Assembly: GCF_006345805.1 (NCBI RefSeq)
Contig: NC_043002.1
Coordinates: 44,268,001-44,332,000, forward strand
DNA: 64,000 nt
Direction: 5' to 3'
DNA from: Octopus sinensis
Taxonomy: Eukaryota
Shown here in pieces: positions 1 through 64,000 of the stretch. A program made the position numbers and the translations under genes. The notes under the pieces were generated by a model, which searched no databases, was not told the DNA's origin, and saw nothing but the letters and a program-made list of their open reading frames with translations. The first letter of the stretch is position 1. Each line of letters starts with the position of its first letter.

Positions 1-682
1 TATTTGAAGATTTTCATCCATAATCCCAATAATTACAGCATGAAATATCCAGTAATTTAATTTAAGCCCAATGAAGTATTTGCTTTATTAATTATTACTC
101 TCTTATTACATAAACTAATCCTTTACGGATTTTATATTTCAATATATTCTTATATGGATTTCCCCTTATAGTGTCTATAACTTCTTTCGTCCACAAATTT
201 AACCTGAATCCAATTATAGATTGGCTTTCTTCAATTTGACTTTAACGTTATATCATTTGTATTTTTAGTTTTCCCTTTATTATTGATATTTCTCCCAGCT
301 ACTAATTTATTAAAGCGTTTTATGTCTTCCCATTTCGATAACACTTCCAGGAAACTCTGATCATATTTTAAAACAAGTATAGATTGAATCTGTTCTACAG
401 ACCATTTACAAGTTGTAGACAATAACGGATGGTTTGCAATATAAAGGTACATTTGCTAGGACACAACAACCTCCTAAGCAGACCGAGTGCAAATATGAGC
501 AGCATATGGGAACTGGTATTATGGAAAGATAGGAAAATATTAGATTTATAAGCCCTAAAATTCACTCTATAATTACCCACGGGCATATGACGTAGTGGTT
601 AAGAGCACGGGCTACTAACCACAAGATAATAACAACGAAAAATACCTTAGGAGTAAGAACTCAGGTTCGAAATTTCCCCCAA

Positions 683-728
683 GACACCTAAAGAAGACTG
701 GAGGATATATCAACCGAAACGTTGTGTT
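683..728 (+). ncRNA. Degenerate minimal hammerhead ribozyme motif (Penelope-type)
   Basis: gacac-CTAAAGA-agactg(gaggatatat)caacc-GAAAC-GTT-gtgtt. Stem I pairs and stem III is the palindrome AACGTT, but the core differs from CTGANGA, so it is probably inactive. Confidence 0.5.
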
Positions 729-922
729 AACAACAAAGAATGTAAATAATGTACATAATTCTTCATCTCTTAAATATAGAACTGTAGAAATATTACTGTT
801 TCTAAATCACTCAAAGAGAGATATTCAGTACAAGCTCGTTAAAGTAAAGGCTGTCCTGAAAGGGATGATTTTACTGTTGTTTAGCCCCAGCAAACACCGT
901 TTCTAGCTGTTTATACGATACA

Positions 923-1017
923 ATATCTATGTCCTTATATTTTCCGGTCCAAAGATGTTGTTTTGCACTGGATGGGAGTGCTGAGCTCCCTGTTCGAAAA
1001 TATAAGGACACAGATAT
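923..1017. mobile_element. Tiny MITE-like inverted repeat
   Basis: 22-bp arms atatctatgtccttatattttc / gaaaatataaggacacagatat, one mismatch. Confidence 0.5.
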
Positions 1018-2529
1018 ATTTTAATTAATCTTAAATGATAGAGCTCAATATGAGGAATTTCATGATATGAGTCTCATGCAATGAGTTTTACAAGCAAAAA
1101 GTTGAGTATTTGTTTCTCAAATTTGTAGGTGATACTATAGTTCTATAATTTTTATATGAATATAGTTCTATAAGGGGAGTTTTATTATACGTCACCGGCA
1201 TCATTGAGGTGAGGAAAAAATTATCAACGACACCGCTATTTGCAATTAGTCACTTGACTTAATGCAATCATACCTTAAAAATAAAAACATTAAAACATTA
1301 TTGAGAAACTTATTAAATTTATTATTCAATTTTCAATAAGGTAAAATCTTAAATTATTAATTGACACATTATTAATTAGTATAACAGCATAACTTTGAAA
1401 AAAACATGGAATACATGGAAAAATGCGAGCAAGAAAAATAATATTGTTACGATTATAAGCCTAGGTAGATTTTGCTGTAATATATAACTAATTTTTGTAT
1501 TATTCTATTTATTGTACTTAGTAATTATGTACTACTACTATTTTTATAACCTATTTTCAAATTTCTAATTATTAATTAATAAAGAATTTTTTTAAAGTGC
1601 AAAAAATATTTTAGTTGAGTTATATTTTATCTTTAATAGAATTAACATGTAATAACAGACAGAAGTAATAACTTGTAATAAAAGTTTTAGTTTTAATTAA
1701 AGCTAGTATTTTTCTAAATCTAAATATTTTTTGCTTTTGAAATTTTAATCTTAGCCGCAATATTTTAAGTTCAAATTTTCTTGTTGCAAGTGAAATGAAC
1801 TGCCATTACTAGATGGTAACTAACACACGCTGAGGATGGGTAACCAGCCATTAACTCGAGTCTGTGTGTGTCTCTTAAGGCTAGAGATGGGAGCGATGAC
1901 CTTCCCTCACAAATACTAATCGGACACAGAATGTGTGTCGTTAGCCAGCCGGAGGAGATATTTTCCTGGGGCTATAAACATCAGTCGCACTGCCCTGTAT
2001 AGGACACCATACTTAGTTGGCAAATATATGTTACGGTTCAGTACTGCTACTGTTTATATCTCGCTCAGAGATTTAATATAACATTCTCTCTCTTCTGTAT
2101 ATATATATATATATTATTGTGAATTTAGAGAGATATATTATGCGGACAGATACCGTGGTAGCTTTCAGTTATGCTGCAGTTTACGGCTAAACGCGCTGAT
2201 TAGAAATTAACGTCTATGAGTACTATTGGCTGTCACTCACTCTGTAAACTTATCGGACTGGTAATTCCGTGATCGCTTCACTAGATGATAATATTATCTG
2301 AAGTGTATATTAGCAATAATTATAACGATCGAGAATATGAAAACTGGTGCATACTCAGTATTTATTTTCTTTTACTTTACAATTTCATACCGCATACTTA
2401 TATGGTTATAATGACCTACACGTGTTTTCACTGCACAAAGTATGGGAAATTGCACATGGAAGCGGGCATAATTTTCTATGCATCTTCGCTCAGGCATTTT
2501 CGTCTAGCTAGGCTCGAAGCGAACTGAAT

Positions 2530-3960
2530 ACAGTTAGTTGTTTGTTGGTTAGGATTCTGGGGGAAATGAGGGAGGCTTTTTAATGTGAAATCTGATCTGT
2601 TTGTAAGCTTGTGTGGTTAATCCCGGTTTCATGCCAGTTACTGGACGAAGTCAGGATTCTATCTAATTAGGTCGAAGTTTATGTTACTATCTGGTTTGGC
2701 CGGTATTGTAGTAGACAGGCACTTAATAACCTTACTTTCAAGAAGGGCTCTTGTAATATTTTACGGTGGTTCAGTTCTATTTAAGGACCTTACTTACCCA
2801 GATATTTTCGTGGATATGACATTTATGACGGGTTGTAGAAAGGAGAAAAACTATATACCAGGTTAGTTAAGAAAAGGCCATGCATTTGGGGAGTTGAGGG
2901 CATATGCTTCTACCCTTCCTTTCTCATCCATCTGTGGATGGGATATTGAGTTTACTAGAACGTGTGTTAAATTTCTTAAAGGGTTTGGTATGTTTATGTA
3001 AGCCTCTCGGTGCCTGTTTCAGCCAGCTATTAAGTAACTTGTGTCTGGATGTAAAGATTTGATACATTTCTCTTATACATAGTTCATATCTATTTCTTCC
3101 GACACTCAAAAGCAATGTTCAGTCAAGACATCGAGTCATATAGAAAGTAAATATGTCTGGAAGGATGCAAAGACTTCATGCACCTTGGCACCAACATCAG
3201 TTGTGATTGAGATGAGGAGGAAGTTAACATCAGAATTGGTAAAGCTAATAGTAATTTCTCAAATTAAGAAGAATCTTGAAAACTCACATTAATATAACGA
3301 TCAAAATCTAGTTGTCAAACACCGTTCTCATTAACCTTCCCTAACGTAGTGAGTTCTGGGTTTTAACTGAGAGGAAATTGAACATCTTACAGCAAAGATG
3401 CTAGCGTCATATACGCAATATTTCTTTCTGAGATTGTTTCATCAGCCTCGAACTGCTAGGAATATCAAGGTCCTCTTGCACCAAGTCAGGTTGTGACCCG
3501 AAACAGGGTGAAATGGATTGGACATGTGATCAGAAACGATACTCCTGACTTCTGCACCACTGTTTTCGATAAACTCCGCTGGAGTCCAGGAAGAGAGGGC
3601 ATCCGAAGAAGAAATGGCTAAAAGAATGGTTACGTGAGTGATTGGAAAAACTGAGATAAAGCTCGAAACCAAGCACTGAAGGAGATACCAGGAAGGGCAT
3701 GGTAGCCCATTTTGTCTGAAGTATATTCTTACTGAACCAAATGGTTTTACTTCAAAGAAATCTTGATTTATGACTCTGGCACTTAAATTGTCTATCTATT
3801 TTGCCCTATCCATAAAGGATACACTCTGGTTTCTCTTAGATTTGTTAAACTAGTCTATAAATTAAAACCACCCGACCTCCTAGTAAATCTAAATAACATA
3901 AATAATCAGTGATAAGCAGTGTGATGTTGTTGATAAAACATGTTCTTGGTCTACCTACTT
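2530..3960 (-). mobile_element. Degenerate retroelement-like sequence, unclassified (possibly a LINE ORF1 region)
   Basis: Coding-like composition with broken minus-strand frames (FFEVKPFGSVRIYF, SWTPAEFIENSGAEVR, PRCMKSLHPSRH) loosely resembling gag-like ORF1s. No decisive motif. Confidence 0.3.
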
Positions 3961-4240
3961 ATCCTCTTGGTGATTTTGGATAAAAAGAAAATTATACAAA
4001 TGAGTCCTTCGAATTTTACTAAATTCTATATTTTTACGCAGCTGAAGTTTGCTCTACATTTTAAATTAATATAATATTTGCATTGTTCAATTAAATGGAG
4101 TCGCATGAAACGATCGTACTGCATTACCTCCGGATATCCTTGTTGCTTATTTGATTATAATCACCCCATTTTGAATTATATGGATAATACCATACTAAAT
4201 TCTGGTGCCTTTAACTTTAGTGCCATATTCATCTGAATCT

Positions 4241-4490
<250 letters not shown>

Positions 4491-5939
4491 TATATGAGAG
4501 AATCATTTGAGAAAATGTAAATAAGTTAGCGACATAATGAACAGTACTTAGTTTAAAATTAGTTAATTATGTAATTATGAAATTTGTCATTCAAATTGTC
4601 AGTCCCATAGACTCAAATGAGAAGCTCCATATGCATTTTAGAAATGCTATTTAATAACTGGAACTTGGCGATGAAAGAAAGACGTTGCTGTCAAACACCA
4701 ATTTCTAGAGTAAGATTGTGCATCTGTTGGTGTCTCATAGCTTTTCTTATTACTTTAACAGAAAAGTTCCGGTTTCCTGTTTTCAATTGGATAATGATGA
4801 ATGAATGCAAGTTCTTATTTTCCTTATTGACATAATAAATCAACCTGGTGCTCAACAGTATAGATAAGGTACTTTTTGCGCTTAGTCCGACTATTTGCAG
4901 TTTTAGAATAAAGTAAATGTTCTAAAAGATATATATTATTTAGAAACTTCATTCATACATCCAATCGCTATAGGAGTGAAAATAACTTCCTAATATTGAA
5001 ACAAAAGAATACAAACTGAAAGAAGAAAAAGATAAATCGTAAGGGCGGTTAGATAATTTCCTAGCTAGGTTGATGTATTGCAGAAACTGAGGCTATGTAC
5101 TAGGTTTCTTGTAAATACATTCATGGATGGGTGTAGTCGGTGATGGTTGTCCTATTCTTTGCCTTCTAGCTACTCAATCATCCTCAATGTATATTGACAC
5201 ACGGAGTTATAGGAAGAGCTGGATTGAATATGTTACACAAATCCCAGTCTGAGTCCAAAATTAAAATATCCTGAATTGCAAAAAAATAGAGCGACAAAAT
5301 TTTTCAACACAACTTATTGCTGTGAATCCCGTATTCTTCAACAAAGTTCGTGAAATCGAGGCATCGCGTAATTATTAGAAATATATCATGCTTGAATAAA
5401 TTGGTTTAGTATCAAGCCTGCATGTTCATCGACTCTCAACCAAGGCTAATGCCCTACCCCCAAATTTGAGGTTTTATGCCTAAAATAAAGAGAATTATTA
5501 TTATACTGCATGTTTTACCTACAAACACATGGATATCATAAGCAGGCTTTCATTTTTACCATTTTATTTTTGTTTAATTTTTCATTTTTCATTATATATA
5601 GCAGTATAATTTTGTTTTGCTGAAAGGCAAATTCCGATATTGAATATAGGCGTCCCAACTCAGTATAGTTAAACTGATAAACACTCAAAGGTTTTTAAAA
5701 TATTTCCTATATATATGTGTACTTCGTACTTAATGAAACTAATACAATTAAACATTTTTAAAATAAACATCAATGAATGAATATTATGGCATTTAAAAAT
5801 ATTCAAATGAAATTCTAACAACAAGATGTGAAATGTACAAATAAAACTGGGTTTTCCAGTTTTGTTCATGTGCTGCAGCTCTCACACACATGGAGTGTAT
5901 TAAATGTGGCTCTCCCCTAATTCAATAAATATGTATTAT

Positions 5940-6337
5940 GTATACGTATATATAGATACAGACAGACAGACAGACAGATAGATGGATAGATGGATAGATA
6001 GGTAGATAAATGGATAAATAGATGGATAACTGGATAAATAGTTAGATATATAGATAAATAAATAGATAGATAGATAGATAACTGGATAAATAGACAGATA
6101 TATAGATAAATAAATAAATACATACATACATACATACATACATATACAAATGGATAGGTAGATGAATGGATAGATAGATAAGTAGATTGATAGTTTGATA
6201 GATTGATAGGTAGGTAGATAGGTAGATAGATAGATAACTGGATAGACTGACACACAGATAAAGAGATAGACAGAAAGAGATACAGGCAGATAGATAAATG
6301 GACAGATAAATAGATAAATGAATAGACAGACGGACAA

Positions 6338-6432
<95 letters not shown>
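5940..6432. repeat. Degenerate-to-perfect (TAGA)n array
   Basis: Direct inspection; perfect units from about 6340 to 6432. Confidence 0.95.
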
Positions 6433-7580
6433 TGTTTCTTTATTAGCCACACAGGGCTGCACACAGACGGGACAGATTACAAAATAGAGCTTTTCTTTTT
6501 CTGGGGGGCGGGGAAATGTGGGGTAGTTTTTCGATCAAAAGGGATCGTAAAAGGGAAAGAAAAGAAAAAAGAAAAAAGCCACAAAAGAAAAAAGAAAAAA
6601 ACGATCAATAGGGATCGTGTATCACAGTGTCATGATGTAAGATGTAAAGGGGGAAGCAGATAAGGTTCATCCGTGGGACGAAAAGCCTACGGAAAAGACC
6701 ACGGTAACCTCAGTCAATATTGTTACATGTTACCACATTTGTTTGCAAGTAGGTAACCCTCTGTTTTAAATTTCGGGTTCATAGGATTATGCTCAAGGTG
6801 GCTTCGTCATTCATACGTGCCATCCTTGCTACATTCACCCATCTTTTTGTAAAACATTCGCTAGACAAAACTTGCCTCTCTACTCTCACCTTCCTTTTGA
6901 AGTGATACTTGAAGAAGTTGATGAGAGATTGACCAGAGAGGAAAGTGTTTGTCCCCAATCCTTTTAGACGCGTCCACCAGATACATTCTTTCGCCATAGC
7001 CACAATGATGATGAAAATAGTTCTTCCTTCCCGTTTGAAGGAAGGAGGCGTGACAATATTGACGATAGACTCGGCTGATAAACCGACTCGTCCCACACGT
7101 GACAGCAGTTGATCGACATAAGCTCACAGGTCGGAAGTTGTTGGACACTGTACGAGTGCGTGCAGAACGGTTTCGTCGCTCTGACCGCATCTCGGGCAGG
7201 TCGGCCCCGTGTTTCTCGAGCCGTGTCTGTAGAGCTTATCCCGAACGGGTAGCGCTTCTCGGTAGCACTGCCAGGGATCTCTGGAAGTTGTCCATGGGCC
7301 CTGGCCCAAAAGTTGTCCTGAACAGGCGGGTCAGGTATTCCTCGTCGACGTCCAGGTTTGCCCCGAGCTCGTCATCGTACCTCCCCTCCACTAATCCCCT
7401 ATAGAATGCTTTGGTTGTGTTGAAGTCACTCAAGGTCGACCCGGGACGGCAGAGTTGCTTGAGAGCAACGCGACACTCGCGGTGCCATTCGCCCTTCCTC
7501 GGCCTCTTTTTGATCCACGACTGCAGTTCGGTCATGGAGACAAGTTGCGGGAATGCGTGCCTCACAAACGGCGACCACTA
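6433..7580 (-). mobile_element. Tx1/L1-clade non-LTR retrotransposon, 5'-truncated (ORF2 C-terminus plus 3' UTR)
   Basis: Minus-strand frames WQCYREALPVRDKL...TCPRCGQSDETVLHALVQC (CCHC knuckle) and AKECIWWTRLKG...FTKRWVNVARM. The 3' UTR ends aataaagaaaca followed by (TCTA)n. Confidence 0.88.
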
Positions 7581-7581
7581 T

Positions 7582-7668
<87 letters not shown>

Positions 7669-7670
7669 TG
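7581..7670. repeat. (TAGA)n array at the Tx1 5' junction
   Basis: Direct inspection; same orientation as 6340-6432. Confidence 0.95.
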
Positions 7671-9017
7671 TATGTACGTACATACACACATAGACACACA
7701 AACACCCACATATACACACACAAATACATATATATGTGTGTGTTGGTGTTATTGTTAACGTCAGAATTGTTAACGTCACATTGGAGGCCATTAGATGACA
7801 CAAAATCTGCTAAAATAATATGTCGTTTATTTCTTCAAATATCGAAATTTTGCTGCACATATATATTCTAGTTTCTGAGTAAATTATATATGTATGACAT
7901 ATTCTATTGCGACGTAGTGTAATTGTATCTGTGACAAAAACTTTTAATATTACCGTTTTTATATACTTTGATATGGCTATATTTACTCTTCTATCAAGTA
8001 ATTGCCGTTTTAGACCAAGCTTCTGGCGAAGCATCTATAACGCCAAAAGATATAATTTTATAACGATAAAAGATTAAAGTTTCCACAATAAATTTCAATT
8101 CCTCCAAACTAAACGTAATTAACTCCGTGTTGTTGTACGTGAGTAAAGAAGTAAAAAGGTGAGAAAAAAGTGAGATAACAAAGTTGAAAGAAATTCGCTT
8201 AAGAAATTCAGCTGTGTATGTTTAATACCGTTGGACGAAGGTTAAATTTTAATTAGTGTGTCTTTCAAGATCAAGGCTAATAACCTTTCACTTACATTCA
8301 TTCTACTCAGGTTAAAATACGTCATTATTTCTATTCTGCCACCTATAAATCTGTGCAGCAGTTTTTAATACACACCATATGCAAATAATATTATTATCTG
8401 TTAAAAATCTAATCCCTTATATTTTTCTTAATCGCTGCATTTAACCTTACAATTTTTATTCCAGAGGTTGAACACATTTCTAACAATCGAACCCACATTT
8501 TTATTACACAAACATGTGTCAAGCGTCTGTTTGTAATTAAATTATACATTAATCATAAATCTGCAATTAACAGCAATGGTAAGATTCGAACTCGTCTCAA
8601 TTGCTTGATCTACCAAAGAATAATGTTAGCTTGTCTGCAATGTACTTTCTCATCATATTCCTTAAACTCACTGTGATTAATTATGATGGTAAAAGCATTG
8701 TGATTAATTATGATGGTAAAAGCATTGCAAATACTAATACCACCTTTCCAAAAGGAACCCACTAACACTCTAACGCTTCTATCTTATTCTCTCCACTGTC
8801 GATCAGGATGTTAGCTACAGTCTTTGTTCATTCATGCTTTCCACGCACTTCTATTCTTCAGGCCTATACTCCCAAATAAGTAAATACACAAACCTTCTTC
8901 GTTTCACGCTTAACTTTCAGTTGTCTTAATCACACAGTTTTTTTCTTTTTCGTAGTTTCCTATTTTAACTCACGATGGTGGTGAAACACAGATATGTGCA
9001 TAACCATAAATAAATTG

Positions 9018-9052
<35 letters not shown>

Positions 9053-9064
9053 TATTATATATAT

Positions 9065-10021
9065 ACTAGCAGTATCGCCCGGCGTTGCCCGGGTTTGTAA
9101 GGGAAATAACTATATAAGCATATTTAGAGATGTAAAGTATAATAGCCATCTCAATATGTGGGGGGTGTTACTGTAGCTTTTTACGTTCTGAGATTTAATA
9201 ATAAATTTTTAGAGAGTTACTTCCCTATATATGCCAAAAATGCATTAAAAATGAGAAAAATTGATGGTATTTTTTTTTAATCGTAGACTCATCGTAGTCG
9301 CGCGCTAATACCCAGAAGAGCTCGATATGAATCATGACTATAAGATACCCGGTTTTGGTTAAACTGCACCGCAAAATGTGGGAGTAGTTAGGAATCTAAA
9401 TCGTAGGAGACAGACAGCACACAACCTCTCTTTTATATATAAAAATATATATATTTGTAAAAAAGAAGTTTGAAAACGCCACTATATTATATCAATTTTA
9501 ATTTTCTTATGAATTTTACATGTTTCGGTTCTTGAAAAAACGAACCTTATCAAACTTCTTTTTTACAAATATATACCCACTCGTACACGATCTACTCTTA
9601 TTATAAATATATATATATATATATATATAAATACTAGCAGTATCGCCCGGTGTTGCTCAGGTTTGTAAGGGAAATAACTATATAAGCATTTTTAGAGAGT
9701 TACTTCCCTTATATAATAGCAAAAAAATGCATTAAAAATGGAAAAAAATTATGCTAAATTTTTTTTTTAAATCGTAGACTCATCGTAGACATTTTTAGAG
9801 AGTTATTTCCCTTATATAATAGCACAAAAATGCATTAAAAATGGAAAAAAAATGATGGTAATTTTTTTTTTAAATCGTAACTCATCGTAGACGCGCGCTA
9901 ATACCCAGATGGGTTCGATATGAATCACGACTCTATGATACCCGCTTTTGGTTAAACTGCACGCAAAATGTGGGAGTAGTTAGGAATCTAAATCGTAGGA
10001 GACAGACACCACACAACCTCA

Positions 10022-10030
<9 letters not shown>
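9065..10030 (+). mobile_element. Two nearby non-autonomous Helitron/Helentron-like elements (about 9065-9442 and 9633-10030)
   Basis: Both start ACTAGCAGTATCGCCCGG(C/T)GTTGC(C/T)C(G/A)GG with a small hairpin, end ...acaacctc(t/a)cttttatata, and sit in TA tracts. The second has an internal duplication. Family assignment is inferred from terminal structure. Confidence 0.55.
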
Positions 10031-10056
<26 letters not shown>

Positions 10057-10182
10057 TTCATGAAGGACATGGACGTAGGTCCAGTGAAAATTATACCCTA
10101 ACTGTGGATGACATCAGGGAGCCCAAACAGTGAATGTTTTTTTCGGTATACTAAGACACATATGCCATATATATATAGGCAG

Positions 10183-10565
10183 GGAAGCACTCCGTCGGTT
10201 ACGACGACGAGGGTTCCGGTTGATCCGAATCAACGGAACAGCCTTCTCGTGAAATTAACGTGTAAGTGGCTGAGCACACCACAGACAGGTGTACCCCTTA
10301 ACGTAGTTCTCGGGGATATTCAGCGTGACACAGAGAGTGACAAGGCCGGCCCTTTGAAATACAGGTACAACAGAAACAGGAAGTAAGAGTGAGAGAAAGT
10401 TGTGGTGAAAGAGTACAGTAGGGATGACCGCCAGCCCCTGCCGGAGCCTCGTGGAGCTTTAGGTGTTTTCGCTCAATAAACACTCACAACGCCCGGTCTG
10501 GGAATCGAAACCGCAATCCTATGACCGCGAGCCCGCTGCCCTAACCACTGGGCCATTGCACCTCC
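10183..10565 (-). mobile_element. tRNA-derived SINE, near full length
   Basis: Minus-strand head ggaggtgcaatggcccagtggttagggcagcggg...ggtttcgattccc (A/B boxes). Same family as 17316-17505. Confidence 0.85.
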
Positions 10566-10566
10566 A

Positions 10567-10715
10567 TAGGCAGGAGTGGCTGTGTGGTAAGAAGCTTGCA
10601 TCCCAACTACATGGTTCAGGGTTCAGTCCCACTGCGTGGCAACTTGAGCCAGTATCTTCTACTGTAGCATCGGGCCAACTAAAACCTTGTGAGTGGATCT
10701 GTAGACGGAAACTGA
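10567..10715 (+). mobile_element. tRNA-derived SINE head (second family), 3'-truncated
   Basis: aggagtggctgtgtggtaag...gggttcagtcccactgcgtggc. Sits head-to-head with the previous SINE. Confidence 0.8.
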
Positions 10716-10827
10716 GTATGTGTGTATGTATGTATGTGTGTATGTATGTATGATGTATGTATGTATGTATGTATGTATGTATTATGAATTTGTGTGTCTG
10801 TATACGTATACATATGTATATATGTGT

Positions 10828-11885
10828 ATAGGACGTCATCAACCGTAAACAACATGAAATACGTAAACAAATGAGTTAAATGCGCAAACAACGAGAGAAA
10901 CAAATGGAAAGCAGGACAAGTAACATAAAGAAAGAGCCTTCGTCAGTTAGCGGCTGTCTATCTACTCCTCATCTCGAGAATTAAACGACAATATGAGTCT
11001 CCGAAGACAGTTGCTCCTATAAGTACCAAAATAAAATTTGAGATTTACGGAGGATCAAATTTGGGAACAAAAACAGGGCAGTAGAGAAATACAAGGAAAC
11101 CAAACGAAAATAAACATGGAGGGTCGTTAGAGCAGAACAAAGGTAAAATAGCGAACACTGGAGATATATCATGTTTGACAAGAGAAAAGATAGAAGAGAG
11201 AGCCAGGATACGTACACTACTTAGGAGAGTCCTGAAAGCAAATAAAGATGATCACGAGAAGAAAAGAAAGATGGACGATGGTCACGTGTGAGCAGGAAGA
11301 GAGAGAAAAGAAGAAGGGGAGAGAAAAACAGATAGAAAACGGTGAGGGGAAAGGGAATTAGAGAAAGGATGAGAGAGAAAACGGCTTCTCTCTCTCCTCT
11401 CATTTTCTCTCTTGTTGCTCACACGTGACCATCGTCCATCTATCTTTTCCTCAAGTGATCATCTTTCTTTTTTTTCAGGACTGTCCTTAGAACTGGAGAG
11501 ATCCTATCTCTCCCTTCTATCTTTTCTCTTGTCAAAGAAAATATTTCTCCAGCGTTCGCTACTTTACCCTCGTTCCAGCCTGACAACGCTCCATGTTTGT
11601 TTTCTTTCGGTTTCCTTGTATATCTCCACTGTCCTGTTTTTGTTCCCAACTTTGACCCTCCATAAATCCCAAATCTTATTTTGGTACTTATGGGAGCAAC
11701 TGTCTTCGAAGACGAGCATTGTCGTTCAATGCTAGGAATGAGGAGTAGATAGACAGCCGCTAATAGATAAAGGGTCGTTTTTTTATGTTATTTGTCCTGC
11801 TTTCCATTTGTTTCTCTCGTTGTTTGCGTATTGAACTCATTTTTTTTCGCATTTTCTGTTTGCTTACTTTTGGGGACGTCCTGTA
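10828..11885. repeat. Long imperfect inverted repeat (about 470-bp arms), resembling Penelope-type terminal repeats
   Basis: 10828-11295 is the reverse complement of 11410-11885 with substitutions, e.g. gatggacgatggtcacgtgtgagca / tgctcacacgtgaccatcgtccatc. Confidence 0.8.
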
Positions 11886-12246
11886 CCCATATATGCATGT
11901 GTATATATATATATGTGTGTGTGTGTGTGTATGTATGTATTTCTGTGTGTGTCTGTGTCTGTTTCTCCTTCTCTGTATATGCATACAACTCTACATAGCA
12001 AAAGTGTTATATCTTGCTTGTTTCTTCACTAGAGTTTCAGGAGTTACTTATCAATCTTCGGTGGAAAGAATTTGGGATAACCTTCACTTTTAATTCATAT
12101 TAACGTGTATACGCTGTTTCCAACGAATCGGAGTACGCCTATGATTTTGCCACGTGGATTTATCTATATCTTGAAGGGATCTGGCGATCTGTATATATAT
12201 GTATTCATCTCTTATACCACACTCTCATACACACACACACCCACAT

Positions 12247-12333
<87 letters not shown>

Positions 12334-12986
12334 TGTGTTTATATATATATATATAAGTAAATAGATAGGCTCTCTTTCTTTCCTGATGAGAAGATTCCAT
12401 TTTACATCGTTTATTCCTTTGGAATAAAACCAATGCTGTCTTCGAAATATTTGTCGAAAGTAATTGAATTTTAACAACATCTGCGTTCAACTCCATTTAT
12501 TTACTTATACAACACAAATTACTGCACGTTAACCCGGAGTTTCTACCTTTGAATAGGTCGCTTCATAAGTGTTACTTGCGTGAATTTTGCTACCCTGGTA
12601 ACTGTTTATTGAATTTTCCATGTTAACGGTAAACAAAGGATAATTCATTCATTCATTTACATATATATATATATACCAGGGGATTCTTTCAGTTTCCGCC
12701 TACCAAATGTACTCACAAGGCTTTGGTCGAACCGAGGCTATAGTAGAAGACACTTGCCCAAGGTGCTACGTAGTGGGCCTGAACCCGTCATTATGGGGTT
12801 GGAAAGAACAAATCACTATCTTAGAAGTCAGCCTTTCGAGTATTGACGTACACCTAGAGTTCGCTAGTAAATTCCTATAGAACCTTTGAGAAAACCTAAA
12901 AACTGATCTTGAAACTTGAAAACTACATTTGGCATTTAACTTTTATAGATGTATTCCATTTACATGGATTACCTTATAAATTGCAG

Positions 12987-13173
12987 GTCAATTACTTTGA
13001 CAGAGATATAGAAAACGCACCGACCTACTTCCAGTCATTCTTTGGTCAAATGTCTTCTGCGATGATTATTGGTTTAAAGCCAAATGGTTACTATTGGATG
13101 ACAGTGCAAGTGTTCAATACAGCAGGACTTAGCGATCTGAGCGAGAAGTATTTGGGTAAAACAGGAAGTGATC
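12987..13173 (+). CDS. CNTN: Contactin-like gene, internal exon (C-terminal half of penultimate FN3 domain)
   Basis: Acceptor ttataaattgcag|GTC, donor GATC|gtaagt; 187 nt, phase 0 to 1. Encodes VNYFDRDIENAPTYFQSFFGQMSSAMIIGLKPNGYYWMTVQVFNTAGLSDLSEKYLGKTGSD, with the FN3 pattern GLKP..Y...VQVFN.AG. The upstream exon was not found and probably lies before the window. Confidence 0.9.
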
Positions 13174-13380
13174 GTAAGTATTTTTATAATTTATATTCAT
13201 GTATAATACATATTTATAATTCACAAATACATTATTCGTTCAAATTAGTTCTGGCAGAACAGTTTTGGACTGAAGAAATTACACTTGTTGAATTATGTGC
13301 AAATATATTTAAAATCTGGGCCAAAGGTTTTATATTTGGGATTAAATGCTGTTGATAATGTTAGTTTTCTAATAATGTTA

Positions 13381-13605
13381 TACGAGGGTGGGGTGTTGAA
13401 AAGTTTCTGGCTTTGAGTAAAAAGAATATACAGGAGGATTAGTTACTTATGTTTTTATTCAACATGTTCTCCTCTCAGATTCACACACTTATTACAGTGG
13501 CCCTTCAGTTTTTCTAAGACCTGTAAAAGAACTCAGTAGGTTGGGCCTCCAACTAGGCCTTTCACAATACCCTTAAAGCCGGGACCTTTTTAGCACTCCC
13601 TCATA
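13381..13605. mobile_element. Mariner-type MITE
   Basis: TA-flanked imperfect TIRs cgagggtggggtgttgaaaagtttctggcttt / aaagccgggacctttttagcactccctca. Confidence 0.7.
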
Positions 13606-14739
13606 TGAACAGATGTCGGTCGTAAGTGAACCGCAGTCAAGGGCAAACTGCGGCCCCTGGGACTATCTAAATGGTACGCCTTGAATTTTTAGTAGTGCGG
13701 CCCGCCTGATGATGAGTCACATCTTATGCAGCTCGCTTCTCAAGAAAGGCTACCTATACAAAAAATTCTCCGGTATAGTGTAGGATGAAAAAGAAAGAAA
13801 TAGTGCTTATAGTTTTATTACATCAACATCTGGAAACAGCCTTGTTGTGCAACTGGCATTTATATTAAATTTTCTTCCTTTTTGTTTTCAGCGTGGGATT
13901 TGCTTTTTATTCTCTGTTATTGAATTTGTGTTGGTGGTTATCGTAATCCATTGCTGACTGAATATATTGAACGACGGAGGAATCAGCTGGATATAGGTTT
14001 GTTTTTAATGATGCAGATAGTGAGTGTATGAAATGGAGTCAGATGACATAACGCAGTCGATGACCTACAAGACCTCGATTTATTTCACGTGCTAACGCAC
14101 AAGATAATATAGTCATTTCTATATTTATTACTTTGTGAAAGTTTCGGTTTGTGCGATTGATCTTTGATAAGAAAATGAATCAAGCTTTTTACTGATTTTG
14201 TTGCAAACGTTAGCATGTTTCACTATCTTGGTGGAAATGAAAAACGAGTATTAACATAACATTAACTTCACGTTGTAGTCTGTTAATGGTTTAAAATGCG
14301 TTTGAAGTAGACTTTAGTAGTAAATAAGTTAGTAGGGTGTAATTAATTAACCAGTTAATTCATTTCTTTTTCTCTTAAATATCTGAGAAATATGCTTTTC
14401 TGGTTTTTCATTATTGCTAGTGTATTTTTGTTTTTTATATTTTTCACAATGGATGCTATGAATAGTGCCGCAAACTGGTGTATTGTTAGTTATGCATTGA
14501 ACTGTTATTAGTGGTTTCAGAAACCATTTATAAATCAAGTCCTTTGCCAAACAAGTATAACAGTCATTGTATTTATTTATTTATTTATTTATTTTTCTGG
14601 AACTGTTTCCAGTAATATGTATTTATTAATACTCAAAACAGTTAATAAGTAGTTCAATGTTTAATACTACACGAAAACTAAGGTTTCGTGTGAGATTTTA
14701 CAAGAAACTCATCAAATCGCATACATATCGCTGAACTGT

Positions 14740-15770
14740 AATTACGAAGTTTCTTCACGACTCCACTGATTCACCTCTGAAAGATTTTCGCTGTAGATTC
14801 GGAATCTCACATGCAAAATGATCCATGGGAGGGTGCCATGATTTAAATCCGGACCTTAAACTTCCCAGGAAGATTTTACCGTTCACTCTGTATAGCCAGG
14901 CCCTCAAGTTTTTATGGGGTTCATGGGTGGATGATGTCCCTCTCAGGCTGCTGTTATACAATACACCTTTCTCAAGACCGTCATTGGTTTCTCGGTGATG
15001 GATTGTACTTACCACCTCGAGCTTCTTTACGCTCCTCTTGCTCCTCATGACTGATGTTATTGTCGCAGGTCATCTGTAAAGGCCATAGTAAGGAGCTGCC
15101 GAATTCCAAACATATTGAGCAGCCTTCTACACTGCACGCCCATTAACTCTACTAGCAAGCGCGAAACAGAAGTTCACTGAAGTGTTACAACCAATGATAT
15201 TGCCCTTCTCGAACTTGTGCCATTCTGATGTTGTGCAAGCAGCTGAGATTCTCAGACCGAATCCTCTGTAATAGTCCAGAATAAGATATTTGAATGTTCT
15301 TGGGACATGGTGCTTGTTCAGAGATCCTTCAACCAATTGTAGGTGTTCGCAAAATTTATCCTCAACACTGCTAGGTCTCCTTTAGTATCTCGGATCTCTC
15401 TGATCAAAGTGATAGACGTATGCAAGTGCTCCAGATACTTTTGGGTTATATCGTTTCTGAACCGAAATATCGATGTACTGCCGAGCAACAATGCTGCAAA
15501 AATATTTTGCTCTTGGCAGTGATGAGAGAAAATATACTAAACTGACAGGTGATCTTTGTCTCTCCTTGCTTCGGAATCTACATATTTTCTGCGTACCTCT
15601 AATACTGATCCAGCAGGCAATTTCTCCAACTCACCCTCACAATCATTCAAAAGACGGTGGATTATCTTTACGCTGTTCTTATTCAATTTGTAAAGTATTC
15701 TACTCACTTCTGTAAGTGAACGTATTCTTGTCTTCTTGAAAATTCGATAATTGATGATGGTTCTCAAATA
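14740..15770 (-). mobile_element. HERO-like (R2 superfamily) non-LTR reverse transcriptase remnant
   Basis: Frameshifted minus-strand peptides LIREIRDTKGDLAVL...ANTY, VPRTFKYLILDYYRGFGLRISAACTTSEWHKFEKG, AFTDDL match the RT pattern I associate with HERO elements. Confidence 0.7.
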
Positions 15771-15992
15771 TTTGGATAAGGCATGCTATGCCCAAATATT
15801 TCATTGTTAACTAAGCATTAATTAATTAAGGAAAACAGATGGTAATGTATACATGCACATATATGTTTACAGAAATACATATATACACATACATATATAC
15901 TGCATACTTATATAATACGTACACACACGCACACTCTTGTTACCATACACACACTCATACATATATATATATAATATATATATATATATATA

Positions 15993-16200
15993 CAGTGTTG
16001 GCCAAAAGTCACTCGACAGTAAATCAAAACCGTTTAATTCCAAGATTTATTTATGTTTAACAACTGAATGAATTTAATAAAAGCATCTAAATATGAAACA
16101 TCATGAAAATTGTTCAAACTGAAGTTCTTGAGCGACACATTTTTCCATTCGAGTCAGTGTTTTCCAAAATTAACCACGCCTAAAACTTTTTATACGCCAA
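15993..16200 (+). mobile_element. Tc1-like terminal remnant
   Basis: TA-CAGTGTTGGCCAAAAGT TIR-type start; no partner TIR identified. Confidence 0.45.
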
Positions 16201-17315
16201 ACTAAGCACTTTTGAGAAGTGATCAATTAACAGAATCAGTCCCAGTGACTGGGTGGTACTTTAATTTATTGGCCTTGGCTAGATAAAACGTTGATCCAAG
16301 AGAAAACTGAGCTCAGAACATAAAGAATCGAAATAAATGATACCATGGCAATTGCGTCTGAAGTTCTTATAATTATGACAACTAGACATTTTCAAATCAA
16401 TAGCATAGAAAGATTGTATTCACATTCTCATTACACCCACAGTAAGGCTTTCTGTTATTTATATTTATTTCAGTTCTGATTTTATTTTACAATCCAAACT
16501 ACAAGCAACTAACTTACTACGCTGCGTTGGGGAAACATTTATAGAATTGATCTGTCTCTTGCAAGAGTTACGAGAATACGGAGAACGATAACTAATCAAC
16601 AAACTTTATTCATTTTCTCAAATATACATAGTATGAAACTTTGTTTAACTCCATTCCTTAGATGTTTCGAAGACATTCAAACTTTAATTTTGATGATAAA
16701 ATATACAATCACGCAACTAATTCACACTGCCTAAAATTAATGACCTTGCACCAAAATTCGAAACTATTATTGTTTACTATTATCTTAATGCAATTTATTG
16801 TGATATTATTATCAGCCTCAGTAGAGTGGTACAGATGATGATGCGTTGAACAGTAATTAATTTCATTCATGAATGACCGAATTGAAATCATGCCAATCTG
16901 CTTCGACATTGTAATATATCCCACCATTGGTCTGCAGGAAATATTTATCATATTCGGTTTAATAGACCACAACTGTCTGTATTTGTAGATTCGTCTTATA
17001 TTATCTAATAGAAAATGCTTAGCAGCATCGTTAGCACGCCGGACAAAATGCTTGGTGGTTATTCTTCCGGACTTAGTTCTGAGTTCAAATTCCGCCAATG
17101 CTAAGTTTGCCTTTCATCCTTTCGGTGTCGATAATATAACTACCTGTCGAGCACGGTATCAATGTAATCGATCAGTCCCCTCCCACGAAACTTCAGGCGT
17201 TTACATCTAATATCAAAAAGATATGCAAAAACAAAAATTCATAGAGGGTTAAATGATACCCAAATGAACGGGATACATCAAAGTGTACGTGCTAGGCAGA
17301 GACAACAGCTGGAGT

Positions 17316-17505
17316 GGAGGCGTAATGGCCCAGTAGTTAGGGCAGCGGACTCGCGGTCGTAAGAACGGGGTTTCGATTCCCAGATTGGGCATTGGGAGTG
17401 TTTATTGAGCAAAAACACCTAAGCTCCACGAGGCTCCGGCGGTGGGGGTGAACCTCTCTGTACTCTTTCACCACAACTTTCTCTCACTCTTTCTTCCTAC
17501 TTCTG
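17316..17505 (+). mobile_element. tRNA-derived SINE, 3'-truncated
   Basis: ggaggcgtaatggcccagtagttagggcagcggactcgcggtc...gtttcgattccc. Confidence 0.8.
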
Positions 17506-19950
17506 CCACAAAGCAGAGAAACCATGGTGTAACCCACTATGGTGTGGTAAACTTTCAGACACTAGTCTGGATTACGAATCCTCTGTACCCCAGGATGGTT
17601 CAGCTCTCCACCCGTTAAAAGCCACCGTTTACGGAATGAGGATAACAACGTAGCTTTCGCGCTCGTGCAACCGCCAGTGTGGTGTTCACGACGTTATGAT
17701 ATTCGAAACTGAATACAGGTACTTGCGTTTTAGCAAAAAAATGAACCGAATCTAATACTGTAGTTTATATGTACATACACACAGGCATCACACATGTATG
17801 TATGTGTGTAACCCATCATACAAGTATTATTCTTTTCTACTCTAGGCACAAGGCCCGAAATGTTGGGGAAGGGGGTCTGTTGATCAGACCCGAGAACGCA
17901 ACTGGTACTTTATTTATTGACTCAAGACCTACTTTATCAACAGTTTATCTATGATTATTAGCTCATTTTCACTAATTCTTCGAATAATTTCTGTTATCAC
18001 TGTTTATTAAAATTGCATATTTTGAATCGTAAAGATAACTGATAGCCTCTGTTTATGTGACATTTTCTATTTCAGTCTTAAGACTACTCGAAACCAATAT
18101 AGAAATGATAATATTCATAATTATTTAAGGGTATTTACCCATTATATGAAATAGAATCAATATCAGATTAAAATAGCTATCTACGTATCGTTCCTAATGT
18201 AAATATATCGCGATAGCTTAAACGATATTATTTTGGAATGAATATCACACTAAAGTTTGCCTATCATGGTGTATGAAACATAAATATCTGTTTCATTCTA
18301 ATGCTGATTTTGTTGAGTATATTCTGTTTTAGTGTGGAGACGGATTTTGTCTAAGCATATTTGCTAGTGAATACATTTTGCCGATAATGTCCAACAAGGC
18401 AGAAATACAACAAGCGTTTTCATTCATCGCTGCTGTTACGAGTCATGTCTCCTGACACACACACTCACATGTGTGTGTGTATGTGTGAGTGTGTGAGTGT
18501 GTGTGTGCGTATGTGTGAGTGTGTGTGTGTGTGTGCTTACATACGTGCATACGTACATACATATCGAAATTTTCCCCACCGCGACGCATTCACATTAAGT
18601 ATGATACCTAAATGGCCATAGAGAAGTATTTATCACCGATGACACATACTTAACGTATATGTGTTAAACGCTGTTTTTCGTTGCTGTTTTTCGTTACTGT
18701 ATTTCGTCTAGGGAAAGTACGTTGAAAGAGTAGTGTATTGAAAAACGACGTATATTTCAAACCCAGGTGAAACGAATCGCTTCGGAGGTGAGCGTGAACA
18801 ACAGATATCAATATTTGTATGCTATTTCAGATCATCACTGCCGCATGCTGAATTTTTCCTCGAGACGAACTCAAAATATATACAGATAACGTAAACACTA
18901 TCCACTGATGTGTAGCAACACCTCACAAGTGAAACAAAATTTAGATTTTGAGTCAGTGGCAGATTTTATTTTATAAATATTTTCGATTTCACATAATGCA
19001 TGTGCGTTGTTAAACGCTTTTGGATTGCTGTATTTCATCGCTTTAAATACGTAGTGTGTTGAAAATGACAGTACGAGTAAAAATTAAGTAAACGGATCCC
19101 CTCCCCCACCTCCAGATGTAAATGAGAACAACAAATATATCGCTGTTATTTCACCTCATCCGTGCCGTACGCTCGATTCGCCCTTAAGATAAATTTTAAA
19201 AGCTTTTAACAATACACATTATGTGACATCGATAATGTTTACATTATAAAGCTGCTTGTAGCTCAAAGCTTAAATTCTGTTTTACTTGTGCGGCGCTGTT
19301 ACACAACAGGTAGTTGTTCTGTTATCTGATTATACTTCGGACCGACGATTTGAATTCCCCTGGAGGGCGAATCGAGTATGTAGCACCAACGAATTGTAAT
19401 AACAGTGAAATATCGAAATTTGTCTTTCACATCTGAGATGATACATCTCGCCTAGCTTTGAAATATATCGGTTTTATTTTCATACAATACGTCGTTAAAT
19501 GCGCTTTCCCTGGATGAAATACGGCAACAAAAAGGCGTTTGACAACACACAAACATGTGACATCGCTATTGTTTATATTACAGAGCTGCTTCTAACTCAG
19601 AAAATCATTGAATATCTTGAACTTATTACAAATCTTAGTAATATATTGTGTTCATATTTTAAGTAACAACTCTAAGTTGAATATTTGCATAATGAACTTT
19701 TTATGTACAGGTATTTATCTCAGATGTTCATTTTAAATAGTTTAGTTAATTACCCAAAGTCAGTATATATGCAGGATAAAATCTATTTACTTTTGTATTA
19801 TAAAAAATTATGCAAAGTTTGCGCAACCCAATATACGTGTATGTATGTATGTATGTATGTATGTATGTATGTATGTATGTATGTATGTATGTATGTATGT
19901 ATGTGTGTGTGTGTATGTATGCATGGGTGTGTATAATACCTAATTGTACC

Positions 19951-20357
19951 CTTTTACCCTTTTACTTGTTTCAGTCATTTGACTGCGGCCATGCTGGAGC
20001 ACCGCCTTTAATCGAGCAACTCGACCCCAGGACTTATTCTTTGTAAGCCCAGTACTTATTCTATCGGTCTCTTTTTGCCGAACAGCTAAGTGACGGGGAC
20101 ATAAACACACCAGCATCGGTTGTCAAGCAATGCTAGGGGGACAAACACAGACACACAAACACACACACATACATATATATACATACATATATACGACGGG
20201 TTTCTTTCAGTTTCCGTCTACCAAATCCACTCACAATGCTTTGGTTGGCCCGAGGCCATAATAGAAGACACTTGCCCAAGGTGCCACGCAGTGGGACTGA
20301 ACCCGGAACCATATAGTTGGTAAACAAGCTACTTACCACACAGCCACTCCTGCGCCT
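19951..20357 (-). mobile_element. tRNA-derived SINE, full length
   Basis: Reverse complement of 40397-40816; internal (TA/CA) tract; tail ...actgaaacaagtaaaag. Confidence 0.9.
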
Positions 20358-20479
20358 ATAAATATATACATATATACATATATCTATATAAATGTGTATA
20401 TATATGTATGTATATGTATATATATATATATGCATGTGTGTGTGTATAATACATAAATATAAAGGAATTTGAGGACATA

Positions 20480-21015
20480 CCTCTTTTGGGTCATTGCTAC
20501 ATTCTTTGTTAACTCTGTATAATCTTTTTTCAGAAAATATTAATGGTAGAGACCCTTACTCAGCTTGCTCAAGAAATGAAGACGCATGTTGTCGTTTTAG
20601 TTATAAAGGCTGAACATGGAGATTTAGAAATATTTCGAATTTTAAAAGTTGCCAGATCTTTCGCCTACAAATTTTGTCAGGAACTGGAGAATGAAGATGG
20701 AAACGTATCACCAGTATCAACGCATAAAGCCCATTCTAAACGCTCTGAAATCATCAGAACACCTGAATGTATCCAATAAGTTCAACAGACTATTGATTAC
20801 ACTCCCAGAAAAGTCCATTAGGTCAATTGCAAAAGATGTCCATAAGAACAGTCAGAAATGTTGTCCACGAAGACATCAAATGCAAGTCTTATATGATGAG
20901 GAAAGGTCAATTTGCCAGAAAAATCAAAAATCAAAAGAAAAACGCTCATCAGATCTAAAAGGCTCTTAAACAAATTGAAAAATCCAGCCGAAGATGATTT
21001 GATTTGGTTTTTCAC
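20480..21015 (+). mobile_element. Tc1/mariner (maT/DD37D-like) transposase N-terminal remnant
   Basis: QEMKTHVVVLVIKAEHGDLEIFRILKVARSF...SEIIRTPE and LIRSKRLLNKLKNP..DLIWFF, broken by stops and frameshifts. Confidence 0.75.
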
Positions 21016-21109
21016 TGCAATTCTTGTCTGTATTAGAGCATTTTTAAGGCAATCCTTAAACATTAGTTTAGGCTTATACATATATATGCATGTATAATGC
21101 AAAAATATA

Positions 21110-22407
21110 AACATATTGAAGATATACTTAAAGTCTTGGGAACAGGTTCGAACTCTGATGTCATATATCTTGACTTCAGTAAAGCATTCGACAGGGTTGA
21201 CCATAATATCTTACTCTCAAAATTGGCAGATTTTGGAATCCGTGGAAAACTTCTACACTGGATTAAGTATTTCCTGGCGAATAGAGGGCAACATGTTGTG
21301 GTAGATGGAGTCCACTCAAGCCCAGAAAAAATCACCAGTGGTGTCCCCCAGGGGACTGTCTTGGGCCCGCTCCTCTTTATAATTTACATAAATGACCTTT
21401 CCAGCGTCATAAATCACTGCAATGTGAAAATATTTACTGATGACACTAAGCTCCAGAAAATCATCAATGAAGAAGATCGAACTCAACTCCACTCTGATCT
21501 ATATGCTGTGAGTCAATGGGCAGACAAAAACAAAATGCAACTGAACGAGGGAAAATTTGAGCTGATGCATTTTGGAAGAAGGTCTATACTAAAACAGCCA
21601 TACTCTCTTCCTTCTGGGGAACCGCTTACGGCATCTAATAATATCCGAGACCTGGGTGTAATTGTTGATAAAAATCTCAGTTGAAGTGCCCACATCAACA
21701 ATAAGGTCGATATAGCTCGTAGGATGAGCCCCTGGATCTTTAGAACATTCCGATCGAGAACAAGGTGTCATCATTCCACTTTTCTCCTCCTTTGTACGGC
21801 CACACCTTGAATACTGCTGCCCCTTGTGGACTCCCCGAACAAAACAAAACATCTCATATATTGAATCATGTTACAGGGCACTCACTAAACGAATTGAAGG
21901 CATGACTGATCTCGATTACTGGGACCGCCTTAAAGCTTTGAAACTCTACTCTCTCCAGCGCCGCCGCGAGCGGTACATCATTTGTACGATATGGAGAATA
22001 TACCGCCAGCATTGCCCAAACGACCTGAACATTAGTTTCAAGGTTCATTCAAGGCTGGGACCACGGGCCATACATCCCCTGCCCAATTCAGGTTCACAAC
22101 ATATAGGTACACAGCGACATAATTTCTTTTCTACAACAGGCCCTGCCCTGTTTAACATTGTCCCAAAATTGATTAAAGAGGAAAAGGATCTCATCACCTT
22201 TAAACGGAGCCTGGCCAGATTTCTTCAAGGAATACCGGATAAGCCACCTTTACCTGAATACAACTCCCTCAACAACAACTCACTACTTGAATGCACCATA
22301 AACAAAACTTGACTAAAAAGGATTTAGATAATCCTATCAGGTGGTCCTATTAAGTTAGATATGGCCTGAACCAATCTTTGGTCGAAACATATCTAAGTTT
22401 TTATCAA

Positions 22408-22410
<3 letters not shown>
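21110..22410 (+). mobile_element. CR1-group LINE, 5'-truncated RT and 3' end
   Basis: YLDFSKAFDRVDH, SGVPQGTVLGPLLF, FTDDTKL, YSLQRRRERY; stop at 21682-21684. Confidence 0.92.
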
Positions 22411-22452
<42 letters not shown>

Positions 22453-22649
22453 TTTCAGAATGAGATAAAAGCCCAAGGGTGTGAAAGATTTTAGAACATT
22501 TATAAATAGAAGGTATTACAGTTGTTGCCTAAATAATGGGTCAATAGATGCAATATCCCTACATATCTCACTTCTATTTTCACTCCCCACTTCACTCTCT
22601 ATTTCATATCATATCTAAAATAACTATTGCTTAACCATTTTCTCATACC

Positions 22650-22697
22650 GTCTCCGATGACGGGATATATAAAATATTTCAGAAACAGCTGTAAGAC
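22650..22697 (+). ncRNA. Degenerate minimal hammerhead ribozyme motif
   Basis: gtct-CCGATGA-cgggatat(ataaa)atatttca-GAAAC-AGCT-GTA-agac. Stem I gtct/agac, palindromic ACAGCTGT stem III, one core substitution. Confidence 0.55.
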
Positions 22698-22974
22698 CAT
22701 CTTTTTTTATAAATGTTCTACAATCTTTGACAGCCTTGGATTTTTATCTCATTCTGAATTTTTTTTGTTATATATATATATACACATGCTGATATATGAC
22801 CTACTTTGGACTCCTTACTCGCATAATCACCGAAACTGGAGCTTAACTATAGTCTATCCATAGCACTTACTCAGCATTACCTGACACCTTTGGGTCTTAT
22901 TGACACCATTACCTCTCATAACCTCTCTCTCTCCCCTCTCTCTCTCTCTCTCTCTTTCTCTCTAAATGACTAAA

Positions 22975-23655
22975 TCTATTGTATATGAGGCAGAAGTTAC
23001 TGCAACCCTAAATAATAATGCAACTCATAAGAAGACCTAGAGTGGATTATGTGAAGGTGAATTTAAAAATCGCTATGCCAATTACATAGCGTCCTTCAGA
23101 CGTAGAGACAAAGGTATAGCTACTAAGTTGGTTAGCCACGTATGGACTTTGAAAGATAACGAAACATCGCGTGTGATTAAATGGAAGTAATTGAGAAATC
23201 CATAACTTACGTGAATGGATCGAATAAATGTAGACAATTGTTTGGATGAAAAAGCGCAGAACCTGTTCAGATCTATGATCCCTAGCTCTATATTGAACTC
23301 CAGGTCGGAAATTTTCAGTAGTTGCATACATATGTATAAATATATTTTGAAGAATTGGAAAATTCTGCTTATTCCTGTCTGACTTGATATCTTTCCAGTC
23401 TTATCATTTAAGGTCTAAGGAGGATAGTACTTTTACAATTTTACTTTTTACTTTTTACATTTTAGTTTCTGTTTTTCGTGTTCCATTGTTCTTTTCAGTT
23501 GTTAACTGTCTGCGTTTTCTATATGCTGCCTTCTAAATGTTTTTGTATTTCTTCTATAATTCAATTTCTTTACTTCGTTATGATAAGTGGCTAGCGCCTG
23601 AAGGATATGTTTGAGTTTTCTCAACATATGAAACTATTAGTAGCACTTTAAATAA
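22975..23655 (+). mobile_element. Penelope-like element 3' part: GIY-YIG endonuclease remnant plus terminal repeat
   Basis: VYEAEV...GLCEGEFKNRYANYIASFRRRDKGIATKLVSHVWTLKD...IKWK...LNSRSEIFSSCIHMYKY, with stops. Confidence 0.85.
23594..23646 (+). ncRNA. Minimal hammerhead ribozyme motif at the Penelope 3' end
   Basis: gcgc-CTGAAGGA-tatgtttgag(tttt)ctcaacatat-GAAAC-TATTA-GTA-gcac. Long stem II, near-palindromic ACTATTAGT stem III, one extra core base. Confidence 0.6.
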
Positions 23656-23677
23656 ATATATATCTAAAAATTTTTTT

Positions 23678-23728
<51 letters not shown>

Positions 23729-24384
23729 CTATATATCGCCTGTGTTTACATGACTATGGGATGCTCTTGCACATTGCTAGTGACAATTGGTTTTCAGTTC
23801 TTTCTTGCTTGCGCCATACTTTTTCATCCTGTCTAAATTTCTTTAACAAAATCATAATCCTGTTATCGTTGTGGCCTCCCAAATTTTGTTGCTTAGACTT
23901 AGAAGATAGTGTACATAGGGTAGCGAGTTTTGTTTTAGAAATTTTACTACCAGTGGCCTAGCATAACTAAAAAGTCAATAGACAACATATTCTCAATATA
24001 AAATAGTGTACATTTAAACACAAGAGAAACTGCCTGTTGAAGGCAAACCGACATTGTTTGTGTGTAAATCGGCAAGAAGAATTAATAAATACTTTGGTCA
24101 TAAAAAAAGCTTAATAGAAGGTTAATACTCTTACACTTAAATATTTCGTTCTTTTAAACTTTCAGTAGAATTTGGAAGTGTCGTGAAGCAAGTAAAAATA
24201 TTAAATCATCTTCCTTATTTTACATTACTATCAATATCTTTTTGTCGATGGTTTACTAGATATAGCACGAATTTTGCTAGATAAATGTGTATGAAAGCTG
24301 TCGAACCTCCCCACCGTTTATCCTTCTCTTATAGTATATACTATAAAGCAATAAGAGAGAAAGTCTCATTTTCCTCTCAGTTAT

Positions 24385-24623
24385 GATATACATACACACA
24401 CACACACACATATATATTTATATATATATATATTTATGTGTGTGTGTGTGTGTGTGTGTATACATGTATATCTTTACATATATATATACACATATATATA
24501 CATATATATATACATATATATATACATATATATACATATATACATATATATACATATATACAAACATATATATATATGTATATATACATATATACATATG
24601 CATATATATATACATATATACAT

Positions 24624-24659
<36 letters not shown>

Positions 24660-24687
24660 AATATACATATATATATATAAAATATAC

Positions 24688-24751
<64 letters not shown>

Positions 24752-24914
24752 TATATACATATATATACACATAGATATATATGCATTTATATATATATTA
24801 TATATATATATATATATACATATATATATACTATATATATATACACACATATATATATATACACATATATATATATATATATATAATATACATATATTAT
24901 ATATAAAAATATAC

Positions 24915-24959
<45 letters not shown>

Positions 24960-25208
24960 TATATATTATATTATATATATATATATATATACACATAGAT
25001 ATATATGCATTTATATATATATATATATATATAATATATATATATACATATATATATACATATATATATATACACACATATATATATATACATATATATA
25101 TTATATACATATATATATATACACATATATACATACATATATGTATATATATATATATGTGTGTGTGTGTTTGTGTGTGTGTATGTATATATATGTATGT
25201 ATACATAT

Positions 25209-25244
<36 letters not shown>

Positions 25245-25262
25245 TATATTATATTATATTAT
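24385..25262. repeat. About 880-bp compound (TA)n/(CA)n array
   Basis: Direct inspection. Similar arrays at about 29860-30115, 33060-33250, 50860-51040, 53500-54080, 57960-58275 and 62143-62557. Confidence 0.95.
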
Positions 25263-25823
25263 ATTTCTTGAGAAAGCAAGATACCAGGACTGAGAGAAGA
25301 AAGAAGATACTCGAAACCCTCTCTTACCACCTGGCTTAAGAAAGAGTGGCCCCATACAGTACAAAATTGTGTATGACCTATTATCGCCGATGACTATAGG
25401 CATGACATAAAAAGAGCGAACGAAAAAAACGTTCAAGCGAATTAATGTTGGAGAAATTAAGATTATACAATTATTTGGCAGTATAGTATATAAAAAACTT
25501 CTCTGATATTAAACGTACGAAATAATATATTCTTTTAATCATTGGAGAAGTATTATCGCATTAATTTTTCAGAAATATAATCCGTTTTACGTATTATATT
25601 TCTGAAATCTCATTGCAATGTCTAGAAGTTTGGCTTTCGTTGCGAATATAATTTACACTGAATGCATACAGGTAATTTATTCAATAAGTTTCAGAGTAAA
25701 ACATACAACCAGATAGAAATACGATATTGTAACTTACTTCAAAGTAATGACAACTTATGTAACTTAACAAAGTTGAATTGAATAACTAGCTAGTAAAATA
25801 CAGCTTCGATGTTACTTTAACAG

Positions 25824-25939
25824 CTCCTTTGAAATACCCGATCGAAATACACGTATATTCTCACGGTCCGGAAAGTGTTCGAGTTACATTCCGTGGAGTT
25901 GGCTACAACAACAACGAAGATCCAATCCAAGGGTACAAG
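25824..25939 (+). CDS. CNTN: Contactin-like gene, internal exon (N-terminal half of last FN3 domain)
   Basis: Acceptor gttactttaacag|CT, donor TACAAG|gtaaga; 116 nt, phase 1 to 0, in frame with the previous exon. Encodes (P)PLKYPIEIHVYSHGPESVRVTFRGVGYNNNEDPIQGYK, the invertebrate contactin SVRV.FRGV...E.PI.GYK pattern. Too short for the ORF track. Confidence 0.92.
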
Positions 25940-27354
25940 GTAAGAGATTTAATTTATAATACGTTTTAGTGTTTAGTTAGCGGATGTTAGGCAGTACTTT
26001 GACTCTACCAGACGTGTGTGACTGCTTTGAGACGGTGGACTTAACTCAAATGCATGCAACAGAATGAACCATGCTAAAACCAACCTACGATCAGGTGTGC
26101 ACATTAAACCGGGAAACGAGTTAAGACTACAACGTCTGCCTGTATATCGAAAACAGTACTTGAAAGTCCGCTAATCTGAAATTCTTTGAAATTAGAAAGC
26201 ATGTAATGTGATTATATTACCAACATAAGCATGTATAATTATCTTTCTTCCCTGTACATCTTATAATACTTCAAATCTATCTTTATTCGTGGTACTTTTA
26301 CGTTTCATGCAAAACATAATGCGCGGTAAAAGAAAAGTAACCCTTCCATTTCAGCTTTCCGACTAATGAAGATGTCTAATGTTATTCAAAAAGTACTTCC
26401 TTGTAAACATTGCAAATTTCCTATAGAACAAGCAATCTTTAGAAATGTAACTTTCGAGATAAAAGAAACACGCATTTTAAATAAAAGCACATCATGTTTC
26501 CATAATATGTGTACGTGAGGATAAAGAAATACGGGTCATCAAAATAAACAGGATTATGCAGCAAAAAAGACTGTGAAACCATACAGAAAATAGCAAAATA
26601 GTGCTGTTTCGTACTTTCAGCAAAATTACTAGATAAGACATTATAATACTGAATTAGGGAATTCAAAAGAATATGTAGTTTATTATAAACAAAAACGAAT
26701 GAGAGAGAATACATTGCATGGAGTAAACAAAGAAAAATTACGGATGAGAATTCCTAATAAGCAAACATGTTGAAGTTGAGATAGATCTTGACTGACCGAT
26801 GTATCAAAAACGTACGTGATTCTGTCGGTAAGTGTTGTATAGTACGAGATCTTTCATCTTTCTTCGTCGAGTGATCTACATGTGGTGTTGTGTATGTCAC
26901 TGAGTGTCAACACTAAATTTACTTCCTAATAAGATAATCGGTTGCCCACAGTCTGAGGATAAATTCCTCCTGTTATTACGGTAAAGTAAATTTGAATCTT
27001 ACAAAAACGAAACCGTCAATGACTGCACCTCGGCCTGCATGACGGTCATAAATTTTATCAACCCAATTTTATCATAATGTTATTAGTATTATTATGATCA
27101 TCACCCACTTCAATATCATTCCGTCACAAACTACGTATATAAATCTACATTTATACTTTTATTTCTGAAAACGCTATCATTTGTTAGATTTTTTTTAAAT
27201 TCTGGCCAATTTATCAATACGTTGACGTTATTCTATCAAATTGAAGGCGGTGAGCTGGCTGAATCGTTAGCACGCCGGGCGAAATGCTTACCGGTATTTC
27301 ATCCGCCGTTACGTTGTGAGTTCAAATATCTTTAAGATACTAATTATAATGAAC

Positions 27355-27550
27355 CAGTTACTCTTTTACTTGTTTCAGTCATTTGACTGCGGTCATATTG
27401 GAGCACCACCTTTAGTCGAGCAAATCGACCACAGGACTTATTTTTTGCAATTCTATCGGTCTATTTATCAATTTCAATTTTGTCGAACCGCTATGTGATG
27501 GGGACGTCAACATACCAGCATCGGTTGTCAAGCGATGTTGGGGGACAAAT

Positions 27551-27582
<32 letters not shown>

Positions 27583-28676
27583 TTATATTATATATATATA
27601 CATATATACGACGGGCTTCTTTCAGTTTCCGCCGACCAAATCCACTCACAAGGCTTTGGTCGGCCCGAGGCTGTAGTAGAAGCCACTTACCCAAAGTGCC
27701 ACACAGTGGGACTGAACCTGGAACCATGTAGTTGGTAAGCAAGCTACTTTATTTCATAAACATTTGCCATAAGTGGGAAGAAACAATTTTTCATTGCTCT
27801 CCAGGTGCTGACTTGCAAATTCACAGGTCAATTCTGGGGAGTCAAACAGCAACCACACGGTTGCGTATTTGACCCGCCCCCCACCGAGTGATAAACTTAA
27901 TCGCTGGCTTAAATTCTGCCAGCTCTCTTTCGATTATATCTTTTCTGAAAGCGGCAATAGCGTCGAGGGTCCTAGAGTAGGTCCTTAAAATCACCGTCTT
28001 ACTTTCAAGTCCTTTTAACCATTTTTGGGTGGTGTAATTTCCCACTCCACCAACTCTTCGTTGTTATTTGCCATGTTTTATTTAAAGAGTCCACAAATAC
28101 AGTTGTTAAAATATAAAATAATTAAAGAAAAAGAAGGAAGAGGAAAAAGTCCAAACAAAAAGGAGAAAAAAAAATTAACAGTTCAATAAAGAGTTGTTTT
28201 TTTTAATAAAAGATAGAAGAAGAGAGAGCAACAGTCCAAAACATAGCAAAGCCACTTGGTACTCCAGGCTAAAATTTTAGCACAATTGTAAAACAGTTAA
28301 AAAATCATTCCAATTTTCTTCTAGGTATTCCTTGACAGGAACAATATTGTTGAAACACTATTTTGAAACAAAGAATTTTTTTGCCAGGATACGCCTAACA
28401 AACCAATAATTTTCACAATTAAGTGAATAATATTTTTACTCAGCCTCAAGCAGAATAGAGTCTAGTGAGGACTTCTTGTTTGTAAAAATAATTTGCGACA
28501 TACAACAGACTCTCATTAGACAATGGGAAGTCATAACTTACAGATGAGTTTCAAAGGTCTTCAATTCAAAACGGCTTCAAAAGCGCGTCCTACCTCTTCG
28601 GTGTCAAACACAATTCTCTCTTGCTCATGCGCAATGAGGTAAGCAAGCTACTTACCACACATCCACTCCTGCGCCT
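27355..28676 (-). mobile_element. tRNA-derived SINE split by a nested insertion
   Basis: SINE body 27355-27749, head resumes 28638-28676; GGTAAGCAAGCTACTT is present on both sides of the insert. Confidence 0.85.
27750..28637 (-). mobile_element. Tx1/L1-like fragment (ORF2 end, 3' UTR, then ORF1-like start) with 16-bp TSD
   Basis: Minus strand: ENYWFVRRILAKKFF...KEYLEENWNDFLTVLQLC-stop, then a T-rich UTR ending aaataaaac, then ATGGCAAATAAC and KTVILRTYSRTLDAIAAFRKDIIERELAEFK. Confidence 0.6.
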
Positions 28677-29894
28677 ATACATTAGAATTTAACATTGTAA
28701 CTGCGCCAGTTAACATTAGAATTGACATAATTTCGAAATAATTTGCGTGTATTGTATAGTAAAATACCTAGTTTATTTAACAAATAGTTTAATATCTGTG
28801 TTTAAATTCTGAATGAGATATAACAGACGGAACATAATATAAGACAAGAATGATTTATTTTACTAAAAATTTTCATATCGAGCAGCTAGATTTGGTATAC
28901 TCCAAAACTGTCACATTATGAATTTAAATGGCGATAGTGATAGGATTGATTACGTATATGAAGAAATGCCAAAGGCAAAATATTTTCTTCCATGTAAACT
29001 TTGAGTTAAAATCTTAGCGTAATTTGTTTTATCTTTCATCTCTATAGAATCAATAAACAAGTACAACCAAAGTGATGTTCATTCAATCAGCTATAATTCT
29101 CTTCCTGTTCGCTGATCTAGTCGTAACCAAACGAAGAAAAATTAATTACCAAAACATAAAATACAATTGATTTATTTTTTTATTGAAAATTTTCCTTTCA
29201 TAACTTACATTAGTTTTAATAACATCAGTACTTTAAAATTATATTTGTTATTGTGCCTTTTCATTTGTTTGTTTGTTATTTTTAAATTTGATTTTAAATT
29301 GATATGTAACTATATTTGAGATCCATCGTTATTTTTTAGTTTTTGAGATCTTGAAGATTGTTTAGTGTTTAATACTTAGTAACGTTGTAGCCAGAAATTC
29401 AAGGTACTTTGAATATTTTAAAACTACATTCGGGCGAAATGCAAAGTTTGGCATACACAACTTGATTACAAATTTGCGCTAGGTTTATTTAGAAACCAAG
29501 ACGCATATACAATATTTTGATTAAATCAGCGAACCTACAGAAATTTTAAGGAAGCATTTCTCCAGGGAAAATTCTGTAAAATTTTACGCAATACAGATGA
29601 AAATCGTTCACAACTTGATTGAATCGACAAAAATACATCATCTCAAACCATATTCGAAGATAATTTGAAAAGTAGATGGAATATATGTTGAATAATATAG
29701 TATAAGCATATAAATAGGACACCTTTTGCTAGTCACGTCATAAAACACTTTAAACGAAATTACATCAACAAATTACTATTTCAAAATTCTGAAAGTAGAA
29801 ATACTAATACTAGGAATTGGAAAAATCAATATTAATTTCATTTGATATTATAAATATGTATATATATATGTATGTGTGTGTGTATGCATGTATG

Positions 29895-29938
<44 letters not shown>

Positions 29939-29951
29939 GTGAGAGAGAAAG

Positions 29952-30029
<78 letters not shown>

Positions 30030-30593
30030 TATATATATGCGTACATACATGCATGTCAACGCACGTATGTATGTATTCATTTATGTATGAATGTATATAT
30101 GTATGTACGTGTGTGTGTAATACTTTTCTAAAAGTTTATTGTAGTAAAAGAAACAGCTAAAGGACCATGTCACTAAAAGACTATATACCATACTATTACA
30201 TTCTTGATGCAGTAAGAACATTCACAACTAAAATTATCAGCATATATGAAATGAAGAAGTTTAAATCTTGAAGTGAAATACTATTGTAAATGTGGCTTCT
30301 CTTCCTCATTTTTATTGGTTATAAGTATTAAATGCATTGGTTGCCCTAGGCACAACTGATCTGCAGCTAAGTAGAGGGAAATGAGAAACTTTTGCGCTAA
30401 TACCATTTACTTATTGCTTATATTTATATAACGAGATAGATAAATAGACAAAGAGAAAGATAGATATCCCTTACTAACTTCTATATATATACATACGCAC
30501 ACACACACATGTATAGTATTAATTAATAGTAGATGGATTTCGTATTAGTCTTTTATTAGATACAAAATCTGTTTCGACCCATCAGTCTGGGTG

Positions 30594-30628
<35 letters not shown>

Positions 30629-30853
30629 GACAGACACACACACACAGACAGACACACACACACACATATATTTACCTTCGAAACACGCATTGAGTCGAAC
30701 CAGGGGCAGCTGATGAAGGGGAATATTCCTTGTATTGTTTGTCTTGTACCCTGTTTTCCGTTGTTAAAAATAGTCCGTTTCTTGTTTGTTTTTATGTTTT
30801 CGTTTCTCGTTGTGTTTATTTGTGGTGTCCTGTACTCATATATACATACATGC

Positions 30854-30888
<35 letters not shown>

Positions 30889-31949
30889 ATATATATATAT
30901 GCATGTATATATACATATAGATGTAGGTACGTACATATATGTATGTATGTATGCATATGTTTTATTTGTTAAATTGTTATTATATGACTGAGCGCCCCGC
31001 GTCGTTTCTTATTCTCCAAGTAAGTTTATATATATATATATATATATATAAGTATATTATACATTCTTACTTGGTTTGGTTGAAAAAGACGAAATGCAAC
31101 GACGGGCCAAGCAAGTGTTAAATTCAATGCACATAGGTGCATTTAAATGTAAAAATGAAACCAATGCACAACAGCTCTAAATTTTCTGTTAAACTACAGA
31201 TAAAACAATGCCACACATTTTGTGGGTAATATAGAGCTGATTCTGTTCTATATTTTTGAGATGAGGAATATCCGTCCAATGTAAATAATATAAATAACGT
31301 ATAGCGGATTGTATCGGAATCAGTCTTTAATTGCTCTTTATAATGAAAAGTAAAGTCTACCTGAAAAAATTTGTGTATAACAGAACGTAACTATCTACAT
31401 GATGGCATGTTTATAAAGATTGGATTTAATCGTTTTCCACTTTCACTGACTTGGAAATACTTTGCTTTTAGTATAAAAAATTGCTCTGTTGGGTATTGTC
31501 ACTAAATTAAAATTAGAAATTACATGCAAGTTTCCTATTTCACCAAAGAGATTAAATAAATGTCCAATATATTGAATGTCACAACAGATAATTACTTTCA
31601 GAGATGTCAAAATAAAGGCTGTAAATTACAATATTTGATCAGTCGTTTCAAATTCAAACATTAACCAAGCATTTGCCTCCATATCAAACACATTCTAATT
31701 TCAAGATATTTTAGAATATTAACTTAAAGAAAAGATACCATAAGAAAGTATACAACAAACATTTTCAGGATGCATCTCTTTATGCAAATCATTATTGACG
31801 GTCACATCGGTTGGAAATTGTATTCACACTCTTTGGCCAAAAGGGATCCATTTTGTTTTGTTATTTTATTGGAAATATAGCTTGTTAACGTGTAGATTAT
31901 ATTGCAATTCAAATAGATGTTTGTTACAAATGCTGCAAAGCTTCCTCCA

Positions 31950-32650
31950 CATCCACAATTTCTCAATAGTTTTTTTCAGGAATAACATAGTTTAAAATAT
32001 TACATAAAGAATCAAGAGAGTTTAGAGCAACTGATTACGAAACTGGTTTCAGAACAACCACTACAAGAGTGTATGCTGGCTTTACCCTGCAAATATTTTG
32101 CAAGAAAGCCTGTATTAAATAAGGCAAACATGGATGACAAATCAACTTTTGGTCAAGTATGACAAGTATGGTTCAAACGAGTTTTAGAAGGTCCTTCAGT
32201 GTAATGAATAAATATTTGGCTTTGCTATGATGCCAGAGTAGATTATCTTTGCAGAAATCGTGTCAGCTTCGTCTCACAGAGTTTTTCAACAATTGAGAAA
32301 TATAGAAAATGTAAAATCACGGTATGGAGACAGCTTGATAGCAAGGATTTATTGAGCTTATAAAATGTGAATACCTTGGAATACCTTGAACTGTTAGAGG
32401 GAAGATTAAAAATCTAGCTGCAAAAAATCATTTACCGGAGAAATAGAAATCTTTTTTTTCTACAAGACAATGCAACAAAACAACAAAGAATGGCTGGAAA
32501 ATTATATCATGGCCAGGTCAGAGTTCAGCTTTGAATCTACTAGAAAATATTCAGGCATATATTTATCAAAACAATGATGACAAAAGTTTGAAAATTTCGT
32601 CAATTTTGGGAAGATACGATATGTAATAGTATCGTTGGGGAAATTTTGAT
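31950..32650 (+). mobile_element. Highly decayed Tc1 transposase remnant
   Basis: QDNA at 32463 and WPGQSSALNLLEN at 32510, derivatives of QDN(A/D)P.H and WP.QSPDLNPIEN. Confidence 0.6.
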
Positions 32651-33059
32651 ATTTTGCCTGAATGACGCAGTAAGTTAAAAGTAACTAAAAGACATATTTT
32701 CTACATTAATTTGTACAGATATTTCTTCATGGATTACCGAAAATAGTTGTATTCGAGTGTGTGTGCGTGTAGAAGTTATTCTTTTTTTTCTCCTTGCGTT
32801 TCAAGGCTAGGGAAATGTTGGTCCATGAACAAATTTGACGAGCGTTCTACTATGAAATGTCACGACATTTTTCAAAGTCGAGAAGAAAAATAGGAATTTA
32901 AAAGGGTTAAAACTGCCCCTAGGGGCCAACTTTGAAAACACACTCAAACGAAAGTTGGGTGCTTCATACATCCTGTGTGCAAACCTTAAAACAAAATGTG
33001 TGCAATAAAAGATCGAACAAAAATGATTGCCTGTGGAGCCGATACGACAACACGTCAGT

Positions 33060-33093
<34 letters not shown>

Positions 33094-33103
33094 ATATATA
33101 TAT

Positions 33104-33162
<59 letters not shown>

Positions 33163-33208
33163 TATTTATATATATGTATATATATTATATATATATATAT
33201 ATATAATA

Positions 33209-33249
<41 letters not shown>

Positions 33250-35706
33250 CATAGATGCGAAATGCAGGTCATTCTCCACCGTTTTCACCGACACATTCCT
33301 CGGCCTGAGTCTATAGCGGAAAACACTAAGTACTGCAGAGTGAAGTGAATTACGGCACCATCGGTTGCAAAGGGAACTTCTTAATACCACCACCGCTGAC
33401 CTTTTGTTACTAAAGTTAATTATTGAATATATGTCATAATATGGATCAATACGTCATTTAATAATGTTTATTTTTAGAAGATAATTTCTGTCTTTACACT
33501 TCCTCTATTTCAAGATGATAAAAATAATCATTTAACATCGACTGAGACATCATAAAATAGAAGTTCCTGATTATAGTATTGCGTTTTTTCTGAAATCACT
33601 TTTAGTAAAAATACAGGACATTTAAAAAAGATGTTCGTCACTTTTAGCCATTAGTACGTTTTGCATAGATCTATATTTACAAGTTCGTATAAGAAAGTTT
33701 AGTGTTCAATTTAAATTCATTTTTAGACATTTTGTAAAAACATTCGTTTTAAAACGTTATATGTAGTTTTTCTGATGCTGATTTATTTTATTTTATTTAT
33801 GTTTGTTATATATAAGAATCATGCAAATGATATTGCTCTCAACTGAAGTGTTAACATCATTTCTATGTTGGATAAGGTGCCTTCCAAATTTTAGTTGCTG
33901 TTATTAATATTATATTATTAATAATATAGTACAGTTGGTAAAGCCTAAACACTAACGCCACTGGGGAAAAATACATAGCAATATATAGTCATGTACATAT
34001 ATTGCATGAACTCAAACTATATTAGAGTCAACCTTGCTTTTGTATGATTTCGTAGGCTTGTGTCATTGAAGGAATTAATAAATATTTCTATTAAAACAAT
34101 TTTGTAAAGAATTAATGAAACAATGACATTACCTGATAAATTATTGGCAGTAATTAGTCTCATTTCTGACTACACTAGAGATGACTTTAACACCCGTCTT
34201 TCTGGGCATGTTAAATCGGCTATGCTATTTCGATTCGTTTCTCTACATAGTTGGTTAAGATAAAACCAATGCTCATTTTCATTTGAACCATTTGGAGCTG
34301 ATGAAATAAGTATTTCTCGTATACTAAAATCAGGTAGATCAAGAATATCTCACTACTATAAATGTCGTTCTGTTCCAATGTTAGAAATAATTGCTAATAG
34401 GTGTTATATGTATAGCATTTAGCGTGATATTAGATCTTGTAAAATTCTACCAGCAGAGCAACACTATATTAAAATACACTTCCTAGTATTCCACAGAAGT
34501 TTTGTGGTGATCCAAAAAACAGATGATCCGATATATAGTAACCAAGATACTGTAGTTAATTTTTTTTTAATAATTCTGAAATTTATTATTGTAGATGATT
34601 AACAAAATTCTTACTGTGACAATAGAATCACTGCTATTTCAAATATATATATATTCCCAAGATTGGTGTAAAACAGGAAAAGAGACGGGTACATTGTCCT
34701 GTACACACGTGTACATCTAAATATGTCAGTGGAAAACTTGGCCTTACAGCGTAAATTTTGGTACGTACAAGGAGGTAATTTCCTCCAAACTTTCTAGAAG
34801 CTACTAGAAGCTACACTGACAAAGAAGTGTTAAGGAAGTGGGGAGTTTACCTTCTGCAGTAAAAATCTGATCACCGTCTATGAAAATAATATTTAAGAGA
34901 TAAGAGAAAGACAGATTTAAAAATTATAAATCGATGAAATTTATAGATTATATATATATTCTAGACAGTTTTTCGCTAGTCAATAATTTAGATCATCGTG
35001 TATGTATATCTAAAAATAAAGAGTATCAGATTTTGTATATTATTTTCCCTTTTTGCTCAATGCCTTCTATGGAAGGCTATTTAATTTTTATAGAATATTT
35101 TGCAAGGACTGTGAATAATGGGATTAGTTGAATGCCGGATACAAAATTTGGCTGTATATAAATTTGACTCTTTACATTATTAATGCGAATCGTGTCAAAT
35201 TCGAATCTATGTTTCATTTTTCGGGTTCCATATAGTAAAGATATGTAATACTTATAGCGAATGTTGTCGAAACGTATTGAGTAAAGCAAATATATTAATG
35301 TCGGCTCAAATTACTTTCTACCATTTTGTGATCGATAAACAAAACAATTACTATACTCTGCTATATTCAGCTCTATAAATTGGAGTCTGTGACAACGATG
35401 AATATTCATTTCATATCAAATACCTAAGTGGTGTGTAGATTGAATCTTCAGCATCATTGTAAATAATCTGTTGATGTTTCAGTTCAGTAATCACCTAAGT
35501 AATTTTTGCGTTCAAATTTCACAGTGATCGGGGATACTGTCACTAAAAATAATATTTTCACCCACACTTTGGTTTTGAATTTATGAGAGCATGTCATTTG
35601 ACGAAAGTGTTTTAATTTATGCATTTATCAAGCCAATCAAAATGTGCAGAATAATGTTTCCGCACAGGAGATAAACCAGTTTCAACTTTTGCTGTTCCAT
35701 TTCCAG

Positions 35707-35881
35707 CTATGCTCCTGGCAGGTCACCGACATGATGGATTATAGTAAATGCGTTCAAGTAGGTGTTGTTAGCTCAGGAATTATCCCTAATCTGAAAAAGA
35801 ACGTTTTATATAAACTTCGAGTATGTGGTTTCACTGGAGCTGGAGATGGAAAATTAAGTGAATTAACTTACTTCACACTTG
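35707..35881 (+). CDS. CNTN: Contactin-like gene, internal exon (C-terminal half of last FN3 domain)
   Basis: Acceptor ttccatttccag|CTA, donor CTTG|gtaagt; 175 nt, phase 0 to 1. Encodes LCSWQVTDMMDYSKCVQVGVVSSGIIPNLKKNVLYKLRVCGFTGAGDGKLSELTYFTL, with FN3 motif L..N..Y.LRV......GDG..S. Confidence 0.92.
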
Positions 35882-36552
35882 GTAAGTATAAATTAAACTT
35901 TTTTTAATTTTTAAGTTTAGCCTTTTAAGCTAAATCTTCTTGGGGGAAGTAACCTTATGTATATAAATAATGACTCCTAGGGTTGCCACAAAGATGGAAA
36001 TTATCTATGAGTGAGGATGTTGCTTATCAAAAATGATCAGCATTTGCTTGATACTTATTTATTTAATCCAGAAAGATGAAAAGTAAAATCTACTGCGGTG
36101 GAATTGAAAGGGTCACACTAAAATGAAGAGACATAAAAAGTGTCTTAAAATATTCACTTTAGCACTCTATTATTTCTTTTAATTGTTGCACTTCTTGTTA
36201 CATAAAGCGAAATCAGACATTCCTCTGGGTACTACAAACATGTATATGTAAGCAACTAAGCAGAATCTCAAGTTTTAGAGCACATTTAACCTGTTACTCG
36301 GTTTCCATGACATATAAGTGATCGAGATCACAGCATTCATTTACAGCTGAATGAATTTGAACTGGTTCAGCTTGACATGAAGTTTGTTGCTCAAGAACAC
36401 TACGAACCGCTTAGTTCGGAAATCGAAAACACGACCCTGTAATTGTGAACAAAACACTTTAGGCAATAGACCATGCATCTTCATACAAATGCATAGATAA
36501 ATGTATATTTATACCACATATTGTATATTTATACCACTGGTCGGTCACGGTG

Positions 36553-36604
<52 letters not shown>

Positions 36605-37649
36605 ACTTATAATTAAGGGCTAAAGAAGGTTATTCTATATTGTTAGTATATATATATATTATATATATATATATATATACCATAACTCTCTGTGAAGTAC
36701 ATTAAGTGTGGCTAACCCTTAAGGGTGGATGCTACTGTAGCTCGTAGCCCCAGGAGGACACCTACTCCAGCTGGCTATCGATACACTTTCTGTGCCTTAT
36801 CATTATTTGCAAAGGGAAGCCATCCTTCCCATCTCCAACCTGACATAATACAGACGGACCCTAGTTTCTGGGTATCATTATAGATATATCGTAAAAAAAT
36901 AGGTAAATAGATAAAAATGACTAGTAAGTAAATGTCTTAAATTAAGTGTGATTGCATATATTATTAAACTATTCCTTCATTCACAAGAACTATGGGTTAA
37001 AATCCAGTAAGAAGTGCTTTACTGATATATAAATAAGTATTCATTATTGCAGACTTAAATTTATTAAATATTTACGAATGTAGCTGGGAGATATTATACC
37101 GACGTTATATCTTCGATTTTTAATCTCCACGATACGTGAATTGAAATAAGTTGGGAAGAATTCACAGTAAGAATTCAGGAATTTAATTCCACATGAAAGC
37201 AATGCAATTTCCCTTTTGTTTTAGAGAGAAATCGATTTCCAGTAGATTTAGAATTGTGAGTAACATTAAGCAACTTTCAAGGATAAACAACTGAGAACGT
37301 TGCCTTATTCATAAATGAGTCACTATTTACTCATAAAGAGTCGTTCTTAACTCTTTTTTTTAAAGAGTGTATTTCCTTATTGACGTAGATATAAAGTTTT
37401 TTTAAATAGCACTTCTCGAGGTAGAAGTGATAAATACATAATAAAGAATATTATCTTTTCTCTTCTACCTATGTGAGCTATACACCATCTTGAGACGTTT
37501 CTTCGGATAAACTACCATTTTAAAAGAAATTATGCAATTTTGTGTTGTCCAGAAACTTCTAACAATCATAGTTTTGAAAATAACCGTGAACGTCCGCGGA
37601 TAGAGCTACTCTTTATTGATTAAGGAAGGGTAACTGGACGTCAATCATA

Positions 37650-38187
37650 ACACTGTTCTGTCCCCAAAACCCTAAGAGCCTCTTCTCCTTATCTCCTCAA
37701 AGACATACAGCATCTCGAAAGAGTCCAGAAGCTGGCTACCCGCATGGTTCATGGTCTCAAAAATTTGTCCTACGAAGAAAGGCTGAGGACGCTCGACCAT
37801 TATTCTCTTGAAAAACGCCGCCGCCGTGGTGATCTCATTCTCGCCCATAACATCATAAGCGGAAAGTGTAACCTCTCGAAAGAGCTGTTCTTCACTCTTG
37901 CTCCAGAGCGTCGGCTGCGGGGTCATTCCAAAAAGCTCTACCTGCGACGATTTCATCTCAATCGAAGGAGAGGAGCTTTCTCCGTCCGGGTTGCGGATCC
38001 GTGGAACAAGCTGCCAGACGAGATGGTGAAGATGCCGACGACCGCTTTGTTCAAAGCCTCCCTTGACCTCAAGTGGCCTGAACTCTTTACATGAACACCA
38101 CCCTGTACTTAACTCCATGTCCCCCTACATGGCCTTGCTATTTGCTTTTGAGCCAAATTAACTAACTAACTAACTAACTAACTAAGA
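37650..38187 (+). mobile_element. CR1 LINE 3' fragment with (CTAA)n tail
   Basis: LSYEERLRTLDHYSLEKRRRRGDLI...LRGHSKKL...FSVRVADPWNKLP; tail ctaactaactaactaactaa. Confidence 0.92.
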
Positions 38188-38753
38188 ATCTATATTTTCT
38201 ATGAATTCTATGTTAATTATCAAATACAGTACAAAAATGCTCTTCTTCTGTTCTGATTTATTGTGTACATGTCTAATAATGGATTCAAATTTTGACCCGA
38301 GGCCAGTAATTCTGGGAGAGAGGTGAGTCGCATACAACGCCCCCCCCTCCCAGTTTTCCACTGCTTGAAATGTCATTGAACCCGAAGGGCTGAAAGGCAA
38401 AAATCGACATCCGCGGAATGTGAACTTAGAACGAAATGCCGCGAAACATATTGTCTGGCATGCAAGTGATTCCTCTACCGCATTTGCCTTGTTTACATAT
38501 CCAATAATAATGATAATAATTTCTATCCCAAAATTTAAGAAAATTCATATTGGTTTGCATTTCATCTTTGTTACCAAATCAAATATAGTATCCATGGAAA
38601 TAGCCAAAAAATGGATTTGTTCTGTGTACATCTCTAATAATAGTGATCATAATTTTGTTTCTTATCAATGTACGATAATGTGAAAATTATCTCCAGTTGA
38701 ATAATTTGACAAAATCAAAATTTTACAAATATTTCCTTTCAAATATTTTCCAG

Positions 38754-38884
38754 GTGGTCTGGTGAAATATAATCCGCAAGATTTTGAAGTCTTGGCGATT
38801 TCAAGCACGATTCATGCAAACTTTGGAATAATTTTAATTCTATATATTATAACTATCTACTCACCGAACAACATTTTTACATGA
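38754..38884 (+). CDS. CNTN: Contactin-like gene, terminal exon A (GPI-anchor-signal-like C-terminus)
   Basis: Acceptor tttcaaatattttccag|GT, phase 1. Encodes (G)GLVKYNPQDFEVLAISSTIHANFGIILILYIITIYSPNNIFT-stop: small-residue cluster, spacer, hydrophobic tail, no cytoplasmic domain. AATAAA at 38966-38971. Confidence 0.85.
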
Positions 38885-39994
38885 AAATTCAAAATTCAAA
38901 ATTTTGCTTTTATTTGAATATATTTTAAAAGCTTCAACATTCAACGCGTTTGATTGAAAATGCTAAATAAAAAATATATATATATAAATAAAATTTTAGT
39001 TTTAGTTATTTTCATATATTTTCTGTATTCTACATATAATCAAAATATCTATTATGCATCAATTTTCAAAATTACAAACAACATAATAATGAATTTTTAA
39101 AATTTATTTGAATTTTCCCCTAAGTGTAACATTTTCTTTAGTCTTAATTCATACCTGAATAAAAAGTTCTTTAGAAATAAATCTGATAAATGATAATTAT
39201 GATAATATTGTTGTTGTTTTTATCGTCCCAAGATCTGCTTTGAGCTTATAGGCGTATAAGGAAACAGCTTTTAAGCTATGACCAATCCGCTTATTTGTAT
39301 AATAGAAAGTACATTGATCCTTGTATCCTTTTTATTGAAACTGGGTTATATTCGTTATATTCTTATGAATATATGCGGCGCCACTAAACTCATGTGATCT
39401 AATCCGTCATTGGTGTAACTGCACCACCATCAACATTACTCGGGAAGTTTCAAAGGTTTCATTCTACTGCCCGCAATTGGGCCAGGCCTCGATATAGATA
39501 CAATGATTCCGGCTGTTTACCATAATTAGAGGATAGAGAGGAAAGTGGTATTCCGGTGGAGACCTGCCAACGGAAATGGCAGTGGCCCAGGGCTGTGATT
39601 AAGGCCTTTGTTATCTGCCTTATTTGCTGGCCGGCCCACTCTCCACAACCTACGTCGAGGTCAGCTACTTAGAGGAAACCGAAATTGTGCTTAGTACAAT
39701 ATCATGAGTCAGAATACCTACAGTATCAATCCGTAATCTAACAAGTCCTGTGAGGTAAAAAAAAATGTCTCTTAGTTTGTGGAGGGAAACTGAAAGCTAC
39801 TGGCTGAGCCAATGGAACAAACAACAAAATGATGCTGAGTGGTAAGAGGTTTTCGTTTCCACATGAAAACATTGTTTAATTTTGAAATGCACGAACGTCA
39901 TATCTAGAGAAAAATCTTTATTTGAATTTAAATGTTTTTAGCGAAAAATTAATCAACAATTAATCAACAATTAATCAACATTATTAACAATATA

Positions 39995-40375
39995 TATATA
40001 TATATAAACGGCAGTTTGTCTGTGTGTGTTTCTGTGTGTCTGTTTGGTTGCACCCTCACCCTGACCACGGCTTTCAACCGATTCTGATGAAACTTGACAC
40101 ACACATAGCCCAATGTCATAATTCAAAACTAACGCAGCGAAAATTTTGAAAAGTTCCCCCAGTTCTAAAAAAAATCGATAAATTCGACATGGGGTCGAGA
40201 ATCAGAAACACAAACCACAGTATGTCTAGGGGACGCAACTGGACCTTTTTTAACTCAAAAAAAAAATTACCATAATTTGTTTCCATTTTTTTGCTATTTT
40301 TGGCTATAACTCTCTAAAAATGCTTTATAGTTATTTCACTTACAAACCTGAGCAACGCCGGGCGATACTGCTAGT
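39995..40375 (-). mobile_element. Helitron/Helentron-like non-autonomous element, variant
   Basis: Minus-strand start ACTAGCAGTATCGCCCGGCGTTGCTCAGG as at 9065; the distal part differs. Confidence 0.55.
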
Positions 40376-40396
40376 ATATATATATATATATATATA

Positions 40397-40574
40397 TGCG
40401 CAGGTGTAGCTGTGTGGTAAGTAGCTTGCTTACCAACCACATGGTTCCGGGTTCATTCCGCTGTATGGCACCTTGGGCAACTGTCTTCTACTATAGCCTC
40501 GGGCCAACCAAAGCCTTGTGAGTGGATTTGGTAGACGGAAACTGAAAGAAGCCCGTCATATATATATACATATA

Positions 40575-40606
<32 letters not shown>

Positions 40607-40815
40607 AATATTTGTGTGTCTTTGTTGCCCAACATTACTTGACAACCGATGCTGGTGTGTTTACGTCGAGGTAACTTAGCGGTTCGGTAAAAGAGACCGA
40701 TAGAATAAGTACTAGGCTTCCAAAGAATAAGTACTGGAGTCGATTTGCTCGACTGAATGCGTTGCTCCAGCATGGCCGCAGTCAAATGGCTGAAACAAGT
40801 AAAAGAGAGAAAAGA

Positions 40816-40816
<1 letters not shown>
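40397..40816 (+). mobile_element. tRNA-derived SINE, full length
   Basis: gcgcaggtgtagctgtgtggtaagtagcttgc...ccgggttca head; tail tggctgaaacaagtaaaagag. Confidence 0.9.
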
Positions 40817-40892
<76 letters not shown>

Positions 40893-43800
40893 TGTGTGTG
40901 TGTTTGTGTAGTAATGCTCAAAGGAAAATCAATATAGCAATAAAATTTTATATAGTAATTCAGTGTATTTCTTTGATTAAGAAATTAGAAATTGCTATCT
41001 ATAGTTAAATTGAAACTTAATTAAAGTCTCTTAATGAGGATCAAATATCCAGATTATTATTATAAATCGCATACCTTATACAACACTTTAAAAGCAAAGA
41101 AACTTTGTTCACGATGAAATGATTTCAATGGAAAAAGTAAATTATAATTTCTTTCTAATTTTTGGCAGAAGGTCAGCAATTTTCAGAGAAGGGCAAGTCG
41201 ATTATATCTATCCCGTACTGAACAGTACTTAGCTTATCGACCTCCGTAAGAATGAAAGGAAAAGTTGAACCCAGCGAAATTTGAATTCGAAAAGAACAAC
41301 CACAAAGGATGCTGGCTGCTTAGCCTCCGTCCAACGTGTTAATGATTCTGCCAGTGCGCTGGCAGAATCATTTAAACAGTAATCTAAATGAAATATATTT
41401 CGGTCATCTGAACAAACATCCAAAGTTTTCATCTCTCGAAATCAATATTTGTAGCTGGATGTACATTTCTTAGTAATATGTAGTTCAGACAAACCATTTG
41501 AAGGGAAATTTCGATCAAATACATCGTCTTCCCTATGTTATCATTCTTACCACATATCAAGAATTTAAGAACAACATGAAACTTCCCATTAACAAATTTA
41601 CCTTTCCTCCTTCCTTGGTCGCCAAATATCAAGAACTATAATCAATTTAATCGACTAATGCGCTCCCTAAATTTCTAGCTTTGTGACTGTATTAGAAACA
41701 AAACTTAATATTATAAACCAGTTTGGGTTTTCGTCGTCACATTTATAGAGTGATTTGAGGAATATTTGATTGAACTTTCTGGTAGGTTAATCAAATGACC
41801 TGATTTCGGCTTCCACTTTGACACGGATATCAACTGTGTTTTGGTTTGGAATAATTTCACTTTTGTTTCTAATGCATTCCATTTTGTATCTATAGAAAAC
41901 CGTTCCGAAATGACGTTGCACACATGTAAAGACATCACTTCCCTTACCCCGACCTTAATGTCTACTAGATTGTTCGAAAGCTTTAGATATAATAAAAGCG
42001 ATTTCTACGTTGGCGACTCAACATTATTTATCTGAAAATATGTAGACATTTTAAATAATATAATCTCCAAAGACTTCACAAAAATAATAGCTATACAAAT
42101 ATTTTACTTTTTGCTATTTTGCCAGAAAAAAAGTTGAAATTTTTTCAGTTGAATTCGAAGACAAGAGACAACATTATGAGAATAATCGTCTTGTTTGTTA
42201 CCTCCAATTATTAGATACCAAAAATGTTTGGCATCATACTGCCCAACAACATCTCTATGAATTGGCTCGGAAACTCCAACTGAAAAATTGAAATGTATTA
42301 GCACCCCGCTTCAGCAGGGGCTAAAGAGGAGTATCTTTACGTTTGGATGAATTCACTGCAGTATGGTTTCGTTCGACCAATGAAAGAAAAGCATTAGAGT
42401 CATAAGTGAAATGAAATTATTCCAATCTAATGCTGAAACTGTATTTCAATATTTAAGATTCCTTACAAAACACAGAAGAAGCTTTTGTTTCACCATTTAA
42501 CCGACTTACAAAAAACAGCAGCTAAATCTCTCTCATACTATATCCGCTGTCTTAAGATATGAAGGACAAATTACATTATATATTCCTAGACATTCCTAAA
42601 TATGAGGGAGAGTTATCATAGTTCAGCTCAATCAAGGATAACTTTGGCAATCCAACTTGTTCTCTATAATTCCCCTTACTTCACGACTGAATTTGCTAAT
42701 CTTGTTTCTTTGTTAGACATTAGTCGGCTAAATGAACTTGCGTATAATAATTGAATTACTCAAAAAGCGAAAGAGGTTAGCGGTCCGTATCCGTCACTAA
42801 TTTACTTCTTTTACTCTAACATTCACTAACCACAGAGTAAATATAGTTCCAAGTTCTCGAAGAAGGTTATAGCTGATTGTTATCTGTAATATTTCGCTAC
42901 AGTAATGCTTTAAAAAGCAATATATTAATTATGGAATGACATCGAGGACATTATTATACACACAAGAGTAATAGTTTTCGTTAAATTATGAAGCAATAAC
43001 GGAGACACAATCTGTAATAAACATAACATTTATAATAGGATTATAAACGATTAAGTGTGATTCATATGTAATTAAAACGTTATATGACCAACAGCTCAGT
43101 AGAGCCGCTAATGTACTTCGTTCACCAACAGCAGTGGCGCTGCTGCAGCTCTGGGTCAAAGCTTAGTCACATAATCTTTCTGATATAAAATAAGTATATA
43201 GTAGAGCGTATTAAAATTTATTAAACCTTTACCAGCGTAGCTGAGTAATATTATATCAGTATTATATCTTCGAATTCCAATCTACACGATACGTGAAGTC
43301 AATGCAGTTAATAATAATTCGCAGTTTAATCCAGGATTTTAATTTCAGACATCATAGTCTGCAGAGACGATTGCAATTATCCTTTTGTTTTACAGAGAGT
43401 AGATTTAGAATAATATTAAGCAATCTTCAAGGATAAACAACTGAGAAATTTGCCTTATTCATAAGCAAGCCCAAATTTCCTCATAAACAGTCATCGTTCG
43501 AAACTCTTTCTAAAGGGTGTTCAGTTATGACGTAAATATAAAACCGATACATAACATTTCTCGTGGTAGAAGCGAAAAGTATATAACAAAGAGGAGTTGA
43601 ACGGCAAAAGTTGACATCAACAGACTGTGAACTCAGAACGTAAAGACAAACGAAATGCCGCTGAGCACCTTTCCCAGCGTGCAAGCGACTCATCTACCGC
43701 ATTTATCTTGTTTACATATCCAATAATAATGATAATTATTTTCATCCCCAAATTTAAGAGAATGTATATTGATTTGCATTTCGTCACTGTTACCAAACCA

Positions 43801-43993
43801 AATAATGTATCTATGAAAATCGAAAAAAAAAAAGAAAATGGATTTGTTCTGCTGTTAATTCGTGTTAACATATCTAATGATAGTGATCATAATTTGATTC
43901 CTTATCAATATATGCTAATGTGAAAACAATCATCAGTGGAATAATTTAACAAAATCAAAATTTTACAAATCGTTTCTTTCAAATATTTTCCAG

Positions 43994-44124
43994 GTGGTCA
44001 GGTTAAATATAATCCGCACGATTTTGAAGTTTTGGCGATTTCAAATTTGATTCAAGCAAATTATAGAATAATTTTAATCTTAAATGTCATAACAGTCTAC
44101 TCCCTGAACAATTTATTTACTTGA
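43994..44124 (+). CDS. Duplicated terminal exon B (putative alternative last exon)
   Basis: Identical 17-nt acceptor tttcaaatattttccag|GT, same phase and length (131 nt). Encodes (G)GQVKYNPHDFEVLAISNLIQANYRIILILNVITVYSLNNLFT-stop. 25 substitutions versus exon A, no indels. AATAAA at 44142 and 44216. Confidence 0.7.
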
Positions 44125-44464
44125 AAAGTCAAAATGAAGAAAATAAATATAAGGAATGAAATACTTTTTAGAAATTTCAATATGCAACATACTTTATCGA
44201 AAATGCTAACTTCAAAATAAAGTATATATTTTTTTACAGTTGATTTCATATATTTATTATATTCTACTTAAAATCAAAATGTTTACTATGCGACAAATTT
44301 CAAAATTATGAAGAACAACAAAATTTTAGAAATAATTCGTATTTTCCCCTACATGTATCTTTGTCCTCTATTATTCTTAACGGTTACTGAAAATTGAATG
44401 AAAATTTCTATAGAAATAAAAGACATCTAATAAGTAACAATAATGGCATTTTTTCTGCTGTGAT

Positions 44465-44860
44465 GGCGGCGAGCTGGCAGAAACGTTAGCGCGCCGGGCG
44501 AAATGCGTAGCCGTATTTCGTCTGCCGTTACGTTGTGAGTTCAAATTCCGCCGAGGTCGACTTTGCCTTTCATCTTTTCGGGGTCGATAAATTAAGTACC
44601 ATTTACGCACTGGGGTTGATGTAATCGACTTAATACCTATGTCTGTCCTTGTTTGTTCCCTCTATGTTTAGCCCCTGTGGGTAATAAAGAAATAGGTATT
44701 CCGTCGGTCTTTACGTTCTGAGTTCAAATTCCGCCGAGGTCAACTTTGCTTTTCATCTTTTTGGAGTCGGTAAATTAAGTACCAGTTGCGTACGGAGAGA
44801 GATCTAATCGACTGGTCCCCACCCTCAAAATTTTGAGCCTTGTGCCTAGAGTAGAAAAGA
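44465..44860 (+). mobile_element. Dimer-like SINE (third family)
   Basis: ggcggcgagctggcagaaacgttagcgcgccgggcgaaatg head, with the internally repeated module gagttcaaattccgccgaggtc(g/a)actttgc. Partial copies at about 17020-17210, 27245-27325 and 41180-41350. Confidence 0.85.
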
Positions 44861-46109
44861 TATTTCCTATTGTGTTTTCGTCGTTGTCCCAAGTCAGCTT
44901 TGAGTGAGTAGATTTTGAGAACATATACATTTTAGACTTGACCAATCCGTTTATTGTACAGTAGAAGCTACATTGATTAGTGTACTCTTTGTATTGAAAC
45001 TTAGAAGGTCGAATGACCTCATTGTATTGTTATGAATATAGGCGGCGCCACTAAGCACGTGTGACTTAATCCATCAGCTGGTGTAACTCCACCACCATTA
45101 GCACCAAAATTACTTGGTAAGTTTCAAAGGATTTACACCACTACCCGCAATTGGGCCAGGCTTCTATATAGATACAATGATTCTTGCAGTGCACCATCCT
45201 TTTCATACTACCAGTATTAGATGTTAAAGGTGAAAATGGTATTCCGGTGGTAACCGGCCATCATAAATATCAGTGACCCAGGGCTGTGAATAACACCTTA
45301 GGTATCTGCCTTATTTACTAGCAGGCCGACTCGCAACAACCTGCGTCCAAGTAAGCTACTAAGACAAAACTAAAATTGTGGCTAGTCGCACATCATGACA
45401 CAAAAATGCTGCTGGTGAGTCGGGTACGATACACGGTTTTCATCTCCATATGAAAACATACAGGTCGTTTTGGAAATATCTGAACGTCATATCCAGAATA
45501 ACAGCCTTTAGTTTAAAACGTTTTATGGCGAATTAGAAAGTAATCAACCTTATTAACAGAGTTTAAATATGTTTTACTGGTAATGTCTAAATGAAATAAA
45601 AATAACAGTAAAAATGACATTGATTAATTATAATGATTAATGACTGTAATTTTAGTAATTTAGAGAAATACTAAAAATTAAATAATGAAAATCACGACGA
45701 GTATGTCGTCATCAGAAAACAATCGTAATCAGCAATAATGCCAGGTTATATTTTAATAATTCATATATGAATAAATTTACCTCTAGACATTTGGTAACAT
45801 TCTGATAGTTTCAAAGTTTCTAATCACTTTTAAAGATAAATTGCACAATTTCTTTAGCTTGGTATGAAGAGGCAATTTATTTAATTATAACATAAAAAAA
45901 AACTACGTTTCAAAATGCTGGAAGAACAAAGAATTTATATTAAATAATGTTTACACATATTTGAATGGTACAGTATACACATGTGTATATGTGTGGTGGA
46001 GGGAAAATATGTATATATTATGTATTATAATTAAAGCATATACAAATGCTCACATAAACACACACACACACAAACATACACATATATATATATGTATATA
46101 TTGAGCATT

Positions 46110-47875
46110 AAAAAAATAAAAGACGAAGACGGGTGTGTAAACAACAAACAGATGTAATAGTTTAACGCACGGAAAGGGAGAAAGTCTTTTACGTTTCGAA
46201 AAGGAACACAGAAATAAACAGGGAGAGAAAAAAAAGGTTTAGTAGCTAGCGATCTATCATGGCAAATGCTGGACAGAGGGGTCACACAAGAGAGCTGGGA
46301 AGAAGGGGAAATAATAAAGTAGTGGTGATCCCAAAACGAAAGTGCGCGTGCGTGTGTATGTGAGAGTATGTATGTGCGTATGGGAGGTGGCTGGTCACCT
46401 TGGCGTGTGAGTGTGTGCATATATAGGTGTGTGAATGATGGTGTGGGTGCTGGGAAGTGGTCAGTGCTACTGTGCGCGGGGTGATATGATGTGGTGTGGT
46501 GGTGTTGGAGTGTGGGGGAGGCGAGGTGAGGGAAGTAAGAGTGGGTGTAATGGATGGGGTGGGGAGGAATGTATAGAGATGTTGGGGTTAGAATGTGTAA
46601 GGATGGAATAACAAGGGGGTGACGATGAAGGAAGAAAGTGAAAGGGAGATGGGTAGGAGTGAAGAGAGGAAGTAGATAGTAGAGCAAGAGAGGAAAGATG
46701 GGTGGGAGAAAGTAGGTGTGAGAGGAAGAGAGGAGTAGGGTTAGATTAAGAAGGGAGGAGAGTTGAGCCCATGTGGGGCAAAGGAGCGAAGAGAAGAAGA
46801 TTAAGCCTTATTCACGGCGAGGACCGGATAGCCCCTGTGCAAGAACAATCGGAATACAGACAGTTGTTGTAAAGAATGACCAGTAGAGCGGAAATGACGC
46901 GAGACCGGAGTGTCATTGCTGAGTCTGATGTCTCGGAGGTGTACCGCGAACCAGTCAACCAAGTGGTGTCCCGTTTTGACTAATGTATAGAGAAGGACAG
47001 AGGGAGCAGGAGATGCAGTACATGACGCTGCTAGAAGTGCAGGTGAAGGAGTCAGTGATATGATAGGGTCGATGAGGGGTGCCTGTGTGGAGAGTGGTGT
47101 TGGAGGGGTAAGGGCAGCGTGGGCGGGAGCAGGGGAAGGAGCCGGTTTGGGTTAGGGAAGAAGCTGTGGACTAAGAGGTCTCGTAGGTTGTGGGCTCGTT
47201 TGAAAGAGGGGAGGGGTAGGTTAGGGAAGATGTGCGAAGTGGAGGGGTCGGACTGGAGTCGCCGGAAGGCTCGGAGAATGGTGCGTTGGAGAGATAGGGT
47301 GCTTGGGTTGAGGGGGAGAAGTTGAGGTATGATCATGAATCTGTGTGTTTGTAGTGGACAGAGGTGATGAGAGTGGAGTGATGAATGCTGACCGAAATGT
47401 CCAGAAAAGCGACTGAAGTGTCGGAAAGAGTACAGAAGTAGAAGGCAGGACAGAAAGATTTGACAAAAGCGAGAAAGGAGTCTAGTTGTTCGCGGGAGAG
47501 CGATGTCATACCAACACAGTCATCAATATAACGACCTATAGTTCGGGAGTGGGACCAGTGAAACTTGAGAATATTTGGGCTTCAACTTAGCTACCGAACA
47601 GGTTCTCATATTTGGGGTCCATTCTCGTTCCCATGGCCACTCCCAATCTGCTGTTAAAAAGCACCCGAGAACGAGAAACAGTTTTGTGAGAGGACAAGTT
47701 CGGCCAGACGAAGGTGTATGGATGTTTCAGGTTGGGGATTGGGACGAAGGTCAAGGAAATGTTGGAGTGCACGTCATTCTTGATGTCAAAAATAAAGAAA
47801 ATTTTAGAGGGGCGAGGGAAAGGAAAAAGAGTTGAACAAACGAAGAGCATGGTTGGTGTCACGGACGTGAGAAGG

Positions 47876-47878
<3 letters not shown>
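46110..47878 (-). mobile_element. Penelope-like element (RT remnant, GIY-YIG, 3' repeat), internally deleted
   Basis: GVAMGTRM (RT), SFKRAHNLRDLLVHS, and FTCTSSNVMYCISCSLCPSLYI.QTG...FAVHLRDIR...PVSRHF (GIY-YIG). Confidence 0.88.
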
Positions 47879-47912
<34 letters not shown>

Positions 47913-47915
<3 letters not shown>

Positions 47916-48784
47916 AAGACTGACCTTTCTTTCTTGGTTCGGCTGTTGTCCGTGCAACATCTATATTCTTCCCTGTGCCTCTGAAATCGTGTATCCCTGC
48001 CGTAAGTCTTTACTTCCACACACGCCAGCTTAATTTAATTCTTCCTTAGTCGAAAGACACCTGTTGTTATGTCCTGTTATTTGTATTTGTGTAACTTTCT
48101 CTGTTTTTCTGTCCTTGTTTACGCATACATTCGCTGCTTTCTTCCAAGGAATCTAATGCTCTTAGCTTAGTTTTGCTTGGGGCTGGCCAGATTGGAGCAA
48201 TCTCGAGTATAACCAGCCGGAATTACAAAGAGAATATGGAACTCGACTGAGGAAAAAAAACTTCGAATGACCCGTCCTTGTTTTCTTTGTATTGTCTATC
48301 TGGATCTTTTGCGTTCTAGTCCTATTTTGTATTATATATATATATATAATATATATATATATATATGCCAAGACTGACCTTTCTTTCTTGGTTCGGCTGT
48401 TATCCGTGCAACATCTATATTCTTCCCTGTGCCTCTGAAATCGTGTATCCCTGCCGTAAGTCTTTACTTCCACACACGCCAGCTTAATTTAATTCTTCCT
48501 TAGTCGAAAGACACCTGTTGTTATGTCCTGTTATTTGTATTTGTGTAACTTTCTCTGTTTTTCTGTCCTTGTTTACGCATACATTCGCTGCTTTCTTCCA
48601 AGGAATCTAATGCTCTTAGCTTAGTTTTGCCTTGGGGCTGGCCAGATTGGAGCAATCTCGAGTATAACCAGCCGGAATTACAAAGAGAATATGGAACTCG
48701 ACTGAGGAAAAAAAACTTCGAATGACCCGTCCTTGTTTTCTTTGTATTGTCTATCTGGATCTTTTGCGTTCTAGTCCTATTTTG

Positions 48785-48785
<1 letters not shown>
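47913..48785 (+). repeat. Near-identical 418/419-bp tandem duplication separated by (TA)n
   Basis: 47913-48330 versus 48367-48785 differ by about one substitution and one inserted base. Confidence 0.92.
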
Positions 48786-48815
<30 letters not shown>

Positions 48816-48818
<3 letters not shown>

Positions 48819-49704
48819 GATGCGATAGGTAAATTATCGCCATCTTACATTTTTTATTTCGCACATGAACATTGTTTGTTTTTGAATTTGTCGACTACAC
48901 AGTATAGTAGGGTCGGTTGGGCACCGTTCGTGAGATAAACAGCATCATAACGCAATTAACTCTGCCAGAACTTTGGAAAAGGCATACTGTACTGCTTGGC
49001 ATTCGTGCTGGAAGCTTCAATATGAACATTTCAGAGTGTTCGGATGTCAATCTGAAGGTTTTCCTTGTCCCCAAAACTGTATCGAGAGTGATAAAAATCG
49101 TACATCCAGTCAACATCATGGTGTTTGGAGTGATCACTAGTAATGGCAACGTTATGCCTCCATTCATCTTCCTACACAGCGTCAGACTCCACACAGAGGC
49201 CTACATGAATTGCCTGGAGGAGGTAGTGATGCCCTGGGTCAAATGGGTGTCTGCTGGAAACCCTATATCTGGCAACAGGACTCTGCACCATGCCACACAA
49301 GCAGGAAAACCCAGTTATGGCTGTCAGACAATTTTTGCGACCTCATTACCCCTAACATCTGGTCACCTAACTCCCTAAACTTCAATCCCATTGAATGTTA
49401 TGTATGGGACGCAGTTGAGTGAGAGACCAACAAAACTCCTTGTCACAACGAAAATGAACTGAAGGCAATGATTATCGCAGCATTTAACAACTTAAACAAG
49501 GAGACCGCCCAGAAGAGTTTCAGGAGATTCCGTAACCTGTGGAGGCCGAGGTTGAAGTCAGTGGGGATTTTATTGGATAAATTTATTCTTTTGTATTTCA
49601 AGATATTTTTTATGTAATTTTGGTAAATATATTTGTTAAAATGAGATGTCGATATTAATTTCATTTTTGCGTAATTTACACGACAGTTTATTCACCGCAC
49701 CCTG
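48816..49704 (+). mobile_element. Tc1/mariner (maT/DD37D-like) element, internally deleted, both TIRs present
   Basis: TA-CAGGATGCGATAGGTAAATTATCG ... CGACAGTTTATTCACCGCACCCTG-TA. Peptides HPVNIMVFGVITSNGNVMPPFIF, WQQDSAPCHTSRKTQ, WSPNSLNFNPIECYVW. Confidence 0.88.
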
Positions 49705-50859
49705 TATATGTATATATATATATATATATATACATGCATAGTGGAGGCGTTGATATGTGTTTTGCGCCCAAGAGCTTTCATATTTTCTTTATTATGAAGT
49801 ACATACAGTATTTCCCAATACTGTGTAAGAGACTTAGGATTTCTTAGCCATGTGCATGCATAGCATCTACATGTGTCTGGAAACTCGGTATGTGTCAGTG
49901 CGTGTGTGCACGTGTGTACGTGTGTGTGTGCGCTCGTGCGTGTCTGTCTGTTTGTCCATGTTTGTGCTGGTATCGCAGCACTGTTCAACAACCGTTTCGG
50001 CAAAGTTACTGGCGTCGATTTGCCCGATTAAACCGTTCAAGGTCATTAGGTTTTGAATGACTTGTAGATATATGTGCCCTTGCTACATAATTCTAATAAA
50101 GTTTGTACGGTATATTTTTGTGATTTAGATCCAACATTTAAATAGATGTAGAGTTACTTAAAGAAAGTATTGAAGCGAACCAATTTTAATAGGATTATCA
50201 GAGAAATGTGTGATGTGCTTTAGTACAATTATCTGCTTTTGCATTACGCTTGTACTTATCTTAAGTCCCGGAGTTAAAGTACAAAGGGTATAATGAAAAA
50301 CTATACGGTTACAACTATTTGCAATAGCAGGGTTTTATGTGGCTAGCTTATGAGGTTAGAGGAAGCGTCGTGTTGGAAAGTGTTCTTTAGGTAAAGGAAG
50401 AAAATGTAATTTTATCTAAGCCTACTTCCAGATCATTGGCTAAATTGAACTAACATTTGTTCTATTCCCTATTTTTACAGGCTGGTCTCTGGATAAATTC
50501 AATATATTAAAGTTTTTGTCTGAAATCTGATTTTTTAAATGCTTGATTACAATAAGCAAAATTAACATTAAAAACTTGCTTGTTTTACATAAAAACACTT
50601 TCTCCTCTAGAATGTTTTAAATATACTATAGTAGCAGCAAGAAATAAGTCATGGCTCGATTATATAAGATATTCCTAAGAAAACTTCAAATTTTATGCGT
50701 AAATAAGTGTTACTGAGATTGCTTAAAGAGTAGAATAAGGTATACAATCTAAGGATTACAACAGAAAATTGACAGATTTAAAATGAAAAAGCACATTTCT
50801 TATACCAGGTCGATCAGAAAGAAAACCAATTAATATCTAGAGTCAAATACAGTGTCATA

Positions 50860-50908
<49 letters not shown>

Positions 50909-50959
50909 ATATATATAATATATATATATATATATCTATGTCTGTGCACGTGCGCATGT

Positions 50960-51015
<56 letters not shown>

Positions 51016-53535
51016 ATATATAGGTGTGTGTGTGTGTGTGGTGTTAGGAAGACGCACTAATTCAAAAGATTTGATAATATTGACCGAAAAGGAGTTATGG
51101 TTTTAGGAAAGCAAATCATAGAAAATGCGAGGTAATTTTAATCAAATGAAAATGTATAAGAACTATAGAACGCAAGTTTATAAGCTATGGCCAAATTTCT
51201 GAAGGCATCTATTAATTCCAGTGGAAAGTTAAAACACTAAATAATAGTAAGGATAAGACATGCTGATTCTAAATACATGCAATGTTTTTAAGAATTTATC
51301 GATGCAGAGAATTAATTTTTTGCAGTAAAATATCTTTGGTAAAGAGAATTTCAATGGCTTCACTTGTCTAAAGGCCATAAATTCACCTATTGTGAAAGAA
51401 TTTACCTTTCTAAGAACTTTACTTGATAGTATGTATCTATATTCAACTTTTTGTCTTTCTTCATCATATTTCATCCAATTCTGGTTTTCCCTTCCATTTC
51501 TCCTTTTCTTTAACTTTCTCTCGCCTATTTCTTTTCACCTTGTATCTTCGCGTTCTTTATATTTTACACAATCTTTGTACATCTCTTATATTTTGTGTAT
51601 TCTTATTAAGTATATCTTTTGAACCAGTAGAATACAACTATGTTATTTCAGAGGTCAGAGGGATGCGAGAGATTTCTTCCTAACTTCCGAAATAATTCAG
51701 TCGAGTATGAACTGGCTTGTAATTTATTTAGATTAATGTTTAATAAAAGTTTGGAATATAGTATTTGAAAGATAAATATGGAGTAGTGGATGAGAGAGGT
51801 TTATTCGTGTTTGCTATGTATAAATTTATTCATTTTCTGTGCCTCTCGTTGAGAGTGTTCCTTACGGCTAGTAACTGGATAAAAGGATAAACCAATGTTA
51901 AGTGAAGTTGTCAAATTCACTTTTTCATCTATCAATTAATATACTTTATATAATTATTTCGTTACTTCTTCCTTGTTTATATATCATTAACCCAAACTTC
52001 TCTGTACGAAAGATTTCCTAGAATCCTTAAGTTACATCTTTTATGGTTCAGAAAACGTCTAATACAAACCATGCTCGTTATGACTCAACTTCTTTAACTA
52101 TTCCAAGATACATTCCCCTCCTCTTTGTTTTGTTTGATCATCCAACACTTATTTGATAGGTCACTTTTTATATCTGTTTTATATATCACGATTTTAAAAT
52201 GGTTATTTTTTTAATCACTTTGTCTCTTTGTTTGCATGCTTCCTCCGTACTTTATACTTCCAAATTTACTGTCTTCATTGCTGTCTACCAATGTTTTAAA
52301 ATCAATCTTAACCGGTACTTGTAAGCAGTTTCCCTATGAAACAAATATCCGAACGTTATCCTATTTATTGATTAATACTTATTGATTTTGTTTAACTTCA
52401 TGTTACCAGTATTCTCCTATAAGAATTTCCCTCCTTTCACAACTGATTCATTTATTATCTCCAAGAATATAATGCTAAAGCAAGATTTCGATGTTTCCAA
52501 TAAAACATTGCGATTCCATAAAAATTTTAAGATTCAAATGTTTTCTGCAGGAAACGTAAAATTTTATGAAAAGAATTCGATTACATATATATTATTGGTG
52601 TTGATCCGGCGTAACTCATAACACCGACCATTGACATTACTAGACACTTTCGAGGAAAATCTACACTGTGCAATAAACAATATCAAATTCAATTATGTAA
52701 ACATATACGTTCCTTCTGGAAAGAACCAGAAGATAACACATACCAAATTAGAAAATTGAATAAGCAATTCGTTAAATCAAACAAACTAGAGAATATCAAC
52801 TAGATGACTCCATTTATTACTAATTCAGCTTTAGCTCGATCGCAAATAACTACAGCAAAACAAAATGCAATTCTCTTAAAGACACCGACATCAGAGCGTT
52901 TAAAATCACTTCTGTTCTACACAAAGAAAAAAATTAATCTTTCTCACCATATCTGTTTCTCCGTACTTCACTTTCGAAGACCAGACCAATACCAAACTTT
53001 TACCTTAAACATTTTAGACTCTCCAATCTAACTAAAACTGTTAAAGGTGTTGTAAACAAGTACAGTGTGTTTTCTCACAGTGTCAAATGTGTACGTAAGA
53101 AGGAGAATACAACAAATTGTTTCCAATTTGATAACGGAGAGCAAAATAATATGCATCAGCTACCAAAACTGTTCCAGTAAGAAATATCGAATTCACTAGA
53201 TCTATAAGCTATAAAACAAATATGATCTTATATACCTGACAAACTTTTGTTCAATATCTCCATGTGAATCCATATCATGTGAATGAATAATTATTCTAAA
53301 ACTTTTGGTAATATCGATGTTGAAGCAAACGACGGAATTAGCAATCAGCAGCCCCATTGGTTTGTGTGCCTTTGCCTTACATAATTGGAAAACAATCTTG
53401 CCAGAGGTTAAAATGATCATTACAGAGCAGAGGAATCGATTACCTTAAATAAGTGTCGCCCAACAGAAACCACGGACCTTTCCAGGAAAATAAATCGACA
53501 TTATATATATATATATATATAATATATTAATATAT

Positions 53536-53572
<37 letters not shown>

Positions 53573-53658
53573 CTATATGGTGTATGTATATATATGTTAT
53601 GTATATATATGTATGTATATATGTATGTATATATATGTGTGATATATATATATATACC

Positions 53659-53852
<194 letters not shown>

Positions 53853-56689
53853 TTATAAATATATATAGTATATATATATACTAATACATACATATATATA
53901 TGCACATATATATATAGTGTATATATATACATATATATATAGAGATATACATACATTATACATATATTTATACATATATATATGTATGTATATATATATA
54001 TATATATATTAATATATATATATATATATATATAATTACATATATATGTATAGATATATACATACATATAAATATAATATAGGTGTATAAATGTTGAATG
54101 TGGATTCGTCCTTTAATTGGATGTTTCCAAAAAAGATTTCTAATGTTGATTCTTCATACTTTGCTGGGAGTTTACGGGTGTAAATTTGCAAAGATACGAA
54201 AGTAGTACTTGTGTATAATTTATGATGAATTTATGGTATAAAGTTCCATAAATCCCATCAATTTTGTTAAGAATGGAGGAAACAAGTTGTTAAAATGTGT
54301 AAGAAGTTTAAATCTTGCGGACAATCGTTTCATACAGAGATATAATAAATTCCTGATTGAATAAAATAAAATAAATATCAACGTACTCTTCGGTACAGGA
54401 AGGAAAGAAATCAAAATACAAGGAACTTGAAAAGGAATAGAGTATAAAAAGTTGGGTGTGGAAGTGTCACATTGGGAGTCATGTCAGATATTGAACCATA
54501 ACTGCCGGCTTCAACGATTATTTGAAGATATAAGCAAAAAGGTATCGGAGACATTCCAGCTATAGATGAGTATCGAAATTAGAATTATTACTCCATATAC
54601 GTAGCGTATGGCAAGTAAGTAGTAGAAATGTCCAATGGCAAGACAATACCAAATTTAAATTAAAATTAAAACTAACCGTTGAAATCAGTACATAGTACAA
54701 TATACTTTTTAAAAATCTATACAAAAGAATGAAGTTTAGCGCGAGGAAGTGGTATATGAGAAGTTAATACTAGATAGTTAACGCAAACAAATGGCAAAAA
54801 ATAGAGGAATGAGAATGAGTTACCGAGAGATGATATTAGGTAATAAAGGAGAAAAAATAAGTAAAAACGGAGAAGCAATTACCAATATTACAATTAAATT
54901 AGTGTGTACTTATGGTGTTTGTAAAGATAAAAATAAAATGAAAAGGTGAATTTAAAAAAATGAAGTTAGCTAGACCAAAGTAAATGTAGGGGAGATAAAT
55001 GAGCGGAGAAAGAGATGAGTAGAAAAATAAAAAATTTCGATAGGGATGTGTGGGTTATGCAGAAGGTGTATTTTAATATATATAAAAATAGATTATTTCA
55101 GAGATTATAATCCAGCTTAGTATTATGTGAGAGATGTATAGAATGGCAGTATGTTCGTAATGGTATTCGCTCTGTAGGGGTGCCATGCCAGTATAAATAC
55201 AAGAAAAAACTACGAGTATAAGGGTGGTGAATGTGTAAAATTTGAATGAAATCGGTTGGGTAGTTCTCGAGTTTTAGTGATGCACACATACAGACACACA
55301 GACAGAGCGACAGACACATATTCTCAGTTTTATATATAGAGAGAGAAATAACGTAGGATTAAAAATGTAAATAACTTAGGATTAATTCCTCAACTTTTAT
55401 ACTTGTCTTACCATAAATCAGAAGGATGGTTAAATTTCGTTCGTAATCTTCCATCCACACGAGGAAAATCCAAAATGACTAAATAAAAACATATATCACA
55501 GGCAGTGCTAAATTTCTGCGAACGAGAAAATCTTCATAGATTTCTTTCAATATTGACAGTCTCATGGAAAAGTCTCATAAGATGAAGACACACCTAGATT
55601 GCACGTCACACCGTTCACCATTATTATTATTATTATATCATCAAACTCACATGTTCTTTGCTCCCCCAATTAGATTAGAACCTGGCCTCCTAAAGTATAA
55701 ATAATGTTAATATAAATGCATACGGAAACCCAAGTGACTCCGTTAGCATAACACTTTCTCCAAGGCTCCAAATATATAATTAAAGCCATAGTCCACCAAT
55801 ATTTATAATTCCAATCCTGGAATTAGGTATAAACGCTTTAAACTTCAGTATATTTTGTATACACACTCACCAATGGACAGAAATACAAGAAATCAAACGT
55901 CATTAACCAGCTAGAAGTAAGATTTGAAAAATAAATCTGAACAGTATAGCCAGATCTTATATATCGGTAAAGAGAAAAGTGTGATTTGTGAGTTACACAG
56001 AGCTAGAACATCCTATTCCCCTATGAGCAAACATTGAACCAACTTTTTAAAAGCCGCATAATTTCAGCATCTAGAAACTTTTTCAGCCAACCAATTTCCA
56101 CCATCATTAACTTGATTTATTCTAATTCCCTATTCTACGTTCTACTCCAATTGCAATTTCGTCCCAAGTCACTCAACACTATATATTTCTGTTCATCTTC
56201 CTATTAACTTTCCGACAATCTTATTAAAATAAAACAAATCAACACCTCTTTGTAAGAAATTTTTGTTTCTGGCTGAGCATGGAATAGCATCTAATACATT
56301 GGTTCATGATCATGACGTCATGAGTTCAATTCCAGGAAGGAGGAGAGTTGTATCTCTGAGAAAAAAAAAACTTCACGCCACGTTGATCCTATCTATTCAA
56401 CTGTTGGTGCAGCTCTCTCTTCCTGCAGTTGTCACATTCTAAATGTTCCGGTACGACAAGCTTCAGAGAGTGTCTAAGTCTGTACGCAATTACATCAGCA
56501 CCAAACACAATTTGCGAACACATGGTAGATATTGTCAAGTCACTCGTTTGTATATGACGACTGCTTTATTTATTATTAAAAAAAAATTAACTAACAAAAT
56601 ATCGTCAGGTCAACATTCTGCACTGTGAGCACATTATTAACTTTTGCGAGTTGTACTGTTGCCGCCAGGAAAATTTTAATATATGCGTG

Positions 56690-56720
<31 letters not shown>

Positions 56721-57152
56721 TGTGTGTGTTTGTGTGTGTGATTGTGTGTGTATCTCTATGTGTGTCTCTGTTTGGGTCTGAGTGCAATTGTGTGTGCGCG
56801 CGCGCGTGTTTCTGTGCGTGTGTGTGCGCGTGCGCATGTGCGAGTGTAGGTACAATGAGGCCTGAATGATTAATAAGTTGTCTTTGTCGTGAAATTTTAC
56901 ACAAAAAGTAGCTTTTAGGTTTTATATCAACGCTGTAGATTTTCTTCCTATAGGCGGATAGACATACAGGCACACACACACACATCCATGTGCGTGTATG
57001 TGTGTGTCTGCGTGTGTGTGTGTGCGCGCATATATGTAATTGAAAGTTGATATGTATGTTCAAATGTTGATCTCTATCAACTTGATATATTGTCGTATAT
57101 ATTTCTCTGTATATATCAATGAATGCGCGTATTTTACTTAATATTCTCAGGA

Positions 57153-57186
<34 letters not shown>

Positions 57187-57981
57187 ATATTACTTCTCAG
57201 ATGTACTGAAATGCTACCATTTCATATCTTAATATACTACTCTTCCTAGCACACATTATAACCTCTGTAACATTTCTCTCTACGCCGTTATAATTTTTCC
57301 AGAATTATATTGAGTAATAATGTTTTGGGGATGATGGGCAATATCCGACAATTTTGAACTAGTTAAAATTGGCATTTTATTTGCTCTGAATAAATATATT
57401 TCACATCACAAAGTACAGTTGCCTTGAATCTAAGCTTGCACTCTGAGTGAGAGCGACGTTTGGGCCTCCATAAATGCATATGATTTATATAATGCTGTAA
57501 TTTCTCAGACTGTATCTTGCTAACCTTGCAACACCTTTAACGTTTGATAGATTATCATGTCAAAGAGTAAATATGTATTTAATATTTACTTTCGAACTGT
57601 AAATGTTTATTTAGAACACATCTTTCTGAACGTTCTATTAATTTCCATAATTTAGTAGGCCTATACTCCATATGAGATAAAATTCATACAGAATATTTAA
57701 CTGTGTTACTTCTCTTGCTACATACATGAATTTCACTGAATAAATTCAATATTGTTATGCTCCTGCATAGATTTGAATAAAACATTCTCTCTGCGCTCAG
57801 CGCGCAACACCAGTTGGTTGACACTATCCAATGATCTAAAAACTAATATGCTATTAGAAACAGGAGATTATGGAACTTAAATAGTCCAGTGGACGAAAAT
57901 GTTTCTTACAAATGCACACACACAATACGCACATGCATTCACTCACATACATGCATACAAACACATGTGTATATATATATA

Positions 57982-58023
<42 letters not shown>

Positions 58024-58275
58024 ATCTATATATATATATATATTATATGTGTGTGTGTGTGTGTGTATATATGTGTATATATATATATTGTGTGTGTGTA
58101 TATATATATGTGTAATATATATATATATGTGTGTGTGTTATATATATATATGTATTATATAGTATATATATGTATATATAATATTATGTGTTATATATTA
58201 TATGTATATATATATATATGTATATATATATATGTATGTATATAATATGTATGTATATATATATGTATGTATATA

Positions 58276-61200
58276 CTGATGGAGCTCGGCCGACAGATCG
58301 CAACCAACTAAAAACATAGCGGCGACCCTGAAAATCCATGGCTTTATGAGGACGTTGGCGCAAGTAGAGAGGAAGAAAAGAGAAGTCGAAAGGGCTACAC
58401 TCTCATTGCACCACACATGGCTTTGGTTAAGCCAAGTCCTCAAGGTGGACAAAGACAAAGAGAGAGGATGGAAACAGGAAACACCAACCACAGAGTGTCA
58501 AAAAATGACACGCCCACTGCCACAGTCGAAGAAGGCAAGCAGGGCAAACAACAGATAGGCGGCGATGGGGAAACGGAAAATAACCACCCGGATGAAAATA
58601 CCTATGCAGAAAGAACCAGTGGACAACCGTCCAACGGAGGAAGAAAAAAAAGAGAGGAACTGGGGACAAGAAAACCCAGATAACATGCAAATTCTTCCGG
58701 AATGGAACCTGCTGGCATGGAGAAAACAGGGGAAGGATGCAGGTTCGCTCATCCCAGGCTCTATGGAAATTGCAATCAAACCCACTCGACCAAAATTCCT
58801 TAACCAAAACCAAGACCGAAACCAAAACAGAACAAATACAAGATGCCCCAGAAATATGCAGACATAGTGCGGAATGCCCCCACAAGGAGAAGGCGCACAT
58901 TTGCAGAGGAAATGCAGACGGCGGCAGCAGACAAGAAATTTTGTGGAAATAGCAGAGAAATTGTGGGACAACTGGCCTGGATACATCGTCTTCAGAGCCA
59001 GGGGCTCTCACAACAGCACTCAAAAACCACCACAATCAAGGGACCCAGTGGCCACCGCTGACACCAGCCCAGGTGCCACACCGACAGCCTTATTGACACC
59101 CCAAATATCTCACCAGTGCTTCTGCTGAATGTCAGAGGTCTGGTGAAACCACTAATATGAGTAAAATTCCTTACCTTAGGGACTTAAGCACAAGCAACCA
59201 TGCAATATGCATAGCGCTGACTGAAACGCACCTGTCAAGCAGTATAGCAGATGCAGAAATACACGTACCCAAAGTATACTGTTTTTCGGTCAGACAGGAA
59301 GGAAAGAACTCATGGGGGGTTGCCCTGTACGTCCGTGAAGATGTCACACCCATAGTACTGTTGACACCTCAAACTCAGTCTGTGACACACTGATAGTACA
59401 CATGAAACAACCGAAATAGTAATATGTGTCACATATCGGCCACCAGACACCCCTAGTCATGAAGGAGTGTTTGAAGATAGCCTCAGAAGAATAGAAGAAG
59501 TCCTGGACAAACTGGACCAGGGTAACACCATTCTACTGCTGGGAGATTTTAACCTTCCGAAAGTCAAATGGCCAGATGGCCATCTCCTCCCTGGAATGAC
59601 ATCACTTGAACAGAGACAGACAGAGTCCTTGTTGGCTCTCACACGCAAGTTTTTCATGGAACAAGCAGTGCTTCGGCCAACAAGAGGTGAGAATGTCTTG
59701 GACCTCTGTTTCACAAGCAACCCGATGCTCATCCACAACATAATGGTAACACCAACAATTCTCTCAGATCACAACTTAGTAGAGGTAATGATATATAGTG
59801 TGAGAGAGTTAGTTGAGACGCAGCCATTAGAAAATACCACAGGCCTATCCAGTCTAAACTTCCATAAGGCAAACTGGAAGAAGATCAACGAAGAGATCCG
59901 AAAACATGACTGGAGTCACTTCATCACCACACAAGACACCAACACACATTTCCAACATTTCATGACAACAATACAGAACATATGCCATAAGTTTGTCCCG
60001 GAGAAAAAAAGCCAGCGGGCATAGGAACGTTATTCCCAGAGACAGGAAAATACTTATGAGGCGAAGAGCTAAGCTCTCGAAGCAACTGAATGCACGGCAG
60101 AGAAACAATGAGGGATTTCACCTGAAACTTTTTGAAACGGAAACTGCACTCAAACTTTCTTATGAGAAGGAGAGGGCAGAGAGAGAAGCCAGGGCCATAG
60201 AGAATATTAAAACAAACCCTAAAGCTTTCTTTAAATTTGCGAAAGAAACCACCTCGGTACACTGCAAGATTGGCCCACTCTTTGATAAAAAGGGCTCTCT
60301 AACTGAGGACCCCCAAGGGATAAGTGAAATACTAAAGGAACAGTATAAAAGTGTGTTCACATCCCCTCTGGGGCACATGCAAATCACAAACCCAGAAGTT
60401 TTCTTTGATGCCACACACATATCCAAACCAAACAACAACCATCGACCACATAGACATAACAGAGAGGGATGTATATTGCCCATAGAAGAAATGAGAATAA
60501 ACTCAGCTGCTGGACCAGATGGATTCCCAGCAGTCCTCCTAAAACCATGCAGGCATGCCCTAGCGGGACCACTGAAGTGGCTCTTCAGTGGTTCCTTGGC
60601 TAACGGTAAAACTGCCCAGGGCGCTAAAAGAAGGCACCATATGCCCTATCCACAAAGGAGGGGAGTAGAGCAGAGGCCAAAAACTACAGGCCAGTCTCCC
60701 TGACGTCACACATAAGTAAGTCATGGAACGAATCATCAGAAAAAAACTGATCACGTTCCTCGAAGAAACTAACCGTCTCACTGACACACAGCATGGCTTT
60801 CGCCTAGGAAGAAGCTGCCTTACGCAGCTGTTACAACACTACGACTGGTACTGAAACAACTAACTACTGGATCGCTCACAGGTGGATGTGGTATATCTCG
60901 ACTTTGCGAAGGCCTTTGACAAAGTCGACCACGGAGTGATATGTCACAAAATTACTCAGACTCGGCATAACAGGAAAAGTAGGTGAGTGGATACATGACT
61001 TCCTGAAGGACAGAAGCCAAATGGTTGCAGCCAATGGAGCCCTCTCGGGAAAGACACCAATGGCAAGCGGGGTGCCACAGGGCACAGTCTTGGGACCCTT
61101 GCTGTTTTTGGTGGCGTTCTCTGACATGCCCTTGGTAGCACAAACAACATCCCTCACTAGCTATGCTGATGACACAAAGGTAGCACAGGCAATCAAAAAC

Positions 61201-62142
61201 CCAGCTGATGCTGACCTTTTACAACAAGATCTGGATGCCATATACAAATGGGCTGAAGACAACAACATGCAATTTAATGCTGGTAAATTTCAAGCTTACA
61301 ATAACCTGTAAACACATATACATTACAAACACAACTATACTGGTCCAGGAGGGATCGAAATCCCAGTATCGAAATCAATACGGGACCTGGGGATAGACAT
61401 GAGTGACGATGCATCTTTTTCTTCACACATCGCGAAGGTGGCGACAATGTGCAGACGACTCAACTGGCTGGATCCTGAGGACATTCCGACAAGAGACTGC
61501 GAGACCATGTTGACACTATGGAGGACATTTGTCCTAAGCGCCTGGACTACTGCTCCCAACTGTGGTCACCGCATAGTGTCAAACTAACCACAGAGCTTGA
61601 GACAATCCAAAGACATTTCACCAGAGGATTTCCACCATGAAAGAAAAGAACTATTGGAGAGGCTTAGGAACTCAATTTGTACTCCTTGAACGAAGACGAG
61701 AGAGATATGCAGTGATATACATATGGAAAATCCTGGAGGGACTAGCACCAAATTTTGGAATTGGAGAGCTGTTCCAATCCCCGTCAGGACGTCACTGTGT
61801 GGTGCAAAGGTCCCGTCTTCCACATCCAGGGTAAGGAGCAGATACTGTAATAGCCTGGGGTTCAGGGGCCCTCAGCTGTTCAACAAACTGCCAAGAAAAC
61901 TAAGAGATCTACATGATGCGGATGTGGACATTTTCAAAAAACATCTAGACAAGCAGCTTTCCGGGATCCCAGATGAACCCACTGCAAGGTACGAAGGTAA
62001 CCTAAGGGCAGCAGCTACAACTCTCTCTTAGATCAGTGGCCACCACGGCAACTGGACTTAGAGAGGGTAGCAACAAGGGCGGTGCCCCAGCTGGCCTCAG
62101 CCGGATGGCTGAAACAAGTAAAAGAGTAAAAGAGTAAAAGAG
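58276..62142 (+). mobile_element. CR1/L2-group LINE, near full length but frameshifted
   Basis: ORF1 remnant with CCCH-like finger (TCKFFRNGTCWHG...GCRFAHP). APE endonuclease ALTETHL, LLLGDFNLP, LDLCFT, ILSDHNLV. RT YLDFAKAFDKVDH, GVPQGTVLGPLLF, YADDTK. Tail (TAAAAGAG)n. Confidence 0.92.
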
Positions 62143-62147
62143 TATAT

Positions 62148-62201
<54 letters not shown>

Positions 62202-62378
62202 TATAATGTATATATATATATATATCTATATATATATTATATATATATGGTATATAATAATATATATATATAGTATATATATAGATATATATATGTATAT
62301 ATATATATATATGAGTGTGTATATATATATATATTATATATATATATATATATATGTGTAATATATATATATATAGTG

Positions 62379-62414
<36 letters not shown>

Positions 62415-62490
62415 ATATATTATGTTAATATATATAATATATTATATATATATATATATATATATGTATTATATATATATATATATAATA

Positions 62491-62535
<45 letters not shown>

Positions 62536-62557
62536 AGAGAGAGAGAGAGAGAGAGAG

Positions 62558-64000
62558 ATCGCCCTCCAGATGCCCCAAGCCATGTAGGCAAGTTTGAAGA
62601 CTGCCTTATAAAAATAGAGGAAGTTGTAGTCACATTAGAACAACACATAAGTGTACTTCTTATGGGAGACTTCAATCTACCCAATGTCAGATGGCCCGAG
62701 GGCCTTTCTCTCCCAGGAATGACACGATGTGAACGAGGACAGGCGAGGTCCCTCCTGAACCTCATCAACACCCTGTACATGGAACAAGTAATACTCCAAC
62801 CAACCAGGGAAGGTAACACACTGGATCTCTGCTTCACAAATAATATGGATCTCATCCATAACGTGAAAGTGACACCGACACTACTCTCGGATCACAACAT
62901 GGTAGAGCTGACCATGTACGGGCCAAAGGAAAGCATGGACATGCAGCCTACAAGAAACTCTCAGAATCTTTCCAGCTTGAACTTCCATAAGCAAACTGGA
63001 AACAAATTGAGAAAGAGATCCTCAAACAAAACTGGCCTGAATGCCTCTCCTCGCCAGACATCGAGGTGAAACTTCAACAATTCATGTCTGTAATGCAAGC
63101 CATATGCTACAAATGTGTCCCAGAGAGAAAGGCCACTGTACACAAGAACAAAATCCCCAGAGAGAGGAACATTTTAATGAGACGGCGTACAAAAATTTCA
63201 AATCACCTAAACAAACAAATTGAAAGCAGTGAAAAGTCCCGCCTGAAAATAAAACTGTTGGAAATTGAAAAATGTCTGCAACTTTCCCATGAAAAGGAAA
63301 GAGCAGACAAAGAAGCCTGGGCTATATACAACATAACATCTAACCCCAGAGCTTTCTACAGGTATGCCAAAGAAACGGCTACGGTACACTGTGGGAGAGG
63401 GCCACTCCTTGAAAAGGATGGCACACTCACAGAAGATCCAATGAGGGTAAGTGAAATACTTAATGAGCAATTCAAAAATGTTTTCACTCCACCCCTTGGG
63501 CATTTCCAAATCAGCAATCCAACTGACTTCTTTACCACTGCAGATATAAAATCAGAGGCAGCGATGATTGATTACATCAATATAAAGGAAGACGATGTAA
63601 TAAAGGTTATAGATGAAATGAAAACAAACTCAGCTACTGGCCCCGATGGATTCCCGGCAATCCTCCTAAAAGTATGTAAGAGAGTCCTAGCAAGACCACT
63701 GCAGTTCCTCTTTCAGAGCTTCCTTGCAACTGGCAAACTTCCAAGAAAACTGAAGGAAGGTAAAATATGCCCTATTCATAAAGGATGGTAGCAGAGCGGA
63801 GGCCAAGAACTACAGACCTATCTCTCTGACCTCACACATCAGCAAGGTCATGGAACGAATAGTCAGAGGAAACTGATCACCTTCCTTGAAGAAAAATGAC
63901 TTGCTACCTGACACCCAACATGGTTTCCGACTGGGAAGAAGCTGCTTAACTCAGCTCCTACAACACTATGACTGGGTGCTGAAACGACTGCTCAACCACT
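62558..64000 (+). mobile_element. Second copy of the same LINE family, 5'-truncated in the endonuclease, runs off the window
   Basis: LMGDFNLPNVRW, TLDLCFTN, LSDHNMV, ATGPDGFPAILLK, YRPISLTSH, QHGFR.GRSCLTQLL. Confidence 0.92.

What the first reader, a model, noticed from the sequence alone, without database searches (positions are those of the whole stretch)
38754..44124. Tandemly duplicated, still-intact last exon: candidate switch between two C-terminal anchoring signals of a contactin-like protein
Seen: two 131-nt phase-1 exons 5240 bp apart behind an identical acceptor (tttcaaatattttccag), each ending in TGA at the same position with AATAAA downstream. They differ at 25 nt (9 purely synonymous codons, 12 amino-acid changes) with no indel or stop, while the flanking duplicated DNA has many indels and private TE insertions. 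I found no copy of the preceding FN3 exon between them, so both must splice from the donor at 35881. Established: contactins are GPI-anchored through a C-terminal signal. Inference: these are alternative last exons. A has a good omega-like cluster (ISST) and a clean hydrophobic tail. B reads ISNL and puts R and N into the tail, so it may anchor differently or be secreted, while GG.VKYNP.DFEVLAIS is kept in both.
Basis: partly seen in the sequence, partly recalled or inferred. Interest (0 to 1): 0.82.

Follow-up and report, generated by a model that had tools for sequence, protein, structure and literature searches.

The report
Duplicated last exon of octopus contactin
The octopus contactin gene carries a second, still-intact copy of its last exon 5.2 kb after the one in use, but it encodes the same kind of membrane-anchor signal and nothing found here shows that it is ever spliced in.

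Summary
There are two 131-nt phase-1 exons (38754-38884 and 43994-44124) behind an identical 17-nt acceptor. They differ at 25 nt with no indel, and both end in TGA. The gene is Octopus sinensis contactin-like XP_029638021.1. Its annotated C-terminus is exon A, as it is in O. vulgaris and O. bimaculoides. No B-type tail exists in any protein set I could search, but short transcript-derived fragments of A are missing there too, so RNA evidence is lacking rather than negative.

Argonauta hians has only one copy of this exon, so the duplication arose in the Octopus lineage, before O. sinensis and O. bimaculoides split. With Argonauta as outgroup, B has changed no faster than A (7 against 9 nt). 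B's "odd" Asn in the hydrophobic tail is ancestral. Charged residues next to the tail also occur in the working O. bimaculoides exon. B keeps the conserved Ala-x-Ser site and a hydrophobic stretch within the range of working homologues.

The "switch between two anchoring signals" reading is therefore not supported. Both exons look like GPI signals, and the processed proteins would differ at two residues. An intact B is compatible with neutral drift (P about 0.1-0.2). My estimates: B silent or nearly silent about 0.55, a genuine alternative last exon about 0.35.

The parts
12987..13173 (+). Contactin exon n-3 (second half of an FN3 domain; VNYFDRD...GKTGSD; ends in phase 1)
   Evidence: Read from the sequence. 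100% match to XP_029638021.1 residues 1049-1110.
25824..25939 (+). Contactin exon n-2 (first half of the last FN3; PLKYPIEIHVY...QGYK)
   Evidence: Pfam fn3 hit on the joined last domain.
35707..35881 (+). Contactin exon n-1 (second half of the last FN3; LCSWQ...SELTYFTL + G), followed by the donor gtaagt at 35882. This is the only donor available to both last exons.
   Evidence: The junction ...FTLG|G... matches the annotated proteins.
38737..38753 (+). Acceptor of exon A (tttcaaatattttccag)
   Evidence: It resembles the Argonauta acceptor ttcttttcaattatttttag.
38754..38884 (+). Last exon A, the copy in use. Encodes (G)GLVKYNPQDFEVLAISSTIHANFGIILILYIITIYSPNNIFT*
   Evidence: Identical to the C-termini of O. 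sinensis XP_029638021.1 and O. vulgaris CAI9724527.1.
38966..38971 (+). AATAAA 82 nt after the stop of A. Argonauta has one 77 nt after its stop.
37019..39957 (+). Duplicated segment, A-copy. It carries a private insertion at 37448-38390.
   Evidence: blastn.
39958..43176 (.). Spacer between the two copies with no counterpart after B. At least 39990-40900 is a high-copy interspersed repeat.
   Evidence: no homology to the region after B. (dozens of copies at 93-97% identity; 6976 first-look candidates).
43177..45548 (+). Duplicated segment, B-copy. It carries a private repeat insertion at 44421-44929.
43977..43993 (+). Acceptor of exon B, identical to that of A. The 20 nt before the exon differ only at -19 (C/T).
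43994..44124 (+). Last exon B, the intact second copy. Encodes (G)GQVKYNPHDFEVLAISNLIQANYRIILILNVITVYSLNNLFT*. Its use is unproven.
   Evidence: No protein with this tail.
44216..44221 (+). AATAAA 92 nt after the stop of B. A second one lies at 44142-44147.

Best explanation
A segment of about 2-3 kb holding the terminal exon of the octopus contactin gene was duplicated in tandem. This exon encodes the linker plus the GPI-attachment signal. The duplication happened in the Octopus lineage, after the split from Argonauta and before O. sinensis and O. bimaculoides separated. Copy A, next to the last FN3 exon, is the working terminal exon: it is spliced to the 35881 donor and followed by AATAAA at +82, as in Argonauta. 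Copy B lies 5.2 kb beyond A's poly(A) signal. It still has everything a terminal exon needs: an identical acceptor, an open frame, a stop codon and AATAAA at +92. It also encodes the same kind of signal, with a conserved Ala-x-Ser site, a short polar spacer and a hydrophobic stretch of about 13 residues. Most likely B is silent or used only at noise level. Splicing and cleavage at A would commit the transcript before B can compete. B would then be intact because too little time has passed for drift to break a 131-nt exon whose sequence is only loosely constrained, possibly helped by an early short gene-conversion tract over the acceptor and the first 50 nt. If B is used at all, the product is again a GPI-anchored contactin. 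Its mature part would differ from the A form at two residues (Leu/Gln and Gln/His), because the rest of the exon is cut off on anchoring. Shown here: the duplication, its phylogenetic placement, A's use in annotation, and the sequence competence of B. Inferred: the silence of B, the GPI anchoring of either form, and the kinetic argument.
For: Annotation in three species ends in an A-type tail, and each gene has a single model: O. sinensis XP_029638021.1, O. vulgaris CAI9724527.1 and O. bimaculoides XP_052824420.1. The same pipeline did give isoforms to the paralogue, contactin-2 isoform X1. No B-type tail appears in 1.84e9 representative proteins; the only hit is the A tail at 71% identity. 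None appears in clusters of 35-110, 112-355 or 641-2040 aa. The exon as a whole diverges like its flanks, 19% against 17-29%. Simulating a neutral B gives P(frame and stop kept) = 0.46, P(no indel) about 0.40 and P(hydrophobic stretch at least as good) = 0.39. It predicts about 9 amino-acid changes against the 10 sites seen where B differs from both A-type exons. Even between the two working A exons the tail is loosely constrained: 4 of 43 residues differ between O. sinensis and O. bimaculoides, against 1 of 160 in the FN3 part before it. No docking/selector complementarity of the kind that drives mutually exclusive terminal exons in Drosophila was found. For 'same kind of signal': Asn31 and Val35 of B are ancestral, and Ala-Ile-Ser and the hydrophobic score are kept.
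Against: With Argonauta as outgroup, B has not changed faster than the working copy: 7 against 9 nt, with about 6 replacements each. A dead exon should run ahead of a constrained one. On the B lineage codons 1-17, the mature part, show at most one substitution in 50 nt; the one candidate is an unpolarised synonymous site in codon 9. Neutral expectation is 4-5.5 (Poisson P 0.004-0.014 for none, 0.03-0.07 for at most one), while the rest of the exon changed at a neutral-like rate (Fisher P 0.002-0.02, computed with zero changes in the first 50 nt). The 100-nt stretch spanning the acceptor and the exon's 5' half is the least diverged of the whole duplicated unit (9 against a median of 28). This pattern also fits selection on B's splice site and mature peptide. 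Absence from protein databases is weak evidence, because short transcript-derived fragments of the A form are missing there too.
Confidence: 0.55

Rival explanations
1. B is a genuine alternative last exon kept by selection. In some cells or stages, A's acceptor or poly(A) site is skipped and the 35881 donor joins B. The product is still GPI-anchored, with an almost identical mature end. It is made from an mRNA with a different GPI signal peptide and a different 3' UTR, so what is switched is regulation or anchoring efficiency, not the mode of anchoring.
For: B has an identical acceptor and near-identical polypyrimidine and branch region. Its frame and stop are intact. It has AATAAA at about the ancestral distance, +92 against +82 in A and +77 in Argonauta. 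Codons 1-17 show at most one substitution on the B lineage, where 4-5.5 are expected. B is no faster than A overall. A-versus-B omega is 0.26, and B-lineage omega is about 0.5. The conservation minimum of the duplicated unit sits on the acceptor and the exon's 5' half. B is older than the O. sinensis / O. bimaculoides split yet still intact. Tandemly duplicated, mutually exclusive terminal exons are known, for example Drosophila pip and PGRP-LC (PMC9013439).
Against: There is no annotated isoform in three species, and no B-type tail in any protein collection searched. All the rate tests rest on a handful of sites, and the partition of the exon is partly post hoc. One-sided constraint on A plus an early gene-conversion tract explains the same pattern. 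B sits beyond a poly(A) site that was sufficient in the single-copy ancestor. No competing RNA structures were found.
Confidence: 0.35
2. One reading: A and B are alternative last exons that give different fates. A would be GPI-anchored, and B would be secreted or anchored in another way because its omega cluster and hydrophobic tail are damaged.
For: B loses the Ser-Ser-Thr cluster (it reads Ser-Asn-Leu) and gains Arg25 at the edge of the hydrophobic stretch. Its hydrophobic score is slightly lower than that of A, 2.42 against 2.59.
Against: Asn31 is ancestral and present in Argonauta's only, working exon. The working O. bimaculoides A exon has Lys23 and Glu25 in the same place and an even lower hydrophobic score, 2.35. 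B keeps Ala-Ile-Ser, which aligns with Ala-x-(Ser/Gly/Ala) in nearly all mollusc contactins. Neither tail has a stretch long enough for a membrane span plus a cytoplasmic tail. Use of B is itself unproven.
Confidence: 0.07
3. The two copies are an assembly artefact (uncollapsed haplotypes or a mis-join), or B belongs to a separate downstream gene.
For: None found. This genome alone could be examined for the second copy.
Against: The copies differ at 17-29% of aligned sites and by private repeat insertions, far beyond allelic divergence. B keeps ancestral states that A has lost, so it is an old paralogue. Nothing upstream of B resembles a further contactin exon, and the sequence after B is LINE and repeat material.
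Confidence: 0.03

Closest known systems
Invertebrate contactin (Drosophila Contactin type: C-type lectin domain, six Ig, four FN3, GPI anchor)
   Same: The domain order is the same: Lectin_C at residues 49-159, six Ig stretches, then FN3 domains. NCBI names the protein contactin-like. The C-terminus has the FTLGG linker, an Ala-x-Ser site and a hydrophobic end shared with Pecten, Mytilus and Nucella contactins.
   Different: No contactin I know of has a duplicated terminal exon (my own knowledge; the literature searches found nothing). GPI anchoring of the octopus protein is inferred from sequence only.
Tandemly duplicated, mutually exclusive terminal exons (Drosophila pip and PGRP-LC 3' variable regions; PMC9013439)
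   Same: Homologous terminal exons in tandem, each with its own acceptor, stop and poly(A) signal, served by one upstream donor.
   Different: In those genes each exon's use is documented and, for PGRP-LC, driven by competing RNA structures. Here use of the second exon is undocumented, and no docking/selector pairing was found.
Alternative 3' exons that set the mode of membrane attachment (NCAM-120 GPI against NCAM-140/180 transmembrane; Aplysia apCAM GPI-linked and transmembrane isoforms; acetylcholinesterase H and T exons)
   Same: A choice of 3' exon decides the C-terminal anchoring signal of an Ig-superfamily adhesion molecule. NCAM and apCAM isoforms are described in PMC2290859 and PMC2132711; the rest is from my own knowledge.
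   Different: Those exon pairs are unrelated in sequence and give clearly different anchors. Here the two exons are paralogues, and both encode a GPI-type signal.
Unannotated intact tandem exon duplicates (Letunic 2002 as cited in PMC9013439; Ivanov and Pervouchine 2022)
   Same: An intact, splice-competent copy of a neighbouring exon lies in non-coding DNA and is absent from annotation.
   Different: In human data only some such copies show tissue-specific RNA support. No RNA data could be consulted here.

Membership tests
Contactin (invertebrate type) | N-terminal C-type lectin domain followed by six Ig domains | tested here: met
   Pfam on XP_029638021.1: Lectin_C at 49-159 (E 1.3e-5, above the cut-off) and Ig_3 with 6 stretches (E 2.7e-64).
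Contactin (invertebrate type) | Four FN3 domains after the Ig domains | tested here: inconclusive
   Pfam fn3 E 2.2e-30, but only 2 stretches pass on their own. The window-encoded last domain matches fn3 at E 4.9e-6. The remaining domains are inferred from collinearity with mollusc contactins.
Contactin (invertebrate type) | Secretory signal peptide and C-terminal GPI-attachment signal | not testable with these tools
   By eye, the N-terminus MWSLITMIDLIILSCSFLSLVNG looks like a signal peptide, and the tail has small residues, a spacer and a hydrophobic end. No SignalP or GPI predictor was available.
GPI-attachment signal (exon B specifically) | Small residues at omega and omega+2, a polar spacer of about 5-10 residues, a hydrophobic stretch near the C-terminus, and no cytoplasmic tail | tested here: inconclusive
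   By a rule of thumb only, B has Ala-Ile-Ser 11 residues before IILILNVITVYSL (mean Kyte-Doolittle 2.42), with 5 residues after it. Ten working homologues range from 2.08 to 3.09. No trained predictor was run.
Alternative last exons / mutually exclusive duplicated terminal exons | Two terminal exons, each with acceptor, stop and poly(A) signal, downstream of one donor | tested here: met
Alternative last exons / mutually exclusive duplicated terminal exons | Transcripts that use each exon | not testable with these tools
   A is supported by three annotations. B appears in no protein collection. No read-level RNA data could be reached, and A-type fragments from run assemblies are absent too.
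Alternative last exons / mutually exclusive duplicated terminal exons | Both copies kept intact in related species | not testable with these tools
   Argonauta predates the duplication and has a single copy. From shared derived residues, B must have existed in the common ancestor with O. bimaculoides.
Alternative last exons / mutually exclusive duplicated terminal exons | Competing RNA structures (a docking site pairing with a selector before each exon). This is typical of the Drosophila cases and is not required for alternative last exons in general. | tested here: not met
   Duplex energies are no better than shuffled controls (-52 against -52.6 +/- 4.2). No complementary 12-16-mers are shared by both upstream regions.
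Decaying pseudo-exon | Frame broken by stops or indels | tested here: not met
   However, intactness has P about 0.18 under neutrality.
Decaying pseudo-exon | Faster evolution than the working copy, with dN/dS near 1 | tested here: inconclusive
   Changes on the B and A lineages are 7 and 9 nt (binomial P 0.8). B has 3.5 synonymous and 6 replacement changes (omega about 0.5), and A has 5.5 and 6 (omega about 0.3). The counts are too small to separate 0.5 from 1.

The most novel reading that the evidence does not exclude
Exon B is a regulated, Octopus-specific alternative last exon of a neural adhesion gene. By skipping A, some cells would make contactin from an mRNA with a different GPI signal peptide and a different 3' UTR. 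This would change how efficiently it is anchored, and so how much is shed, or where and when the mRNA is translated. It would be a young, datable case of a terminal-exon duplication recruited into splicing in a cephalopod nervous system gene.
Probability: 0.35. Interest if true: 0.5.

Novelty: new member of a known kind. Interest (0 to 1): 0.3.

Why it matters
If B is used, it would be a lineage-specific alternative terminal exon in a conserved neural adhesion molecule, with a known birth window (after Argonauta, before the O. sinensis / O. bimaculoides split). That would make a tidy system for asking how a duplicated terminal exon gets past the upstream poly(A) site. It would also let one ask whether GPI signal peptides or 3' UTRs are the target of selection. 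If B is silent, it is an ordinary relic. It then serves mainly as a caution: short, loosely constrained exons such as GPI signals can stay open for a long time without function, so intactness alone is weak evidence. Either way the mature proteins would be nearly identical, which limits the functional stakes.

Tried and rejected
1. A search with a 203-aa spliced C-terminal fragment found nothing because of the tool's length filter. Two padded queries failed on a miscounted region. Padding after the fragment worked.

2. I searched for B-type tails with phmmer against 1.84e9 representatives and with a 63-aa query against short proteins. These returned only the A tail and a genomic read-through ORF of exon n-1 from an unidentified octopus (L004-L007). 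The run accession appears in no paper.

4. I looked up seven ORFs around exon B, and the read-through ORF of exon n-1, by exact sequence, hoping to reach run assemblies of other octopods. None of them is in the collection. That same call did surface the Argonauta model that gave locus L008.

5. A docking/selector RNA-pairing test was negative.

6. I rejected the "all 25 changes are neutral" null. It gives a joint P of 0.012, but it is the wrong null, because part of the divergence accrued on the constrained A lineage. I replaced it with a model in which only B is neutral.

7. I rejected polarising changes with O. bimaculoides alone, because it is inside the duplication. I used Argonauta instead.

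8. Misassembly was rejected on divergence and private insertions.

The genome-wide copy numbers of the private insertions (37448-38390, 44421-44929) and of the spacer 40900-43176 could therefore not be measured. Only within-window copies were checked.

10. Literature searches on octopus contactin and on GPI alternative last exons found nothing specific. The FT-GPI paper gave no rule I could apply offline.


Full report
**What is there**

The window is G000:C6:44268001-44332000 of a 2.72-Gb assembly with 13,516 contigs. From memory, that size and contig count match the published Octopus sinensis assembly.

The plus strand carries the last four exons of a contactin gene: 12987-13173, 25824-25939, 35707-35881, and a 131-nt terminal exon at 38754-38884. 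Spliced together they match O. sinensis XP_029638021.1 (contactin-like, 1250 aa) at 100%, and O. vulgaris CAI9724527.1 at 100% over the shared 845 residues. Pfam finds a C-type lectin domain, six Ig stretches and FN3 domains. From my own knowledge this is the invertebrate contactin layout.

**The observation**

- A second 131-nt exon lies at 43994-44124.
- The same 17-nt acceptor precedes both exons.
- The two exons differ at 25 nt, giving 12 replaced and 9 purely synonymous codons.
- There is no indel, and TGA falls at the same place.

The exon sits inside a duplicated segment, 37019-39957 against 43177-45548. These are the only two copies in the genome. The preceding FN3 exon is not part of the duplicate. 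Each copy has a private insertion, and the 3.2 kb between the copies is at least partly a young high-copy repeat.

**Is intactness evidence of function?**

Not by itself. The exon is 80.9% identical between copies. That is no better than the 324 nt of intron before it (83.3%, only two gap events) and close to the other flanks (71-80%).

A null in which all 25 changes are random gives a joint P of 0.012 for an open frame with 12 or fewer replacements. That null is wrong, because half the divergence accrued on the working copy. I therefore let only B drift, with about 14 substitutions and half the flank indel rate. The results:
- The frame and stop survive with P = 0.46.
- No indel occurs with P about 0.40.
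- The hydrophobic stretch stays at least as good with P = 0.39.

About 9 replacements are then expected, against the 10 sites at which B differs from both A-type exons.

**Relatives**

O. bimaculoides XP_052824420.1 ends in GGQVKYNPHDFEVLAISSTIHAKFEIILILYIITIYSPNNIFT, an A-type tail. A fragmentary Argonauta hians model surfaced in a cluster look-up. It gave a 68.6-kb genomic locus, L008.

L008 holds one copy of the exon, at L008:58545-58669, encoding GGQVRYNQHDFEVLAGSSRIKANFVIIFVFNSIIVSSGNIL*. No second copy lies in the 10 kb downstream or anywhere else in the locus. The duplication is therefore younger than the Argonauta-Octopus split.

The two A exons share His21, Tyr31 and Ile35. B agrees with Argonauta at positions 31 and 35 (Asn, Val), and its Gln21 is one step from Argonauta's Lys. 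The duplication therefore predates the O. sinensis / O. bimaculoides split, and B has stayed open since then.

**Rates with an outgroup**

Over codons 1-39, parsimony puts 9 nt changes on the A lineage and 7 on the B lineage, with 5 unresolved.
- A lineage: about 5.5 synonymous and 6 replacement changes.
- B lineage: about 3.5 synonymous and 6 replacement changes.

B is therefore not decaying faster than the working exon. The working exon is itself loosely constrained: between O. sinensis and O. bimaculoides, 4 of 43 tail residues differ, against 1 of 160 in the FN3 part just before it. With so little constraint on A, these counts cannot separate a neutral B from a selected one.

One pattern does favour selection on B. 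In codons 1-17, the part that stays on the mature protein, the B lineage shows at most one substitution; the only candidate is an unresolved synonymous site in codon 9. Between 4 and 5.5 are expected. The rest of the exon changed at a neutral-like rate, and the A lineage changed four times in those same 50 nt. The 100 nt spanning the acceptor and this 5' half are also the least diverged stretch of the whole duplicated unit.

There are three caveats. The numbers are small, the partition is partly post hoc, and an early short gene-conversion tract would give the same picture.

**Do the two tails differ in kind?**

I find no support for that.
- The Asn that B "puts into the tail" is ancestral and sits in Argonauta's only exon.
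- The Arg at position 25 falls where the working O. bimaculoides exon has Lys23 and Glu25.
- B keeps Ala-Ile-Ser, which aligns with Ala-x-(Ser/Gly/Ala) in almost all mollusc contactins retrieved.
- Its best 13-residue hydrophobic score is 2.42. That lies between O. bimaculoides A (2.35) and O. sinensis A (2.59), and inside the 2.08-3.09 range of ten homologues.

These are rules of thumb, not a trained predictor.

If the Ala-x-Ser region is the attachment site, everything after it is removed. The two mature proteins would then differ only at residues 3 and 9 of the exon (Leu/Gln, Gln/His). A switch would mainly change the signal peptide and the 3' UTR.

**Is B used?**

I could not reach read-level RNA data. 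The indirect evidence is as follows.
- Three annotations give one model each, ending in A, although the same NCBI pipeline gave the paralogue isoforms.
- phmmer with the B tail against 1.84e9 representative proteins returns only the A tail, at 71% identity.
- Word-indexed searches covering 35-110, 112-355 and 641-2040 aa return no B tail.

This is weak negative evidence, because transcript-derived fragments of the A form are also absent from those length classes.

B has AATAAA at +92, close to A's +82 and Argonauta's +77. The hexamer occurs only 0.2 times per 100 nt in the window, but simple retention from the ancestor would explain this. No docking/selector complementarity was found.

By position, A should win. 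The poly(A) site that sufficed in the single-copy ancestor lies 5 kb before B. This last point is inference.

**Verdict**

The duplication is real, dated and specific to the Octopus lineage. A is the working exon. B is a competent-looking spare that encodes the same kind of signal. My probabilities are:
- About 0.55 that B is silent or nearly so.
- About 0.35 that it is a genuine alternative last exon with the same anchoring mode.
- About 0.03 for an artefact.

Duplicated, mutually exclusive terminal exons are already known (PMC9013439). So are 3' exon choices that set GPI against transmembrane anchoring (and my own knowledge). At best this is a new member of a known kind.

Noticed in passing
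window 35707-35722: A second in-frame acceptor (cag ending at 35721) lies 15 nt inside exon n-1. Using it would delete LCSWQ from the last FN3 domain. The annotated proteins use the upstream acceptor.
   Followed up: no
window 39339-39588 and 42214-42288; protein P0002: The older O. bimaculoides RefSeq model XP_014777082.1 leaves exon A after ...STIHA. It continues into sequence homologous to these two window stretches, which lie downstream of A and in the spacer. The newer model XP_052824420.1 ends normally, so the old one is probably a mis-model.
   Followed up: partly
L008:58545-58669; protein P0024: The Argonauta hians model GAB1607303.1 (191 aa) reads the terminal contactin exon in the wrong frame (...KLDTISMTLKFWQVQAELKRIS). 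The correct frame gives a normal GPI-type tail.
   Followed up: yes
window 38459-38588 and about 43680-43810: A second low-divergence block between the two copies lies about 200-300 nt upstream of each exon (13-15 differences per 100 columns against a median of 28). blastn does not detect it in the Argonauta intron. Its meaning is unknown.
   Followed up: partly
window 39990-40400: A repeat of about 400 bp has dozens of copies at 93-97% identity across the genome (6976 first-look candidates). It looks like a young SINE-like element inserted just after the A-copy of the duplicated segment.
   Followed up: partly
window 21067-22312 and 59386-63791: LINE fragments on the plus strand. Pfam finds RVT_1 at 21067-21684 and 60940-61311, and an endonuclease domain at 59386-60024.
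   Followed up: yes
L004-L007 (Logan contigs of SRR11869384, -85, -91, -94): These are genomic contigs from an unidentified octopus carrying exon n-1 with one replacement (Ile to Val). They are about 85% identical to the window over 550 nt including intron. The species could not be identified, and its last-exon region could not be reached.
   Followed up: partly
window 4199-4520, 5917-6534, 24347-25339, 53445-54112: Long AT-rich microsatellite tracts give spurious open frames (IYLSIYLS..., YIYIYI...) on both strands.
   Followed up: no
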